The notes: generated by a model not told the origin, from the letters alone. A stretch of DNA of 64,000 bases from Candidatus Krumholzibacteriota bacterium (GCA_963727455.1 CAVSGG010000006.1:135483-199482); one strand, 5' to 3'. Counted from the stretch's first letter, positions 1 to 64,000 are shown. Numbers and translations are program-made.

Positions 1-2
1 AG

Positions 3-983
3 TTGAAGCGCTTGCAGGCCTTGGAGCAGGAAGCGGCTGATACCAAGAAACTGCTGGATGGCCTCAACGCGCGCCAAGACGAACTCCTGCAAGAGGTGAA
101 CGCGCTCCGAAGCGAAATTGCGCACAGTGATTCGAGTGCCGCCTTGCGGCGCGCGAGACTGGCCTCACAATTGCGCCACATGTACATGTACCGCAGCCAG
201 AGCACCTTCGCCGTGCTCGCGACCAGCGGCGAGTTGAATCAGTTGGGGCGAAAGATGCGCGCCATGACCTCGATTGCTCGTGCCGAGCGCAACTTCATCG
301 ATGACATTCAACAGGACCGTTCTATCCTGCAGGACAAGAAAGCACAGTTGGACGAGCGTTTGGCGCAGCTCGAACAGACCCGTGGACAGGTGGAACGGCA
401 GCGGGCACGGGTGAACTCGCTCAAACAGGAGAGGCGGACCCAGCTCGATCAGATCAAGAAAGAACGCAAGCGCTGGGATTCCTCCCTGAAAGAACTGCAA
501 CAATCAGCCGCGCAGCTCGAAGACCTGATGGCGCAGTTGGAGAAGAAGGGACAGAAGTCCGGAGCGCAGCTCAGCGCTGATTTTCCCGCGCTGAAGGGAC
601 ATCTGATCATGCCGGTAGCCGGAACCGTAACCCAAGGCTTCGGGCGCTCGGTCCATCCCCGATTCAAGACGGTGGTCGTGAATCGCGGGATCAACATCGC
701 GGCCGCCATCGGCGCTCCCATCCGTGTAGTTGCGCCTGGAGTCGTCGATTACGTGAACTGGTTGCCCGGCTATGGCAAGTGCATTATCGTCAACCACGGC
801 AACGGTTGGTACACCCTTTACGCTCATTGCTCGCAGATCTTCCCCGCGGTATCGGCAACGGTACAATCCGGCGAGGTGATTGCGGAAGTGGGAGATACGG
901 GCTCACTCGATGGCAGTCAACTCTACTTCGAAATTCGACACGGAAAATCTCCCGTCGATCCCACCCCGTGGTTCCGCCACTGA
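3..983 (+). CDS. envC: Murein hydrolase activator EnvC-like protein (coiled coil + M23 peptidase domain), 5' end outside window
   Basis: Long coiled coil followed by an M23 domain (GINIAA..GAPIRVVAPG, GYGKCIIVNHGNGWYTLYAH, VGDTGS, LYFEIR, PVDP). Zn ligands are degenerate (NRGIN, LYFE), as in EnvC. Confidence 0.8.
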   Translation: MKRLQALEQEAADTKKLLDGLNARQDELLQEVNALRSEIAHSDSSAALRRARLASQLRHMYMYRSQSTFAVLATSGELNQLGRKMRAMTSIARAERNFIDDIQQDRSILQDKKAQLDERLAQLEQTRGQVERQRARVNSLKQERRTQLDQIKKERKRWDSSLKELQQSAAQLEDLMAQLEKKGQKSGAQLSADFPALKGHLIMPVAGTVTQGFGRSVHPRFKTVVVNRGINIAAAIGAPIRVVAPGVVDYVNWLPGYGKCIIVNHGNGWYTLYAHCSQIFPAVSATVQSGEVIAEVGDTGSLDGSQLYFEIRHGKSPVDPTPWFRH

Positions 984-1040
984 TCCTCACGTTTCACAGA
1001 ACGCGCCGAGTTTTTTCTCGTCATCGTTGGCGGAGTGGTC

Positions 1041-2174
1041 GTGAGCGGCGTGGCCACACCTCTACAGCGTAGCCCGGCACTCGCCAGTCTCGCCCGGGCC
1101 GCCCAAAACGGCCAACTGCCCAACAGCGTACTCTTGGAAGGACCGGAAGGCTGCGGCAAGCAGGAAATTGCGCTCGCGCTGGCCGAAATTCTGTTGGAGA
1201 AAGACGCGGGAGAATCCCGCGGACGGGTAGCTCGACTCTCGCACCCCGATTTACTCTTCGTGTTTCCGGCGCAGGCCAACCTGAAGCTGGAGACCTATCG
1301 CGAGATTCTGGATGCCAAAGCGGAAGAACCACTGGCGCGCATCCGTCAGGCGAGCACCGCGATCATCGCGATCGGGGAGGTGGACAACCCGGGCTTCTGC
1401 ACCATCCGCCGAGTGCGCCGCTTCGCAGAGGCCGTGCCGTTCGAAGCACCCTACAAAGTGGTGATTCTAGCCGACGCCCATCGCATGAATCGAGCGGCGG
1501 CGAACGCGCTGCTCAAGACACTGGAGGAGCCGCCTGCGACCGCCGTGCTTCTTCTCTGTTCCCATCAGACGCATCTCATGCCGGCCACGGTGCGCAGCCG
1601 CTGCGCGCGGGTGCGGGTTCCCGCCTTCAGTGAGGAGGAGCTCCGAGAACGCCTCAGCGAGAGACACGGTCTCGACGAGGATTCGGCCGAGCAGATCGCC
1701 GCGGTCAGCGGCGGCAACGGCCGGCGCGCGCTCGATCTCATCGACCCCCAGTCACTCATGGTGGCCTCTTGGGCGCGCACCCTGCTGACGCGACTGCTCG
1801 CCGCTGAGCGGGCCGACCTTCTAGCGGGAGCCGAACGAGTTTCGAAGGGACAGGACCCCAAGGGCGGCAAGGGCAGCAAGCTCACCGATGCCAGCTTGAG
1901 CGCTTCGCGTGATGTCGCGCTGCGGACGATGGACTTTCTCGTTGCCGATCTCCTCTCGCTGGTCCGTTTGCGTGAGGGCATACGAGAGAATCGCGCGTTG
2001 ACGGAACGTCTCTCCAAGTGGCTGCGAGAGGAACCTGCCGTCGATCCGAGCCGCGCCGCCAAGATCCTGCTCACAGCACGCGATGATCTGGCGTTGAACG
2101 TGAACGTGGGCTTGGTACTCACACATGCGTTCATGGATGCCGTCGACTCCGTCGCGGCAAAAGGTAGCATTTAG
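1041..2174 (+). CDS. holB: DNA polymerase III delta' subunit
   Basis: LLEGPEGCGK, HPD, KVVILADAHRMNRAAANALLKTLEEPP and TVRSRC motifs. GTG start follows GGAG; 1035 is also possible. Confidence 0.9.
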   Translation: MSGVATPLQRSPALASLARAAQNGQLPNSVLLEGPEGCGKQEIALALAEILLEKDAGESRGRVARLSHPDLLFVFPAQANLKLETYREILDAKAEEPLARIRQASTAIIAIGEVDNPGFCTIRRVRRFAEAVPFEAPYKVVILADAHRMNRAAANALLKTLEEPPATAVLLLCSHQTHLMPATVRSRCARVRVPAFSEEELRERLSERHGLDEDSAEQIAAVSGGNGRRALDLIDPQSLMVASWARTLLTRLLAAERADLLAGAERVSKGQDPKGGKGSKLTDASLSASRDVALRTMDFLVADLLSLVRLREGIRENRALTERLSKWLREEPAVDPSRAAKILLTARDDLALNVNVGLVLTHAFMDAVDSVAAKGSI

Positions 2175-2177
2175 CTC

Positions 2178-3011
2178 ATGGCGGGACTCATCGACAGCCA
2201 TCTCCATTTGGGTCGGGAGGAGTTCGAATCCGACCGCGAGCTCGTGCGCCAGAGGGCGAAGGAAGCCGGTGTGTGTGCATTTCTCCACGTCGGCTTCGAT
2301 CCTCCTTCCATCGAGGCGGCCCTGCGGCAGGCGGAGGGACGGCAGGACGAGTGGGTGGCCGCCGGCATTCATCCCCACGACGCGCGCGAGTGGAGTGCTT
2401 CGTCCGAGAAACTTCTCGAAGAGCTCGCAAGCGAAGGTAGGATCGTGGCGGTGGGTGAGTGCGGTTTGGACTTCTATCGCGAGCTTTCACCCAGGCCGCT
2501 GCAGGAGCGCGCCTTCCGCGCCCAGATCGCGCTGGCCAAGAGTCTCGACCTTCCCATGATCTACCACGTACGCGACGCGTACCCCGAGGCGAAGAGAATC
2601 CTGGTAGAGGAGGGTTTGCCGCCGCGCCGCGGGATCTTCCACGCCTTCGCCGGCGACGCGGAGTTCGCGAGCTGGGCGCGCAAGGAGGGCTTCCAATTGG
2701 GCGTGGGTGGTCCGCTCACCTATCCCAAGTCCAAGCTGCCGGCGGCGATCGAAGCGATCCCGCGCGAGAGCTTGATCCTGGAGACGGATGCTCCCTGGCT
2801 TCCGCCCCAGCCCTTCCGCGGCCGGCGCAACGAACCCGCCTATCTGCGCATCACCGCTGAGCATCTCGCGCTGGCCAAGGGGGTTTCGGTGGACGAGTTA
2901 GCGCGCGGGATGGCGGAGAGCTTCGCCTCCCTCTTTGCCGTGGAATTTTCCAACGTTTTTGCCGCTTTCGTCCCTTCCCGCTGCGCGGTACCCGGGAAGC
3001 GGGCGCGTTGA
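2178..3011 (+). CDS. tatD: TatD family metal-dependent hydrolase/DNase
   Basis: IDSHLH, GIHPH, VGECGLDFY, HVRDA, ETDAPWL, RNEP motifs; directly follows holB. Confidence 0.92.
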   Translation: MAGLIDSHLHLGREEFESDRELVRQRAKEAGVCAFLHVGFDPPSIEAALRQAEGRQDEWVAAGIHPHDAREWSASSEKLLEELASEGRIVAVGECGLDFYRELSPRPLQERAFRAQIALAKSLDLPMIYHVRDAYPEAKRILVEEGLPPRRGIFHAFAGDAEFASWARKEGFQLGVGGPLTYPKSKLPAAIEAIPRESLILETDAPWLPPQPFRGRRNEPAYLRITAEHLALAKGVSVDELARGMAESFASLFAVEFSNVFAAFVPSRCAVPGKRAR

Positions 3012-3045
3012 CAGGCCGGCCGATGGGGTGCTATCCTCTTATAAT
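3008..3045 (+). promoter_or_regulatory. sigma70-type promoter
   Basis: TTGACA 3008-3013, 18-bp spacer, extended -10 TGcTATCCT (3029-3037). A perfect TATAAT also lies at 3040-3045. Confidence 0.65.
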
Positions 3046-3050
3046 CAAAA

Positions 3051-3236
3051 CAGGACCGGAGTTCGACCGGTCTCCCCTGCCAACTCGCCTCTCCTCTCCG
3101 GAGGTCTTGCCACCGTATCTGTGCTACGGTTCGCGCTCGTATCGAGCGTGTTCCCGAGTTCTCGGAACTCGGGTATCGTGGGGACCTCGTCCCCCAGTGG
3201 TTCAAGGCCGGCTTCGTGACGGCGCACTCCCTTTTT
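3051..3236 (+). ncRNA. Candidate structured non-coding RNA or leader, identity unknown
   Basis: Six consecutive hairpins (3054-3072, 3093-3104, 3112-3130, 3132-3150, 3153-3173, 3180-3194), possible 5'-3' closing pairs and a T5 run at 3232-3236; downstream of a strong promoter. Confidence 0.5.
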
Positions 3237-3241
3237 GGTGT

Positions 3242-4084
3242 ATGACTCCGCACGAATCCCAAGTAGCGCTTCTGAGGAAATATGGTTTGCGCCTGAACAA
3301 ACGTCTGGGCCAGCATTTCCTCATCGATCAACGGGTTCTGGCACGAATCGTGGATTCCATCCTCGATTTGGACGTGCATCGCGTGGTCGAATTGGGCGCC
3401 GGAGCGGGAGCCCTCAGTGGCGCCCTCTTGCACGCGAGTCTTGAAGTGGAAGCGCTCGAGCTCGACGAGAGGATGCTCGAGCTTCTGAAAACCGAATACG
3501 CGTCCGACGGTCTGATAGTTCGCCGGGCGGACATCGCGCGGGAGGATCTGGCCGAGACGGTGGGCGCTGAGCCCATGTGCTTCGCGGGAAATCTCCCCTA
3601 CCAGGTGACGAGCCCGGTGCTGTTCGCCCTGAGGGAAGCGCTTCTGCGACCTGCATGCAGGGGAGCGATCCTCATGATGCAGGCAGAGGTGGCAACCCGC
3701 TTGTGCGCGAAGCCGGGAACCAAGGACTACGGCGTGCTCACAGTGCTCCTTCAAGCGCGTTGCCGGGTACGCAGAATCTTGCGCGTGCGTCCCGGGTCGT
3801 TCCTCCCTCCGCCCAAAGTGCATTCGGCGGTGGTGGAGCTTCTGCCACGAGAGGAGATCGTGGAGTTTGGCGATCACGGAACGAGGCTGGTCAAAGAGCT
3901 GTTTCGCGAACGGCGCAAGCAGATCGGCGGACTGTTGAAGCGCCGCTATGGCGTAGGCGACGCGCGACTGACGCAACTCAGGGAATCGACGGGAATCGAC
4001 CCCCGACTTCGTCCTGAGGATTTGAGTATTGAGGATTTCAGAACTCTGGATCTCTACCTGGAAGAGTCACGGAACGAATCATGA
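3242..4084 (+). CDS. rsmA: 16S rRNA m6(2)A dimethyltransferase RsmA/KsgA
   Basis: KRLGQHFLID, VELGAGAGAL, GNLPY, MQAEVA.RL, F.PPPKV.SAV, F.ERRKQI. Homology starts at ATG 3242; the ORF-track extension from 3008 is not RsmA-like. Confidence 0.93.
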   Translation: MTPHESQVALLRKYGLRLNKRLGQHFLIDQRVLARIVDSILDLDVHRVVELGAGAGALSGALLHASLEVEALELDERMLELLKTEYASDGLIVRRADIAREDLAETVGAEPMCFAGNLPYQVTSPVLFALREALLRPACRGAILMMQAEVATRLCAKPGTKDYGVLTVLLQARCRVRRILRVRPGSFLPPPKVHSAVVELLPREEIVEFGDHGTRLVKELFRERRKQIGGLLKRRYGVGDARLTQLRESTGIDPRLRPEDLSIEDFRTLDLYLEESRNES

Positions 4085-6249
4085 CCAGAAGCCAGAGGGG
4101 GTGGAGGGCCAGAGCTTGGGGAGTCGCGGCGGCGACTCTCGCGGCGACGCTTCTATGTGCCAGCAGCGGCACATGGGCGCAGAGTGAAGCGGACGCCGAC
4201 AGTTCGGGTACGGAGGCACGGAGTTTGTCCGATTTATCAAAGCAGAGCAGCCAGGCCGGCGCGGACTCCACGTCCGGCGGGAACACCGCGGCCAAGAGCG
4301 ATTCCACCGGGATTCAGGCTCTGCGCGAACAAATGCAGGCCCTGCATGGAATGACCTGGCTCGACTTCGCGGGGCCCGATACGAGGAATCGGCCCACGCT
4401 CAAGGGCGGATACAATTCCGGACAATCCAACTATGGACCCTACTTCGACATCAACGTCCCGTTGTTGGTGGCCGGCGGATTCTCCACCACGAGCAGCTAT
4501 CACCGCGAGAGTTTCCGGGAACCCGCTACCCAGCAGAAGAAGGTGGGCCGCGAGATCCACAGCGGCTGGAAGCGTCCCATGAGCGATTGGGGGAGCTTCA
4601 ACTTGGAATTCCGGCGCAGGAGCAACGAAACGGAGCGCGTCGGATTCGCCAAGAGCACCTCGGAGAACACCACCCTGAGTTCCAGCCTCACGGGCAACGC
4701 GGATCTCGGAGACACCGGAATCGACAGCAAGTGGTCGGTCCAGGGAAACATTCAGGACGACAAGGTCAGTTCGGGTTCGCGCGCGGGCGCGACGAACCAG
4801 ACCCTCAACACGGGCACCTTCTCCTTGGGAACCGGTCGCAAGTTGAGCGGAGTGAACGTGGTTCTGAACGCCGGACTGGACGTCTCGGCCGGACCGCAGA
4901 CCCTCTCCGCCGCGACCGACGGAAGCAATGCGCAACAGGACACCAAGACCAGCGTGAGCGACACCTTGGGCGTGAATCTCGTCTGGCAGCCGGCGAAAAC
5001 ACGCAGTTTCAGCGCTCAGCTCAGCCGGCAGGTCTTCAACGAGGACCGTTTGGACTATCTGAAGGACTTCCGCGGAGTCTCGCTCTTCGACCCCGACACC
5101 CGGCTCAAGATCGTGGGGAAAGAGAGCGAGAGCAGGAACATCACGAGCATCCAGCTCGCGGCCAAGACCCCCATCTACCGCTCGCTGTCCACCAATCTGA
5201 GCTACAACCTCGAGCGCAAGGAAACCCACTACACTCTGAGCGAGCAGGGCTTCATTCCCGAACACACGCAGAACTTCAGCGGAGACGTCACCTTCCGCTA
5301 CGCGCAGGCGGGAAGCCTGAAAGTGAGCCTAGGTCTCAGCCAGCTCTGGGACGATCGGCGTTCGAGAGGATCCAGCGAGCTGCGTGGCAAGCACTTCAGC
5401 AATTCGAACAGCGTGAGCTTCACCATCAACCAACACCTCTTGGGCGCCACCGATCTCAAGGTGCTGTACGCGGAGGACCTGGCCCAGCAGGTCTACGACT
5501 ACAAGCTGGAGACGGGAACGCTGGACATCGACGTTCTCTCGAAGCGCGTGGACGCCAAGTTGAGTTCGGACGCGTTCAGCAAGATCAAGGTGACCCTGAC
5601 CGGGTCGTACAAGACATCGGCCAACATCTCTCTGGACGCCAAGCAAGTGGCCAACAACAACCGCGATCAGAATACCTGGAAAGTCAGCGGAGATTACGCC
5701 TGGCAGCTCACGCAGGCCCTGAGTTTCTCGCAGAGCTACCAGCTCGGAATCGACTACACCGACTACTACTATTCCTACGTGCCCCAAGTGAACCAGCGGG
5801 ACAAGTTCTACAAACGCACGCAGCTCAAGACCGACCTCAACTTGATGCTTCCCGGCGCGGCCAGCTTCTCCTTGAGCCACAGCGTGGATCGAACCCGCGG
5901 GGGCAACAAGCTGCTCCAAAACGACGTGGAGCTCGGCAGCTATACCGACGATCTGGCCCGCCGTCAGGACGAGCAGAGATTGCGGGCCGCGGTCGCCTTT
6001 CCCCTCGTGATGGGCTACAAGGTGTCGGTGGAGACCAATCGCACCTGGCGCACCCTGCAGGGTACGAGCGACGAGTTTCAGGGGAACATCCGGACCGGTC
6101 TGAAGGGAACGCAGTCCTTCTTGCACAATCGCATGACCCTCTCCTTGGATTTGGGTTACGTGTGGGCCTATGGCCCTCCGCGCGTCATTCGCATCCAGCG
6201 CGACCGGCGCTACTTCGCCTCCTCCACCTACGTGTCCTGGGCATTCTGA
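4081..6249 (+). CDS. Hypothetical outer-membrane beta-barrel protein
   Basis: Signal peptide (..ASSGTWA/QSE), many amphipathic strands rich in S/T/N/Y/F/W, C-terminal YVSWAF ending in Phe. ATGA overlap with rsmA. Confidence 0.6.
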   Translation: MTRSQRGWRARAWGVAAATLAATLLCASSGTWAQSEADADSSGTEARSLSDLSKQSSQAGADSTSGGNTAAKSDSTGIQALREQMQALHGMTWLDFAGPDTRNRPTLKGGYNSGQSNYGPYFDINVPLLVAGGFSTTSSYHRESFREPATQQKKVGREIHSGWKRPMSDWGSFNLEFRRRSNETERVGFAKSTSENTTLSSSLTGNADLGDTGIDSKWSVQGNIQDDKVSSGSRAGATNQTLNTGTFSLGTGRKLSGVNVVLNAGLDVSAGPQTLSAATDGSNAQQDTKTSVSDTLGVNLVWQPAKTRSFSAQLSRQVFNEDRLDYLKDFRGVSLFDPDTRLKIVGKESESRNITSIQLAAKTPIYRSLSTNLSYNLERKETHYTLSEQGFIPEHTQNFSGDVTFRYAQAGSLKVSLGLSQLWDDRRSRGSSELRGKHFSNSNSVSFTINQHLLGATDLKVLYAEDLAQQVYDYKLETGTLDIDVLSKRVDAKLSSDAFSKIKVTLTGSYKTSANISLDAKQVANNNRDQNTWKVSGDYAWQLTQALSFSQSYQLGIDYTDYYYSYVPQVNQRDKFYKRTQLKTDLNLMLPGAASFSLSHSVDRTRGGNKLLQNDVELGSYTDDLARRQDEQRLRAAVAFPLVMGYKVSVETNRTWRTLQGTSDEFQGNIRTGLKGTQSFLHNRMTLSLDLGYVWAYGPPRVIRIQRDRRYFASSTYVSWAF

Positions 6250-6259
6250 AAGGGTCTCG

Positions 6260-6832
6260 ATGTCGCGTCTGCTCTTCATCACCGTACTCGTCGCATTGCT
6301 CCTGGGGGGATGCTTCTTCAAGACGCGTACGCCCGCGCAACCCGACTTCGGCGGAGGCTGCGACGTCCAGTTCCGCTTCAACGACCGATGGGAAAACGTG
6401 CTCTTCAACATGGAAGGGGCATTGAAGTGCGGGGATGCCACCGAGTATCTTGATGTCATCGGCACCGATTTCGTCTACGAACCGACGGCGAATCTGATGG
6501 CCCAGTATCCCTCTGTGTTTGGCAGCGTGTGGGACAAGAACCGGGAGGGCACCTTCATTCAGAACGCCTTTGCCGGCTCACTTTTCGAGGCCTCGCTGGC
6601 CGACAGCATCCTCTCCGGGCCCACCGACAGCGGAGACATCACGCGGCTCACCGCGCGCTACGTGGTCAACGAAGTGGACGGCTCGGGAACCCCCACCGGC
6701 CGCAGCTGGGATGGCATCGCCGACTACGAATTTCTGCGCGGGAGTCTGGTCACCCTGGTCCTCTGGAGGGACAATGACAGCTCGGGATTGCCCTTCGGGG
6801 AGCTGAGAGCCGAATTGGCGGGAGGTAACTGA
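6260..6832 (+). CDS. Hypothetical lipoprotein
   Basis: MSRLLFITVLVALLLGG-C lipobox; visibly similar to the next gene. Confidence 0.7.
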   Translation: MSRLLFITVLVALLLGGCFFKTRTPAQPDFGGGCDVQFRFNDRWENVLFNMEGALKCGDATEYLDVIGTDFVYEPTANLMAQYPSVFGSVWDKNREGTFIQNAFAGSLFEASLADSILSGPTDSGDITRLTARYVVNEVDGSGTPTGRSWDGIADYEFLRGSLVTLVLWRDNDSSGLPFGELRAELAGGN

Positions 6833-6939
6833 AAACTCAATTGCTAAACCAATTTTCCTAAAAACTCGGGACGATGGCATCGTCCCCGCGGATTTGCTAC
6901 AATTCTGTCCACAAGGACGCACCATTGGAGGTTTTGCCC

Positions 6940-7566
6940 ATGTTTGCCCCAACTCGGCTCAAGCGCCGGCTGACTCCCGTCTTGCTGCTGTTTCTCATTG
7001 CAGTTCTCGCGGCGGGCTGCGGCGTCTTTTCCCCCGACGAGAGTAAGAATATAGTAGACCCCCCAGGCCCCATCGATGCCGCCACGACCCCCGACAAACT
7101 CATGGCCAATTTCAAGTACGCCTGGGAGAACCGCTCGCTCGTCGAATACCAGAAGCTTCTGGATGATCAATTTCAGTTCTTCTTCGATCCCAATGACGGC
7201 CTCGAGCAGTTCGTGGGTCCCAGTTGGGGACGCACCGAAGAGCTGGCCTCGGCAAAGTCGATCTTCGAGGGTGACGCGGGCTACGATCTCATCAAGAAAG
7301 AGGATATCCCGCCCGTCCTGAGCATCGAGTTCACCACTTTCTCCAAGGTCTTCGAGTGGCAGGATCCCGGGACGGATCCGCTCTATGAGGGCACGCTCAA
7401 GGCGCGCTACACCGTGGGAATCAAGGTCAGCTTCCAGGGGATCGAACAGACCACCCTGGTCACCGGCAACAACGATTTCTACGTGAAGGGTTACCCGCAG
7501 GACGACGGGACCACCCTCTACAAGATCAAGGTCTGGGAGGACCAGGGGCAGAATCTGGGCAGCTGA
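6940..7566 (+). CDS. Hypothetical lipoprotein, paralogue of the upstream gene
   Basis: GGAGG RBS, basic N-terminus and LAAG-C lipobox. Shares N....A.......Y......F.(F/Y).P...W....E and a C-terminal W.D pattern with 6260-6832. Confidence 0.75.
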   Translation: MFAPTRLKRRLTPVLLLFLIAVLAAGCGVFSPDESKNIVDPPGPIDAATTPDKLMANFKYAWENRSLVEYQKLLDDQFQFFFDPNDGLEQFVGPSWGRTEELASAKSIFEGDAGYDLIKKEDIPPVLSIEFTTFSKVFEWQDPGTDPLYEGTLKARYTVGIKVSFQGIEQTTLVTGNNDFYVKGYPQDDGTTLYKIKVWEDQGQNLGS

Positions 7567-7602
7567 GTCGCTCCCCGTCCCTTCCTTCTCCCTTAGAATC
7601 AT

Positions 7603-7636
7603 GATGCCTCCGCCCTCGGGCGGGGGCATCTTCGTT
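7603..7636 (+). terminator. Probable intrinsic terminator
   Basis: GATGCCTCCGCC / GGCGGGGGCATC stem followed by TTCGTT, after the lipoprotein gene. Confidence 0.5.
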
Positions 7637-7737
7637 CATGGACGCTGGGGTGCGCCCTGTGCTAAGACAACGCGAAGCACGAGCGCCCCACCTCTCGGCC
7701 GGGCGCGCGGTAGGACTACAGCGGAGAACCACCATCG

Positions 7738-8916
7738 ATGTTCGCACGCTCTAAGGGACGCCGGCGCGGCCGGTCCAGAAAGTCGCCGCGCGGCGCTCGC
7801 TTCGCTCTCGGCCTTCTCATTTCGATCCTGGTGGCCGGCAGTGCCGCCGTGGGCTGGCTGAAGAGCGAGCGGGGCGAGATCTGGCTGGCCGAGCGCGGGG
7901 TGGCGAGCGCGCAGGAGCACTGCGCGCGCATCTGGCAAAGCAGTTTGCTGGACGGCCTTACGGACGCCGGCATTCCCCAGGATAGCGTGGTGGTGCGTCC
8001 CGGGCATCCGGTCAGCGTGAAGGTCGGGGCCAGCTGCGATCTCTTCGCCCTCAATCTGGCCGTGACCCGGCGGATCGAGGCGGCCGGAGGCGAGGTAGCC
8101 AGGGGAGAGCGTTTCGAGGATCACGGCTCCTCGGTGTTGGAACTCTGGTTGGGGGGAAAGGGTTACGTGAGCCACCGCCTACTGGCCCGGCGCGGTCCCA
8201 AGGCCTCGGCCCTCGAGCCGCCCCCTCCGCCCAAAGGCCTCTTGGCCATCGTGGTGGACGACTTCGGGCACAATTTGAATGCGACCGTACGTCAATTGCT
8301 CTCCCTTCCGGTACCCATCACGGTGGCCATTCTTCCCGAGCGCCCGGCCAGTCTGCGCGTGCTCAGCGAGGCCCGCCGCGCGGGGAAGGAGACGATTCTC
8401 CACATGCCGATGGAGCCGGTGGCCGGGAGCACTCCCGGTCCGGGAAAGCTTGCCCTGATGGTGGACATGAGCCACCAGGAACTCCGACGCCGTCTCGAGC
8501 GCGCCCTGGACGAACTCTCAGGAGTGCAGGGTCTCAACAACCACATGGGCAGCGAGTTCACCCAGCATCCAGAGGGGATGGAAGTGGTGGCCCAGGTGCT
8601 CGCCGAGCGGGGCCTGTATTTCCTGGACAGTCTCACCACCCCCCATTCGGTGGCCTACGAGACGGCCCGGCGCTCCCACGTGCCCGCTCTACGCAACGAT
8701 CTCTTCCTGGATCTGGACGTCCAGAACCCGGCCCTCATCGAGCAGAGGCTGGAGCGGCTCATCGAGCGGGCGCGCCGCAAAGGCACGGCCATCGGAATCG
8801 GTCATCCCGAGCCGGCCACGGCCCGCGTGCTGCAGGAAATTCTGCCCCAATTGGACCCGCGAGACGTCAAACCGGTCTTTCTCAGCGAGATTCTGCGCAG
8901 TTTTCCGCAGTCCTGA
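7738..8916 (+). CDS. Divergent polysaccharide deacetylase (YibQ family), membrane anchored
   Basis: AIVVDDFG, ILHMPMEP, GLNNHMGS, YFLDSLT, RNDLFLD, AIGIGHP motifs; N-terminal TM helix. Confidence 0.88.
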   Translation: MFARSKGRRRGRSRKSPRGARFALGLLISILVAGSAAVGWLKSERGEIWLAERGVASAQEHCARIWQSSLLDGLTDAGIPQDSVVVRPGHPVSVKVGASCDLFALNLAVTRRIEAAGGEVARGERFEDHGSSVLELWLGGKGYVSHRLLARRGPKASALEPPPPPKGLLAIVVDDFGHNLNATVRQLLSLPVPITVAILPERPASLRVLSEARRAGKETILHMPMEPVAGSTPGPGKLALMVDMSHQELRRRLERALDELSGVQGLNNHMGSEFTQHPEGMEVVAQVLAERGLYFLDSLTTPHSVAYETARRSHVPALRNDLFLDLDVQNPALIEQRLERLIERARRKGTAIGIGHPEPATARVLQEILPQLDPRDVKPVFLSEILRSFPQS

Positions 8917-8931
8917 TTCCCGGTGCCCTCG

Positions 8932-8959
8932 TTGACAGGCTGAGTGCCCCGGCTATACT
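8932..8959 (+). promoter_or_regulatory. sigma70-type promoter of secDF
   Basis: TTGACA 8932-8937, 16 bp, TATACT 8954-8959. Confidence 0.6.
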
Positions 8960-9113
8960 TGTTGGGTTTCGGTCGCAGACGGAACTCCTTGCCGAAAGGC
9001 CGCCTCCGCCCGAATCCCGCCGAGGCCGGGATGCGCCCGGCTGAACCTCACGGCACCAACCAAACCCCCGGAGCGCGGGCTTCTCGCTTTTGCGCCAGTT
9101 GGGTGAAAACGGA

Positions 9114-10862
9114 ATGAAACGATCATTACAGATCAAGGCCGCCCTCATCGTGGTGCTGGCGATCTGGGCTGGAATCAATCTCTGGCCCACGCTGCAACTC
9201 AGCCGCATGAGCGCCGCAAAAGAGAAGGCCCTGTCCTCCACTCCCGAAGGGCTGGCCAAGCTCGACAAGTTGCACTCCCGCGCGATCAAGCGGGGTCTCG
9301 ACCTGCAGGGCGGGATGTACCTGGTGCTCGACGTGGATCAGAGCACGGTGGAAAAGGGCACCTCCGAGGATGCGATCAAACGGACCTTGGAGATCCTTCG
9401 CAACCGCATCGACCAGTTCGGTGTCTCCGAGCCCGACGTCCGTCGCGAAGGGACTTCGAGGATCATCGTCCAGCTGCCAGGCTTGCAGGACGCCGAACGC
9501 GCGAAGCGCCTCATCGGCAAGACCGCGCGTCTGGAGTTTCGCATGGTTCGAGAAGGCGCGGACGTGACCAGCCTCTTGGCCCGTCTGGATCGTGTCTTGG
9601 CCGCGAGCGGATCGCTGCCCGATTCCGTCGAGAGCGCCCTGGACAAAGAGAGTGAACTCAGCGCCAGTGATTCCACCGCCGCCGATTCGAGCTCCACGCA
9701 AACGGCACAAGCTGCCGCCTCCGACAGCTCACAGGGCGATCTTCTGAGTGACCTGGGAGGAGCAGAGGAGGACTCGACGACCGAGGTCGGAGACTGGGAG
9801 AAGCAACATCCACTCACCTCGCTCATGGGGCCCTTCCTGAAGAACCGCGGCGCGCTCCCGGTGAGTGAGGCGAACAAGCCCCGCGTGGAGGCCCTGCTCA
9901 AGACGCCGGAGGCGCAACGCGTCATGCCGCGCGAAGTGGAATGGCTGTGGGGTAGTGAGCAGCTCACCGGCAACGACGGACGTCCGGCGTATTTGCTGTA
10001 TCTGGTGGACAAGAAGATCGAGCTCACCGGGGGTGAGGTGCGCAATGCCGGAGTATCCCCCGATCCCGACCGGCCGCCTTTGCTCATGGTCAACCTGGGC
10101 TTCAGCCGGCGCGGTGGCATCAAGTTCGCGAACGTGACCGGCGCCAACGTCGGTCGCAAGTTGGGCATCGTGCTCGACGATGTGGTGATCAGCGCGCCCA
10201 ACATTCGCCAGCGGATTCCCAACGGTTCGGCCGTGATTTCCGGTGGCTTCGAGAGCGATACGGAAGCGCGCGATCTGGCCCTGATGCTCAGAGCTGGTGC
10301 CCTTCCCGCCGACGTCAGCATCGCCGAGGAGCGCACCGTGGGACCAAGTCTGGGACGCGACTCCATCAAGCAGGGAGTGAACGCGGCCATTCTGGGCTTC
10401 ATCGTGGTCGTCCTCTTCATCATCCTCTACTACCGGATGGCGGGAGTGCTGGCCACCTTCGGTCTGTTCGTGACCTTGCTGCTGTTGATGGGACTCTTGG
10501 CACAGCTGCACCTCACGCTGACTCTTCCGGGCATCGCCGGGATCATCTTGACGGTGGGTATGGCGGTCGACGCCAACGTTCTCATCTTCGAGCGAATACG
10601 TGAAGAACTGCGCGTGGGGAAGACGGTAAGGGCTTCGATCGATGCCGGCTATGCAAATGCCACGCGTACCATCGTCGACGCCAACCTCACCACCTTCATC
10701 GCCGCGGTCGTGCTGTACTACTTCGGGACCGGCCCCATCAAGGGCTTCGCCGTCACCCTGAGCATCGGGATTCTGACCAGCATGTTCTCCGCATTGATCT
10801 TCACGCGAACGGTCTATGACTTCTGGCTGCAGGGACGCACGCCCCGCAAGCTGAGCATATAG
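9114..10862 (+). CDS. secD: Protein translocase subunit SecD
   Basis: GLDLQGG, RNRIDQFGVSEP, IIVQLPG, VGPSLG, GMAVDANVLIFERIREE, PIKGFAVTL. Confidence 0.97.
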   Translation: MKRSLQIKAALIVVLAIWAGINLWPTLQLSRMSAAKEKALSSTPEGLAKLDKLHSRAIKRGLDLQGGMYLVLDVDQSTVEKGTSEDAIKRTLEILRNRIDQFGVSEPDVRREGTSRIIVQLPGLQDAERAKRLIGKTARLEFRMVREGADVTSLLARLDRVLAASGSLPDSVESALDKESELSASDSTAADSSSTQTAQAAASDSSQGDLLSDLGGAEEDSTTEVGDWEKQHPLTSLMGPFLKNRGALPVSEANKPRVEALLKTPEAQRVMPREVEWLWGSEQLTGNDGRPAYLLYLVDKKIELTGGEVRNAGVSPDPDRPPLLMVNLGFSRRGGIKFANVTGANVGRKLGIVLDDVVISAPNIRQRIPNGSAVISGGFESDTEARDLALMLRAGALPADVSIAEERTVGPSLGRDSIKQGVNAAILGFIVVVLFIILYYRMAGVLATFGLFVTLLLLMGLLAQLHLTLTLPGIAGIILTVGMAVDANVLIFERIREELRVGKTVRASIDAGYANATRTIVDANLTTFIAAVVLYYFGTGPIKGFAVTLSIGILTSMFSALIFTRTVYDFWLQGRTPRKLSI

Positions 10863-10875
10863 GGGGACGGTCACC

Positions 10876-11808
10876 ATGCAGTTCTTGACTGACAAGCACA
10901 TCGATTTTCTGGGAAAGAAGAAGATTGCGGCCATGATCTCCCTGGCGCTCATCCTGGCGGGTGTCGTCTCGTTGATCGTCAAGCACGGACCACTGCTCTC
11001 CATCGACTTTCGGGGCGGGTCCATCGTGGAGCTGCGCATTTCGCCCGCACCGGAAGTTTCGCAAGTTCGCAGTGCGCTCGCCGATGGCGGGATCAAGGTC
11101 TCTCAGGTAACGACCTTCGGCGGACCTGAGGAAGTTCTCATCTACGTTGACAAGTTGGATGAGGCCGAAACGGTGACGGGTAAGCACCAGACGGTGCAGG
11201 GTGTCGTTGCGAAGGCGCTGCCCGATCATCAAGTAGAGTTGCGGCGCGAAGAGACGGTGGGACCGAAGATTGGTGAGGAGCTTCGAAAGGGCGCGACCAA
11301 CGCAATTTTCGTATCGCTCGTGCTCATCGTGCTCTACATCACCTTCCGCTTCGTCTTCCATTTCGGATTGGCCGCCGTGCTCACCCTGGTGCACGACGTC
11401 TTGATCACGCTGGGACTCTTCTCGCTGATGAACAAGGAGATCAGCCTCAGCATCGTGGCTGCATTTTTGACGATCATCGGGTATTCCCTGAACGACACCA
11501 TTGTCGTTTTCGACCGCATTCGCGAGAACATGCGGCTGCGGCGCAAGGAGAGCTACGAAGAGGTCGTCAACCGCAGCATCAACGAGACTCTCAGCCGCAC
11601 GATCATCACCTCGCTGACCACGGTCTTCGTGGCATTTATCCTGTACTTGATCGGTGGGGCGGTGATCCATGATTTCGCCTTCGCCCTGACGGTCGGGGTG
11701 GTCGTGGGTACCTATTCCTCGATCTACGTGGCGAGCCCGCTGGTCATCCTGTGGTACAAGTGGCGTTCTTCGGATCGAAAGCGTGGAAAGCGCGGCGCGC
11801 TGGCCTGA
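10876..11808 (+). CDS. secF: Protein translocase subunit SecF
   Basis: IDFRGG, VGPKIG, HDVLI, GYSLNDTIVVFDRIRE, TLSRTIITSLT, GTYSSIYVA. Confidence 0.97.
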   Translation: MQFLTDKHIDFLGKKKIAAMISLALILAGVVSLIVKHGPLLSIDFRGGSIVELRISPAPEVSQVRSALADGGIKVSQVTTFGGPEEVLIYVDKLDEAETVTGKHQTVQGVVAKALPDHQVELRREETVGPKIGEELRKGATNAIFVSLVLIVLYITFRFVFHFGLAAVLTLVHDVLITLGLFSLMNKEISLSIVAAFLTIIGYSLNDTIVVFDRIRENMRLRRKESYEEVVNRSINETLSRTIITSLTTVFVAFILYLIGGAVIHDFAFALTVGVVVGTYSSIYVASPLVILWYKWRSSDRKRGKRGALA

Positions 11809-11831
11809 GAAGCTGCTTTTTTGCTCTGCCG

Positions 11832-11863
11832 GGCCGTCTCGAGATCCTCGGGGCGGCCTTTTT
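11832..11863 (+). terminator. Intrinsic terminator after secF
   Basis: GGCCGTCTCGAG-ATC-CTCGGGGCGGCC hairpin followed by TTTTT. Confidence 0.8.
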
Positions 11864-11953
11864 CGCGCCCGAAAACGGGCGAGCGGTGTCCAGGATGAGG
11901 CGCAAATGCTATTCTCTAGGAGTCGCCCCGTCACATTCACCCGTGGAGGGCTC

Positions 11954-12496
11954 ATGCTTCGCTCCCTCGCACCGACATTCTTGCTCACCCTCTTGGCTCT
12001 GGGCATCCTCAGTGAGGTATCCGCCGCGCAGGACAAGGCGGCGAAAGTGACACGACACGACACGGCCAGGATCGAGAGCGTGGCCGCTCCCGGCCGGAAC
12101 TTGGCTCCCGGTCTGCGCCCTTTGGCGGTTTCCGCCGAGAGGACTTTTCTCATGCTGAGTGCTGCGTTCCGCAAAGGCGATGCGGAGAAGGCCACCGCAC
12201 TCATGGACGAGGGAGAAATCCTGTTTCAACTCGAACCTCCGCAGAGAGACGAGTCCCTGAAAAACGAGGAACCGCTCCGCAGCCATCAGCAGGTGTTCTA
12301 TCTGCTGAAGGCCTTCCTCGCACAGCATTCCATCGAAGAGTCTCGCTGTCCGTGCCCGCAGGATTTCGACGATCCTGACAACGCTCACGGCGTCCTCGAG
12401 CTAGAGTTGGACGATTCGAGTTTGCGCCGGTTCTACGTGAGACTCCGCCGGGTAGAACACGATTGGCGTGTGAGCGAATTGCGTGCTCTTCCCTGA
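11954..12496 (+). CDS. Secreted hypothetical protein, DUF4783-like
   Basis: GGAGG RBS and signal peptide. AFRKGDA...S.QQV.YLLK.FL..H...R.Y..L pattern resembles DUF4783. Extended -10 TGcTATTCT at 11907-11915. Confidence 0.6.
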   Translation: MLRSLAPTFLLTLLALGILSEVSAAQDKAAKVTRHDTARIESVAAPGRNLAPGLRPLAVSAERTFLMLSAAFRKGDAEKATALMDEGEILFQLEPPQRDESLKNEEPLRSHQQVFYLLKAFLAQHSIEESRCPCPQDFDDPDNAHGVLELELDDSSLRRFYVRLRRVEHDWRVSELRALP

Positions 12497-12527
12497 TGGA
12501 AATCAAGCGCCGCCGGATGGACTGCTA

Positions 12528-15500
12528 ATGGTGCGAAACTTTCCCCTTTGGGTCGTTCTCGCTCTGGGTGCACTGCTTCTCTCCACTACTGGCGAGGCAG
12601 TGGTTTGGCCTTCCGCCGCCCTCATCCTGACTACATGTGCGCTTCTCTCGTGGATGCGGACGAGAAAACTGGTGTCGAAAGGGACCACGCTATTCCGGCT
12701 TGCGCTGGTCGTGCTCTTGGTAGCTGCCTCACTCATGGGTTTGCGGCTGTCGAAGGTCGCGTCCCGCCAAGACGGAGTCTGGCTGCGACTCGCGCGGACC
12801 CGGCTGGATGGTGGGGCGGAGAAAGTACGTTCGTCTCTTCTGCTTCTGGAACAGAACGCCCGCCAGCGCGCTCATGAAGCGCTGCTTCCCAATGCCGATC
12901 TCGAACTCTTGTCCCGCCCCTTGCGCCTGGCCTCATCCGATTTGGAAATCGGAATCTCGCGCTGGGAGAACGGCCAAATTATCGACTGGGCAGGACAGGT
13001 TCCGGGCCCGGAGCGAGTGGCTCCCGGACCTCGACCCCTTCTCGTCGACCATGGTTTCCGGCGCTATCTGACGGTATCCGCACAGGACGACGAAGGCCGA
13101 GTCGCCTACGTGGACGTGAGTCTGGGGATCACCCGCGAGCTTTTTCCGCGCCTCGGCGTGGGCGTCGATCCGGGGCAAGTTCTCTCGGGAAAGACCGGGC
13201 TCAAGGTCAGCTTGCGGGCTGTTCGCCCCAAACCCGAGGAGATCACCGGCTCCTTGGAGCGCGTGGTCGCCGTTCCCGAGAAGGATCCCTGGGCGTGGGT
13301 CATTCTCACCGCCCCAGGCGCGCGCGAGGAGAGGCGGATGGTGCTGGAGCGCGAAGGCCGCTTGCTCGCGCTCTTGCTTCTGGCCGCGTTCCTGCTCGCG
13401 ACCACTCTGGCCTGGCGGGGTTGGAGCGGAAGACGGGTGAATCGCCGCAGCGTCGCGACCGCCGCCCTGCTCGCGCTCTTGGTCGTCATGTTCCGCTTCG
13501 GAATCGAACGAGCGCAAGTGCTGCCCCTCGCGTTCACCAGCGAGCACGGTCTCATGCACTGGCTGCTCGAGCCGGCCTATTTCGCTACCACCTGGGGCTT
13601 CGGTTTTCTGCGCAGCGTACTCGATTTCTTTCTGACCTCCATGGCGCTGGCCCTCGTACTCTTGCTTCTTTTGCCTTCCTGGCTGTATTTCCTGCGGGAA
13701 GGTGAAGCCCGGGCACGACGGTGGGCGGGAGCGATTCTCCTGCTACTCTTCAGCGGTGGCGCCATGGCCTGGGTGTTCACTCTCCAGCGAGTGGTGGCCC
13801 AGAACGCGAATCCCAAGCTCATAGGTTTGGACGCGCCCTTCTTCACCCTCCCCTTTCAAGTGCTCCACTGGGCCATGTTGCTCGCGCTCTTGGCACCCGT
13901 GGGCTTCGTATTCCTCGGATGGGAGCGCTGGCTGCGATCTCTGAGATCCCGTCAGCTCTTGGCCCTCGGCGCGGGTTTACTCCTGGGGGTGGCCGTTCTT
14001 CTCTTCGGCGGTGGCAGCTCGCGCGCCTTCTGGGCCTTCCTCTTGCCCATCGTGGCGGTCTCGGTCTCTCGCGCGATGCAGCATCCCTCGTTCTCGGTGC
14101 GTGTGGTGGCAGCCCTGGCCCTCATCCTGTGGCTGAGCGCTACTCAGGCCGAAGGACTGCGCCAGGTTTACCGGGGACTAAAGGAGAGCGTGGCCACCGA
14201 GCGGGCGCTGGACCGACTCCATCCACGCGACAACTGGCGGCGGGTGCTGGTGGAAGAACTCCTCCGTGAACTCTCGCAGAATATGGCTCAGCTGCGCCAG
14301 CTGGCCGATCCGAATCTCGATCGTAGCAACGCTGCCTTCGAGTTGTGGGCGAGCAGCAGCAGTCTGAGTGCTCTTGGCTACGGCTCACACATCGTCTTGC
14401 TCGACGCCGCGGGGAAAGTCCTCAGCGACTTCGACCTGGGGCTCCCCTACCAGGCCCAGCCGGTGGTGATGCCCACCACACGACCAACGGGCGCCGAACC
14501 TTTCGGAGTGAAGACAGTCCAGGTGCAGAGCGCCCGCGGAACCTTTCTCGTCTACCGCGGGTGGCTGGACCTGAAGTACTACATACCCAATGGTGACGCC
14601 AGCTGGCTGCGCGTGGACCTGCCCTACGGCACCACCGATCCGGCGGCGCCCATCGACTTCAAGCCGACCGGCGGTCCCAGCGCTCTGGGTTTCGCCACCG
14701 GCCGGGACCTGCTCTCTCCGCGGCAGGAATTCGAGCAGCCGGTCATCATGGGAAGAATGGGGGAGAAGACCGTGATTGCCGCCACCGACCCGGTGTTGGT
14801 CGGGTTGCCTGTGTCCTCATTGGCTCAGGACGGCTCGTGGCATCGGGTGTGGCGCAAGGGAACTCCCTACCAGGCAAAAATCGTGGGCGAGGGTGGAGAG
14901 CAGCTGGTTGTGGCATTCGCGCTGCCCACCGCCAACGAACGTCTACTCGATGCCACCCGTCTCGTGGCGCTCTATCTGGTGGCCGGTGCGCTGGGACTTA
15001 TGTGTCTGCTCTTCTTGGTAGCGCTGCGTCCGGGATCCTCGCGCTGGCCCGCATCCCTGGGACGACTGGGTTACCAGGAGCGGTTGCTGGGAGCCATGGT
15101 CGTGTTGGTGCTCTTGCCAGTAATCGTATTCGGGGTATTCCAGAGCCGACGCGCCTCCGCGAACTTGCGGCGCTCCAACATGGAGGAGGTAACGCGTCGA
15201 CTGGACACTGCTCTGCGCCTGCTCGCCAACGGATTGGACGACGCGCTGAGAATTCGCTTGGATACCGGGCCCGTCCACGACCTTTTGACCACGGGCAAGT
15301 TGGGGGAAGAGAACGAGACGGCCGGGGACGAGCGCGATCAGGTCACGGTCTTCGACCCCAGCGGAGAGATGATCTACGACGAGAGTCACCGGGAACTCGC
15401 GCCTACCCAAAAGCATCGTCTCTTGCAACTTCTGTCGGGCGCGGTCCTGGTGTTGGAGGACGATTCCACCGGCTGGTACCTGGGCCGTCTCTATCATGAA

Positions 15501-17087
15501 CCGGGAGCCGAGAGCCAAAGCTACTCTATCTATCTAAGGCGGCGAATCGAAGACGAGGACTTGGGTAGAGTGGCGCACACGGTCGGAGTCGACCTCACTC
15601 TTTTCGACGGGGCATGGGCCGTGGTCAGCAGCCGCGACGACCTCTTCAAGGCAGGCTTGATCGTGCCGGTTCTTCCCGCCGACGCGCAGCGTCTTTTGCG
15701 GCGAGGGGGAAGTCCTCGATATGTTACCACCGAGCCGGGCCAAGGTTTGGTCGTGGCGCGGGCCTACACCATCGTACCCGGGCCGGGAGAGCAACGCCGT
15801 GGAGTTCTGGCGGGGCGCCTCTTCACCCAGGCCACAGTGGCCGCCCTGGAACAGCGGCGCAGCTATCTCTTTCTCTTCGGGCTCTCCTCTTTGGCCTTTC
15901 TTTTGGCAACCGCGGCCGGTCTTTACCTGGCCGCGCGTACCGTCAATCCGATTTTGGTGCTCCTGGGAGCGACGCGCAGAGTGGGTGCGGGAGAACTCGA
16001 CGTGCGCCTACCGGAGAAGGGCGACGACGAGATCGGGGAACTCACTCATTCTTTCAATCTGATGACCCGCGATCTCGAGCAGAGCCAGCGCAGTCTGGCC
16101 GCGCGCCGGTCCTTCCTCGAAGCCATGCTGGGAGGTTTGAGCGCAGGAGTGCTCGTTCTCGACCCCGAGTTCGAAGTGGTCGAATCCAATCCAGCCGCGC
16201 GCAAGCTCGGGGAAAACGAGACTCACGAGCTTCTGACCCAACTCAAGGCGCAGGATCTCTCTCAGCAGACGAATAGCACCGAGGTCGTTCTCACCGGCGA
16301 AGAAACTCCGCGGACCTTGCGGGCTGTCATTTCGCCCATCCAGCTCGAAGCGGACAAACCCGGATGGCTGCTACTCTTCGATGATGTGACCGAGTTGCTC
16401 TCGAGCCGCCGTCTCGCGCTCTACGCGGAAATGGCGCGCCAAGTGGCGCACGAGGTAAAGAACCCCCTGACCCCCATTCAGCTCGCGGCGCAGATGGTGC
16501 GTCAGGCGTGTCACGACGAGCACCCCAGGAAAGAACAGATTGTCGACGACAGCGTCGAACAAATCGAGAGGCAGGTGCAACGCCTGCGCGAGATTGCTTC
16601 GGAATTCAGTTTGCTCGGTCGCCCCGATTTGCCCGAACTGGTGGCGGTCGAGCTCGGCGAGCTCCTCCAAGAGGTACAACTTCTCTATCCCTCGCCAGAC
16701 CGGCGCCTCGAGCTGCGCATTCACGGGGGCGAGGGGGTCCATGTGCTCGCGAACCGAGAGGCAATGCTGAAAATCCTCACGAACCTGGTGGAGAACGCCT
16801 GGCAGGCCATGGGAGGGACCGGAACGGTCGAGATCACCGCCTCGGTGGAGGGGGAAAGAGTGCAGCTGAGAGTGGTGGACGAGGGCCCCGGCATCTCTCC
16901 CGAGGCCGAGGGGCGCCTCTTCGAAGCCTATTTTTCCACCAAGAGTTACGGCACGGGTCTGGGGCTGGTCATCTGCCGGAATCTCACCGAAAAGATGGGT
17001 GGACGCATCCATCTGGCCAATCGGAGCGATCATCGCGGCGCGAGCGCGGTGGTGGAGCTGCCACGCTACCATCCCACGAATTCGTAG
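12528..17087 (+). CDS. Very large multi-TM sensor histidine kinase (NtrY-like: HAMP-PAS-HisKA-HATPase)
   Basis: Many TM helices; HAMP (DEIGELTHSFNLM), H-box MARQVAHEVKNPLTPIQL, NLVENA, DEGPGI, YFSTK, GTGLGL. Confidence 0.88.
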   Translation: MVRNFPLWVVLALGALLLSTTGEAVVWPSAALILTTCALLSWMRTRKLVSKGTTLFRLALVVLLVAASLMGLRLSKVASRQDGVWLRLARTRLDGGAEKVRSSLLLLEQNARQRAHEALLPNADLELLSRPLRLASSDLEIGISRWENGQIIDWAGQVPGPERVAPGPRPLLVDHGFRRYLTVSAQDDEGRVAYVDVSLGITRELFPRLGVGVDPGQVLSGKTGLKVSLRAVRPKPEEITGSLERVVAVPEKDPWAWVILTAPGAREERRMVLEREGRLLALLLLAAFLLATTLAWRGWSGRRVNRRSVATAALLALLVVMFRFGIERAQVLPLAFTSEHGLMHWLLEPAYFATTWGFGFLRSVLDFFLTSMALALVLLLLLPSWLYFLREGEARARRWAGAILLLLFSGGAMAWVFTLQRVVAQNANPKLIGLDAPFFTLPFQVLHWAMLLALLAPVGFVFLGWERWLRSLRSRQLLALGAGLLLGVAVLLFGGGSSRAFWAFLLPIVAVSVSRAMQHPSFSVRVVAALALILWLSATQAEGLRQVYRGLKESVATERALDRLHPRDNWRRVLVEELLRELSQNMAQLRQLADPNLDRSNAAFELWASSSSLSALGYGSHIVLLDAAGKVLSDFDLGLPYQAQPVVMPTTRPTGAEPFGVKTVQVQSARGTFLVYRGWLDLKYYIPNGDASWLRVDLPYGTTDPAAPIDFKPTGGPSALGFATGRDLLSPRQEFEQPVIMGRMGEKTVIAATDPVLVGLPVSSLAQDGSWHRVWRKGTPYQAKIVGEGGEQLVVAFALPTANERLLDATRLVALYLVAGALGLMCLLFLVALRPGSSRWPASLGRLGYQERLLGAMVVLVLLPVIVFGVFQSRRASANLRRSNMEEVTRRLDTALRLLANGLDDALRIRLDTGPVHDLLTTGKLGEENETAGDERDQVTVFDPSGEMIYDESHRELAPTQKHRLLQLLSGAVLVLEDDSTGWYLGRLYHEPGAESQSYSIYLRRRIEDEDLGRVAHTVGVDLTLFDGAWAVVSSRDDLFKAGLIVPVLPADAQRLLRRGGSPRYVTTEPGQGLVVARAYTIVPGPGEQRRGVLAGRLFTQATVAALEQRRSYLFLFGLSSLAFLLATAAGLYLAARTVNPILVLLGATRRVGAGELDVRLPEKGDDEIGELTHSFNLMTRDLEQSQRSLAARRSFLEAMLGGLSAGVLVLDPEFEVVESNPAARKLGENETHELLTQLKAQDLSQQTNSTEVVLTGEETPRTLRAVISPIQLEADKPGWLLLFDDVTELLSSRRLALYAEMARQVAHEVKNPLTPIQLAAQMVRQACHDEHPRKEQIVDDSVEQIERQVQRLREIASEFSLLGRPDLPELVAVELGELLQEVQLLYPSPDRRLELRIHGGEGVHVLANREAMLKILTNLVENAWQAMGGTGTVEITASVEGERVQLRVVDEGPGISPEAEGRLFEAYFSTKSYGTGLGLVICRNLTEKMGGRIHLANRSDHRGASAVVELPRYHPTNS

Positions 17088-17188
17088 GGGTTGGCCGGAA
17101 CAGGCGGTCCTTCGTAAGGGTATGGAGAGGGGATGTCCCCTCACATCGACCCAAATCCCCTGAGTTCGGCGCCCCCCGGGAGTCCACG

Positions 17189-17902
17189 ATGTCTCGAATC
17201 TCCGCTTCGCGAGCGCTCTTTTTGCCGGCGATCGCCTGCCTGCTCGGGCTGCTCTTGGCCTCCACCCGGGCCGAAGCCAGTAGCGATCCCTCGGCCCCGG
17301 AGCATCTGGGAGAGTTTACCGTGGCGCGCCTGCACTACACCGGGGGAGGAGATTGGTACTCCGATCCCAGTTCGCTGCCGAATCTGCTGGAGCAACTGCA
17401 GCTGCGCACGGGTCTGCCGACAGCCCGCGAGGACGTGGCAGTCACCCTGGATGACGAGCGGCTCTACTCGCATCCTTTCCTCTACGCCACCGGCCACGGC
17501 ACCATCGCGCTCTCCCCACAGGACCTCGCCCGTCTCCGCCGCTATCTGGATGCGGGAGGTTTTTGGTGGGTCGACGACAACTACGGTTTCGATCGCTCTT
17601 TTCGCCGGACGGTGTCTCAGCTCTATCCTGACGACGAGCTGGTGCCTTTGAGCAGCAACCATCCTATCTATCGCGCCTATTACTCACTGCCTGGTTTGCC
17701 GAAGATCCACTATCACGACGGCGATCCGGCACAGGGCTTCGGCCTCTTTCGCAACGGGAGAATGGTGATCTTCTACAGCTGGAGCAGCGACATCGGAGAT
17801 GGTCTGGAAGATCCCAGCGTGCATGGAGATCCCGCGAACCTGCGCGAAGCCGCGATGAAGATGGCCATCAACGTCTGCATCTACGCCTTGACCCAGCCCT
17901 AG
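17189..17902 (+). CDS. DUF4159 domain-containing exported protein
   Basis: Signal peptide; ARLHY.GGGDWY.DP, PFLYATGHG, LRRYLDAGGF...DDNYG, HPIY, D.GDG.ED, MAINV..YAL. Confidence 0.85.
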   Translation: MSRISASRALFLPAIACLLGLLLASTRAEASSDPSAPEHLGEFTVARLHYTGGGDWYSDPSSLPNLLEQLQLRTGLPTAREDVAVTLDDERLYSHPFLYATGHGTIALSPQDLARLRRYLDAGGFWWVDDNYGFDRSFRRTVSQLYPDDELVPLSSNHPIYRAYYSLPGLPKIHYHDGDPAQGFGLFRNGRMVIFYSWSSDIGDGLEDPSVHGDPANLREAAMKMAINVCIYALTQP

Positions 17903-17908
17903 GAGCGC

Positions 17909-20900
17909 ATGTTTGCGATGAAGACGACGACCGCACAGAGTGTCAGCTCCACCCGTCTCAAGGCCCGCCTTCGAGCCGAGCTGAAGCGACTACGCCTGCG
18001 CATCCTCGGCAACGGCTTCTTGATGCTGCTGGGAAGCGCGGGGCTGGTCTTGGCGGCCACGGTCTTGGCCTTTCCCCTCTGGTCGAAAGCGGGGCCCGGG
18101 GCCGCGGGTATCTGGTGGACAGTGCTGCTCCTCGCCCTGATCTGGGTGGCAGTAGTTGGAGTCCTCGCTCCGCTGCGCCGCCTCGCCAACTTACGCGCGT
18201 TCAGCCGACAGCTCGAGCACCACGGGAGCTACGCAAACCTGCTGGAGACGGCTACCCAATTCAGTTCCTCGCGGGCGGAGGATCCCCTCGCAAGCGGCGC
18301 TTCTTCGGAACTGGTCGAGGAAATCTTGCGGCGCGCGTGCCTCAAGGCGGAGGCGACAGCGCTCGCACCGCAGATTCCATTGCTCGGCGTGGGCAGGCAC
18401 ACCCTGCTCGCTCTCTTGGCCCTGGGCCTTTGGTTCGTTCTGGCCATCACCTCCCCGGCGCGCATCGCTGATTCCATGCGAGCACTCACTCAGCCGGAGC
18501 GCCTGGCGAAGCGTCCTCCGGAAAGCGGACTCTACACCGTGTCCGGCGACCTCGCTCTGCCGGTGGGCGCCACTGCGGACCTGCGCGCGCGCGACCTCAT
18601 CGGCGGCAAGGAGCCGGTGGTCCTGCAGGTTTCCTACACGGGTGATTACTGGCAGGACTTGCCCACCAAGGACCTCACGCCCGATCCAACGCGAAGCCCG
18701 TACCTGGAGATTCACGCCGCAGTGCAGCAGGTGGAGGATCCCTTCCGCTATCGCTTCCGCAAGGGGACCCTCTTCACGAGAGCGCACGAAGTGCGCATCG
18801 TGGAGCGCCCTGTGGTGCGCAATCTCGCCGCGCGCATGATTCCCCCGGCGTATACCGGCTTGGCCACGACGCAGCAGGACGATCTGGGGGGCACCACCAC
18901 CGTGCTCAGCGGCACTACCGTGATTCTGGAGGGGCGGGCGAGTGTAGCTCTGGGCAGCGCGACTCGCATCATGGAAGGCAAGGGCGGAGAAATTCCCTTT
19001 GCGCTCAACGGCGCCGAGTTCAGCGATACCCTGCGGGTGGACCAAGACCTCGCCTTCTCAATCGCGTTGAAGGGGAAGGAGGGCATCGCCGGAGATTCGG
19101 CGATCCTCTACCGCTTCAATGCCATCGCGGATGAACCGCCCAGCGTGCGTCTGACTGCTCCCGCTCCCGAATATTCTCTCGACCGGGACCTCATGGTGCA
19201 AGTCGAGGGTTTGGCGGCCGACGACGTCGGACTGCACCAGGTCGATCTCCTCTACAAGACCCCCGAGGACCAGGACTGGCGGCGCGCGCATCTGGTGGAG
19301 GATGCTCAACCGAAAGTAAGCAACGATGCGATCACCGATCTGCAAATCGACGCGGGAGAGAAGGAGCTCGCTCTGGCATTCACCTGGCACCTGGGTGACG
19401 TGCACCTCTTTCCCGGTGATTTTCTGAGTTACTGTCTCGAGGCCGTCGATAACGACGCGCTGGTGGGTGGACAGCGAACGAAGAGCCTGGTGCAGCACCT
19501 GCGCCTGCCCACCGTGTCCGAGGTTCTCAAGAACCAACGGGGTGAGCGTAGCCAGCAAAACGACCAGCTGAAGGGAATGCTGGATGAGGGCGAGCAACTG
19601 CAACAGAACCTGGACCGGCTTCGCCGCGAGCTTCTGAAGAACCCCAAACCCGATTGGACCAAACAGCAGGAGATCGAGAAGGCGCTCGAGGACCAGAAGG
19701 CGTTCCAGGAGAAGGCGCTGAAGGCGGCCGAGCGCATGAACGCCATGCTCGAGGAGTTTCAGAAGAACAACTCGGGAAGTCTCGAGATGTTGCAGAAGAT
19801 GGAGACCATTCAGGAGTTGCTGGAGAAACTGAAGGACGCCAACCTCGACAGCTATTTGAAGGCGATGAAGGAAGCGATGGACAAGCTTTCGCCTTCACAG
19901 ATGCAACAGGCGATGGAGGATGCCGCCACCGCGCAAGAGGAGTGGAACCGTCGACTGGACCGCAGCATCGAATTGCTGCGCAAACTCGAACGTGAACACA
20001 CGATGGACGAATTGATGGAGGAGACGGCCGAGGCGCTCTCCCGTCAGGAGGAACTCCAGCGCGCGCTGGACAAGAAGGCCGATTCAAAGGAGCAGGGCAA
20101 ATCCTCCCGGCAAGATTCGCTCGGCACGAAAACCGCCCCTCCGAAGTCGGAATCCGAATCCGAGAACGACAAGTCCGCGCAGATGAGCCCGGAGGAGGTC
20201 GCGCGTCTGCAGAAGAAGCTCGCCGAACAGACCGAGGCTCTGGAAAAGAGACTCCAAGAGGAACTGCAAAAGCTGGAAGAACAGAGAGAGTCGGGAAAGG
20301 CAGACGATCCCTCGTCCAAGGAGATGCAGGACGCGCTGCAGGACGCTCAGAAGCAGATGAATCAGGAGGGTAAGGCTTCCGACTCCATGAAGGACGCCGG
20401 CGATCAGCTCCAAGAGCAGGACTCCCAGAAGGTCACGAAGGAGATGCAGGAGGCGATGGATCGACTCATCAGCCTCTACAAGGTCCTGTCCGAGGGCAAA
20501 GGCAATATGACGATAGCGAACAAGAGTTTCGCGATCGAGAAACTACAACAGACCGCCTACGACCTGCTCCGCGTCAGTTTCGAGGAAGAGCAAGTGGTAA
20601 GGCTGCTGGACGGTGGAGTCAGGGACCAACGCGTGCGCCCCATCACTCGCCAACAGGCGCGCCTCACGCGCGGAACTTCCAAACTCTCGGACGACCTGAA
20701 CGAGCTTGGCAAAAAGAACTTCCTCATCGGCGAGAAGCTTCTGCAAAGCATGCGCGACCTGGTGGAGACCATGGAAGCTTCGACCCACCAGCTGGAGTAT
20801 TCGAGGCCGCAACGCGCCCACCAAGAAGCCGAAACTTCGATGGGAATGATGAACAAGATCGTAATCGGTCTATTAACCGCGGCCGAGCAGCAGGGAAAGG

Positions 20901-21472
20901 GCTCTGGTAGCGGGTCCAGCCAGTCTCAGCAGATGAAGCAGATGGCGGGCGATCAATCGCGTCTCAACTCCATTACGAAGGAGCTTCAGGAGCGGATGGG
21001 ACAGGGGGGACTCAGCCCGGAGGAGATAGGCCGTCTCGCCCAGCTGCGTGCCATGCAGGAGCAGATTCGGCGACAGCTCGACGAGCTGCGCAAGTCACTC
21101 GACGACAAACGCCGCGTGCTGGGAGACCTCGATCAGCTCTCGGACGAGATGGAGCGCTCCGCACGGGATCTACAGTCCGGACGGCTCGATGCGAACACCC
21201 GGCAACGCCAGGATCGAATTCTTTCCCGGCTCTTGGACGCCGAGCGCTCGGTGCGTGAAAGGGACTTTGCGAAGCGCCGCGAATCGAAATCGGCGGAGCA
21301 GCTCTATCAACAGCAGGAAGGCACTCAGTTCTCCGAAGGACGTGAGGATCGCAAGCGCGAGCTGCGGCGCTGGCTCGCGCCTGACGCGGCGCCCCGCGAG
21401 TACCAGGACGAAGTGCGGCGTTATTTCCGGCGCATCCAGGACGAACTCTCGGCCAAGGAAGAAACGAAATGA
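17909..21472 (+). CDS. DUF4175-like membrane protein (N-terminal TMs, beta/Ig-like region, long Q/E-rich coiled coil)
   Basis: Three TM segments; PPAYTG, D.PP.V, ADDVGL, YCLEAVDND; coiled-coil tail with RQ.RI.SRLLDAERS.RER and P.EY...V.RYF. Confidence 0.75.
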   Translation: MFAMKTTTAQSVSSTRLKARLRAELKRLRLRILGNGFLMLLGSAGLVLAATVLAFPLWSKAGPGAAGIWWTVLLLALIWVAVVGVLAPLRRLANLRAFSRQLEHHGSYANLLETATQFSSSRAEDPLASGASSELVEEILRRACLKAEATALAPQIPLLGVGRHTLLALLALGLWFVLAITSPARIADSMRALTQPERLAKRPPESGLYTVSGDLALPVGATADLRARDLIGGKEPVVLQVSYTGDYWQDLPTKDLTPDPTRSPYLEIHAAVQQVEDPFRYRFRKGTLFTRAHEVRIVERPVVRNLAARMIPPAYTGLATTQQDDLGGTTTVLSGTTVILEGRASVALGSATRIMEGKGGEIPFALNGAEFSDTLRVDQDLAFSIALKGKEGIAGDSAILYRFNAIADEPPSVRLTAPAPEYSLDRDLMVQVEGLAADDVGLHQVDLLYKTPEDQDWRRAHLVEDAQPKVSNDAITDLQIDAGEKELALAFTWHLGDVHLFPGDFLSYCLEAVDNDALVGGQRTKSLVQHLRLPTVSEVLKNQRGERSQQNDQLKGMLDEGEQLQQNLDRLRRELLKNPKPDWTKQQEIEKALEDQKAFQEKALKAAERMNAMLEEFQKNNSGSLEMLQKMETIQELLEKLKDANLDSYLKAMKEAMDKLSPSQMQQAMEDAATAQEEWNRRLDRSIELLRKLEREHTMDELMEETAEALSRQEELQRALDKKADSKEQGKSSRQDSLGTKTAPPKSESESENDKSAQMSPEEVARLQKKLAEQTEALEKRLQEELQKLEEQRESGKADDPSSKEMQDALQDAQKQMNQEGKASDSMKDAGDQLQEQDSQKVTKEMQEAMDRLISLYKVLSEGKGNMTIANKSFAIEKLQQTAYDLLRVSFEEEQVVRLLDGGVRDQRVRPITRQQARLTRGTSKLSDDLNELGKKNFLIGEKLLQSMRDLVETMEASTHQLEYSRPQRAHQEAETSMGMMNKIVIGLLTAAEQQGKGSGSGSSQSQQMKQMAGDQSRLNSITKELQERMGQGGLSPEEIGRLAQLRAMQEQIRRQLDELRKSLDDKRRVLGDLDQLSDEMERSARDLQSGRLDANTRQRQDRILSRLLDAERSVRERDFAKRRESKSAEQLYQQQEGTQFSEGREDRKRELRRWLAPDAAPREYQDEVRRYFRRIQDELSAKEETK

Positions 21473-23439
21473 GATTCCCGAACGCAGTTTTCTTCCTCGG
21501 GGTCTGTTTCTTTGCCGCACCCGTCGCTGCCGCTCGAGCCCAGGACGACGCTCGCAGCGCTCCCCAAATTCTGCAGGAGGCGCCCGCCGACAGCAGTGGA
21601 AGCTCGATTCGACAGCTGAGAGCTCTCCAGAACGCGAAGTTACTCGCGGCCCGTGGTCGCTCCGATGAAGCGATTGCACAGTTGGAGAGCTACCTCAAAC
21701 AGAACGGGGACGATCCTACCATCGTGCGCGAGTTGGTCGGCCTGTACCAAGATGCGCGTCGCTTCAGTGAGCTGGAAAAGCTCCTGAAAAGTCAGCTCGC
21801 TCAGAGCGGGGGGGTGGACGTCGGCACGCTGCGGCTCTTGGCACAGGCTCAGTTCGAATTGGGCAAGGACGACGAGGGGATCGCCAACCTGCGGAAAATC
21901 CTGAAGGCCCACGAGGGCGAGCCCTCCTACGCGCGCATGGTGGCGACGGTACTCGGTCGCTACAAGCACGACGATGACGCGCTCGCAGTGCTGCTTCAGG
22001 CCCGCAAACAGTCGCACGATCCCAATGCTCTCGCGCAACAGCTCGGGTCGACCTACCTCCGCATGGGGAAGCCGGTGGAGGCGGTGGGCGAATATCTGCG
22101 AGTAATCCTGGACACTCCGATGAACGTGGAATTGATGCGCGCACAGATTCTAGACGTCAGAGACGCCCACCCGAAGGCGGCTCCCGCCATTCGCGCCACC
22201 TGCGAGAAGATCTACCAGGAGCATCCGGCCGTCCCGGAACTGGGTTTAGTGCTGGGAGAGTTGCGACAGCTAGACGGCGAGAGTCAGGCCGCATGGGAAG
22301 TGATCGAGCCTCTCTTGGACATGAATCAGTTGAAGAGCGACCTCTTGCAAATGGCCCTCGCGGGCTTGGCCGAGAGCAGGCTACCTGCCAGTGATTCTAG
22401 CTCGAATTTGAAGCGGCTCCGTCTCAGCCAGAGAATTCTGGCCGGGCTTTTGTCGAAGGAGCGGCTACCCAGGACTTTGCAGCCGCGCGCGTTCGATGCC
22501 TTGACCCGTACCTGGATCGCGCTCTTGGCCAACTCCTCCTTCGACGAGCTGTCCAAGGCGGACCAGAAGCAGATCTTGAACGGAGCCAGGACAACGTTGC
22601 TCACGATGATGGAGCGCTTTCCCAACGACAAGCACACCACCGACTCACTCCTGCGCCTCGCGAGGGCCTACGTGGAACTTCTACACCAACCCGAGGATGC
22701 CATCGCCCTCTATCGACGCATCCAGATGAACCCCAACGTGAACGTCGACGACATGGAGACGGCGCGCGTCGGATTGGGACAGGCCTACATGGCGGCGGGC
22801 GACACCACCCAGGCACGCACACTGTTCGAGACGATGGGTCGGGACATGAACTTCGTCGACGGCCAGGGTCGCGCTCACTTCCATCTGGGTCAGCTCGATT
22901 TCATGGGCGGGGAATTCGAGCGCGCCAAGGATCGCTTGCGCGCGGTGGCCTTCGAGGCGCCTTCGGCCTCCTATACCAATGACGCGCTCGACCTTGCGCT
23001 GCTCTTGGCCGAGGAGTCCATGGGGGACAATGACCAGGCCGGACTCAGGCGCTACGGACGCGCTCTTTACTTCAAAACGGTGGGGGAGAACGATTCGCTG
23101 CTGACTCAGTTGAAGATTCTCAGCGAGAAGAAGTCGCCTGTACTGAGGGCGCGAGCGCAGCTCGATCTGGCGCAGTACTGGTCGGATGCCGGCAAGACCG
23201 CGCGCGCCTTGGCCCAGGTCGACAGCCTTTTGTCTCAAGCACCGGATAGCCGTCTGGCACCTCGGGCGCTCGAACTCCAAGGCGATCTCCTTCTGCGCCA
23301 AGGCAAGAGCTCGCAGGCGCGAGCCGCTTACGCGCGTCTGCTCGAGAACTACGAGGACTACATCTTCATCGAAACGGTCCGCGACAAGATTCGCGGGATC
23401 GACGCCGCCAAGACAAAAGAAAAAGGGAATCTGCCATGA
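21469..23439 (+). CDS. Exported tetratricopeptide-repeat protein
   Basis: Signal peptide; repeated LAQAQFELG, LGQAYMAAG, ALELQGDLLL TPR helices; ATGA-coupled to both neighbours. Confidence 0.8.
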   Translation: MRFPNAVFFLGVCFFAAPVAAARAQDDARSAPQILQEAPADSSGSSIRQLRALQNAKLLAARGRSDEAIAQLESYLKQNGDDPTIVRELVGLYQDARRFSELEKLLKSQLAQSGGVDVGTLRLLAQAQFELGKDDEGIANLRKILKAHEGEPSYARMVATVLGRYKHDDDALAVLLQARKQSHDPNALAQQLGSTYLRMGKPVEAVGEYLRVILDTPMNVELMRAQILDVRDAHPKAAPAIRATCEKIYQEHPAVPELGLVLGELRQLDGESQAAWEVIEPLLDMNQLKSDLLQMALAGLAESRLPASDSSSNLKRLRLSQRILAGLLSKERLPRTLQPRAFDALTRTWIALLANSSFDELSKADQKQILNGARTTLLTMMERFPNDKHTTDSLLRLARAYVELLHQPEDAIALYRRIQMNPNVNVDDMETARVGLGQAYMAAGDTTQARTLFETMGRDMNFVDGQGRAHFHLGQLDFMGGEFERAKDRLRAVAFEAPSASYTNDALDLALLLAEESMGDNDQAGLRRYGRALYFKTVGENDSLLTQLKILSEKKSPVLRARAQLDLAQYWSDAGKTARALAQVDSLLSQAPDSRLAPRALELQGDLLLRQGKSSQARAAYARLLENYEDYIFIETVRDKIRGIDAAKTKEKGNLP

Positions 23440-24731
23440 TCTCCAAGCTTCCGAGAGTTCGTTTCGTGCCAATGCTCGTGCTGGTGTTGTTGGTGTTGGC
23501 GATCGGCGTATCCGTCCGCGGAGTCGCTATCGCAAGCGACATACTCGTCCCCATGGATATGAAGCAGGAGAACCACCTCAAGGCCTACGGCTTGGCCTTC
23601 AAGGCGCTCAAGAAGCATATGCCGGTGAGCTGGCTGCTCAACTACCGTGGCGGCAGCTTCCTCATACCGAATGGCTCCGTATTGGAGCCACAAGCCCGAC
23701 TCATGGGAGTCACCACCACGCGAGTGAGCGCCGGCGAGGTGGCGCGTATCCGCGCGATCATCGCCAAGGAGAACATGGATGAAGTGCTGCTGGAAGTTCC
23801 ACCGCGGATCGCGATCTATGCGCCGCCCAACTTCCAGCCCTGGGATGACGCCGTAACCCTGGCCTTGAGCTACGCTGAAATCGACTTCGACACGGTGTTC
23901 GATTCGGAGGTTCTGGCGGGCAAGCTGAGCAACTATGACTGGTTGCATCTTCACCATGAGGACTTCACCGGGCAGTACGGCAAGTTCTACGGGTCTTTCA
24001 AGGATCAACCCTGGTACAAGCAACAGAAGAAGCTCTTCGAGACCATCGCTACCGCGCACGGTTTCAAGAGCGTGAGAGAGCTCAAGGGAGCAGTAGCTCT
24101 CACCATCAAGCAATTCGTGGTCAACGGCGGCTTTCTCTTCGCCATGTGTTCCGCCACCGACACCTTCGACATTGCCCTGGCCGGTCTCGGAGTGGATTTT
24201 GTCGATCGGCCCTTCGACGGAACTCCGGTCGACCCGGATTACCGGAGTAAGCTCGACTTTTCTCGCTGCCTCGCCTTCGAGAATTTTACTCTTTACACCA
24301 ACCCCCTGGAGTATGAATTCAGCAACATCGACACTTCGAACTACGCGCGTCTGAGGGGGCCGGAGGCCGATTACTTCACCCTCTTCAATTTTGCCGCCAA
24401 GTACGATCCGGTGCCGACCATGCTGACCCAGGACCACGTGAACGTGATCAACGGCTTCATGGGACAGACCACGGGTTTCAAAAAGGAACTGCTCAAGAAA
24501 AACGTGGTGATCCTGGCCGAGGTGGAGGGCGCGGACGAGGTCAAGTATCTCCACGGCAATCTGGGGAAGGGTACTTTCACCTTTTACGGGGGACACGATC
24601 CGGAGGACTATACCCACGCGGTGGGAGATCCTCCAACCGATCTCGATCTTCACCCGCACTCGCCGGGCTATCGGCTCATTTTGAACAACATTCTCTTCCC
24701 CGCTGCGAAAAAGAAGCCCCAAAAGACCTGA
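23436..24731 (+). CDS. Conserved exported protein of the family often labelled 'asparagine synthetase B' in Bacteroidota; real function unknown
   Basis: ILVPMD..Q.NHLKAYG, WLLNYRGGSF, PWDDAVTLAL.YAEI, DWLHLHHEDFTGQYGKFY, FAMCSATD, GGHDPEDY. Has a signal peptide and lacks the N-terminal Cys/Ntn domain of true AsnB. Confidence 0.75.
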   Translation: MISKLPRVRFVPMLVLVLLVLAIGVSVRGVAIASDILVPMDMKQENHLKAYGLAFKALKKHMPVSWLLNYRGGSFLIPNGSVLEPQARLMGVTTTRVSAGEVARIRAIIAKENMDEVLLEVPPRIAIYAPPNFQPWDDAVTLALSYAEIDFDTVFDSEVLAGKLSNYDWLHLHHEDFTGQYGKFYGSFKDQPWYKQQKKLFETIATAHGFKSVRELKGAVALTIKQFVVNGGFLFAMCSATDTFDIALAGLGVDFVDRPFDGTPVDPDYRSKLDFSRCLAFENFTLYTNPLEYEFSNIDTSNYARLRGPEADYFTLFNFAAKYDPVPTMLTQDHVNVINGFMGQTTGFKKELLKKNVVILAEVEGADEVKYLHGNLGKGTFTFYGGHDPEDYTHAVGDPPTDLDLHPHSPGYRLILNNILFPAAKKKPQKT

Positions 24732-24750
24732 GCGAGGACTGTTTCGGTCC

Positions 24751-24780
24751 TTGACATGGTTTTCGCGCCCTGCGGATAAT
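24751..24780 (+). promoter_or_regulatory. sigma70-type promoter
   Basis: TTGACA 24751-24756, 18 bp, GATAAT 24775-24780. Confidence 0.55.
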
Positions 24781-24935
24781 CAAGCGCCTGCGGACGGTGT
24801 GCGTACGCGCTGCTTCGCGCGTGGGATCGTTCAGTTCTTGAGGGGTGGACTTCCTCGACCATCCGGAGAACACGCCAGGCACGGTCTTCGTGAGAGGGAG
24901 GTGAGTTCTCCGCTCGATCTGGGGCGGAGTTCGGT

Positions 24936-25130
24936 ATGTCGATGAAGGAATTTCCCGTGTGTCAGAAATGTGAGAAGGGTGTCCTGTTACCACTTTCGGA
25001 TTACGGACGCGATGGCGCTCCGATTCAGTACAAGGCCTGGGTGTGTAGCAGTCCGTCTTGCGGGTTCAACATTCGCATCGATAACGGCGAGATCAGTCTT
25101 GGTCGACCGATCGCTCAATCTTCCAAGTAG
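24936..25130 (+). CDS. Small zinc-ribbon protein (64 aa)
   Basis: CQKC and CSSPSC pairs; GGAG RBS; own promoter; protein-like composition. Confidence 0.75.
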   Translation: MSMKEFPVCQKCEKGVLLPLSDYGRDGAPIQYKAWVCSSPSCGFNIRIDNGEISLGRPIAQSSK

Positions 25131-25929
25131 CTTCGCCGTTTTCTTCGGGGCCTAGCCGTTTGAGTGCCCACCAGCTGATCACCACTCCGGCAACCGCCAG
25201 TGCCCAGCCAAGGCGGCCGGTCGTCAGGGTGGTCTCCGTCTGCGTGCTTTTGGGAGACAGGGTGACGAGGCTGACCAGATTGTAGAGACCATGCGCGTAG
25301 ATGCTGGCGCTCAAGTTGCCGGTGCGCAAGAAAATGACTCCCAAAAGCAAGCCCACCGCAATCAGCCCCGCGATGTAGTAGGGTTGCAGGTGTACCGCCG
25401 CGAAGAGCACGGCACACATGGCAACGGCCTCAGCTGCTCCCATGCGCACAAGGGCGGCCTGTTGCAAGAGCCCGCGAAAGACGAGTTCCTCGCCAAAGGG
25501 TGCGACCAGGCAGAGAGTGGCGATCGCCATCGACCAGCTCGCCAGCGAATTCGGGCGCAGCTTCTGCATGCTTTGCAAGACCTCGGGAGGAACGGGAAGA
25601 AGATGCGAATTAAGCGTGGTCAACAGATCGATGGGAAAGATCGAGGCCAGAGTGATGAGAGTGACGAGAGCAAAACTCTTGAGGCCGAGTGATCCGAGGC
25701 GAAAGCTGAGGAGGGGCGCATCGCCCACGGCCCGGGCCAACGCGAACGGCAAGAGGATGAAGACGAGTAGGCTCGAGAGCAGGGCTGCCCAAAGCTCGCT
25801 TCCGAGAAGCTCGCCCAGGCTGAGTTGGACGCTCAAGTTCAAAGCGACCAGGGCCAGAGACAAAATGAAAAGCCGCGTGAAACTCAGGCGATTGAAGAGG
25901 TGGCTGACCCGAGGGCGCGGTGTGATCAT
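25093..25929 (-). CDS. CPBP (Abi/CAAX) family intramembrane metalloprotease
   Basis: Multi-TM protein with EELVFRG, FAAVH and HGLYN motifs. Confidence 0.9.
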   Translation of the reverse strand: MITPRPRVSHLFNRLSFTRLFILSLALVALNLSVQLSLGELLGSELWAALLSSLLVFILLPFALARAVGDAPLLSFRLGSLGLKSFALVTLITLASIFPIDLLTTLNSHLLPVPPEVLQSMQKLRPNSLASWSMAIATLCLVAPFGEELVFRGLLQQAALVRMGAAEAVAMCAVLFAAVHLQPYYIAGLIAVGLLLGVIFLRTGNLSASIYAHGLYNLVSLVTLSPKSTQTETTLTTGRLGWALAVAGVVISWWALKRLGPEENGEATWKIERSVDQD

Positions 25930-25985
25930 GATTGGTTTACACTAACATCATCGTGAAGGGGCGCCACGATCACGGGAGGTTCGGC

Positions 25986-27548
25986 ATGTTCGTCGTGGAT
26001 TCAGCCACGATTCGCGCCATCGACGCGGCGTCGATCGAGGCGGGCGTCATGGGAGTCCACCTCATGGAAGAGGCCGGCGCGGGCGCCGCTCGCATGCTCC
26101 TGGCCAAACCCGATTGGTTGTGGGGCACCACTTTGGTGCTCTGTGGGAGCGGCAACAATGGCGGCGACGGTCTGGTGGTGGCGCGGCTTCTGAAGGGCGA
26201 GGGGCACGAGGTGCGCGCTTTGCTCCTGCAGGACGAGGAGAAGTACCGGGGAGACGTCGCGACCAATCTCGTTCGCGCGCGCGAGGCCGGTGTTCCTCTA
26301 CACACCCTGCGACAGGACGCCGCAGCCGAGCTGCGGGAGATTGCGCGCGAATATCCCGGACGCGCTGTGGTAGATGGAATTCTGGGCACCGGCTTCAGGC
26401 CTCCCCTTCGCGGGCGGATTTTCGACTTGGTCGAGGCGATCAACTCGCTGGGCCGGCGCGTGCTCGCCCTGGATGCACCCAGCGGTCTCGACGCCTCCAC
26501 CGGAGCAGTGGATCCGGTGGCGGTCAGGGCGGATCTGTGCGCGACTTTCGGTCTGGCGAAATGGGGTCTCTTTCTGCCTCCCGGCCGCGGCTATTGTGGA
26601 ACGATCAACACGGTGGCGCTCCCCTTTCCCGAGGAAATCGTAAAGGAGCAAGTGAAGGCGAGTGAGAACTCCGCCCTCTACGTGAACAAAACCCTGGCCT
26701 CGGGATGGTGGAAGCCGAGAGCCTTCGACGCCCACAAGTACTCGGTGGGGAGCTTGCTCGTGGTGGGAGGAAGCACGGGAATGTCGGGCGCCGTTTCCCT
26801 GGCCTCTCTGGCCGCCCTGCGCAGCGGCGCGGGATTGGTGGAGGCTTTGGTGCCGGGAAGCCAGCGCCTCGCGGTCGATGCGAACTGTTTGGAAGTCCTG
26901 GTCCGTCCCATGCCCGAGACGGGGGTGGGTACTCTCTCGCCGGAAACCCTGGGCGAGATCTTGGAACGCTCCGAGCGTCATTCCGCCGTGCTCTTGGGCC
27001 CGGGGCTCGGCGCTGATCTTCAGACTGCGCAACTCGCCATCGAGGCGACGAAGGTGCTGAAGAAGCCCATGCTCGTCGACGCCGATGGGCTCAACGCCTT
27101 TGCGCGGCTGCAGACTCCGCTGCGTCTTCCTGAGGGTTCGGTCATCACCCCGCACACCGGGGAACTTCGTCGCCTGCTCGGAGAGGACGCGGATTTGGCC
27201 GCTGGTCGTGTGGAGAGCGTGAGGCGAGCAGCCGAGGATTTCTCCGTCGTGCTTTTGCACAAGGGAGCGCCCACCATGGTCGCCTCCCCCGATGGCGCCT
27301 TCGCGGTGATTGCTTCGGGCAACTCCGCGCTGGCCAGCGCCGGAACCGGCGATGTTCTGTCGGGGGTCATCGCGGCTCTTCTTGCGGCTGGATATGACGC
27401 CTTCGAGGCCGCGTGCTTGGGAGCTTGGATGCATGGAACGGCGGGTGAGCGCGTGTCGTCCCGGCTCGGCGAGGCGGGACTTCTCGCCCGGGATCTGCTC
27501 GAGGAGTTGGGCCCGGTGGGTCGGCAGTTGCAAGAGGCGAATCGATGA
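25986..27548 (+). CDS. nnr: Bifunctional NAD(P)H-hydrate epimerase/dehydratase (YjeF)
   Basis: LMEEAG, CGSGNNGGDG, DGILGTG, DAPSG, GPGLG, VDADGLN, TPHTGE, GTGDVLSG; GGAGGT RBS. Confidence 0.93.
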   Translation: MFVVDSATIRAIDAASIEAGVMGVHLMEEAGAGAARMLLAKPDWLWGTTLVLCGSGNNGGDGLVVARLLKGEGHEVRALLLQDEEKYRGDVATNLVRAREAGVPLHTLRQDAAAELREIAREYPGRAVVDGILGTGFRPPLRGRIFDLVEAINSLGRRVLALDAPSGLDASTGAVDPVAVRADLCATFGLAKWGLFLPPGRGYCGTINTVALPFPEEIVKEQVKASENSALYVNKTLASGWWKPRAFDAHKYSVGSLLVVGGSTGMSGAVSLASLAALRSGAGLVEALVPGSQRLAVDANCLEVLVRPMPETGVGTLSPETLGEILERSERHSAVLLGPGLGADLQTAQLAIEATKVLKKPMLVDADGLNAFARLQTPLRLPEGSVITPHTGELRRLLGEDADLAAGRVESVRRAAEDFSVVLLHKGAPTMVASPDGAFAVIASGNSALASAGTGDVLSGVIAALLAAGYDAFEAACLGAWMHGTAGERVSSRLGEAGLLARDLLEELGPVGRQLQEANR

Positions 27549-28564
27549 GAGTTCTGGGGATTGAGAGCTCCTGTGATGAAACCAGCGTGGCTTGCGTGGA
27601 CGATGGCGGCGTGCAGTCGAATCTCGTGAGTTCCCAGGTGGCTCTCCACGCGCGTTTCGGCGGGGTGGTTCCCGAGCTCGCCTCGCGAGCCCATCTGCGC
27701 AACATTCTGCCGGTTTTGGACGCCGCTCTCGAAGATGCCTCTTGGACGCTGGACGAGGTGGAAGCGGTGGCGGCGACGAGCGGGCCGGGTCTCATCGGCG
27801 CGGTGCTCATGGGACTCACCTGCGCCAAGGCCTTGGCGTGGGCCAAGAACCTGCCCTTCGTCGGTGTCCATCACATCGAGGGTCACATCCTCGCCAACGG
27901 AATCGACGCTCCCATGGCCTTCCCCGCTTTGGTCCTGGTGGTGAGCGGAGGACACACGCAGACGGTCTTGGCGCGCGCTCCAGGTTCGTACATCATCCTG
28001 GGAAGCACACGAGACGATGCCGCCGGTGAGACTCTGGACAAGACTGCGAAGCTCATGGGGCTGGGGTATCCCGGGGGCCCCATCATCGAGAAGATGGCGG
28101 CGCGCGGCCGCCCCCCCGAGGTGGAATTACCGGTAGGCCTGCGTCAGCGCGACGAACTCGATTTCTCCTTCAGCGGGCTCAAGACCGCGCTGCGGCTTCG
28201 ACTCGAGGACTTGGGTGAGAATCCGACCGAGCAAGACAAGTGTGACCTGGCCCGGGCGCTTCAGGATGCCGTCCTCGAGAGCTTGATACTGAAGACCCGA
28301 GCCGCTCTCGCCGCGGTCGCGGACGAGGGAATCGCCGGACTCTATTTGGCCGGTGGGGTGGCGGCAAACGGCCCCCTGCGGACAGCCTTCGCCGCGCTGG
28401 CCGAGGAGCGGGGCCTCGCCTTCGTTCCACCCCCCGCTCGCTACTGCACCGACAATGCGGCCATGATCGCCTGGGCCGGCCGTCTCCGGCTTTTGGCCGG
28501 TCAGCGGGACCCGCTCTCCCTGGGCGCTTTCGCGCGCGGGGCCCTCCCTCGGTGGGCCGCATGA
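27545..28564 (+). CDS. tsaD: tRNA N6-threonylcarbamoyltransferase
   Basis: LGIESSCDET, GGVVPELASRAH, HHIEGH, VSGGHT, DDAAGE..DK, FSFSGLKT, CTDNAAMIA. Confidence 0.97.
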   Translation: MRVLGIESSCDETSVACVDDGGVQSNLVSSQVALHARFGGVVPELASRAHLRNILPVLDAALEDASWTLDEVEAVAATSGPGLIGAVLMGLTCAKALAWAKNLPFVGVHHIEGHILANGIDAPMAFPALVLVVSGGHTQTVLARAPGSYIILGSTRDDAAGETLDKTAKLMGLGYPGGPIIEKMAARGRPPEVELPVGLRQRDELDFSFSGLKTALRLRLEDLGENPTEQDKCDLARALQDAVLESLILKTRAALAAVADEGIAGLYLAGGVAANGPLRTAFAALAEERGLAFVPPPARYCTDNAAMIAWAGRLRLLAGQRDPLSLGAFARGALPRWAA

Positions 28565-28638
28565 CCCACCGCGAGCTAGGCTGAGTCTCCATCCCGCCGG
28601 TAAAGTCTTTATGCGGACTGTCAGCTCCTGCCCCGATA

Positions 28639-28654
28639 TGGCAAGCAACCTGCA
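28639..28654 (+). promoter_or_regulatory. Putative sigma54 (-24/-12) promoter
   Basis: TGGCAAGCAACCTGCA matches TGGCA-N-(T)TGC with exact GG-N10-GC spacing, about 205 nt upstream of the signalling operon. Confidence 0.5.
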
Positions 28655-28741
28655 AGGAACGCGAGAGGATCACGGCCGTCGGCTCGAATCGAGCTTGGAT
28701 TCGCGCGCGGCCCACCGGGTAGCAGCTCGGGTCTGACCCTG

Positions 28742-28776
28742 CAATCCGTTGTACACATTCCAGTTACAACGGATTG
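28742..28776. repeat. Perfect 12-bp inverted repeat with 11-nt spacer
   Basis: CAATCCGTTGTA / TACAACGGATTG; flanked by GACCCT (28735-28740) / AGGGTC (28785-28790). Confidence 0.8.
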
Positions 28777-28858
28777 GTGGGAGGAGGGTCTTGCTCGTGG
28801 CTCCCGGCACCCGCTCGAGCGGCCGTGACATCCTGCAAGACACGAAGAAGGGCCAGTC

Positions 28859-29836
28859 GTGAAAGAAAGCATTCTCGTCGTCGATGACGAACCCCACATC
28901 CGCAAAATCCTGGCTTTTCTTTTGGAGCAGAATGGTTTTTCCGTGCTCACCGCGGAAAACGGGGAACGCGCGCTGGAGACAGCCCGGGAGCAGTTGCCCG
29001 ACCTGATCTTGCTGGACCTCATGATGCCCAAGATGGACGGCTACGAGGTGTGCCAGCACCTGCGTGAAGATTACAAGACGGCGCAGATTCCCATCATCAT
29101 CGTGACGGCCAAGGGCGACGTGCGCGAAAAGGTGCGCGGTCTCAAAGGCGGAGCCAACGACTACCTGACCAAGCCCTACGATCACGACGAGCTGGTGACT
29201 CGGGTACGCAACACGCTCGACTGGAGCCGGGCGCAACGGCAGGCGAATCCGCTCACCGGTCTCCCGGGGAATCAGGCGATCGAGAGCGAGCTGCAACGAC
29301 GCATCATGACCACGCAGCCGTTCTCCTTCATGTACATCGATATCGACAACTTCAAGGGTTACAACGACCACTACGGTTACTCGCGCGGTGACCAGGCCAT
29401 TCGCTTCGTGTCGGACATCATTCGTCAGACCTGTCAGCGCCTGGGAAACGAAGACGATTTCATCGGGCATATCGGCGGCGACGACTTCGTGGTCATCGGT
29501 TCTCCCGCGGTCGCGGACGCGGTCGCGCAGGGAATCGTCGATGATTTCGACGCGAACAGTCACTCCCTCCTGGATGCGGAAGACATCGAACGGGGCCATC
29601 TCGAGGTCCGGAACCGCTTCGGTGGCTCCAACGTCGTTCCCTTCTGCACCATCACTCTGGCGATGGTGACCGATACAGGAGGCACCTTCAATCACTGGGC
29701 AAAGGTGAGCGATGTTGCGGCCGAGTTGAAGAAGTACGGGAAATCTCTCAAGGGAAGCGTGGTGGTCAAGGAACGCCGGAGCCACGATTCGGATTCGGAG
29801 GCGGCGGGCATGGGGAAGGAAGAACTGATTTCCTGA
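28859..29836 (+). CDS. Response regulator with GGDEF (diguanylate cyclase) domain
   Basis: REC (VDDE, LLDLMMP, TAK, KP) followed by NPLTGLPGN, DIDNFKGYNDHYG...GD and HIGGDDF. Confidence 0.9.
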   Translation: MKESILVVDDEPHIRKILAFLLEQNGFSVLTAENGERALETAREQLPDLILLDLMMPKMDGYEVCQHLREDYKTAQIPIIIVTAKGDVREKVRGLKGGANDYLTKPYDHDELVTRVRNTLDWSRAQRQANPLTGLPGNQAIESELQRRIMTTQPFSFMYIDIDNFKGYNDHYGYSRGDQAIRFVSDIIRQTCQRLGNEDDFIGHIGGDDFVVIGSPAVADAVAQGIVDDFDANSHSLLDAEDIERGHLEVRNRFGGSNVVPFCTITLAMVTDTGGTFNHWAKVSDVAAELKKYGKSLKGSVVVKERRSHDSDSEAAGMGKEELIS

Positions 29837-29876
29837 TGTGTGGACTCAGGCAAACCAGCCAAGAAGTAGGCGGGAT

Positions 29877-32800
29877 ATGACGACGCTGCGACAGAGCTAT
29901 TCGAGTTTTCGCTACCTGGTGAGGAACGTGCGCTGGGTAGAGTTGACGATTACTGCCCTGATCGTCTTCTCGGCCCGGGAATTGAGTTACATTCACTTCG
30001 ATGCCCGGCCGGTACTTGCCATCTTTGTTCTCGCTTTCCTCTGGAATTTCCTCTTTTGGCACGCCGGCCGTCGGCACCTTCTGCGCGAGCGCGGGGTGGA
30101 GGGCTCCCGTTTGCTCTTCGTGTCGTGGCTCACCGCCGATGTCATTACGACCTTGTTGCTGGTCTACTTCACTGGTCTGACGAGCAGTCCGTTCCTCTTT
30201 CTGCTCGCGTTGCCGGTAATTCTCTCCACCGCGATGAGCGACGATACCAAACAGAGCTACGGTTTGGTCGCGGGCACGGCGCTGGGATTCCTCGCGCTCG
30301 TTGCCATGGAAAACGCGGGCAGCATTCCGCACACCGCGGTCTACCCCGCCGAGGTCGACGAACTCTTCCGCAGCCCCGACGTCGCCTTCGGAATCGGACT
30401 GATGATCGCAGCGGTCCTGAGTCTGATCGTCTTCACTCTCTATCGTTTCCGACCCAATTTCGCGTTCTTCCGCGATGGATTTCGGCAGGGACGTTTCAGG
30501 ATCCAGAGTTTCCGCACCGGAGACGTCCAGGACCTGAGACTGGAAGAAGTGGAGAGCGTGGGTCCGGAGGACCTGCTGGAGGAGGTCGTTCAGAACCTCA
30601 CCACGAACCCCTCCGTGTGCTTTGCGGCCGCGATCGTCTTCCCCGCCGGCGAAGAAACCGTCGGGGGCAGGCCCGGCAGCGATTGGCACGAGGGTCTCAC
30701 CCGCCAGCGCGCGGTGAGTATCACGCGCCGCCAGGTGATTCCGACCTGGAGCGAGTTCCACACGGAAAAGAGCGATTTCTTCAAAAGTCTGCGCTTCGGC
30801 GAGACCGGTGATCTCTGGGAGGGACCGTTCTCCTTGCTGCAAAGCGATGGACTGTTCACAAATTTCGATGGCGCGGACGTCTATCTCGCTACTCCGGTGA
30901 GCCAGGGGGGCAAGGCGGTCGTCGTGCTTCTCACCGGTTTGAGTCATCCGGTGAAGAGTCGCAACGATGTCGTGCTTCATCTCTTGCGCCTCGCTGCCCA
31001 GCTCAAGCCGCTGCTGGTAGCGGAGTCGCGTCTCACGCGTTTGCGCGGCGAGATCACCAGCTTGCACTCAGAGAACGAGAGTCTCAGCCGCCTCAACAAG
31101 ATGCAGGCGGAGTTCGTCGGCATGGCAAGTCACGAACTCAAGACGCCCCTGACCAGCATCGGAGCCTACACCGACGCTCTGCTGCTCGCGGCTGACCGTA
31201 CCGAGTTCCCCGAACGGCGCGAGTTCCTGGGAGTGATTCGATCCGAGGCGGATCGTCTGCTGAGGATGGTCAACCGCATTCTCGATTACTCCAAGATCGA
31301 GTTCAATCAGCGTGTCTTGCAGAGGCACCACTGCCAGCTGGAAGAATTGCTGGAGGAGGTCCTCGCGACGCTTCGTCCGGAACTGGAACGAAGCGGAGTG
31401 CGGGTCGAGGTCGATGTTCCCGCGAACCTTCCTCGAGTCGAGGTCGATCGGGACATGATGAAGCAGGTCTTGCTGAACCTCTTGAGCAATGCCCTGAAAT
31501 TCAGCCCCAAGAGCAGCGTGATCACCGTCAGCGCCGAGGAAGTCGCGACTACGGTCAACGTGACGGTGAAGGATATGGGCCCCGGCATTCCCGAGGACGA
31601 GGTTCAGAAAATTTTCCACCAATTCTATCGAGTACGGGACTACGGAGACGGTGTCGAGAGGACCGAGGGAACGGGCCTGGGTCTCTCCATCGTGCGCAAC
31701 ATCGTGACCGCGCACGGCGGCACGGTGCACGTGGACGGAGGATACGGCAAGGGCGCGGCCTTCAGTTTCACCATCCCGAAGGAACATCACGTCAACAGCC
31801 AACCCGAGACGGTCCTCGGTGAGGTCACGCGCAGTCCGGAGTTCGAACGCCTCATGCGCCTTCTAGTTCGCATGGTGGCCGACTACATGGACTGCAAGAT
31901 CGTCTCGGTCATGCTTCTTTCGCAGGACCGCTCCGAGCTCTTCGTACAGATCGCCTACGGCCTGGACGAGTCTATCGTGAAGGACGCCCGAGTAAGGGTG
32001 GGCGAGGGAATCGCCGGCCGCGTGGTCGCAAGCGGTCGCCCCCTCCTCATCGACAATGTCGCCGATACCGAGGGCTTGGAATCGCGTAGTCATACCGATC
32101 AATACGACACCAACTCGCTGGTCAGCGTGCCCCTCTTCATGAATGGTGAAGTCGTCGGCGTGATCAATTGTAACAACAAGGTCACCGGCGATTCGTTCTA
32201 CGCCGACGATTTGAGTTTGCTGATCACACTGACCGAGAAAGTGACGGTCGCGCTGGCGAGAGCGATGGCCTACGAGAACAGCAAGGGCACCCTCGACAAG
32301 ACTGTCGACGCCTTACAGTCTCTCGTGGAGCTGCACGCCTCCGAGGTGAGAACTTCGCCGCGGTCGGTGCGCTATGCGATGGATCTGGGCCGACGGCTCG
32401 GTCTCACCCGGCAGCAGGTTCTGGCTCTGCAATACGCATTCGTCATTCACGACGTCGGCATGACCAAATTGAACGAGGACATCATCCGCAAGCGCGGACC
32501 TCTCAGCGAAGACGAAATGAGCGTACTGCGCGCTCACCCAACGGTCGGCGTCGAGATGCTCGAGCCATTCATGAGCGCGGACGAGTTGGAGGAAATCGTC
32601 CGCTACCACCACGAGCGAGTAGATGGATCGGGATATCCGCACGGACTCAAGGGCGAACACATCCCCCTGCCCGCGCGTATCGTGGCCGTGGTGGATGCCT
32701 ACGAGTCGATGACCTCCCTGCGCGCGTACCGGGTGACGCTGACTCCGGCTGAAGCGGCGGAGGAACTCGTGAAGTACGCGGGAAGCCAATTCGACGCCGA

Positions 32801-32912
32801 GGTGGTACGCCTGTTCCTGGACGTGCTCCTGGAAAACGGTGAGCTCGACCGGCTCAACTGGGAACGACTGAAGGAGGGGGAGCAGTGGCTACGCCCCGCG
32901 TCCTTGTCGTAG
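29877..32912 (+). CDS. Membrane histidine kinase fused to C-terminal GAF and HD-GYP domains
   Basis: About 6 TM helices; SHELKTPL, NALKF, DMGPGI, GTGLGL; GAF (GEGIAGRV, SLVSVPL, VGVIN); IHDVG, HHERVDGSGYP. Confidence 0.88.
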   Translation: MTTLRQSYSSFRYLVRNVRWVELTITALIVFSARELSYIHFDARPVLAIFVLAFLWNFLFWHAGRRHLLRERGVEGSRLLFVSWLTADVITTLLLVYFTGLTSSPFLFLLALPVILSTAMSDDTKQSYGLVAGTALGFLALVAMENAGSIPHTAVYPAEVDELFRSPDVAFGIGLMIAAVLSLIVFTLYRFRPNFAFFRDGFRQGRFRIQSFRTGDVQDLRLEEVESVGPEDLLEEVVQNLTTNPSVCFAAAIVFPAGEETVGGRPGSDWHEGLTRQRAVSITRRQVIPTWSEFHTEKSDFFKSLRFGETGDLWEGPFSLLQSDGLFTNFDGADVYLATPVSQGGKAVVVLLTGLSHPVKSRNDVVLHLLRLAAQLKPLLVAESRLTRLRGEITSLHSENESLSRLNKMQAEFVGMASHELKTPLTSIGAYTDALLLAADRTEFPERREFLGVIRSEADRLLRMVNRILDYSKIEFNQRVLQRHHCQLEELLEEVLATLRPELERSGVRVEVDVPANLPRVEVDRDMMKQVLLNLLSNALKFSPKSSVITVSAEEVATTVNVTVKDMGPGIPEDEVQKIFHQFYRVRDYGDGVERTEGTGLGLSIVRNIVTAHGGTVHVDGGYGKGAAFSFTIPKEHHVNSQPETVLGEVTRSPEFERLMRLLVRMVADYMDCKIVSVMLLSQDRSELFVQIAYGLDESIVKDARVRVGEGIAGRVVASGRPLLIDNVADTEGLESRSHTDQYDTNSLVSVPLFMNGEVVGVINCNNKVTGDSFYADDLSLLITLTEKVTVALARAMAYENSKGTLDKTVDALQSLVELHASEVRTSPRSVRYAMDLGRRLGLTRQQVLALQYAFVIHDVGMTKLNEDIIRKRGPLSEDEMSVLRAHPTVGVEMLEPFMSADELEEIVRYHHERVDGSGYPHGLKGEHIPLPARIVAVVDAYESMTSLRAYRVTLTPAEAAEELVKYAGSQFDAEVVRLFLDVLLENGELDRLNWERLKEGEQWLRPASLS

Positions 32913-33268
32913 AAGACGAAGAGACTCTGGCCAGGGTCTTGAGCTTCTCGTTGGAGAACGAAGGCTACGTCGTCGCTCGGGCCGAGGACGGCGTGGAGTG
33001 CATGAATAAGGTCTCAACCTTCAGACCGGACGCCATTCTCATGGACATCATGATGCCCAATCTCGATGGGCTGGAGACCATTCGCCTGCTTCGCAGTAGC
33101 GAGCAGCACGTCAAACTTCTCATCGTTGCCGTCACGGCCAAGGCCAGCCTGTCGGATCGCGAAGAGGCCTTGGCCGCAGGAGCGGATCTCTTCGTAAAGA
33201 AACCCTTCCAGATCTCGTCTCTTCTCGATCAACTCGAAAGTCTGCTCGGCGCCCGCAGGATGGGTTGA
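32885..33268 (+). CDS. Single-domain response regulator
   Basis: VEDE, LMDIMMP, TAK, KKP; GTG start after AAGGAGGGGGAG. Confidence 0.88.
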   Translation: MATPRVLVVEDEETLARVLSFSLENEGYVVARAEDGVECMNKVSTFRPDAILMDIMMPNLDGLETIRLLRSSEQHVKLLIVAVTAKASLSDREEALAAGADLFVKKPFQISSLLDQLESLLGARRMG

Positions 33269-33271
33269 GCT

Positions 33272-35662
33272 GTGGGCGCGATTGAAGTAGACCGTCTGCT
33301 CGTGGCAACGGCCAGTTTTCTTCGCTGTCGCGAACGCAAGGAACTCGTGGCGCGCGTCACGGACTCCTTTCGCGAGACGATGGGCTTCGCCGCCGCCTGC
33401 TTGCGCCTGCGCGATCCCCTCACCGGGATGCTGGAAGTCTGGATGACCGGCGGGAGCCAGGGGCGGATCTCGTTCGGTGGAGATCTGGATCCGAGCGAGT
33501 TGGAGTCGATCCTCGCCGAGGAAAACCGCAATGGTTCGTGCTACCTCGTCCGCGGAGCGAGCGATCGCAAGGGCGAATTCCACCTGTACTTTCCGTTTCT
33601 GGGTAGTGATCAGTCCGTTCTGGGAATGATTCAACTCGCGGACTTCGAGCAAGAGGGCTCTCCCTCCGAAAACAAACTGCGCCTCGGAGAGCGCCTGGCC
33701 GAGCAAGCGGCTCTCGCCTTGGAGAGCATGAATCGCAACGAGGAGCTCAGCAAGAGCGTGCGCGAGCTCTCCAGCTCGCAACGCAGGGTCAAGGAGCTGG
33801 AAGCGCAGCAGGAAGAGTTCTTGGATGGAATCAGCCACGAACTGCGTACACCCCTCACTTCGATCCAGGCCTACTGTGAAGGCCTTCTGGCGCAACACGG
33901 GACGATGGACGAGCAGCTCAAGTCCGAGTTCCTCCAGGTGATTCTCGAGGAGAGCCAGAGACTTCACGAACGGGTCGAGGATCTTCTGGCGGTGGCGCGG
34001 CGTGAGCATCCAGCGGATAGCAAACGCCGCGAGAAATTTGATTTTTCCCAGCTGATCCGGGAAGCGGTCACGCGGATGGGAACGCTTTTCCGTGAGAAAT
34101 CTCTACGCTGTCATGCGCTTCTTCCCAGCGCGAGCGTCTTCTATGAGGGCAATCGGCCGGCGCTCGATCAAGTCGTCCTCGAACTCCTGGAGAACGCGAT
34201 CAAGTTCACCCCGGAAGGGGGGCTGGTCACCATCGGCCTGAGTGAGGCCGAAGGGGCCATCATCCTGCAGGTCGAGGACACCGGCGATGGTGTTCCCGAA
34301 GGGGAAACCAGTCGGGTGTTCGAGCGCTTCTACCAGGTGGACGGGTCCAGGACGCGTTCCCACGGAGGACAGGGACTCGGTCTCTCTGTGTGCCAGCAGA
34401 TCGTAGACGATCATGACGGGCGAATTTGGGTGGAGAAGGGGGAGAGCGGAGGAGCTCGATTCTGTGTGCGGATCCCGCGACGCCGCGCAGTTCTGCGCAA
34501 CGCGGTCACCCGGCGCACTCACCGTGACATTCGCGGCGAACTCTCAGGGCTTCTTGACGCGTCCGTGGCGCTGGTCGCCGAGCTCATGGGCTGCGGGATC
34601 GCCTCGATCATGGTCTACGACGAAAGAGAAAATTGTCTGAGGATTCAGGCCGCGGTGGGACTCGAGGAGGAAGTGGTTCGTGACACTCGGGTCGAACCGG
34701 GGAAAGGGGTGGCGGGACGCGTCTTTCAGAGTGGTCGCGCGCTTCTCTTGGAGGACCTCAGGAACGATTCGAGCCTGTCCAAGCTGGTGAACGAGCGACA
34801 GTACCAGGGCTACGGAGTGCTCAGCGTTCCCATCTTCGATCAGGAGAAAGTGGTCGGGGTGCTCAACGTCAACAACCAGAGCGAGAGCCGCGCGTTCGAC
34901 GAAGACGATCGCCTCCTGTTGGAGGCGCTCGCTCTGCGCATCGAACGAGCCTGGGCGAGTTATGAGAGTTTCGAGAAGTGTCACGATCGCATGGCGCAGG
35001 CCCGCGAGGCTTTTCGCGCCACGGTGAACTTGAGCCGTCACCGCCGAACCGAGCTGCGCGAACTCATCGTCCACTGCGGTTTGAAGGCGGCGCACGCGGC
35101 GGGCGCGGACGAGTCCGAGATCCGCGCGCTCAGCTACGCCCTGAGAATCTACGATCTCGGCCTCACCACGGTAGGCGAGGACATTCTCTCCAAGGTCACT
35201 CCACTCAGCGTCGCCGATCAGACTCTCATCCGCGATCACTCGCGGCGGGGCGCGCGACTCGTACGTGGATTGGAGGAAGATGGTGTGGTGGAAGCGATGC
35301 TCTACCACCACCACGAGAATTGGGACGGCAGCGGTTATCCCGAGGCGATCGAGGGCGAAGCCATTCCACAGGGAGCCAGGATCATCCGCCTGGTGGACGC
35401 GTTCAGTGCCATGGTGCACGGTCGTCCCGGCCGTCCACCCCTGGATCTCGACGAAGCGACCGCGCTCTTGAGGGAGGGTCTAGGGCGGCGCTTCTGTCCG
35501 CAGCTCGGCCCCTACTTCTTGCAGGCGGTGGCGGAGCGCGAACGCGTGTTTCGAGAACTTCTGCGACTTAGAAAACAACCCGTGGCCGAATCGCAACGGG
35601 CAGTCGAGCTTCCCTTGCTGGTCGGCGCCATCGACAGCGGGGTAGAGGAGGATGCGAAGTGA
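33272..35662 (+). CDS. Cytoplasmic histidine kinase fused to GAF and degenerate HD-GYP domains
   Basis: SHELRTPL, NAIKF, DTGDGV, GQGLGL; GAF (GKGVAGRV, LSVPI, VGVLN); HD replaced by YD (IYDLG), HHENWDGSGYP. Confidence 0.87.
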   Translation: MGAIEVDRLLVATASFLRCRERKELVARVTDSFRETMGFAAACLRLRDPLTGMLEVWMTGGSQGRISFGGDLDPSELESILAEENRNGSCYLVRGASDRKGEFHLYFPFLGSDQSVLGMIQLADFEQEGSPSENKLRLGERLAEQAALALESMNRNEELSKSVRELSSSQRRVKELEAQQEEFLDGISHELRTPLTSIQAYCEGLLAQHGTMDEQLKSEFLQVILEESQRLHERVEDLLAVARREHPADSKRREKFDFSQLIREAVTRMGTLFREKSLRCHALLPSASVFYEGNRPALDQVVLELLENAIKFTPEGGLVTIGLSEAEGAIILQVEDTGDGVPEGETSRVFERFYQVDGSRTRSHGGQGLGLSVCQQIVDDHDGRIWVEKGESGGARFCVRIPRRRAVLRNAVTRRTHRDIRGELSGLLDASVALVAELMGCGIASIMVYDERENCLRIQAAVGLEEEVVRDTRVEPGKGVAGRVFQSGRALLLEDLRNDSSLSKLVNERQYQGYGVLSVPIFDQEKVVGVLNVNNQSESRAFDEDDRLLLEALALRIERAWASYESFEKCHDRMAQAREAFRATVNLSRHRRTELRELIVHCGLKAAHAAGADESEIRALSYALRIYDLGLTTVGEDILSKVTPLSVADQTLIRDHSRRGARLVRGLEEDGVVEAMLYHHHENWDGSGYPEAIEGEAIPQGARIIRLVDAFSAMVHGRPGRPPLDLDEATALLREGLGRRFCPQLGPYFLQAVAERERVFRELLRLRKQPVAESQRAVELPLLVGAIDSGVEEDAK

Positions 35663-36039
35663 TGAGAAAGATCCTCGTTGTGGACGACGAGCTCTATATC
35701 CGCAACATTTTGGAGTTCGCCCTGAGCAGTGAGGGCTTCGAGGTATTCACCGTGGCAGACGGCGAACAGGCGCTGCAGAAGGCGCTCGATCTGATGCCCG
35801 ATTTGATCGTCTTGGACGTAATGATGCCCAAGCTCGACGGATTCGAAGTCTGTCGCGCCATCAAGGCCAAGGACGAAACCAAACACATCCCGGTCTTTCT
35901 GTTGACGGCGCGGGACAAGGAGGCTGACCGCCAGCGCGGCGAAGAGGTGAACTGCGACGTCTACCTGACCAAGCCGTTCAGCCCCAATAAGCTGGCCGAA
36001 CTCGTGCAGAAGTATCTGGCGCCTGCTGCCCAGGCCTAG
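35659..36039 (+). CDS. Single-domain response regulator
   Basis: VDDE, VLDVMMP, TAR, TKPF. Confidence 0.9.
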   Translation: MMRKILVVDDELYIRNILEFALSSEGFEVFTVADGEQALQKALDLMPDLIVLDVMMPKLDGFEVCRAIKAKDETKHIPVFLLTARDKEADRQRGEEVNCDVYLTKPFSPNKLAELVQKYLAPAAQA

Positions 36040-36078
36040 AGCTTCGACCCCGGGGTGCTCGGGGTCTATACTGTGGCC

Positions 36079-38106
36079 ATGGACCCCAAGACTCAGCGGA
36101 TGGTGAGCGCGCATGCCCGCTATTGCGAGGTCGCGCTCCCTCTGCCGTTGCCACAGACCTTCAGCTATCGAGTGCCCGACGAACTCGCCGGCGGACTTGG
36201 GCCGGGCTCTGTCGTGCGCGTTCCCTTTGGCAGGCGCGAGCGAATCGGGGTGGTGACGTCCCTGAGTGAAGTCCCGCCGTCCGTGCGCACCTTGAAGGAG
36301 CTGCGCGCGGATCTGGGAGAGGACTATCGCCTCCCCGAAGTGGCGATGTCGCTGGGAAGCTGGGTCGCTTCGTACTACGCCTGCAGCTTGGGCGAGGCCC
36401 TGGCGCTCTTCTTTCCGCCCCGGCCGGGAACCGCCGCGCGCAGATCTCCCCTGGAGCGAGGAGAGGCGGACGCCGAACCAGCCCACAGGCTCTCCGAAGA
36501 CCAGAAGGCAGCCCTTCGATGCGTGCTCACGCCGCTTACCGAAGGGAAGTACGAGAGTTTCCTCTTGCACGGGGTCACCGGCAGCGGCAAGACCGAAGTG
36601 TACCTACACGCGATTCAGCGGGCGATCGAATTGGGCAAGTCGGCCCTGGTCCTCTTGCCGGAGATCGCGCTCACCCCGCAGACCCTGGGCCGCTTGCGCG
36701 CGCGGTTTCCAAACAGAGTCGCACCGTATCACTCTCGCCTGAGTCACGGTGAGCGCTGTGCCGTGTGGGAGGCCGCCGCATCCGGCAGGGTATCGGTCGT
36801 GGTGGGAGCGAGGAGCTCCGCCTTCGTTCCGATGAAGAACCTGGGTCTGATCGTGGTCGACGAGGAGCACGACTCCAGCTACAAAGCCGACGACCGGCCA
36901 CGCTATCACGCGCGCGATCTCGCTCTGATGCGCGCGCGCTTGAGCAAAATCCCCATCATTTTGGGTTCGGCCACGCCCAGTCTGGAGAGCTATCACAACG
37001 CTCGTCTGGGCAAGCACCATAGGCTCGCCCTGCCATCGCGCATGGGGCAAGTGGAATTGCCCGCCGTGGAGATCGTGGATCTGCGGCGCAAAGAGGAGGG
37101 AGGGGAAGGACCGCTCGGGTCCCGCTTGAGCGCGGCTCTGGAACAGGTTTTGGAGCGCGGAAAACAGGCCATTCTGCTGCACAATCGGCGCGGCTTCGCC
37201 CGCTTCGTGCAATGTCACGCCTGTGGACACGTGGAGACCTGTCCCTCCTGTGACATCTCCCTCACTTGGCACTTGAAGAGCGATCACTTGCGCTGTCACT
37301 ACTGCGGCCACCGCAGGGCGCGTCCTACCACCTGCCCCGAGTGTGCCCAGCGCGTGTTCCGGCCGCACGGAGTGGGGACTCAGAGGGTGGAGCTGGCGTT
37401 GCAATCCCGCTTTCCAGAGGCCCACATCCTGCGTCTGGATCAGGATACGAGTTCCACCAAGCGCGGACATCAGGAGATCCTGGAGCAATTCGCCGCGGGC
37501 GAGGCCGACTTCCTGTTGGGCACGCAGATGGTGGCCAAGGGACTTCACTTTCCCCGTGTCAGCGTGGTCGGAGTGATCAGCGCCGACGCGGGGCTACACT
37601 TTCCGGACCTGCGCGCTCACGAACGCGCGTTCCAGCTTCTTACTCAAGTCGCCGGTCGCAGCGGCCGGACCTCGCCGGGCCGAGTCATCCTCCAGACCTA
37701 CGATCCCGAGCATCGCGTCCTGCGCCGGGTGCTCGGTCACGACGTGGAGGGTTTCTTGGCCGAGGAGCTCGAGCAGCGGCGGATCCTCGCGTATCCCCCG
37801 GTGAGACGACTCAGCGCCATCTTGGTCACCGCCGCGAGCGAAGAGGATCTCGACGCGGGCCTGAACCGGCTCGCCCGCCGCTTGAGCCGTTTGCTCGAGG
37901 GGACCAAGGTGGAGATTCTGGGGCCGGCCCGCGCGGCCCTCCCGCGGATCAACCGGCGATTTCGCGGGCAGATCTTGCTCAAGGGTAGCTTGAGCGCGGA
38001 AGGAAAACTGCTCATTTTGGAAGTACTGAGCGAGCTCGCGAGCGCTGAGAAAGGACGCAGGCGGCTGGATTTGGCGCTCGATGTCGATCCACAACACTTG
38101 CTCTGA
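36079..38106 (+). CDS. priA: Primosomal protein N' (replication restart helicase)
   Basis: GVTGSGKTEVY, PEIALTPQ, VDEEHD, GSATPS, four CxxC pairs, GTQMVAKG, QVAGRSGR, DVDP. Confidence 0.96.
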   Translation: MDPKTQRMVSAHARYCEVALPLPLPQTFSYRVPDELAGGLGPGSVVRVPFGRRERIGVVTSLSEVPPSVRTLKELRADLGEDYRLPEVAMSLGSWVASYYACSLGEALALFFPPRPGTAARRSPLERGEADAEPAHRLSEDQKAALRCVLTPLTEGKYESFLLHGVTGSGKTEVYLHAIQRAIELGKSALVLLPEIALTPQTLGRLRARFPNRVAPYHSRLSHGERCAVWEAAASGRVSVVVGARSSAFVPMKNLGLIVVDEEHDSSYKADDRPRYHARDLALMRARLSKIPIILGSATPSLESYHNARLGKHHRLALPSRMGQVELPAVEIVDLRRKEEGGEGPLGSRLSAALEQVLERGKQAILLHNRRGFARFVQCHACGHVETCPSCDISLTWHLKSDHLRCHYCGHRRARPTTCPECAQRVFRPHGVGTQRVELALQSRFPEAHILRLDQDTSSTKRGHQEILEQFAAGEADFLLGTQMVAKGLHFPRVSVVGVISADAGLHFPDLRAHERAFQLLTQVAGRSGRTSPGRVILQTYDPEHRVLRRVLGHDVEGFLAEELEQRRILAYPPVRRLSAILVTAASEEDLDAGLNRLARRLSRLLEGTKVEILGPARAALPRINRRFRGQILLKGSLSAEGKLLILEVLSELASAEKGRRRLDLALDVDPQHLL

Positions 38107-38184
38107 GGGAGGAAAGAGCACTATCTTGTTGCCGGTTCCGGCAAAGCCTAGGGCGAGACCGGAGCGTATCGAGAGCTCGATTGG

Positions 38185-38214
38185 TTGACAAATCCTCGCG
38201 GTGACGCTTATACC
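38185..38214 (+). promoter_or_regulatory. Possible sigma70-type promoter
   Basis: TTGACA 38185-38190, 18 bp, TATACC 38209-38214. Confidence 0.45.
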
Positions 38215-38421
38215 TAGAGCGGTATCGCGGAGATTCCCCGCTGCGTTAGCCGTACGGGGACCTTCTTCGGAGAACACCTCGCGCTACTTTCTACTCCTGC
38301 TTCCCAATGCAACTGAGGATCGAGTTTGGGTCCGTCCGTCTGGCATTAGTGTGATGAGGAGTCTCTGTCGACTGTGTCCGCCTCATGGCGCACAGGGAAT
38401 CACAAATGGGGAGAACCCGGC

Positions 38422-39609
38422 ATGCGAATGAGTTTGAGATCCGTGACCGTGCTGCTCTTGGGGCTACTCGCGGGGATCTATGGTTGTAAGCACCCCTTCG
38501 TCAACTCGGGCAACATCTATCTGGACCAGGGAATGCTTCCCAAGGCGGAAGCCTGCTATAGAGTCGCGCTTTCCGAAGAGCCGAACAACGGTGAGGCCCA
38601 TTTCCAGCTCGCTTACACTCTCAGCGAGATGGCCAAGCAGCACCTCGCCAATGGAGAGATGGATTCCGCGCGAGTGAAGTTCGTCGAGGCGACCAAGAAC
38701 TACATGGAAGCTGCGAAGATCGATTCCGCGCAATGGGCCGACGAGGCCGAGCTCAACATGTCTTCCAACTTCGCGCGCGTCTTCAACGAGGGATCCAAAT
38801 TGATCCGCAACGACGATTCCAAGGCGGCGCTGGAATACTACAAGCTCGCCTACCTGATCGATCCCAACGGCGAGAACGGCGCGCGAGCCCAGCTCAACAT
38901 CGTTCAGCTCACCTATCAGCAGATCACCGACAAGTATCGTCTGGCTCAGAGTTCCGACGACAAGGATGGCCAGCAAAAGGCCAAGGACGAAGCCAGCGAT
39001 CTCTTGACCCGAGTGGACAAGGCGCTTCCCAAGGTGACTGACGCCGAGACGAAGCGAACCTTCGTCGAAGTGAAAGCGGCCATCTTGCGCATGCTCGATC
39101 GCGATGCGGAGGCCAGGAAGATCTACGAGGATCTCCTCGAAGAGAATCCAGACGACATCAACCTCATGCTAACCCTGGCGCGCTCGCAGAAGGAGCAGGG
39201 CGACGATCAGGGAGCGGCCGCGTTCTTCCAGAGGGCGCTCGATCAAATCGCGATTGCCCCGGTGATCAACGAAGACGGTCGCTATGATTACGTGTACGCC
39301 GAGACGGCGCGCGCGTATTTCCGGGCCGCCGAATACGAGAAGGCCATCGACGCGTTCAAACTGGCCCTGGACGTGGCCAAGACCGACGTCGAGCGCATCG
39401 ACTTCTACGACCGGATTTCGGTCTCCTATTTCCAGTTGGAGCAATACGAGAAGGCCGTCGAATACGCCAAGCAGGTGGCCGATCTCGATCCAGAAAATCT
39501 CAACGCGTGGCAGATCCAGTGCCGTGCGCTGGGCCGTCTCGACCGACAGGCCGATGCCGAAAAGGCCTGCGCTCGCTTCTACGAATTGCGAGACGCGCAG
39601 GACCAATAG
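38422..39609 (+). CDS. TPR-repeat lipoprotein
   Basis: MRMSLRSVTVLLLGLLAGIYG-C signal with lipobox-like Cys; multiple TPR units (AEACYRVAL..EPNN, YEKAIDAFKLAL, YEKAVEYAKQV..LDP). Confidence 0.8.
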   Translation: MRMSLRSVTVLLLGLLAGIYGCKHPFVNSGNIYLDQGMLPKAEACYRVALSEEPNNGEAHFQLAYTLSEMAKQHLANGEMDSARVKFVEATKNYMEAAKIDSAQWADEAELNMSSNFARVFNEGSKLIRNDDSKAALEYYKLAYLIDPNGENGARAQLNIVQLTYQQITDKYRLAQSSDDKDGQQKAKDEASDLLTRVDKALPKVTDAETKRTFVEVKAAILRMLDRDAEARKIYEDLLEENPDDINLMLTLARSQKEQGDDQGAAAFFQRALDQIAIAPVINEDGRYDYVYAETARAYFRAAEYEKAIDAFKLALDVAKTDVERIDFYDRISVSYFQLEQYEKAVEYAKQVADLDPENLNAWQIQCRALGRLDRQADAEKACARFYELRDAQDQ

Positions 39610-39792
39610 ACACGGCTCGGACTCTGGGCGGCATGGCTCATGCTTAGTCAGCCGCTCAGTCCCCGGGTCCCAAGTTCCTCGACCCAAGGTGGACTCTCCA
39701 CCCTGGACAGCACCGAAACGTTCAACCCGGCGGGATTCCCGAATTGGGTCTTCCCGTCCCCCAACGCCTTGAACCCACTAAAACGAAGAACA

Positions 39793-41211
39793 GTGCGAAA
39801 GAAATCAACCAAGAGCCGCGCTTCCAAGCTGGCCGCAAATGCGGCCGACTCGCCCGACGAGGTGATGGACGGCACGGACGACACCTCCGAAGCCCTGCCA
39901 AGCGAAGAGACCGGCGGCGAGGACATACCTCAGCTCGACATCGGCGAATTGAAGCAGATGACGATCCAGCAGCTGATGGAACTCGCGGACCAGTACGGAA
40001 TCGAAGGGATGGCGCACCTTCGCAAGCAGGAGCTGATCTTCAAGATTCTGGAGGGTCAGGTCGAACGCAAAGGTCTCATCTTCGCCGAGGGCGTCCTGCA
40101 GGTTCTCGCAGAGGGCTATGGCTTCTTGCGTTCGCCGGATTACAACTATCTGCCGGGTCCGGACGACATCTATCTCTCACCTTCCCAGATCAAGAAGTTC
40201 GATCTGCGCACCGGGGATACCATCTCGGGTCAGGTGCGTCCTCCCAAGGACAGCGAACGCTATTTTGCGCTTTTGAAAGTGGAAGCCGTCAACTTCGAGA
40301 ACCCGGAGCTGGCCAAGCAGAAGCCGCTGTTTGACAACCTGACGCCGCTCTATCCCGATGAGTGGCTCTATCTCTCGGAGAGCAAGAACGAGAAGGGCGA
40401 GTGGGTGCCCGGCGGCAAGGACCTGAGCATGCGCGTGGTCGATCTGCTCTGTCCCATCGGCAAGGGCCAGCGCGGACTGATCGTCGCCCCGCCGCGCACC
40501 GGAAAGACGGTGCTGCTGCAAAAGCTGGCCAACAGCATCGCCCAGAATCATCCCGAGACGCTCCTCATCGTTCTTCTGATCGACGAGCGGCCCGAGGAAG
40601 TCACCGACATGCAGCGCACGGTGAACGGTGAGGTAGTGTCCTCCACCTTCGATGAACCGGCCGAGCGTCACGTGCAGGTGGCGGCCATGGTCATCAAGAA
40701 GGCCAAGCGTCTGGTCGAACACGGCCACGACGTGGTCATCCTCCTCGACTCGATCACCCGCCTCGCGCGAGCCCACAACACGGTGGTGCCCCACAGCGGC
40801 AAGATCCTCTCCGGTGGCGTGGACGCCAACGCCCTACAACGCCCCAAGCGTTTCTTTGGCGCGGCGCGCAACATCGAAGAAGGGGGAAGCCTCACCATCA
40901 TCGCCACCGCACTCATCGAGACCGGCAGCCGCATGGACGAGGTGATCTTCGAGGAATTCAAGGGCACGGGAAACATGGAGCTGGTGCTCGACCGCAAGCT
41001 CTCCGATCGACGGATCTTCCCCTCGATCGACATCTTCAAGAGCGGAACGCGCAAGGAAGAGCTGCTCGTGGACCCCAAGGAACTCAACAAGGTCTGGGTC
41101 TTGCGGAAATTCCTCAACGACCGGACTCCGCAGGAGGCGATGGAGTTCCTCCTGGACAAACTCTCCAAGACCGAGGGCAATCAGCAGTTCCTCGATTCGA
41201 TGAACGCCTGA
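39793..41211 (+). CDS. rho: Transcription termination factor Rho with an acidic N-terminal extension
   Basis: [64 protein letters not shown]. Start uncertain; GTG 39793 chosen. Confidence 0.96.
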
Positions 41212-41262
41212 GGAGGCTGGAGCGCGCAAGTTCCTGGTGCACAAGGAGTTCGGCCTTCCGAT

Positions 41263-41291
41263 TTGCGCCGCCCTGGGCCCTATGCTACTCT
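41263..41291 (+). promoter_or_regulatory. sigma70-type promoter of the rpmE-prfA operon
   Basis: TTGCGC, 17 bp, extended TGcTACTCT. Confidence 0.5.
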
Positions 41292-41374
41292 TGTACGCCT
41301 GCGTCCCATCGATCACGGACGATTGGTGCAACCCGCAGCGATGCCCGCGGGGCATCCCAACCAGGATGAGAACT

Positions 41375-41584
41375 ATGAAAAACGGAATCCATCCCAACTA
41401 CGTTCCCACCAAGATCATCTGTCTTTGTGGCAATGAGGTGGAAACGCGCAGCACGGCCGGGCCGGAGATTCACGTGGAAATCTGCTCGGCGTGCCATCCG
41501 TTCTACACCGGACAGCAGAAGATCGTGGATACGGCGGGCCGCGTGGAACGCTTCAAGCGCCGCTACGAGAAGAAAAAGGCCTAG
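41375..41584 (+). CDS. rpmE: 50S ribosomal protein L31 (Zn-binding type A)
   Basis: [34 protein letters not shown]. Confidence 0.97.
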
Positions 41585-41649
41585 CCTACTTCTGCCTGCC
41601 GGCGCTCTTTTCCTCCACAGGCGGAGCCGAGATGGGGCTCCGAGGGCCC

Positions 41650-42609
41650 ATGGCTTCATCAAACCCCAAATTCGACCCCCGTTCTCTCGACCTGGCCGTC
41701 GGCGGCCAAGCCGTGCTGGAAGGGGTCATGATGCGCTGTCCCACCGCGGTCGCCACTGCGGTGCGGACGCCGAGTGGCGAGATCGTCATCAAGCGCCGGC
41801 CTTACGTGGGAATCGTGAACCGTCGACGCCTCTTGAACATTCCGCTGCTGCGAGGGGCCATCACCCTGGTGGAGAGTCTGGCTCTCGGCTTTTCGAGTCT
41901 GATGTACTCGGCGGAACAGGCCCTGGAGGAGGAGGCGGTCTCGCAGGACGAACCCCGTCTGCGCGACCGGCTGAGCATGTGGGGCATGATGGCCTTTGCT
42001 TTCGTGTTCGGCCTGGGGCTCTTCTTCTACCTGCCCTTGATCCTGGCCGAACTCACCGGGGTGAAGAGCGGATTCAGCTTCAACCTCATCGACGGCATGA
42101 TGCGGCTTGCGATCTTCATGGCCTATCTGCTGGTCATTTCCCGGATGAAGGACATGCGCCGAGTCTTTCAGTATCATGGGGCCGAGCACAAGACCATCCA
42201 CGTCTTCGAACACGGATTGGAGCTGAAGCCGGAGAACGCGCGTCAGTTCCCTACCCTGCATCCCCGCTGCGGAACGAGTTTCCTCTTTTTCGTCATGTTC
42301 GTCAGCATTCTCGTCTTCCTCTTCATGGGACGGCCGGACGGCGTGGTGGAGAGACTGCAACGACTCACCCTGGTTCCTCTCATCGGCGGAATCGCGTACG
42401 AAGTCATCAAGCTCAGCGGAAAGTACTCCGAGCAGGCGTGGATCAAGCCCCTCATCTGGCCCGGTCTCATGCTCCAGAAGATCACCACCAAGCAACCTTC
42501 TGACGAGCAAGTGGAGGTCGCGATGGCGGCCTTGAACTCGGTGCTGGAAGAGAGCGCACTCGATTTGGCCTCGGAGACCGTGCTCGAGCTCGCCGAATCA
42601 CCCTCTTAG
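41650..42609 (+). CDS. DUF1385 (YqhQ-like) membrane protein
   Basis: VGGQAVLEGVMM, P.LRG, RVFQYHGAEHK, HPRCGTSF, PGL.LQ.ITT..P; usual rpmE-DUF1385-prfA context. Confidence 0.9.
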   Translation: MASSNPKFDPRSLDLAVGGQAVLEGVMMRCPTAVATAVRTPSGEIVIKRRPYVGIVNRRRLLNIPLLRGAITLVESLALGFSSLMYSAEQALEEEAVSQDEPRLRDRLSMWGMMAFAFVFGLGLFFYLPLILAELTGVKSGFSFNLIDGMMRLAIFMAYLLVISRMKDMRRVFQYHGAEHKTIHVFEHGLELKPENARQFPTLHPRCGTSFLFFVMFVSILVFLFMGRPDGVVERLQRLTLVPLIGGIAYEVIKLSGKYSEQAWIKPLIWPGLMLQKITTKQPSDEQVEVAMAALNSVLEESALDLASETVLELAESPS

Positions 42610-42626
42610 CGCTCGGATAACCCGTC

Positions 42627-43697
42627 ATGCGTGAACTCGTGGAATCCAGGCTGGCGCGGCTGGCCGAGGTCGAAGAAATCCTGGCCGATCCTGCGATCGT
42701 CAACGATCGGCTGCGTTACAAGGAATTCAGTCAAGAGCACAAGCACCTACGGAAGATCGCGGAACTTGGCCTTCCCTACCTGAAGGCTCTGGATGGGATC
42801 GAGGGCGCCAGGGCTTTGCTCGAGAGCGAGAACGACGCGGAGATGCGGGAGTTGGCCCAGGAGGAGCTCCAGGCCCTCAAGGCCCGCTTGCCGGAAATGG
42901 AAGCGTCGCTCGAGCTGCTGCTCCTGCCGCGTGACCCCGATGACTCCCGCGACGCAATTCTGGAGATTCGCGCCGGCACCGGTGGGGAGGAGGCGGCCCT
43001 GTTCGCGGGCGACGTGGCGCGCATGTACCAGCGCTACGCCGAACGCCAGGGCTGGAAGCTGGAGATGCTGGAGTTTTCCCCTACCGCGACTGGGGCTACC
43101 AAGGAAGTCATCTTCTCCTTGCAGGGCGACGGCGCCTACGGACGTCTCCGCTACGAGAGCGGCGTCCATCGCGTGCAGCGCGTCCCAGAAACCGAGAGCA
43201 GCGGGCGCATTCACACCTCAGCCTGTAGTGTGGTCGTACTGCCCGAGGCGGAAGAGGTGGAAGTTCAGATCGATCCCAATGACCTGAAGGTCGACGTCTA
43301 CCGCAGCAGCGGGCCAGGTGGGCAGAGCGTGAATACCACCGACAGTGCCGTGCGCATCACGCACCTCCCGACTGGCTTGGTGGTGACCTGTCAAGACGAG
43401 AAGAGCCAGCACAAGAACAAGGCCAAGGCCATGAGGGTTCTGCAGGCTCGCTTGTATGAAATCGAGCGAGCGAAGCAGCACGAAGCCGAGGCGAAGGAAC
43501 GCAAAGCGGCGGTGGCCGGCGGAGATCGCAGCGCGAAGATTCGCACATACAACTTCCCGCAACAGCGAGTCACCGATCACCGGGTCAATTACACTTCCCA
43601 CGAGCTGAGCAAGATCCTGGACGGCGAGCTCGATCCCATGCTCGATTTTCTGCTGCTCAATTTCCGCCAGCAGTTGCTCCAGGAGCAAGGGGACTAG
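42627..43697 (+). CDS. prfA: Peptide chain release factor 1
   Basis: [25 protein letters not shown] (PxT motif), [15 protein letters not shown]. Confidence 0.97.
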
Positions 43698-43700
43698 GCA

Positions 43701-44573
43701 ATGGCGAAAGCCAAGGCCGGCAGTTGGACTCCCTTGGAGCTCATCCGGGTCTCGGCGGAGTATCTGGCCGACCAAGGCGTCCCCTCTCCACGGCTGGACG
43801 CCGAGCTTCTTCTGGCACACGTCCTCGAGCTGGACCGGCTCCACCTCTACTTGCAGCACGAACGGCCTCTCATCCACGAGGAATTGGATCGCTACCGCGA
43901 GCTCATTCGCCGCCGCGCTCGACGGGAACCGCTGCAGCTTCTCATCGGCAGCGCCCGGATTCTAGATCTCGACTTTCAGGTGGAGCCCGGTGTCTTCATT
44001 CCCCGGCCGGAAACCGAAACTCTGATCGAGGTGGTCAAGACTCTTCCGGAACCTTCGCTGATGGTGGAGGTGGGTTTGGGCAGCGGTGCGATCGGCATCA
44101 GTCTTCTCGTGTACTGGCCCAAGGCCCGCCTGGTCGGTTTCGAACTCTCGGAAACTGCGGTGCGCGTGAGTCGAAGCAACGCCGAGAAGCACGCGGTCGC
44201 GGACAGGATGGAGATCGTCGAGGGCGACGCGTACGCCGAATCCATGCGCGCGCGCTGGCCCGGCTGCGATCTGGTGGTGTCCAATCCTCCCTACATCGCC
44301 GAGGGAGAAGAGTTGGAGCCCGAGGTGATCGATCACGACCCCGCAGAAGCGCTATTCGCCGGCCCCGATGGCCTTCAGGAGATTCGAAAGCTTTGCAAGG
44401 CGGCCGCAGCCGCGCTGTCCCCCGGCGGCTGGCTGGTGTTCGAGCACGGATCTGACCAAGAGAGCGAGGTCGCACTCATTCTGGCGCAAGGTCCCTTCGA
44501 GGGAGTAGTGTGCCATCGCGACCTCGCGGGACGCCCCCGCGTGAGCTGTGCTCGTCGCGTCTTGAAGTCATGA
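43701..44573 (+). CDS. prmC: Release factor glutamine methyltransferase
   Basis: RLDAELLL, EPLQ, IPRPETE, GLGSGAI, VSNPPY; follows prfA. Confidence 0.95.
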   Translation: MAKAKAGSWTPLELIRVSAEYLADQGVPSPRLDAELLLAHVLELDRLHLYLQHERPLIHEELDRYRELIRRRARREPLQLLIGSARILDLDFQVEPGVFIPRPETETLIEVVKTLPEPSLMVEVGLGSGAIGISLLVYWPKARLVGFELSETAVRVSRSNAEKHAVADRMEIVEGDAYAESMRARWPGCDLVVSNPPYIAEGEELEPEVIDHDPAEALFAGPDGLQEIRKLCKAAAAALSPGGWLVFEHGSDQESEVALILAQGPFEGVVCHRDLAGRPRVSCARRVLKS

Positions 44574-46627
44574 ACTTTCGCAGTGCCGTCTATCTGTGGT
44601 CCGGAGTACCGCTCCTTCTGGGAGTAGGGCTCCTGCCCAGTCTCATCATCTCCTTGGTGGACAGGGACGGCTTGGCGCTCACCTTCGCGGTGACATCTCT
44701 GATCCTGTTGGCCCTGGGTTTGGCAGCTCGCACCCTGGGCAAGGCGCCCCAGAGGCTCGAGCCGGCGCTCTCGAACCTGGTGGTGGTGATGGCGTGGTTG
44801 GGTGCGGGCTTCTTGGGCGCCCTTCCCTATTTTCTCGGTGGAATCCTGCCCTCGCTGACCGCCTCCGTGTTCGAGAGTGTCTCCGGCTTCACCGCCACCG
44901 GAAGCACCGTACTGACCTCCATCGATACCACCCCGCACAGCCTGCTGTTCTGGCGTTCCCTCACGCACTGGATCGGCGGCATCGGCATCATTTTGATGGT
45001 TCTGGCCGTGCTTCCGCGAACGGTGGGGAGTCGCATGCTCTACGGCGCGGAAGCGCCGCTGAGTCTGGACGCCCAACCGCAACCGCGCATCTCGGCCATC
45101 ATCCGCTCGTATCTGACCATCTACACCGGTCTCACCGTAGTGCAGGTGATTCTGCTGGTTCTGGGTCCGATGACCCTCTTCGAGGCCTTCTGCCATTCCT
45201 TCGCCTCCATCGCCGGAGGCGGCTTTTCCACCCGTGCACTCAGCATCGGAGCGTTCCATGATCTCTACACAGAGATCGTGCTCATGGTCTTCATGATGGC
45301 GGGGGCCACCTCCTTCTACGCACACTTTCGCGCGCTCATCGAGCGCAAACCGCGCGCCTATCTGCAGAACGTGGAAGTGCGGCTCTTCCTGCTGATCACG
45401 CTCGTATCCTCCCTGCTCTGTGCGGGCAGTCTGATGGTTCGCCAGGGCCTGAGCGCGGGCTCGGCCCTGCGCGATTCCACTTTCCAAGTGGTGAGCGTCA
45501 TCACCACCACTGGCTTCGCCACCCGCGACTTCGAACTTTGGCCGGTGATGCCGCGTGTCCTCTTGATCGTTCTCATGTTCGTGGGAGGGTGCAGCGCGAG
45601 CACCAGCGGCTCCATCAAGGTGGTGCGCTACCAGGTGACGGCGAAGAGTCTGCTGCTGCAATTGCGGCGCATCCTGCATCCGAACTTGGTGCAGGCGTTG
45701 CGTCTGGGAAAACGGGTATTGCAAAGCGAGCAAGTCGAGGCCGTGCAGCTCTATTTCCTGGCCTACCTGGGTTTGGCCACCGCGGCGGTTCTGGGACTGA
45801 GCATTCTGGGGGTGGACGGTCTCACCGCCATCACCGGAGTCGCGGCTACTCTGGGCAACGTGGGCCCGGGTCTGGGTCATGTGGGTCCCTTCGACGATTT
45901 TGCCCATCTCCCGCAGCTCGGCTCTTGGATCCTGGTGATCTGCATGCTGGCGGGCCGGCTGGAAATCCTGGGCCTGGCCACCCTTTTCCTACCCGAGCTT
46001 TGGCGCTATGGTCGCCGCGGGGTACCACGACGATCGAAGGGAAAGTCCTTCATGACAAAGGTCACCAGAAGTATTTGGATGCTGGTAGTCCTGCTGCTCG
46101 CCGCGAATCTCAGCGCTTGCGGCAGCAAACACGAGTCCTATCCGCAGGCGCATCCCATCGTGGAGCAGACCGATCTCACACCACTCCACGACGCCATCGA
46201 GCGCGTACGGGACGATCTTGAGCGCCTTCGCGCGAGGCGGGAGGGAGACGAGCTCTCCCAGAAAATTCTCGACGACGCTGGCTCTCATCTCGACGACATC
46301 CGCTACTACTTCGTGCCTCTCACCTCCGCGCGCGAGTCGGTTCTCAACGCGCTGCGTGAAAGCTGGGGAAACAACTCCGCGCGGCGTGACAGTTTCTTGA
46401 GCCATGCACGCGGCCAGTTGATGAGCGTCGTGGAGCACGCGGGGCCGCAGATCGACAAGATGGTGGAAGTACAACTCGAGATGCTCACAGATATCCAGGC
46501 AGAGGCGCGCGCCGGTGAGGACGTGCGCGAACGAATTGAAGCACTGGCGACGGAGATACAACACGCCCTAGCGGTCGCGCCTCTGGTGCTCGATGAAAAC
46601 CGTTACCACAACCCCGTCGGGGAGTGA
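44570..46627 (+). CDS. trkH: TrkH potassium uptake protein, in frame with a C-terminal lipoprotein-like module starting at 46052
   Basis: FESVSGFTATG, WRSLTHWIGGIG, GGFST, TTTGF, STSGSIK, LGNVGPG, GRLE; no stop codon before 46627. Confidence 0.88.
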   Translation: MNFRSAVYLWSGVPLLLGVGLLPSLIISLVDRDGLALTFAVTSLILLALGLAARTLGKAPQRLEPALSNLVVVMAWLGAGFLGALPYFLGGILPSLTASVFESVSGFTATGSTVLTSIDTTPHSLLFWRSLTHWIGGIGIILMVLAVLPRTVGSRMLYGAEAPLSLDAQPQPRISAIIRSYLTIYTGLTVVQVILLVLGPMTLFEAFCHSFASIAGGGFSTRALSIGAFHDLYTEIVLMVFMMAGATSFYAHFRALIERKPRAYLQNVEVRLFLLITLVSSLLCAGSLMVRQGLSAGSALRDSTFQVVSVITTTGFATRDFELWPVMPRVLLIVLMFVGGCSASTSGSIKVVRYQVTAKSLLLQLRRILHPNLVQALRLGKRVLQSEQVEAVQLYFLAYLGLATAAVLGLSILGVDGLTAITGVAATLGNVGPGLGHVGPFDDFAHLPQLGSWILVICMLAGRLEILGLATLFLPELWRYGRRGVPRRSKGKSFMTKVTRSIWMLVVLLLAANLSACGSKHESYPQAHPIVEQTDLTPLHDAIERVRDDLERLRARREGDELSQKILDDAGSHLDDIRYYFVPLTSARESVLNALRESWGNNSARRDSFLSHARGQLMSVVEHAGPQIDKMVEVQLEMLTDIQAEARAGEDVRERIEALATEIQHALAVAPLVLDENRYHNPVGE
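46052..46627 (+). CDS. Possible independently translated helical lipoprotein, in frame with trkH
   Basis: GAAGGGA RBS-like site, ATG 46052, MTKVTRSIWMLVVLLLAANLSA-C lipobox. Confidence 0.55.
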   Translation: MTKVTRSIWMLVVLLLAANLSACGSKHESYPQAHPIVEQTDLTPLHDAIERVRDDLERLRARREGDELSQKILDDAGSHLDDIRYYFVPLTSARESVLNALRESWGNNSARRDSFLSHARGQLMSVVEHAGPQIDKMVEVQLEMLTDIQAEARAGEDVRERIEALATEIQHALAVAPLVLDENRYHNPVGE

Positions 46628-46630
46628 GTC

Positions 46631-47902
46631 ATGGATCGATTTCTCATTCACGGACCTTGCACACTTTCGGGCAGCGTGGATGTGAGCGGTGCCAAGAATG
46701 CGGTACTTCCCCTCATGGCCGCGACGCTCTTGAGCCGTGGGGAGAGCCGAATTCGAAACGTGCCCAATCTGCGCGACACGCGAACCATGGGGAAAGTCCT
46801 CGAGACCTTGGGCGCCAAGGTTTCTCGCGAGGGCGATAGCTTGATCATCGATTCCAGCGGAGCAGAGGGGGTGGAAGCTCCCTATGAGTTGGTGAAGACC
46901 ATGCGCGCCAGCGTCTACGTTCTGGGCCCGCTTCTCAGCGCGATGGGAACGGCCAAGGTGAGTCTGCCTGGAGGCTGCGCGTGGGGGCCTCGGCCCATTG
47001 ACTTGCACCTGAAGGGCATGGAGATGTTGGGCGCGCAGGTGAAGCTCGAAGGGGGTTATGTGGTGGCGAAGAGGCCCAAGAGCCGTCTGCACGGCGGCAC
47101 GATGGACTTTTCCACCTCCAGCGTAGGCGCCACCGCGAACGTTCTCATGGCGGCGGTTCTCGCCGAGGGCACCACCGTATTGGAAAACGCGGCGCGTGAA
47201 CCCGAGGTCGGACAGCTGGCCGAAGCTCTGGTGGCGGCGGGGGCGAGGATCGAGGGCATCGGAAGCACCCGGCTGAGCATCGAGGGCGTGGAGGAGATCT
47301 CGCCGCTCGATGTCAGCGTGATCCCCGACCGCATCGAGGCCGGAACCTTCCTCTGTGCGGCTGCGATTTTGCGCTCCAAACTGCAGGTGAAGAGAGTGCG
47401 TCCCGAACATTTGCAAGCCACGATGGATGTCCTGGGCGGCAGCGGTTGCAGCTTCGAAGTCGCTTCCGATGCGGTCGAAATCGACGGAAGCAACGCCGAA
47501 CGGGCTCTGAACGCGGTCACGCGACCTTTCCCCGGATTTCCCACCGATATGCAGGCGCAGACCATGGCGGTGGCCACCCTCCTCGACGGAAACAGCGTGC
47601 TCACCGAGACCATCTATCCCGATCGTTTCACCCACGTGGCAGAGCTGCGTCGTCTCGGCGCCGACATTCGGCTCGATGGTAACTCCGCGGTCGTCCGGGG
47701 AGTCGCCCAACTCTCGGGCGCTCCCGTCATGGCCACCGATCTACGCGCTTCGGCTGCTCTCATCCTGGCTGGACTTGCCGCGAAGGGGGAGACGCTGGTC
47801 GATCGCATCTACCACATCGACCGAGGCTACGAACAGATCGAGCAGAAGCTCGCCCGGCTGGGCGCGAAAATCGAACGCGTTCCCGGACCTCCCACACCTT
47901 GA
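46631..47902 (+). CDS. murA: UDP-N-acetylglucosamine 1-carboxyvinyltransferase
   Basis: SGAKNAVLP, MRAS, PGGCAWGPRPIDLH, PDRIEAGT, PGFPTDMQAQ, ATDLRA, HIDRGY. Confidence 0.97.
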   Translation: MDRFLIHGPCTLSGSVDVSGAKNAVLPLMAATLLSRGESRIRNVPNLRDTRTMGKVLETLGAKVSREGDSLIIDSSGAEGVEAPYELVKTMRASVYVLGPLLSAMGTAKVSLPGGCAWGPRPIDLHLKGMEMLGAQVKLEGGYVVAKRPKSRLHGGTMDFSTSSVGATANVLMAAVLAEGTTVLENAAREPEVGQLAEALVAAGARIEGIGSTRLSIEGVEEISPLDVSVIPDRIEAGTFLCAAAILRSKLQVKRVRPEHLQATMDVLGGSGCSFEVASDAVEIDGSNAERALNAVTRPFPGFPTDMQAQTMAVATLLDGNSVLTETIYPDRFTHVAELRRLGADIRLDGNSAVVRGVAQLSGAPVMATDLRASAALILAGLAAKGETLVDRIYHIDRGYEQIEQKLARLGAKIERVPGPPTP

Positions 47903-47937
47903 GCCATACACCTTATCGTGAGGACGATCGCCGCCAG

Positions 47938-49839
47938 ATGCAGAGCCGACGCACATTTATTCTGGGTACCGCGGGACATGTCGACCACGGGAAGACCGCG
48001 TTGGTTCGCGCCCTTACGGGTAAGGACACCGACCGGCTGAGCGAGGAGCACCGCCGGGGGATCTCCATCGAACTCGGCTTTGCACATCTTGATCTCGACA
48101 AACACACGAGGCTGGGAATCGTGGATGTGCCCGGTCACGAGAAGTTCGTGCGGCAGATGGTCGCCGGTGCCGGCGGCATGGACCTCGCGCTCCTCCTGGT
48201 GGCAGCGGACGAGAGCGTCATGCCCCAGACGGTGGAACATCTCGACGTCCTTCGCCTCTTGGGAGTGCGTCGCGGACTGGTCGTGGTGACCAAGATCGAC
48301 TTGGTGGAGAAAGACATCCTCGAGCTCGTGAAAGCGGAGGTGGAGGAGCTGGTGCGCGGGACCTTTCTTCAGGGAAGTAGGGTGGTGCCTGTTTCCTCCA
48401 CCACCAGGGAAGGGCTGCAGGAGTTGCGGGAGGCCCTGCTCGAACTCACCCGGTCGGCCGAGGGAAGGAGCCGCGCCGGTGACTTCCGGCTACCCATCGA
48501 CCGGGTGTTCACTCTGAGCGGCACCGGAGTGGTGGTGACGGGGACCGCCTGGAGCGGCGAGGTGCATCCCGGCGATCGCTTACGCTTGCTCCCCTCCGCG
48601 AAGGAAGCCCGAGTTCGCGAAGTCGAGAGTCATGATGAATCGGTGAAGGAGGCGGGGGCTGGGGAACGGGTGGCTCTCTCGCTGCATGGAGTCAAGAAGA
48701 ACGATCTGAACCGCGGTGAGGTATTGGTGAGCGGCGCCTCTTGGCGTCCCAGTCTCAAGCTGGCAGTTCGACTCGACGCGGTCTCGAGCCTGCGCGCGCC
48801 GATCAAGCAGCGCGCGCGGGTACATATTCACCACGCGGCACGAGAAGTTCTCGGTCGGGTGGATTTGCTCGAGGGCAATGAACTCAAGGCGGGAGAGTCG
48901 ATCCTCGCGCGCGTGTACTTGGAAGAGCCCTTGATCTCGGCGCCGGGCGATCGCTTCGTCTTGCGCTCTTATTCACCCATGCTCACGATCGCGGGAGGAC
49001 GGGTCATCGATCCCTTCACTCCCGCCCGAGAGCGCCGGAGCAGCGCGTTGACGCGCATCGAAGGATGGGAAGCGGCGGGGAGCGCGAGATGGCCGTTTCT
49101 GCGCATCCGCGAAGCCGGCCTCGGCGGGCGTTCCAAGACGCAGCTGCTCGACGATCTTTCCATGGTCCAATTATCCAAAGAGCAAGCGCTCGCTGCCCTG
49201 AATTCGGCCGTGGACGAGGGTGAGATTCTCGCGCTGCAGGATCGATTGGTGTCGGCCGAACTCGCCGCCGAGGCAGGTGCGAGCGCCTTGGCTCAAGTGC
49301 GGGCTTACCGAAAGAAGCAGCCACTCGCGAGCGGAATGCCCAAGGAAGAGCTGCGTACGGCCCTCGGCTTCGAGGGAGGGGGGCCAGCGTTCAACCAGCT
49401 TCTCGCGAACTGGTCGGCCAGACTTCCCCTCTTCTTGGTGGAGGACCGGGTCAGCGCGGATTCCAAAGCGGTGGAGGTGGATCCGCAGACGCAGGAAAAG
49501 CTCGACCGACTGCGACGCGAGATCGAAGCGGCCTCCCCCGTCTACGAGGCGGACGATGCGCTGGCCCGCTCGCCAGAACTCGCCCTTCTAATCAAACAGG
49601 GTCTCGTGGTTCGTCTCTCGGGGAGGCTCTTTGCTGCGCGCATCCGGCTGGACGAACTCGTCGCGAAAGTGGTGGCCCATTTCGAGGTGGCGGAAGTTCT
49701 CGAGGTGGCCACGGTGAAGCAGTGGACTCACGCCTCGCGAAAGTTCGTCGTGCCTCTTCTGGAGTGGCTGGATTCTCAAGATGTCACTTCGTTCAAGTCC
49801 GGTCGCAGGACAAAAGGTCCCGCCTGTCCTCCCCGCTGA
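47938..49839 (+). CDS. selB: Selenocysteine-specific elongation factor
   Basis: [44 protein letters not shown], and winged-helix C-terminus with [12 protein letters not shown]. Confidence 0.93.
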
Positions 49840-49975
49840 TTCCCTTCGGGCTGTACCCATTCCTCAGAATTCCTCATGTTGCCCCGTGCACCAGCGCATG
49901 GGCCGGAAGGCACGCCTCTTGCCGCAACTGAGCCGGTTACGGTAGAGAAGGCGCCCTCTACGAGAGAGAACGGAC

Positions 49976-51646
49976 TTGAAAATACTCGAGCTGGATCGCA
50001 ACGAGACCCGCGGACCCCAATCAGCTTCCAAATCCGCGCGGCTTGCGACATCCGATGAAACCAGTTTCGCGCATGTGCTGCAGTCTCCAGACGTCCTCGA
50101 GGTCAGTGACTACGAGCGCGCGCTGAGCAACTGCATCGCCCGCTATCTGAACCGCCACCCCAACGGGAATCCCTGCGATCATCTGGTCGACCTGTGCCCC
50201 CTCATGGGAGCAATTTCGCGCGACCGCTTTTTTGCAGTGACGGACGGGGAGCGCATTCTCCACTACCGGGGCATCGATCGGCACCATCTCGACCTGAAGA
50301 CCGGAGCGGAGATTCCCCCCATCTCCGAGATGCAGCCGGTTCACGAGTGTCTGAGGAACGAGCAGCCTTCGCGCATGCGCGTTCACCGTAGGAAAGAGCA
50401 GGGTGGGGAGCTCGAAGTCACTGCCTTGCCGGTCCGTAGCGTGGACGGTTCGCTGGTGGGCACTTTCGTGATCTTCGAGTCGCTGCAAGCCAGGGAGGAA
50501 GCGCACGGCAAGGCGCACGAGGACCTGGTCCAGAAGCTGGCGGCGCTCCACCGTTTTCATTCGAGTCTCGAACTTCTCGTCACCGAGCACGAACTCTTCG
50601 AGCGCGCGATCGAGGCTGCCTCGGACATCCTCGGCTACGAGTACTGCGCGATCTTCCTGCACGACGAGGAAAAGCGCGAACTCATCCTGAGCCATAGCGC
50701 GGGCTACGGCGCGCACCTGAACCGGCTCGCAATCGGCCTGCGGAACGGGAAAGGCATCACCGCGCATGCCTTCCGGCGCAACTGTATCGTGTCCGTGCCC
50801 GACGTACGCGAGGATCCTCGCTACGTGGAGGGAAGCGATCGCGTACGAAGCGAGCTGGCCATTCCCGTTCAGCTGGGGCGAAAGGTGGCCGGAGTTTTCA
50901 GCGCGGCTTCTTCGAATCCGGATGCCTTCTCCGGAGAAGAGATCAAGCTGTGCGTGACGCTGGTCAATCAACTCAACCTCGCCTTGGAGCGGATGCGTCT
51001 CTTCGGACAGCTGGCTTCCAGCCGTGACGTGCTGATCTTCGCTCTGGCTCGACTGGCGGAGAGCCGCGATGACGATACGGGCGGACATCTCGACCGAATC
51101 TGCGGCTATACGCGCGAGATCGCGGAGTGCCTACGCCGGCAATCGCGCTTCAGCGAGGTTCTCGACGAGCGTTACATGGACGATCTCTATCGCTCAGCCG
51201 CGTTGCACGACATCGGTAAGGTGGGAATTCCGGATAGCATTTTGCAGAAGAAGGGGCGGCTCACTGCGGCGGAATTCGAGATCATGAAGACGCACACCCT
51301 GATCGGAGGGGAAACTCTCGGCGACGCCGAGAAGCGCATGGACAATCTCGAACTTCTGCGCATGAGCAAGACGATCGCTCTCTACCACCACGAAAAGTGG
51401 AACGGGAGTGGGTATCCCTTCGCGCTCGCGGGGGAGGAGATTCCCTTGGCGGCCCGCATCGTGTGCCTCGCGGACGTCTATGATGCATTGACCACCAAGC
51501 GCTGCTACAAGGAACCCTACAGTCACCAGGTGGCGAGCAAATACATCGTGAATGCGAGCGGGAAGCACTTCGACCCGCAAATCGTCTCGGCATTTCTTGA
51601 GGGCGAGAAAAACGTACTGGAGATCAAGCGGCGATACTCGGACTGA
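49976..51646 (+). CDS. GAF + HD-GYP c-di-GMP phosphodiesterase with a PAS-like N-terminal region
   Basis: GAF (GITAHAF, VPDVREDPRY, RSELAIPV); intact HD-GYP (ESRD..TGGH..R, LHDIGK, HT, HHEKWNGSGYP, ADVYDAL, R.YK). Confidence 0.9.
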   Translation: MKILELDRNETRGPQSASKSARLATSDETSFAHVLQSPDVLEVSDYERALSNCIARYLNRHPNGNPCDHLVDLCPLMGAISRDRFFAVTDGERILHYRGIDRHHLDLKTGAEIPPISEMQPVHECLRNEQPSRMRVHRRKEQGGELEVTALPVRSVDGSLVGTFVIFESLQAREEAHGKAHEDLVQKLAALHRFHSSLELLVTEHELFERAIEAASDILGYEYCAIFLHDEEKRELILSHSAGYGAHLNRLAIGLRNGKGITAHAFRRNCIVSVPDVREDPRYVEGSDRVRSELAIPVQLGRKVAGVFSAASSNPDAFSGEEIKLCVTLVNQLNLALERMRLFGQLASSRDVLIFALARLAESRDDDTGGHLDRICGYTREIAECLRRQSRFSEVLDERYMDDLYRSAALHDIGKVGIPDSILQKKGRLTAAEFEIMKTHTLIGGETLGDAEKRMDNLELLRMSKTIALYHHEKWNGSGYPFALAGEEIPLAARIVCLADVYDALTTKRCYKEPYSHQVASKYIVNASGKHFDPQIVSAFLEGEKNVLEIKRRYSD

Positions 51647-51655
51647 ACCAAGCGC

Positions 51656-53053
51656 TCAGTCTTCCGACTCGCGCGTGAGCCAGCGGCCTTCGGGCTGCAC
51701 GGGCGCCACGAAGAGCGTGCGGGTCCGTTGAGGAGCAGCCACCCCCGCCGGCGCTTTGCGCGGCTTGCGCAGATATCGTCGCTCAGTGAGCCAGACGGGG
51801 ACCGTGGTGGAGCCCTTTGCCTTGCTGAAAAGCGCTGCGAGCTGTGCGGCGGCCTGGATCTCCGCTTTGCTCACCGGACCGCCCGCGCTGCGAAGAATGA
51901 CATGGCTACCCTCCACTCCCCCTGCGTGCAACCAAAGATCGGTCTTCCCCGCGCGCTTGAAGCTCAGCTCGTCGTTGTCGCTCGCGCTCTTCCCGATCCA
52001 GACCTCCCGGCCTGTCGGTAGCACGAAGATCTTGTAGGGAAGACGCGTCCTTGTGCGAGTTCGATTTCCCCGGTGCTCGCCGGGGGCGGAGGGGCGCAGG
52101 TCGATTCCCAGCTTTTCCGCGAAGTTCACCAGCTCGCGGAGTTCCTGCAGTTCAGTGAACTCGCGCTCCAGTTCTTGGACTCGTTTCGATTCGAGCGCCG
52201 CTTCGTCTTGGCGTGCGGCGACCTGGATGGCCTTGCGTTCCGCTTTGGCACAGCGCCGGTACAGGCGGTCCAGATTGGCCGCGGGCGTGAGTGCGGGGTC
52301 GAGCCGAAGCGTCCTTGGCGCGCCCGAAAAGTCCACGATCTCCACCTCCGCGCGCCCCGGAGCAATGCGTGAGAGATTGGCAGCTAGAAGATCCGCCAAT
52401 TCCCGCGTCCCGGCATCCGCGCGGGCCTGGGCCGCCTCCTCTTGCAGCGAAGCCGCAAGACGCTCGGCCTTCCGCTTTCTCGCCTTCAGGGTGTCCCGGA
52501 GGCGGCGGCGCACGGCTTCTTCCACTTCCGAGAAGAGAAGTTCACGACACTCGCGCGCGTGCGCCTCTGCGTCGAAATCGTCCGAAGGGGCCTCCTCGCG
52601 TAAAAGCTCCATCCGCTTGGGAAGCGCCTGTGGGGGGGATACGCTGAGGATTCCCCCTTCGGCGTCCTCCAGCCAAAGGTGTCCCGGACGCGGCCAGAAG
52701 GCCGCACACAATCTACGACCGTCTTGCAGTTCCAGGCGCAGTCCCTCCGTCTTTCCGCTCTCGCCGACAAGGCAGAGGACTCTCTGAATCGTGGAAGCTC
52801 TAAGGAGGGGCCCGAAGGGTGAGCGTTGATGGCTGCCCAGGGCCAGCGCGTACTCCTTGGGCAGGGGACGTTCGTCGAGCCAGAGCGCCCGCAAGGGGGC
52901 CAGGGCGACGATCCACAGATAGCGGCCGCTGAGCCGCAGACTGATCCAGCCGCGCCCGCTCAGGACTCCTTCCACTTCGGCCCCGCGTAGCTGCCGGGCC
53001 AGGTCCGCGGCGAGTGGGGACAACCAGCGGTAGGGGGCAGAAAGGACGCTCAT
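51656..53053 (-). CDS. rqcH: NFACT family protein (RqcH/FbpA homologue)
   Basis: ADLL.AN, LDP.L.P..N...Y....K, and NFACT-R domain (IGKSA..NDEL, DLWLHA.GV.GSHVIL, AA.LAA.FSK, RKP.K). Confidence 0.8.
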   Translation of the reverse strand: MSVLSAPYRWLSPLAADLARQLRGAEVEGVLSGRGWISLRLSGRYLWIVALAPLRALWLDERPLPKEYALALGSHQRSPFGPLLRASTIQRVLCLVGESGKTEGLRLELQDGRRLCAAFWPRPGHLWLEDAEGGILSVSPPQALPKRMELLREEAPSDDFDAEAHARECRELLFSEVEEAVRRRLRDTLKARKRKAERLAASLQEEAAQARADAGTRELADLLAANLSRIAPGRAEVEIVDFSGAPRTLRLDPALTPAANLDRLYRRCAKAERKAIQVAARQDEAALESKRVQELEREFTELQELRELVNFAEKLGIDLRPSAPGEHRGNRTRTRTRLPYKIFVLPTGREVWIGKSASDNDELSFKRAGKTDLWLHAGGVEGSHVILRSAGGPVSKAEIQAAAQLAALFSKAKGSTTVPVWLTERRYLRKPRKAPAGVAAPQRTRTLFVAPVQPEGRWLTRESED

Positions 53054-53148
53054 ATCCAGGCCTTTGCTTTGATGCGCGGGGAAAGTGGCCTACACTGCCC
53101 GCAAAGAACCGGCGGCGCGAATGTGCTTCGCCACAGAAGAGGTGGAAG

Positions 53149-54021
53149 ATGCAGAGTATGACCGGCATGGGAGCGGCCGAGGCGCGCACAAAGGGCGTGA
53201 CCATTCGAGCCGAGATGCGTTCGGTGAACCACCGCTTCCTGGACCTCGCACTGCGAGCGCCATCCAGCTTGACCTCGTTCGAGCCGTGGATCCGCGATCG
53301 CGTGGCGTCCATTCTGCAACGGGGGCGCATTACGCTCAACCTCGAGATCGAGCTCAGCTCGGGACGCAGCGAGATCGTGGTGAACGAGGAGTTCGTCAGC
53401 GCCTACCTGAAAGCGGCGCGAGGACTGGCCCGCCGCCATGGACTCCCGGGCGAAATCGACATCGCGCACATCGCCGATTTGCCCGAGACCTTCAGCGTGA
53501 CCGAAAGAAGCGTACCGGCCAAACAACTCAAGAAACTGGTCGAGGAAGCGGTGAATGGCGCCCTGAACAAGCTGGAAGCCATGCGCGTAAAGGAGGGCCG
53601 CGCGCTAGTCCGACAATTGCGTTTGCGGCTGAAGAAGCTCAAGCAGCACCTGAAGAAGGTCCAGAACCGCGCCGAGGATCTTCCTTCGCGAACCAGGACC
53701 CGGCTGGAAGAACGGCTGGCCGCGAGCGGAGCGCGCGAAGTGGTCGATCCGCAACGCCTGGCCCAGGAGATCGTCCTTCTGGTGGAAAAGTCGACCATCA
53801 CCGAGGAAATGGAACGTCTGGCCAGCCATATCGAACAGTTCGACGACACCCTGTCCGCTCCCGATGCCCAGTCCAAACGATTGGGCTTCCTCCTGCAGGA
53901 GATGCATCGCGAAGTCAACACGATGGGCAGCAAAGTCAGCGACCTGCACATCACCGACCAGGTCGTGCGGATGAAGGGCGAAATCGAAAACATGCGTGAG
54001 CAGGTGCAAAACCTGGAGTAG
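53149..54021 (+). CDS. yicC: YicC/YloC family endoribonuclease
   Basis: SMTG.G, RSVNHRFLD, EE.ERL.SH, LGFLLQEMHREVNT.GSK, REQVQNLE. Confidence 0.93.
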   Translation: MQSMTGMGAAEARTKGVTIRAEMRSVNHRFLDLALRAPSSLTSFEPWIRDRVASILQRGRITLNLEIELSSGRSEIVVNEEFVSAYLKAARGLARRHGLPGEIDIAHIADLPETFSVTERSVPAKQLKKLVEEAVNGALNKLEAMRVKEGRALVRQLRLRLKKLKQHLKKVQNRAEDLPSRTRTRLEERLAASGAREVVDPQRLAQEIVLLVEKSTITEEMERLASHIEQFDDTLSAPDAQSKRLGFLLQEMHREVNTMGSKVSDLHITDQVVRMKGEIENMREQVQNLE

Positions 54022-54023
54022 GA

Positions 54024-54647
54024 ATGAAAGCAAGGTCCACGCAATTCCTGCTGCTCATTTCTGGACCCTCGGGGGTGGGCAAGAGCAGCGTCTACACTCC
54101 TGTCATGCGAGACGATCCCAAGCTCAGCTTCTCGGTTTCGTGCACCACCCGGCCCCGGCGGCCGGGAGAGGTCGACGGCCAGCACTACCATTTCCTCAGC
54201 CGCAGCGAATTCGAGCGTCAACGCGCGCAAGGCGCATTTGTGGAGAACTTCACTGTCCACGAAGAACTCTACGGCACCCGGCGGACGGATCTGGAGGACA
54301 TGCTGGACGCGGGGCTAACTCCGGTCCTCGACGTGGACGTACAGGGGGGAGAACGGATTCTGGCCGCCTACACGGAGAGCGTGGTCTCGGTCTTTCTCTT
54401 CCCCCCCAGCTTCGAAGAGTTGGAGACCCGGTTGCGCCGGCGGGGCACCGAGGATGAGAAGACCCTGAAAGTGCGCTTGGAGAACGCGCGCTGGGAAGTG
54501 GATTACGCCCGTCACTACGAATACTGGCTCGTCAACGACGAACTCGAAAGCGCGATCGATGACCTGCGAGCCATTCTGCGAGCCGAGCGGCGCCGGCGCC
54601 GGCACTGGCCGAATCCGCCGATCTCGGGCCCTTCGAGCGCGGCCTGA
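54024..54647 (+). CDS. gmk: Guanylate kinase
   Basis: SGPSGVGKS, SCTTRPRRPGEVDG.HYHF, YGT, DVDVQG. Confidence 0.96.
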   Translation: MKARSTQFLLLISGPSGVGKSSVYTPVMRDDPKLSFSVSCTTRPRRPGEVDGQHYHFLSRSEFERQRAQGAFVENFTVHEELYGTRRTDLEDMLDAGLTPVLDVDVQGGERILAAYTESVVSVFLFPPSFEELETRLRRRGTEDEKTLKVRLENARWEVDYARHYEYWLVNDELESAIDDLRAILRAERRRRRHWPNPPISGPSSAA

Positions 54648-54657
54648 CGCACTCGAC

Positions 54658-54686
54658 TTGCTCCGATCCTGGCCCGTGTCTATACT
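54658..54686 (+). promoter_or_regulatory. sigma70-type promoter of rpoZ-coaBC
   Basis: TTGCTC, 17 bp, TATACT. Confidence 0.55.
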
Positions 54687-54757
54687 CTTCCTCCTGCCTG
54701 AAGGGGGAGGCGTACGCGCCTTTTCCGCCCGGACCGGGTCGTTCTGCTGGAGGAACC

Positions 54758-55204
54758 ATGACCTACATTCCCGTCTATCGCATTCTGGAGCACATCCCCA
54801 ACAAGTTCGAGGCGATCAAGGTCGCGGCCCTCGAGTGCCGACGCCTGAATGACAAGTTGCAGGCTCTGGAGATCAATGAGGAACGGAAGATCACGACTCT
54901 CGCGGTCGAGCGCCTCATCGACGGAAAAATCGGCTACTACGACGCGCGCGAGCGCCGCGAACAGGAACGCAGTGAGGCCATGTTAGCCGCCGCCGAAGAG
55001 ATGCTCGACATGACGGCCCCCTCCCCGGAGACCCTGGCCGAGCTGGAGGAGTCCGAGGAGGCGAGCGCCGAAGAGGAGACGGGCGAGGAGGCTTCGGCCG
55101 AATCCTCCGAGGAAGCTGCCCCGGAGACCGCCCCCAGTGCCGAGGCCGAAGACAAGAAAGCCGACGAGGCGCAGGCCGCCGCTTCCGAGGAGACCAAGGA
55201 CTGA
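54758..55204 (+). CDS. rpoZ: RNA polymerase omega subunit with a long acidic tail
   Basis: NKFEAIKVAA.E.RRL..K.TTLA..L..GKI core; gmk-rpoZ-coaBC order; GGAGGA RBS. Confidence 0.82.
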   Translation: MTYIPVYRILEHIPNKFEAIKVAALECRRLNDKLQALEINEERKITTLAVERLIDGKIGYYDARERREQERSEAMLAAAEEMLDMTAPSPETLAELEESEEASAEEETGEEASAESSEEAAPETAPSAEAEDKKADEAQAAASEETKD

Positions 55205-55217
55205 CGGGAGGCTCGCG

Positions 55218-56549
55218 ATGCCGACATCCGCGCCCAGTTCTTCCTCGACCCCGCCCCCCAAGGGACGGGGTCGAAACGTACTGATGATCGTGACCGGTGG
55301 CATTGCGGCCTACAAGAGTTGCAGCGTGCTGCGCTTGCTCCAGGAGGCCGGCTGCCGCGTGCGCGTGGCTATGACCGAGTCCGCGACGCGCATGGTGACC
55401 CCGCTCACCTTCGAGGCGCTTTCGGGGCAGGCGGTCGGCACCAGCCTGTGGGGAGACGGAGGGGCTGAGCCCCTCGATCACGTTCACTGGGCCCAGAGCT
55501 GCGACCTCATTCTGGTGGTTCCCGCGACGGCGAACTTCCTGGCCAAAATGGCCCATGGTCTGGCGGACGATCTGGCTTCGACGCTGGTCAGTGCGGCCGC
55601 CGCGCCGCTCGTGGTCGCGCCGGCCATGAACGATCGCATGTGGGAGAACCCGGCCAATCAAGCGAACCTGCAGACTCTCCGGGCGCGCGGCGTACAGATC
55701 GTGGAACCCGATAGCGGCTGGTTGGCCTGCGGCACCGTTTCCTTGGGACGCTTGGCTTCGCCGGAGTCGATCGCGGACAAGGTCCTCGCGCAGCTCTCGG
55801 AGGGACCCCTTGCCCGGCGCTCCGTTCTGGTCACGGCTGGTGGCAGCCGCGAGGCCATCGATGCCGTGCGCTATCTGGGCAATCGGAGCAGCGGCCGCAT
55901 GGGGATGGCCTTGGCTGCGGCGGCGCGTGATTTGGGGGCGCGGGTGACTCTGTTGCTCGGTCCCACCGAGCTTCCTCCTCCTTCCGGGATGAGCGTGCGC
56001 CGATTCGAGAGCGCGGCTGAGCTGGCGGAAATCACTCTGGCGCAGGCCCAACACCACGACTTCGTGTTCATGGCCGCGGCAGTGGCCGACTACCGGCCCA
56101 AGAACCCCAGCGCGGGCAAGTGGAAGAAGAGGGAAGGTCCCCCCGATTTGGAGCTGACGGCGACGCAGGACATCTTGAGCGAGCTCGGCCGCGCCAAACG
56201 GCCGGATCAGTTCCTGGTGGGTTTCGCGCTGGAGACGGGCAGCGATGCAGAGCTCGAGAAGGAGGCGGTGCGGAAGGCGGTGGCCAAGAAGCTGGACCTG
56301 GTGCTGGGCAATCACGCCGACCGCGAGGGCGAGGGCTTTCAGTCCTCGACAAACCGCCTGTTCTTGGTGGACCGGCAGGGCCGGGGGCTCTGGCTGGGAC
56401 CGGCCGAAAAGGATGAGCTGGCGCGGCTCATCTGGAAACGGGTGCTGCAGTTGCTCGAGGGCGAAAACGAGGCCATCGAGCTAGCCGCACAAAAGAAGGG
56501 CCCCCGCGGCAAGCGCGCGGGTCAGCGCAAAAAAGACGGGAAGGGCTAG
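55218..56549 (+). CDS. coaBC: Phosphopantothenoylcysteine decarboxylase/ligase
   Basis: TGGIAAYKS, PATAN..AK.A.G.ADD, PAMN..MW, LACG, NRSSGRMG, AAAVADY, VGFALET. Confidence 0.96.
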   Translation: MPTSAPSSSSTPPPKGRGRNVLMIVTGGIAAYKSCSVLRLLQEAGCRVRVAMTESATRMVTPLTFEALSGQAVGTSLWGDGGAEPLDHVHWAQSCDLILVVPATANFLAKMAHGLADDLASTLVSAAAAPLVVAPAMNDRMWENPANQANLQTLRARGVQIVEPDSGWLACGTVSLGRLASPESIADKVLAQLSEGPLARRSVLVTAGGSREAIDAVRYLGNRSSGRMGMALAAAARDLGARVTLLLGPTELPPPSGMSVRRFESAAELAEITLAQAQHHDFVFMAAAVADYRPKNPSAGKWKKREGPPDLELTATQDILSELGRAKRPDQFLVGFALETGSDAELEKEAVRKAVAKKLDLVLGNHADREGEGFQSSTNRLFLVDRQGRGLWLGPAEKDELARLIWKRVLQLLEGENEAIELAAQKKGPRGKRAGQRKKDGKG

Positions 56550-56551
56550 AG

Positions 56552-57301
56552 GTGAGCGATCCACGCTTTGAAAACATCGCAGACGATCTGAGGACCTGGC
56601 TCGCGCAGCAGCAGGCGGCGGGGAAAGATCGAGTTCACGTGGATTGGGCCCGTGTGGGCGAAATTCGCCAGCGCGCAACGGCGCGCCAGGCGAAAGACGA
56701 AGCGCCTGCGGAAAGGCCGGCTTCGCCAAAGGCCTCAGAGCAGGCCGAACGGCTGCGGGCGATCGCGCTAGAGGTTGCCGGATGTGTGAAATGCAAGCTG
56801 CACGCTACTCGCACCCAGACCGTGTTCGGCGTGGGAAATCCCGACGCCGACATGGTTTTCGTGGGAGAGGCGCCGGGCCGCGACGAAGATCTGCAGGGAG
56901 AGCCCTTTGTGGGCGCGGCCGGCCAATTGCTCACCAAGATCCTGGCCGCGATCGATCTCGCGCGCGAGGAAGTCTACATCTGCAACGTGTTGAAGTGTCG
57001 CCCTCCGCAGAATCGCGATCCCGAGCGGGACGAAGTTCAATCCTGCGAACCCTACCTGAAGCGGCAGCTCGACCTTCTCCAGCCCAAGCTCATCTGCTGT
57101 CTGGGGCGTCACGCCGCGCATACCCTTCTGGGCACCACGGCCAGCCTCAAGAGCCTACGGAGTCACATCCACGACTACTACGGGATTCCCACTCTGGTCA
57201 CCTACCACCCGGCCGCGCTCCTTAGAAACCCGCAGTGGAAGCGGCCCACCTGGGAAGACGTGCAGAAGCTGCGTGCGATGTACGATAGACTCCGCGCCTG
57301 A
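56552..57301 (+). CDS. Uracil-DNA glycosylase family 4 (Fe-S)
   Basis: CVKC, VGEAPG..ED..G.PFVG, NVLKCRPP.NR, TYHPAALL. Confidence 0.93.
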   Translation: MSDPRFENIADDLRTWLAQQQAAGKDRVHVDWARVGEIRQRATARQAKDEAPAERPASPKASEQAERLRAIALEVAGCVKCKLHATRTQTVFGVGNPDADMVFVGEAPGRDEDLQGEPFVGAAGQLLTKILAAIDLAREEVYICNVLKCRPPQNRDPERDEVQSCEPYLKRQLDLLQPKLICCLGRHAAHTLLGTTASLKSLRSHIHDYYGIPTLVTYHPAALLRNPQWKRPTWEDVQKLRAMYDRLRA

Positions 57302-57303
57302 GC

Positions 57304-57888
57304 TCACGCCTTCTTGAAATTTTCCGCCACCGTATCCCAGTTCACCAGCTTGGTCATGATAGTCTCGATGAACTTGGCGCGGTCGTTGCGGTAGTCGATG
57401 TAGTAGGCGTGCTCCCACACGTCGATGGTCAGAAGGGCAGTGGCCCCGTGGGTCATCGGCGTATCGGCGTTGGCCGTGCTCATCAATTCCAACTTGCCGT
57501 TCTTCTTCACGAGCCAGCCCCAACCGCTGCCAAAGTGCGTGGCGCAGGTCTTGGCGAATCCTTCCTTGAAGGACTCGTAGTCACCAAAGTCCTTTTCGAG
57601 CGCCTTCATGAGTTCGCCGGAAGGTGTGCCGCCCCCGTTGGGCTTGAGGCACTTCCAGAAGAAGCTGTGGTTGTAGTGCTGCGCGGCGTTGTTGAACACT
57701 CCGCCGGTCGCTCCCTGGATGATTTCCTCCAGCTTTTTGCCCGCCCATTCCGTGCCTTCGATGGCATTGTTGAGCTTGTTGACGTAGCCGTTGTGATGCT
57801 TGCCGTGGTGGTACTCCAGAGTCTCGGCGCTCATATAGGGTTCCAGTGCGTTTTTGTCGAAGGGAAGAGCAGGAAGCTCGAAGCTCAT
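57304..57888 (-). CDS. sodB: Superoxide dismutase, Fe-type signature
   Basis: LP.LPF...ALEP, HHGKHH..YV, FNNAAQHYNH, FGSGWGW, DVWEHAYY; the AAQ motif favours Fe. Confidence 0.93.
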   Translation of the reverse strand: MSFELPALPFDKNALEPYMSAETLEYHHGKHHNGYVNKLNNAIEGTEWAGKKLEEIIQGATGGVFNNAAQHYNHSFFWKCLKPNGGGTPSGELMKALEKDFGDYESFKEGFAKTCATHFGSGWGWLVKKNGKLELMSTANADTPMTHGATALLTIDVWEHAYYIDYRNDRAKFIETIMTKLVNWDTVAENFKKA

Positions 57889-57971
57889 GGTGGACCTTTC
57901 TTGGCTAGGGGTTGAGATCGTGTACGCCGCACAGAATAAGCAGAGCACGCAGAGACGCCATATTTGCCGGT

Positions 57972-58034
57972 TTATCCCCATCTATCCCCGCTTCATCCCC
58001 CACTTATACCCCACTTATACCCTGCTTATGCCCC
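57972..58034 (+). repeat. Array of six degenerate 9-mers at 10-11 bp period
   Basis: TTATCCCCA 57972, CTATCCCCG 57982, TCATCCCCC 57993, TTATACCCC 58004, TTATACCCT 58015, TTATGCCCC 58026. Confidence 0.8.
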
Positions 58035-58180
58035 GAACCGTCCCAACCATTTGTGGCCCCACCCTTTGGGTGCGACTTGAAGACTCCGTGGACGAGAGCT
58101 ATTCTGGTTCCCCCGCGCGATCGCCAACCATCGAGGATCGCATTGCGCCTCGCTTTATTCTGCCTCGGTCAGGTGATCTG

Positions 58181-59641
58181 ATGGATCAACCCCAGTTCCA
58201 ATCCCTTCCTCGGCGCGACGAGGCGCCGCTCCCCAGAGATCGAGTCCCTCCCCAAGCGCAGGATGCCGAACGCGCGGTACTGTCCGCGTGCTTGCAGAGC
58301 GCGGACGCCCTGGGCGAATCGATGGAGTTGCTTCGACCACAGGACTTTTACGTCCCCCGTCATCGCGCGGTCTACCAATCCTTGATCGCCCTCAGCGAGC
58401 GTGGCGAACCGGCGGACCTCATCACGCTCGCGGACCATCTCGAAAGCCAAGGCGAGTTGGCCAAGATGGGTGGACCGGCCGAACTCGATGCCATGTTGGA
58501 CGTCGCGGCGAGTCCAGCCAACGTGAGTTACCACGCGCGCATCGTGCGCCAACGAGCGCTCCTGCGCGAGGTGATCGCGGTCAGTCACTCCACCGCCAAG
58601 GATGCCTACGAAGGCGGCGAGACTGCCGAGGAGATTCTCGATCGCGCCCAGAGCGAACTCTTCGTGCTGGCGCAGCAGGCCGAGAAGAAGGGTTACCAGG
58701 CCCTCAAGGATCTGGCCAATCTCACCTTCCAACACATTCAAGAGGCCTACCAGCGCGGCGGAGAGATCACCGGGATTCCTTCGGGCTTCAGCGATCTGGA
58801 CAAACTCACCGGCGGATTCCAGCCGAGCGACTTCGTCATCCTGGCCGGGCGGCCGTCCATGGGGAAGACGGCGATCGCGCTCAATCTGGCCTGCAATGCG
58901 GCTTCGGGTGGGCATCCGGTGGGTTTCTTCAGCCTGGAAATGTCCTCCGAACAACTCGTCACTCGCTTGATCTCCTCGATGGGCGGCTTCGACAACCACG
59001 CCATTCGCACCGGGCGCCTCAAGCCGACCGATTGGCCGCGACTGACGGAAGCTCTGGGTAAGCTGACCCAGCTTCCGGTATACATCGATGATAGCAGCGG
59101 GATCAGCGTGCTGGAGCTGCGTTCCAAGGCGCGCCGCATGGTGCAACTCCACAGCGTCAAGCTGATCGTGGTCGACTATCTGCAGCTGATGAGCAGTCAC
59201 GATCGCAGTGAGAATCGCCAACAAGAGATCAGTCAGATCTCACGCTCTCTCAAGGCGCTGGCCAAGGATCTGGGTATCACCGTGATCGCGCTTTCGCAAC
59301 TCTCCCGCGCGGTCGAGAGCCGCGGCGGCGATCATCGTCCCATGCTCAGCGATTTGCGTGAATCCGGCGCCATCGAGCAGGATGCAGACATGGTCAGTTT
59401 CGTGTATCGCCAGGAATACTACGAGCCGGACAACCCGGAGCTGGCCAACCTGGCCGAGCTCATCATCGGAAAGCAACGCAACGGACCCATTGGAACGGTG
59501 AAGCTGCACTTCGATCGCCGCTTCACTCGCTTCTCGAATCTCGCGCGCGACAAGGTGCCCCCGCCCAACTACTCGCCAACGCGCGCTTCGACGGGTCCGC
59601 CCCCCGCGCCCGAAGGCGATCCGGGCCCCGATTTCTTGTAA
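58181..59641 (+). CDS. dnaB: Replicative DNA helicase
   Basis: PPQ...AERAVL, AGRPSMGKT, FSLEM, VDYLQLM, LSQLSR, SDLRESGAIEQDAD, KQRNGP; no intein. Confidence 0.97.
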   Translation: MDQPQFQSLPRRDEAPLPRDRVPPQAQDAERAVLSACLQSADALGESMELLRPQDFYVPRHRAVYQSLIALSERGEPADLITLADHLESQGELAKMGGPAELDAMLDVAASPANVSYHARIVRQRALLREVIAVSHSTAKDAYEGGETAEEILDRAQSELFVLAQQAEKKGYQALKDLANLTFQHIQEAYQRGGEITGIPSGFSDLDKLTGGFQPSDFVILAGRPSMGKTAIALNLACNAASGGHPVGFFSLEMSSEQLVTRLISSMGGFDNHAIRTGRLKPTDWPRLTEALGKLTQLPVYIDDSSGISVLELRSKARRMVQLHSVKLIVVDYLQLMSSHDRSENRQQEISQISRSLKALAKDLGITVIALSQLSRAVESRGGDHRPMLSDLRESGAIEQDADMVSFVYRQEYYEPDNPELANLAELIIGKQRNGPIGTVKLHFDRRFTRFSNLARDKVPPPNYSPTRASTGPPPAPEGDPGPDFL

Positions 59642-59687
59642 ATCCCCGGCGTTGCCGCCCGAGCGCGCAAACGCCTATACTGCCTCC

Positions 59688-60473
59688 ATGTTATTCGTCC
59701 AACGGGTTGGAGCTGGCGTCATCGCCGCGGTTGCCGACGCGGGAAGGGGAGGAATGCTGCTGGCCCGCATGGCGGGGGCGCTTCCTTCCATCCATCGGAG
59801 TTTCCGCGAGATCCTTCGTCAAATGTACATCGTGGGGAACGGTTCTCTTCCCCTCGTCATGATCACGTCGATCTTCACCGGCGCGGTTGCGGCGGTGCAG
59901 TCCGCCTACCAGATGGGCGCCTACGTTCCCGTCAATTTGCTGGGGACCGTTGTAGCCAAGATGGTCTTCATCGAGCTGGGGCCGGTTCTGACCGCCCTGG
60001 TGGTGGGCGCGCGCGTGAGCTCGAGCATCGCGGCCGAGCTGGGGACGATGCGGGTAACCGAACAGATCGACGCTCTGGAGATGTTGGCCATCGATCCCGT
60101 GCGCTATCTCGCTCTGCCCCGATTCGTGGCCTGCGTGCTCATGTTGCCCGTGCTCACCATCTTCGCCGATCTGGTGGCCGTCCTCGGTGCGTTCATCGTC
60201 TCCACCTTCACCCTGGACATCACCACCAAGGTCTTCACCAGCGGACTACGATTTCTCTTTTACGCACACGATATTTGGGGAGGACTCATCAAGGCGGCCG
60301 TCTTCGGCGGAATCATCGCGGTGAGCGGAGTGGTCAGCGGGTTCAACACCGAAGGTGGCGCGCAGGGCGTGGGCAATGCAGCGATGCACGCCGTGGTCAG
60401 TTCGGCACTCATGGTGTTGGTCGCCGACTACCTCCTGGCAACGATCATCTTCCAGGTCTTCTTCGGATCATGA
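59688..60473 (+). CDS. mlaE: MlaE family ABC transporter permease
   Basis: ELGPVLTAL, AELGTMRVTEQIDAL..LAIDP..YL..PR, GA.GVG.A. Confidence 0.93.
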   Translation: MLFVQRVGAGVIAAVADAGRGGMLLARMAGALPSIHRSFREILRQMYIVGNGSLPLVMITSIFTGAVAAVQSAYQMGAYVPVNLLGTVVAKMVFIELGPVLTALVVGARVSSSIAAELGTMRVTEQIDALEMLAIDPVRYLALPRFVACVLMLPVLTIFADLVAVLGAFIVSTFTLDITTKVFTSGLRFLFYAHDIWGGLIKAAVFGGIIAVSGVVSGFNTEGGAQGVGNAAMHAVVSSALMVLVADYLLATIIFQVFFGS

Positions 60474-61228
60474 ACACCACGGGCATCACTCTCAGTGGGC
60501 TCTTCAAGGGCTTCGGCGAGCAAACGGTTCTGCGCGGCGTCGACCTGCACATCGCTCGCGGGGAGCAGCGTGTCATCCTGGGCAAGAGCGGCCAGGGCAA
60601 GAGCGTGTTGCTCAAACTGATGGTGGGGCTCCTCATGCCCGACCAGGGCTCGGTGCTTGTGGATGGACAGGAGGTGACGCGTCTTTCCCGGAGCGGTCTG
60701 TTCTCCTTGCGGCGCCACTTCGGGATGGTATTCCAGGGGGGGGCGCTCTTCGACTCGATGACGGTGGGGGAGAACATCGCGCTCGCGCTGCGTGAGCACA
60801 CCAGCGATAATGAGGCGCGCGTGCGCGAGAGGGTGCAGGCCGCGCTCGTCCACGTCGGTCTGGAGCAGGCTTTCGAGAAGATGCCTTCGGAGCTGAGTGG
60901 AGGAATGCGCAAGCGCGCGAGTCTGGCGCGAGCGATCGTGACGGAGCCGGAGTACATCCTGTATGATGAGCCCACCACGGGACTCGATCCCATTTCAGCC
61001 GACGCCATCAATCTTCTCATACGTCGGCTCGACGAAGAGCTGGGAGTCACCTCGATCGTGGTCACGCACGACATGGTGAGTGCGTTCAAGGTGGGCGGGC
61101 GCTTCGCGCTTCTCGACGAGGGGCGCATCATTTTCGAAGGCTCGAGCCAAGAAGCGCAAGCCACCACGGAGGGTCCGATGCGCCAGTTCATCGATGGAAC
61201 GAGCCAGGGTCCTCTTCATGCCTTTTAG
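60470..61228 (+). CDS. mlaF: MlaF family ABC transporter ATPase
   Basis: GKSGQGKS, FQ.GALFDS, LSGGMRKR, YDEPTTGLDP, VTHD. Confidence 0.93.
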   Translation: MNTTGITLSGLFKGFGEQTVLRGVDLHIARGEQRVILGKSGQGKSVLLKLMVGLLMPDQGSVLVDGQEVTRLSRSGLFSLRRHFGMVFQGGALFDSMTVGENIALALREHTSDNEARVRERVQAALVHVGLEQAFEKMPSELSGGMRKRASLARAIVTEPEYILYDEPTTGLDPISADAINLLIRRLDEELGVTSIVVTHDMVSAFKVGGRFALLDEGRIIFEGSSQEAQATTEGPMRQFIDGTSQGPLHAF

Positions 61229-61240
61229 TAGGAGCACGCC

Positions 61241-62155
61241 ATGACGGCATCCGCCCGCAGTCGGCAAGAAATCCAGGTGGGGGTCGTGGTGATCTTCGCC
61301 CTCGTAGTGCTCGTCGCGGGATTACTCTTCTTGCAGAACGTCCGCCTGCGTCAATCTACCCAATTGGTGAAGGTTCATTTCACCAACGTGGGTGGCTTGT
61401 CCACCGGAGACCCGGTGCACGTGCGCGGGATTCCCCTGGGAAAGGTGAGCGACATCCAGTTGGTGGACAAAGGGGTGATCGTCAGCTGCCAGGTGGACGG
61501 GCGAGTGCGGATCCGCCGCGACGCCGTCTTTCACATCTCTTCGGTCGGGCTGGTTGGCGAACGCGTTCTCGCCCTGGACCCGGGCACCGGCGAACCCATC
61601 GCTCACAGCGAGGATCACGTCTTCGAGGGGATCTACGACTTCTCCATGCCCGAACTTGCCGGTCAGATGGCTGAGCTGGGCGATCGCTTTAGCGATTTTC
61701 TGGACCACCTGGAGAAGACCATGGACACCCTGGACGAGGACGACGGGCTGGCGGCGATCCTGCGCGAAGCGACGCGCGCGAGCCGCGAGCTGGCCAGTTT
61801 CTTCGAGGACAACCAGGCGCAGATGCAAGAGACCTCCAGGAACGTGGCTTCCATGACGGCGCGCATGGATGATTTCCTCGATGCCCACGCGGACAGTCTG
61901 GGCAAGAGCCTCGACCGCCTTCCCGCCAGCATGAGCAGGGTGGACAGTCTTCTCGCGCGCCTCGATCGGGTTACCGAGGACAGCCGGATTCTCTTGGCCG
62001 CGATCAACGAGCAGGACGGAGCAGTGGGGAAGCTGATTCACGACAAGGAGCTGGGGGCAAAAGTGGAGGACAGCATTTTGCAGGTGAACGCGTTGATCGC
62101 GGACATTCGCCGCAATCCCCAGCGCTATCTGCACCTGACTCTCATGCAGTTCTGA
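61241..62155 (+). CDS. mlaD: MlaD/MCE family protein
   Basis: N-terminal TM, F.NVGGL..G.PV..RG..G.V MCE domain, helical tail ending DIRRNP.RY. Confidence 0.9.
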   Translation: MTASARSRQEIQVGVVVIFALVVLVAGLLFLQNVRLRQSTQLVKVHFTNVGGLSTGDPVHVRGIPLGKVSDIQLVDKGVIVSCQVDGRVRIRRDAVFHISSVGLVGERVLALDPGTGEPIAHSEDHVFEGIYDFSMPELAGQMAELGDRFSDFLDHLEKTMDTLDEDDGLAAILREATRASRELASFFEDNQAQMQETSRNVASMTARMDDFLDAHADSLGKSLDRLPASMSRVDSLLARLDRVTEDSRILLAAINEQDGAVGKLIHDKELGAKVEDSILQVNALIADIRRNPQRYLHLTLMQF

Positions 62156-62207
62156 GCGTCTCTTTCGTTCGACGCTTGAATTTTGGGACAAGCCTCCGGT
62201 CTGGAGC

Positions 62208-63629
62208 ATGACGATGAGCAAAGAGCGGAGCTCCTTTACCTGCGCGGAGTGCGGACACCTCGAAGTTCGCTGGCTCGGACGCTGCCCCGAGTGCGGCAGC
62301 TGGAACTCTCTGCGTCCATCGGCTGCGCTCTCCCCGGGACTTTCTGCCGAAGGTCGCAGCGCCCGGGGACTGCGCGCCAGCTCCAAGCCGGTGGAGGCCA
62401 AAGCTCTCACCGAAGTGGACGCCGAGCGACTGCCCCGCATGCCGATTGAGCCAAAGGACCTCAACCGCGTCCTGGGAGGGGGGCTGGTTCCGGGCAGCAT
62501 TCTGCTCCTGGGAGGCGCGCCGGGCGTGGGCAAATCGACGCTGCTCACGATGATCGGCGGCGGTTTCGCGGCAAAGCAGAACAGCGCGGTCTATCTGTCG
62601 GCCGAGGAATCGGCCGCGCAGGTACGGCGCCGCGCCGCGCGGCTGCAGTGTCTGCACGAGGCTTACCTCGTTTTGGAAGAGCCCTGTCTCGAACGCGTGC
62701 TGCCCGCTCTCTACGAAAATCCCCCCACCTTCTTGGTGGTGGATTCCATTCAGACCGTCTACAGCGAACAGCTCGAGGGAATTCCGGGAAGCGTCTCCCA
62801 GATCCGATTCTGCGGGGGACTCTTGGCCGACTTCGCACGCGCCACCGGCTGCGCGGTGGCCCTGGCCGGGCACGTCACCAAGGAAGGGGATCTGGCCGGC
62901 CCTCGCGTGCTGGAACATCTGGTCGACCTCGTGTTGTACTTCGAACCCGATCCCCACGGAATGGTACGGCTGATTCGCGCCTTCAAGAACCGCTTCGGCG
63001 CCACCGGCGAGCTTGCGGTGCTGGAGATGACCGACACGGGTCTGCGTCCGGTGCGCGATCCAAGCGCGCTGTTTTTAGCCGGACGTTTGGTAAACGAGCC
63101 CGGCAGCGCGGTCACCGTCATCCAAACCGGAACGCGACCCTTCCTAGTGGAAGTGCAGGCCCTCTTGAGCCCGAGTCACTACGCCACTCCCTCGCGCGTA
63201 GTGGCGGGGATCGACTCCAAGCGCGTCGCTCTGCTCGCCGCCATCCTGGAGCGAAAGGGCAACTTGCAGGTGGGCGGCCTCGATGTCTTCGTGAAGATTG
63301 CCGGAGGACTGAAGGTTCACGACCCGGCCGCCGATCTGGCCCTGATCGCGGCCATGGCCTCCAGCGTCAAGGAGCGGGCGCTCGCGGCCGAACAGATTCT
63401 ATTGGGTGAGGTCGGATTGACCGGTGAGTTGCGACCGGCGCAGAACCTGAAGCCGCGTCTCTTGGAGGCCGCGGCGCACGGCTTCCACCGCGCGGTGGTA
63501 GCCTCCTACGACGAGGCCTCCCTGCCCAAGATCAAGGGCCTCAAGGTCGAGGCGGTGCGAACGGTGGGCGCCGCGCTGGCCATCGCCTTTGGAATGGGAA
63601 CGGTGAAGTCGCTGCGTGAGGAGAACTGA
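62208..63629 (+). CDS. radA: DNA repair protein RadA/Sms
   Basis: CAEC..W.GRCP.C..W, GAPGVGKST, DSIQT, AGPRVLEHLVD, KNRFG, GEVGLTGE. Confidence 0.96.
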   Translation: MTMSKERSSFTCAECGHLEVRWLGRCPECGSWNSLRPSAALSPGLSAEGRSARGLRASSKPVEAKALTEVDAERLPRMPIEPKDLNRVLGGGLVPGSILLLGGAPGVGKSTLLTMIGGGFAAKQNSAVYLSAEESAAQVRRRAARLQCLHEAYLVLEEPCLERVLPALYENPPTFLVVDSIQTVYSEQLEGIPGSVSQIRFCGGLLADFARATGCAVALAGHVTKEGDLAGPRVLEHLVDLVLYFEPDPHGMVRLIRAFKNRFGATGELAVLEMTDTGLRPVRDPSALFLAGRLVNEPGSAVTVIQTGTRPFLVEVQALLSPSHYATPSRVVAGIDSKRVALLAAILERKGNLQVGGLDVFVKIAGGLKVHDPAADLALIAAMASSVKERALAAEQILLGEVGLTGELRPAQNLKPRLLEAAAHGFHRAVVASYDEASLPKIKGLKVEAVRTVGAALAIAFGMGTVKSLREEN

Positions 63630-63632
63630 ATC

Positions 63633-64000
63633 ATGGTGAAGAAGCTCTCGGTGTGCGCGGTGGTGCTGGCTGCGGGTCAGGGAAAAAGGGCCGGAGGAGC
63701 CAAGCAATTCAAGCGCGTCGCCGGGCGCACTCTGCTCTACCACGCCTGTGCGCCTTTCCTGGACACGCCCGAGGTCAAGGGACTCGTGGTCGTGGTTCCC
63801 CGGGGGCGCAGCAGCGAAGTCACCGAAGAGATGTTCGACTGCGACGCGCGCAAGCTCCTTTCGGTGGTGGTGGGAGGAAAGACGCGCCACGAGAGCTCCC
63901 GGCGCGGCTTGGCCGCCCTTCCCAAAGCCTGCGAGATCGTGCTGATCCACGATGCCGCGCGTCCCTTCGCAACTCCCAAGCTCATTCGGCGCGTGATTGC
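63633..64000 (+). CDS. ispD: 2-C-methyl-D-erythritol 4-phosphate cytidylyltransferase, truncated by window end
   Basis: Own translation gives MVKKLSVCAVVLAAGQGKRAGGAKQF...GGKTRHESS..GL...VLIHDAARPF; follows radA. Confidence 0.9.
   Translation, partial: MVKKLSVCAVVLAAGQGKRAGGAKQFKRVAGRTLLYHACAPFLDTPEVKGLVVVVPRGRSSEVTEEMFDCDARKLLSVVVGGKTRHESSRRGLAALPKACEIVLIHDAARPFATPKLIRRVI

Follow-up and report, generated by a model that had tools for sequence, protein, structure and literature searches.

A predicted phosphorelay and c-di-GMP module with degenerate HD-GYP kinase tails in a Krumholzibacteriota-like bacterium

It is well known that degenerate GGDEF and EAL domains can serve as c-di-GMP receptors. 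Among HD-GYP domains, to our knowledge, there are scattered inactive variants only, none of which has a defined receptor function on a kinase. The window analysed here, a 64,000-nt stretch of DNA from a Candidatus Krumholzibacteriota bacterium (GCA_963727455.1 CAVSGG010000006.1:135483-199482, positions counted from its first letter), contains an operon in which two kinases each end in a GAF and an HD-GYP domain. The locus raises the question of whether such tails degrade a cyclic dinucleotide or read it. An earlier description made from the DNA alone, referred to below as the sequence-only reading, had allowed for both.

Layout of the locus and its conservation

Five signalling genes, g1 to g5, lie on the plus strand between tsaD (27545-28564) and priA (36055-38106), and gene calls and Pfam bear out the tight packing and overlap that had been described for them. 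They encode a receiver with a GGDEF-type domain (g1, 28859-29836), a membrane kinase (g2, 29838-32912), a single-domain receiver of 127 aa (g3, 32885-33268), a soluble kinase (g4, 33272-35662) and a second single-domain receiver, of 126 aa (g5, 35659-36039). The start of the block had been placed at 28639, which is 220 nt too early; no gene starts there, and the in-frame stop is followed by a first start codon at GTG 28859. The spacing between g1 and g2 is 1 nt, or 40 nt with g2 starting at an alternative ATG at 29877. This ATG, which gives 1011 aa, is likely the true start, as judged from a 95%-identical orthologue of 1011 aa and a family N-terminus of the form MxxLxxSY. Further along, g2 runs 28 nt into g3, a gap of 3 nt separates g3 from g4, and g4 runs 4 nt into g5. 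priA, also on the plus strand and recognised by its PriA domains in Pfam, follows g5 after 15 nt, and no terminator-like site above shuffled background was found downstream of g5 near priA. It may belong to the same transcript as g1-g5. In L019, a relative whose gene order was read directly, the order YD-type kinase, receiver, priA is retained with a 9-nt gap.

The 294-nt spacer between tsaD and g1 (28565-28858) carries an inverted repeat at 28737-28781 (plus strand), about 80 nt upstream of g1, with 17-nt arms that are 88% complementary and a loop of 11 nt. Its exact 10+10 core is found a single time in the window and in none of 100 shuffles, RNA folding gives -29.5 kcal/mol (z -2.9), and a search of Rfam returned no family matching this hairpin. 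It may serve as an operator or a 5'-leader stem. Profile searches found no DNA-binding domain among the five proteins, in agreement with the claim that the operon has no DNA-binding output.

Neighbourhood conservation was assessed from contigs of equal size shared among the match tables, with L019 alone read directly and g3 left out. Nineteen such contigs are shared where less than one is expected by chance (0.2-0.4 per table pair), and six of them span just 4.9-8.6 kb. g1 and g2 occur together on short contigs of 4931, 5128, 7913 and 8164 nt, and relatives still show same-contig co-occurrence at identities as low as about 34-54%. Judged from these contigs and from L019, the two-component and c-di-GMP layout, g3 aside, is conserved in relatives.

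Kinases, receivers and a GGDDF cyclase domain

In g2, membrane helices (about 29877-30485) are followed by a GAF-like domain (about 30603-30992), HisKA (31104-31301; Pfam 3e-17), HATPase_c (31446-31784; Pfam 9e-28), a tail GAF (31842-32255; Pfam 1.5e-15) and a degenerate HD-GYP domain (32316-32804; Pfam HD_5 2.7e-33). The sequence-only reading had this order right and missed the GAF-like domain between the membrane part and HisKA. An AF2 model of residues 1-430 (pLDDT 81.7) matches GAF domains in Foldseek with a probability of about 1 and weak E-values (2e-3 to 2e-2), and the Atlas returned GAF clusters at 0.96. g4 comprises an N-terminal GAF_2 (33329-33724; Pfam 4.4e-7), HisKA (33809-34009; Pfam 3e-16), HATPase_c (34151-34483; Pfam 1e-29), a tail GAF recognised by Pfam (34541-34951) and a terminal domain (35042-35503; Pfam HD_5 1e-24). 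All the domains proposed for g4 are present; its "HD" position reads YD, making the last domain a YD-GYP. With a GAF-like domain before HisKA in g2, both kinases have the form GAF-kinase-GAF-(H/Y)D-GYP.

The H, N, G1 and G2 boxes are intact in both kinases, as had been claimed, and the F box is present too (SHELKTPL, LLSNALKF, KDMGPGIP, FHQFYRV and GTGLGLS in g2; SHELRTPL, LLENAIKF, EDTGDGVP, FERFYQV and GGQGLGLS in g4). Both carry an H-E-x-x-T motif, 120-121 of 121 relatives share the box residues H, N, D and G, and sequence matches to g4 in the PDB include HK853 (E 4e-42) and the phosphodiesterase PmGH (E 1e-33). By sequence, g2 and g4 qualify as HisKA-type sensor histidine kinases. Another large kinase is encoded in the window at 12483-17087. 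The two operon kinases are paralogues, as proposed; their cores are 33.3% and their tails 33.5% identical, and they fall into separate well-supported clades, g2 into clade A and g4 into clade B (UFBoot 100), the YD-type clade, which is the larger.

The kinase-GAF-HD-GYP architecture is common among Krumholzibacteriota-like metagenomic bacteria, with at least 207 protein clusters at 90% identity. All 120 best matches to g4 have it, as do 88 of the 90 best to g2. A domain order called atypical by the sequence-only reading is indeed atypical in general, but it is standard in this lineage. A literature search for a kinase fused to GAF-HD-GYP found no paper. In RpfC/RpfG, a two-component kinase is likewise coupled to an HD-GYP domain, but that domain follows a receiver; in the hybrid HisKA-HATPase-REC-HD-GYP protein P0332 the receiver again precedes HD-GYP and HDIGK is kept. 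The kinase-fused tails of the g2 and g4 family have a GAF in place of the receiver and have always lost the HDxGK lysine. Assignment of g2 and g4 to the RpfG family (REC-HD-GYP) was ruled out, as neither has a receiver and a GAF precedes HD-GYP.

A residue check upheld the claim that the phospho-Asp, Thr and Lys are intact in all three receivers, and the acidic pair is retained as well. The g1 receiver and g5 (Pfam REC 3e-28) both have DD, D53, T83 and K105, and g3 (Pfam REC 7e-29) has E10/D11, D54, T84 and K106. The g1 receiver is 44% identical to g5 and 33% identical to g3, and g3 and g5 share 29%. g5 is the orthologue of the L019 receiver located between kinase and priA (52% identical), and it matches a DivK-type NCBIfam model weakly (67.5 bits, cut-off 160).

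In g1, the receiver (aa 5-117, nt 28871-29209, plus strand; Pfam Response_reg E 7e-35) is followed by a cyclase domain (about aa 131-304, nt 29249-29770; Pfam GGDEF E 8e-17), of which the Pfam match spans profile positions 5-88 of 161 only. The best Foldseek matches to its AF2 model (pLDDT 84.6) are WspR (3bre, E 3e-23), DgcR and PleD, with which g1 shares the REC-helix-GGDEF fold. The motif had been given as GGDEF; the sequence is GGDDF, in g1 itself and in 120 of 121 members of its family, whereas WspR, DgcR and PleD have GG[DE]EF. The g1 model also differs from these proteins by an additional beta-hairpin (aa 248-260) and by the absence of an RxxD I-site, which we take to lie five residues before the GG motif, where g1 has NEDD and Arg is absent from the family consensus. 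A GGDEF fold following a receiver, the DxD, the N and D, and the distal K/GK are all found in g1, and D161, D163, N169, D178, K291 and G294-K295 are invariant among 53 family sequences. The retained N and D presumably correspond to guanine-binding positions in PleD, from work on which the residue roles are assumed. g1 also retains Asp at what we take to be the position occupied by Ser in Hypr GGDEF enzymes. That Ser is described for the Hypr enzymes that make cGAMP, and GGDDF falls outside the diguanylate cyclase active-site motif given in the same source, [G/A/S]G[D/E]E[F/Y] (PMC8835794). A GGDDF domain is reported there to have been active once, in GSU1937, as an engineered fusion (PMC8835794). 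GSU1937 is a membrane Hypr enzyme whereas g1 is a response regulator. By analogy with this single engineered fusion from another family, g1 may be an active cyclase.

Residues lost and retained in the HD-GYP tails

By profile and signature, both tails belong to the HD-GYP superfamily. They score 115.5 and 87.5 bits against HD_5 (cut-off 27.2), and HHExxDGxGYP is present as HHE..DG.GYP in 121 of 121 sequences. Across GAF and HD-GYP, their best solved match is PmGH of Persephonella marina (PDB 4MCW/4MDZ; E 5e-31 for g2, 6e-34 for g4), a c-di-GMP phosphodiesterase with the same GAF-helix-HD-GYP layout. GYP, D222, H250, H276, H277 and D305 are common to PmGH and the tails. PmGH is free-standing and catalytically active, whereas each tail follows a kinase in the same protein and has lost H189, K225 and D183, as well as H221 and D308 in g4. 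The changes are D183A, H189S, K225M and D308E in g2, and D183R, H189L, H221Y, K225L and D308S in g4, where the altered motif reads IYDLGL. The set of residues taken here to define PmGH-type competence, namely the metal ligands E185, H189, H221, D222, H250, H276, H277 and D305 together with D183, K225 and D308, is thus incomplete in both tails.

The loss is systematic across the family, since Lys is found at K225 in none of the 211 kinase-fused tails in which the HD position is occupied (115 YD-type, 96 HD-type) and in none of 39 kinase-fused representatives, compared with 83 of 95 non-fused relatives that keep both HD and K225. At the same time, the tails show no decay. All 115 YD-type tails and 95-96 of the 96 HD-type tails retain D222, H250, H276, H277 and G/Y/P; D305 is present in all 115 and in 94 of the 96, and R314 in 198 of 211; GYP is present in every tail that has a residue there. 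The tails are as well conserved (61-68% identity) as the kinase core (61-76%), and better than the N-terminal sensors. The stretch linking HATPase_c to the tail GAF shows little conservation (20-47% identity), which argues against a rigid allosteric connection.

This near-invariance of ligands, GYP loop and R314 would also be expected if the tails were still active phosphodiesterases whose metal centre had been remodelled, for example to a two-metal site or a Tyr-ligated iron. Each kinase would then both activate the cyclase and degrade its product, acting as a pulse generator. Of the eight metal ligands, five to seven are still there, and an E185 equivalent is present in g2 and g4, so that a two-metal centre and some hydrolysis are conceivable. 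H221 is replaced by a specific Tyr (YD in 115 of 116 clade B members) and not by random drift, and an HD-GYP census describes RpfG as lacking "a key His" although a close relative robustly hydrolyses c-di-GMP (bioRxiv 10.1101/2021.11.05.467447). Against this, Ala at H189, H221, K225, D183 or D308 is reported to essentially abolish PmGH activity (PMC4159591), and of these five positions g2 has lost three and g4 all five. The family-wide absence of the K225 lysine in fused tails also speaks against hydrolysis, as does PA2572 of Pseudomonas aeruginosa, a YN-GYP protein reported to be enzymatically inactive but regulatory (PMC3749722). Like the g4 tail, PA2572 has Tyr in place of the HD His; it is of the REC type and has lost the Asp as well, whereas g4-type tails keep the Asp and are fused to kinases. 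Both active tails and the pulse generator built on them appear unlikely.

A separate GAF-HD-GYP protein of 556 aa (49976-51646, plus strand; Pfam) is encoded 14 kb from the operon. Compared with PmGH (E 7e-51), it keeps D183, an acidic residue at 185, H189, HD, K225, H250, HH, D305, D308 and RxxK, and by these residues it is likely the real c-di-GMP phosphodiesterase of the region. With a canonical enzyme nearby and several residues that PmGH requires for hydrolysis missing from the tails, the "read or degrade" of the sequence-only reading is better weighted towards reading.

A possible circuit and its meaning

The preferred reading is a phosphorelay-driven c-di-GMP cyclase module in which the degenerate kinase tails read the product. 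It builds on domain anatomy, residue states, the family-wide pattern and gene co-location, and its chance of being right is put at a little below one half (about 0.45). Input would enter two paralogous bifunctional HisKA kinases, one membrane-bound and one soluble, through their N-terminal GAF domains. Phosphate would pass to three receivers, those of g3, g5 and the WspR/DgcR-type cyclase g1, and phosphorylated g1 would switch on and make c-di-GMP with its GGDDF domain. The GAF-(H/Y)D-GYP tails would derive from a PmGH-type phosphodiesterase that lost some hydrolysis residues and kept the GYP loop, residual metal ligands and RxxR nucleotide-binding motif, leaving them with the main role of reading the dinucleotide or the cyclase itself. 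Through the tails, the messenger level could feed back on the kinase/phosphatase balance or on localisation, and g3 and g5 could act as diffusible output or phosphate sinks.

Parts of this circuit have counterparts elsewhere. Caulobacter PleC/DivJ-DivK-PleD with CckA and ShkA comprises the same parts (two kinases, a single-domain receiver, a receiver-cyclase and c-di-GMP-responsive kinases), CckA being reportedly another kinase that responds to c-di-GMP. The Caulobacter parts are scattered and c-di-GMP binds a CA or pseudo-receiver domain, whereas here they form one operon with a presumed degenerate HD-GYP reader; no orthology is implied. ShkA has been described as responsive to c-di-GMP (PMC7010744), and SgmT of Myxococcus xanthus, a GAF-kinase-REC-GGDEF protein, is described as using its C-terminal GGDEF as a c-di-GMP receptor and not as an enzyme (PMC3509222). 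SgmT resembles g2 and g4 in its N-terminal GAF as primary sensor, its histidine kinase and its C-terminal domain of c-di-GMP-enzyme type; it differs in that the reader is a GGDEF, a REC is fused and the partner DigR binds DNA, whereas g2 and g4 have HD-GYP and no fused REC.

A stronger version of the preferred reading is doubtful. In it, kinase-fused (H/Y)D-GYP domains would form a new class of cyclic-dinucleotide receptor, turned from phosphodiesterase to receptor when the HDxGK lysine and the first histidine were permanently lost, with an additional His-to-Tyr change at the HD motif in the larger clade. The kinases would turn on c-di-GMP synthesis and c-di-GMP would then reset them, giving a self-contained feedback switch or oscillator with an obligate GGDDF receiver-cyclase and two single-domain receivers, conserved as a module across Krumholzibacteriota-like bacteria and co-transcribed with priA.

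Rather improbably, the tails could instead be docking modules that tether the g1 cyclase to its kinase independently of nucleotide binding, in the manner of RpfG. GYP and DxD are reported to be required for contact between Xanthomonas RpfG and GGDEF proteins (PMC3749722), WspR and RpfG of Lysobacter are reported to form a complex (PMC9758175), and here the tails keep GYP, g1 keeps DxD (D161, D163) and g1 and g2 share short contigs. Docking by itself leaves the conservation of the metal ligands and RxxR unexplained.

It is less probable still that the tail or its GAF senses a signal not made by g1, such as cGAMP, cAMP/cGMP, or iron or redox state through the residual metal site. After PmGH, the next sequence matches of the tail GAF are a cGMP-phosphodiesterase GAF (5w10; E 8e-19 for g2) and the CyaB2 GAF. 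The HD-GYP census cited above describes redox-sensitive metal centres and links RxxQ to a preference for cGAMP (bioRxiv 10.1101/2021.11.05.467447), and 55 of 115 YD-type tails have Gln at K317, i.e. RxxQ. However, RxxR in g2 and g4 is compatible with RxY[K/R], one of two c-di-GMP binding motifs given in the census together with KPG, and g1 has Asp at the presumed position of the Ser described for Hypr enzymes that produce cGAMP (PMC8835794). The predicted motif positions read RAYR and KRG in g2 and RPGR and KVT in g4, so that KPG is altered in both. That the five genes are mere neighbours, with kinases serving receivers encoded elsewhere, is very improbable: a further large kinase does lie in the window, but the genes overlap or sit 1-15 nt apart, co-occur on the same contigs in relatives and keep the kinase-REC-priA order in L019.

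The operon consists of known signalling parts in a new variant, with a conserved layout for which no published study was found. The family of at least 207 clusters (90% identity) shows the same catalytic residues lost upon each fusion behind a kinase and the rest of the site under selection, and therefore offers a testable natural case of a phosphodiesterase turning into a sensor. The wiring of second-messenger and phosphorelay signalling within one polypeptide is testable as well. If active as predicted, the GGDDF cyclase would be a second example, this time phylum-wide. For Krumholzibacteriota, a phylum known to us almost solely from metagenomes, some functional annotation is gained.

Gene layout and domain content

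Five signalling genes lie on the forward strand between tsaD (27545-28564) and priA (36055-38106). They are g1 (28859-29836; 325 aa, a receiver, REC, with a GGDEF-type domain), the membrane kinase g2 (29838-32912; 1024 aa counted from the first GTG), g3 (32885-33268; 127 aa, REC), the soluble kinase g4 (33272-35662; 796 aa) and g5 (35659-36039; 126 aa, REC). The spacing from g1 through priA is, in order, +1, -28, +3, -4 and +15 nt. Pfam E-values across Response_reg, HisKA, HATPase_c, GAF and HD_5 range from 1e-13 to 1e-35, and the domain calls in the five proteins are therefore far beyond chance; no NCBIfam model scored over its curated cut-off in any of them. The open reading frames and Pfam matches bear out the packed five-gene set described in the sequence-only reading, which had called 28639-36039 a self-contained kinase/c-di-GMP circuit. 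That observation is real, although three motifs were misread and 28639 is no gene start, the first start codon past the in-frame stop being GTG 28859. The longest g2 frame begins at GTG 29838, but its orthologues point, by length and by N-terminal sequence, to ATG 29877: one at 95% identity is 1011 aa long, and MxxLxxSY is the N-terminal pattern of the family. Judging from these relatives, ATG 29877 is probably the true start, giving 1011 aa and a 40-nt spacer behind g1, against 1 nt from GTG 29838.

A spacer (28565-28858) separates tsaD from g1 and contains a strong inverted repeat (28737-28781) about 80 nt 5' of g1, with 17-nt arms (88% complementary) and an 11-nt loop. The repeat folds as RNA at -29.5 kcal/mol (z -2.9), has no T-run on its 3' side and might serve as an operator or as a hairpin in a leader. 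In a scan for promoters and terminators, no signal exceeded the level in shuffled sequence, and Rfam had no match over all 64 kb, hence no c-di-GMP riboswitch and no tRNA.

Each kinase carries H, N, G1, F and G2 boxes, and the receivers of g1, g3 and g5 all have the acidic pair, phospho-Asp, Thr and Lys, so that the earlier description of intact kinase boxes and receiver residues holds. At its N-terminus g4 has a GAF_2 domain (E 4.4e-7, over cut-off). In a structure model of the N-terminal 430 residues of g2 (pLDDT 81.7), a helical membrane region (aa 10-203) is joined by a disordered linker to an alpha/beta domain (aa 243-370), from which a long helix runs into HisKA. This alpha/beta domain was matched by Foldseek to GAF domains with weak E-values (2e-3 to 2e-2), probability of about 1 and TM-scores of up to 0.63 against single-domain targets, and the nearest Atlas clusters are GAF proteins (0.96). 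With GAF_2 in g4 and a GAF-like fold in g2, both kinases are GAF-HisKA-HATPase-GAF-HD-GYP-like, the membrane module being extra in g2. Elsewhere in the window, Pfam has no match for approximately the first 1100 residues of a 1534-aa HAMP-HisKA-HATPase kinase (12483-17087), downstream of which are encoded a DUF4175-like protein of 1187 aa and a TPR protein. The window also encodes a SelB-type selenocysteine elongation factor (47899-49839), so the source organism probably makes selenoproteins.

The cyclase motif of g1 reads GGDDF, as it does in 120 of 121 sequences comprising g1 and its best 120 matches (GGDDY in the other); identity within this family is 53-92% over the cyclase domain, and its named members belong to Candidatus Krumholzibacteria and Latescibacteria. 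An AF2 model of g1 (pLDDT 84.6) matches WspR, DgcR and PleD. The DxD motif, the N and D of NDHYGYSRGD and the distal K...GK are invariant among 53 aligned sequences, and their roles are presumably those known from PleD work; the I-site position has NEDD instead of RxxD. The NDHYGYSRGD Asp occupies what we take to be the position of the diagnostic Ser of Hypr (cGAMP-making) enzymes, and a Hypr identity of g1 was rejected on finding Asp, not Ser, there. A Cas10-like GGDD cyclase was likewise rejected, all sequence and fold matches being GGDEF diguanylate cyclases. The diagnostic Ser is described in the paper on Geobacter GSU1937, by whose account the GGDDF domain of that protein is active for cGAMP and c-di-GMP synthesis and is the first such example (PMC8835794).

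Kinase tails compared with other HD-GYP proteins

The best solved match to the C-terminal tails of g2 and g4 is PmGH, the active GAF-HD-GYP c-di-GMP phosphodiesterase of Persephonella marina (4MCW; E 5e-31 for g2 and 6e-34 for g4). Its eight metal ligands are given as E185, H189, H221, D222, H250, H276, H277 and D305; by the same account, activity is essentially lost on changing any of them to Ala, save that the E185 and D305 variants stay partially active, and likewise on changing D183, K225 or D308 to Ala (PMC4159591). In PmGH numbering, E185, D222, H250, H276, H277 and D305 are unchanged in both tails. In g2 and g4, respectively, position 183 is Ala and Arg, 189 is Ser and Leu, 225 is Met and Leu, and 308 is Glu and Ser. 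H221 is unchanged in g2 and replaced by Tyr in g4, so the "HD" motif of g4 reads YD. The KPG motif is KRG in g2 and KVT in g4, and RxxK is RAYR and RPGR. A stand-alone GAF-HD-GYP protein of the same window (49976-51646; 556 aa) has all of these PmGH residues, with Asp at 185, and on this comparison is likely a genuine c-di-GMP phosphodiesterase, unlike the kinase tails.

The fused architecture had been considered atypical, but it is common in this uncultured lineage, though uncharacterised. A search with g4 gave 3156 matches from 7998 scored, of which the best 120 all have HATPase_c, GAF and HD_5 (HisKA in 119); a search with g2 gave 2032 from 7999, and the architecture is present in 88 of the best 90, the other two being fragments and the matches beyond them generic kinases. 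In a combined tail set drawn from the matches listed (n=212; 115 YD and 96 HD), the residue aligned with K225 is Leu or Met in 211/211 kinase-fused tails and Lys in none. D222, H250, H276, H277 and the G, Y and P are retained in 115/115 YD-type and 95-96 of 96 HD-type tails, D305 in 115/115 and 94/96, and R314 in 198/211.

The loss of this Lys is not a property of GAF-HD-GYP proteins at large. Searching 1.84 billion cluster representatives with the g4 tail (aa 405-796) gave 890 matching proteins at E <= 1e-30 and 55,088 at E <= 1e-10; GAF-HD-GYP by itself is therefore a very common combination. Among the best 150, 134 have an alignable HD-GYP domain, 39 of them kinase-fused and 95 without a kinase core. 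Lys at K225 occurs in 0/39 fused representatives (His at H221 in 7/39), whereas H221 and K225 occur together in 83/95 non-fused relatives; the 12 that deviate, most with lengths of 295-443 aa, may be fragments. The HDxGK Lys is thus lost where the domain is fused directly behind a kinase. In contrast to the direct fusions, a 686-aa HisKA-HATPase-REC-HD-GYP hybrid (P0332), with REC before HD-GYP, retains the canonical HDIGK. Two further candidate relatives, a Chloroflexota MAG kinase (L007, 4370-7657) and a Fimbriimonadaceae MAG kinase (L070, 9731-11488), were rejected: the g4 match runs through a C-terminal GAF, and the reading frames stop just past it with no HD-GYP. A kinase-GAF form without HD-GYP seems, from these loci, to exist in other phyla.

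Descent of the tails and conservation of the gene cluster

In a FastTree phylogeny of 210 of 213 sequences, g2 falls within an all-HD clade (n=68), and g4 falls, together with the contig locus L019, within a YD clade (115/116 YD, support 0.999) to which HD-bearing groups are sisters. With IQ-TREE on 56 sampled sequences, the YD clade has UFBoot 100, with one apparent reversal, and the largest all-HD clade, containing g2, has UFBoot 95. From these clades, the His-to-Tyr change appears to have arisen once and then been retained. Among close orthologues, identity is 61-68% for the tail GAF and HD-GYP versus 61-76% for HisKA and HATPase_c, and the N-terminal sensors are less conserved than the tails; among distant relatives, the sensors have 17-25% identity and the tails 35-50%. 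Judged by identity, which is on par with that of the kinase core, the tails are under no decay. The tails of g2 and g4 are as alike (33.5%) as their cores (33.3%) and less like the canonical protein at 49976-51646 (22-26%); the fusion is therefore older than the duplication.

A genome-contig search picked up mainly the generic kinase pattern SHE[LF]RTPLT (592/603 stretches were confirmed kinase relatives), and among the 80 loci kept only L019 carries the architecture. This distantly related 6.4-kb Krumholzibacteriota MAG contig encodes a partial YD-type kinase, a REC with 52% identity to g5 and then priA (2051-4093), with a REC-priA gap of 9 nt (15 nt in the window). priA, which encodes the replication-restart helicase, may be co-transcribed with the signalling genes. 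Co-location was assessed by comparing the lengths of the longest contigs among the matches listed in the g1, g2 and g4 searches (best 90-120 per search; g3 and tsaD fall outside), on the assumption that contigs equal in length are one and the same. Nineteen lengths are common to the search tables (10 g2/g4, 9 g2/g1, 4 g4/g1), two of them to all three, against a chance expectation of 0.2-0.4 per table pair from near-miss counts. No table contains duplicate lengths, and the genes fit the shared contig in every case; six shared contigs are only 4.9-8.6 kb, which implies gene adjacency. The shared contigs, as indirect evidence, and the kinase-REC-priA order of L019 suggest a conserved neighbourhood.

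Proposed circuit and known systems

The circuit proposed earlier is supported in part and open to sharpening. Our tentative reading, given a probability of about 0.45 and drawn from sequence comparison, is that a phosphorelay would drive the receiver-cyclase g1, the kinases would carry a former phosphodiesterase that now serves as a reader, the true hydrolase would be encoded elsewhere, and output would run via single-domain receivers and not transcription. The main rival, judged less likely, is that the tails still hydrolyse by means of a remodelled metal site. HATPase_c is joined to the tail by a weakly conserved linker, which speaks against rigid allostery and for tethering or local signalling. 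SgmT and ShkA, as described in the respective papers (PMC3509222; PMC7010744), are functional analogues. Further analogues are PA2572, an inactive YN-GYP variant, and RpfG, which makes GYP-dependent contacts with GGDEF proteins, both by the account in PMC3749722; contacts of the latter kind resemble a rival reading in which the tails dock to the g1 cyclase. According to another rival, the tails sense a different ligand: Gln at the K317 position gives RxxQ in 55/115 YD-type tails (P0026-P0112 among others), a motif that the HD-GYP census links to cGAMP preference (bioRxiv 10.1101/2021.11.05.467447), but g2 and g4 have RxxR.

No paper on a fusion of histidine kinase and GAF-HD-GYP, and none with the term "YD-GYP", came up in a literature search. 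The main text of the census names REC-, GAF-, DUF3391-, PAS- and periplasmic-sensor fusions and no kinase fusion, although its tables or supplements may list one (bioRxiv 10.1101/2021.11.05.467447). The HisKA/HATPase combination mentioned in a survey of Alphaproteobacteria is with EAL rather than HD-GYP. The reader-type circuit favoured here would be built of known signalling parts in a fresh arrangement, as yet uncharacterised and widespread in an uncultured lineage.
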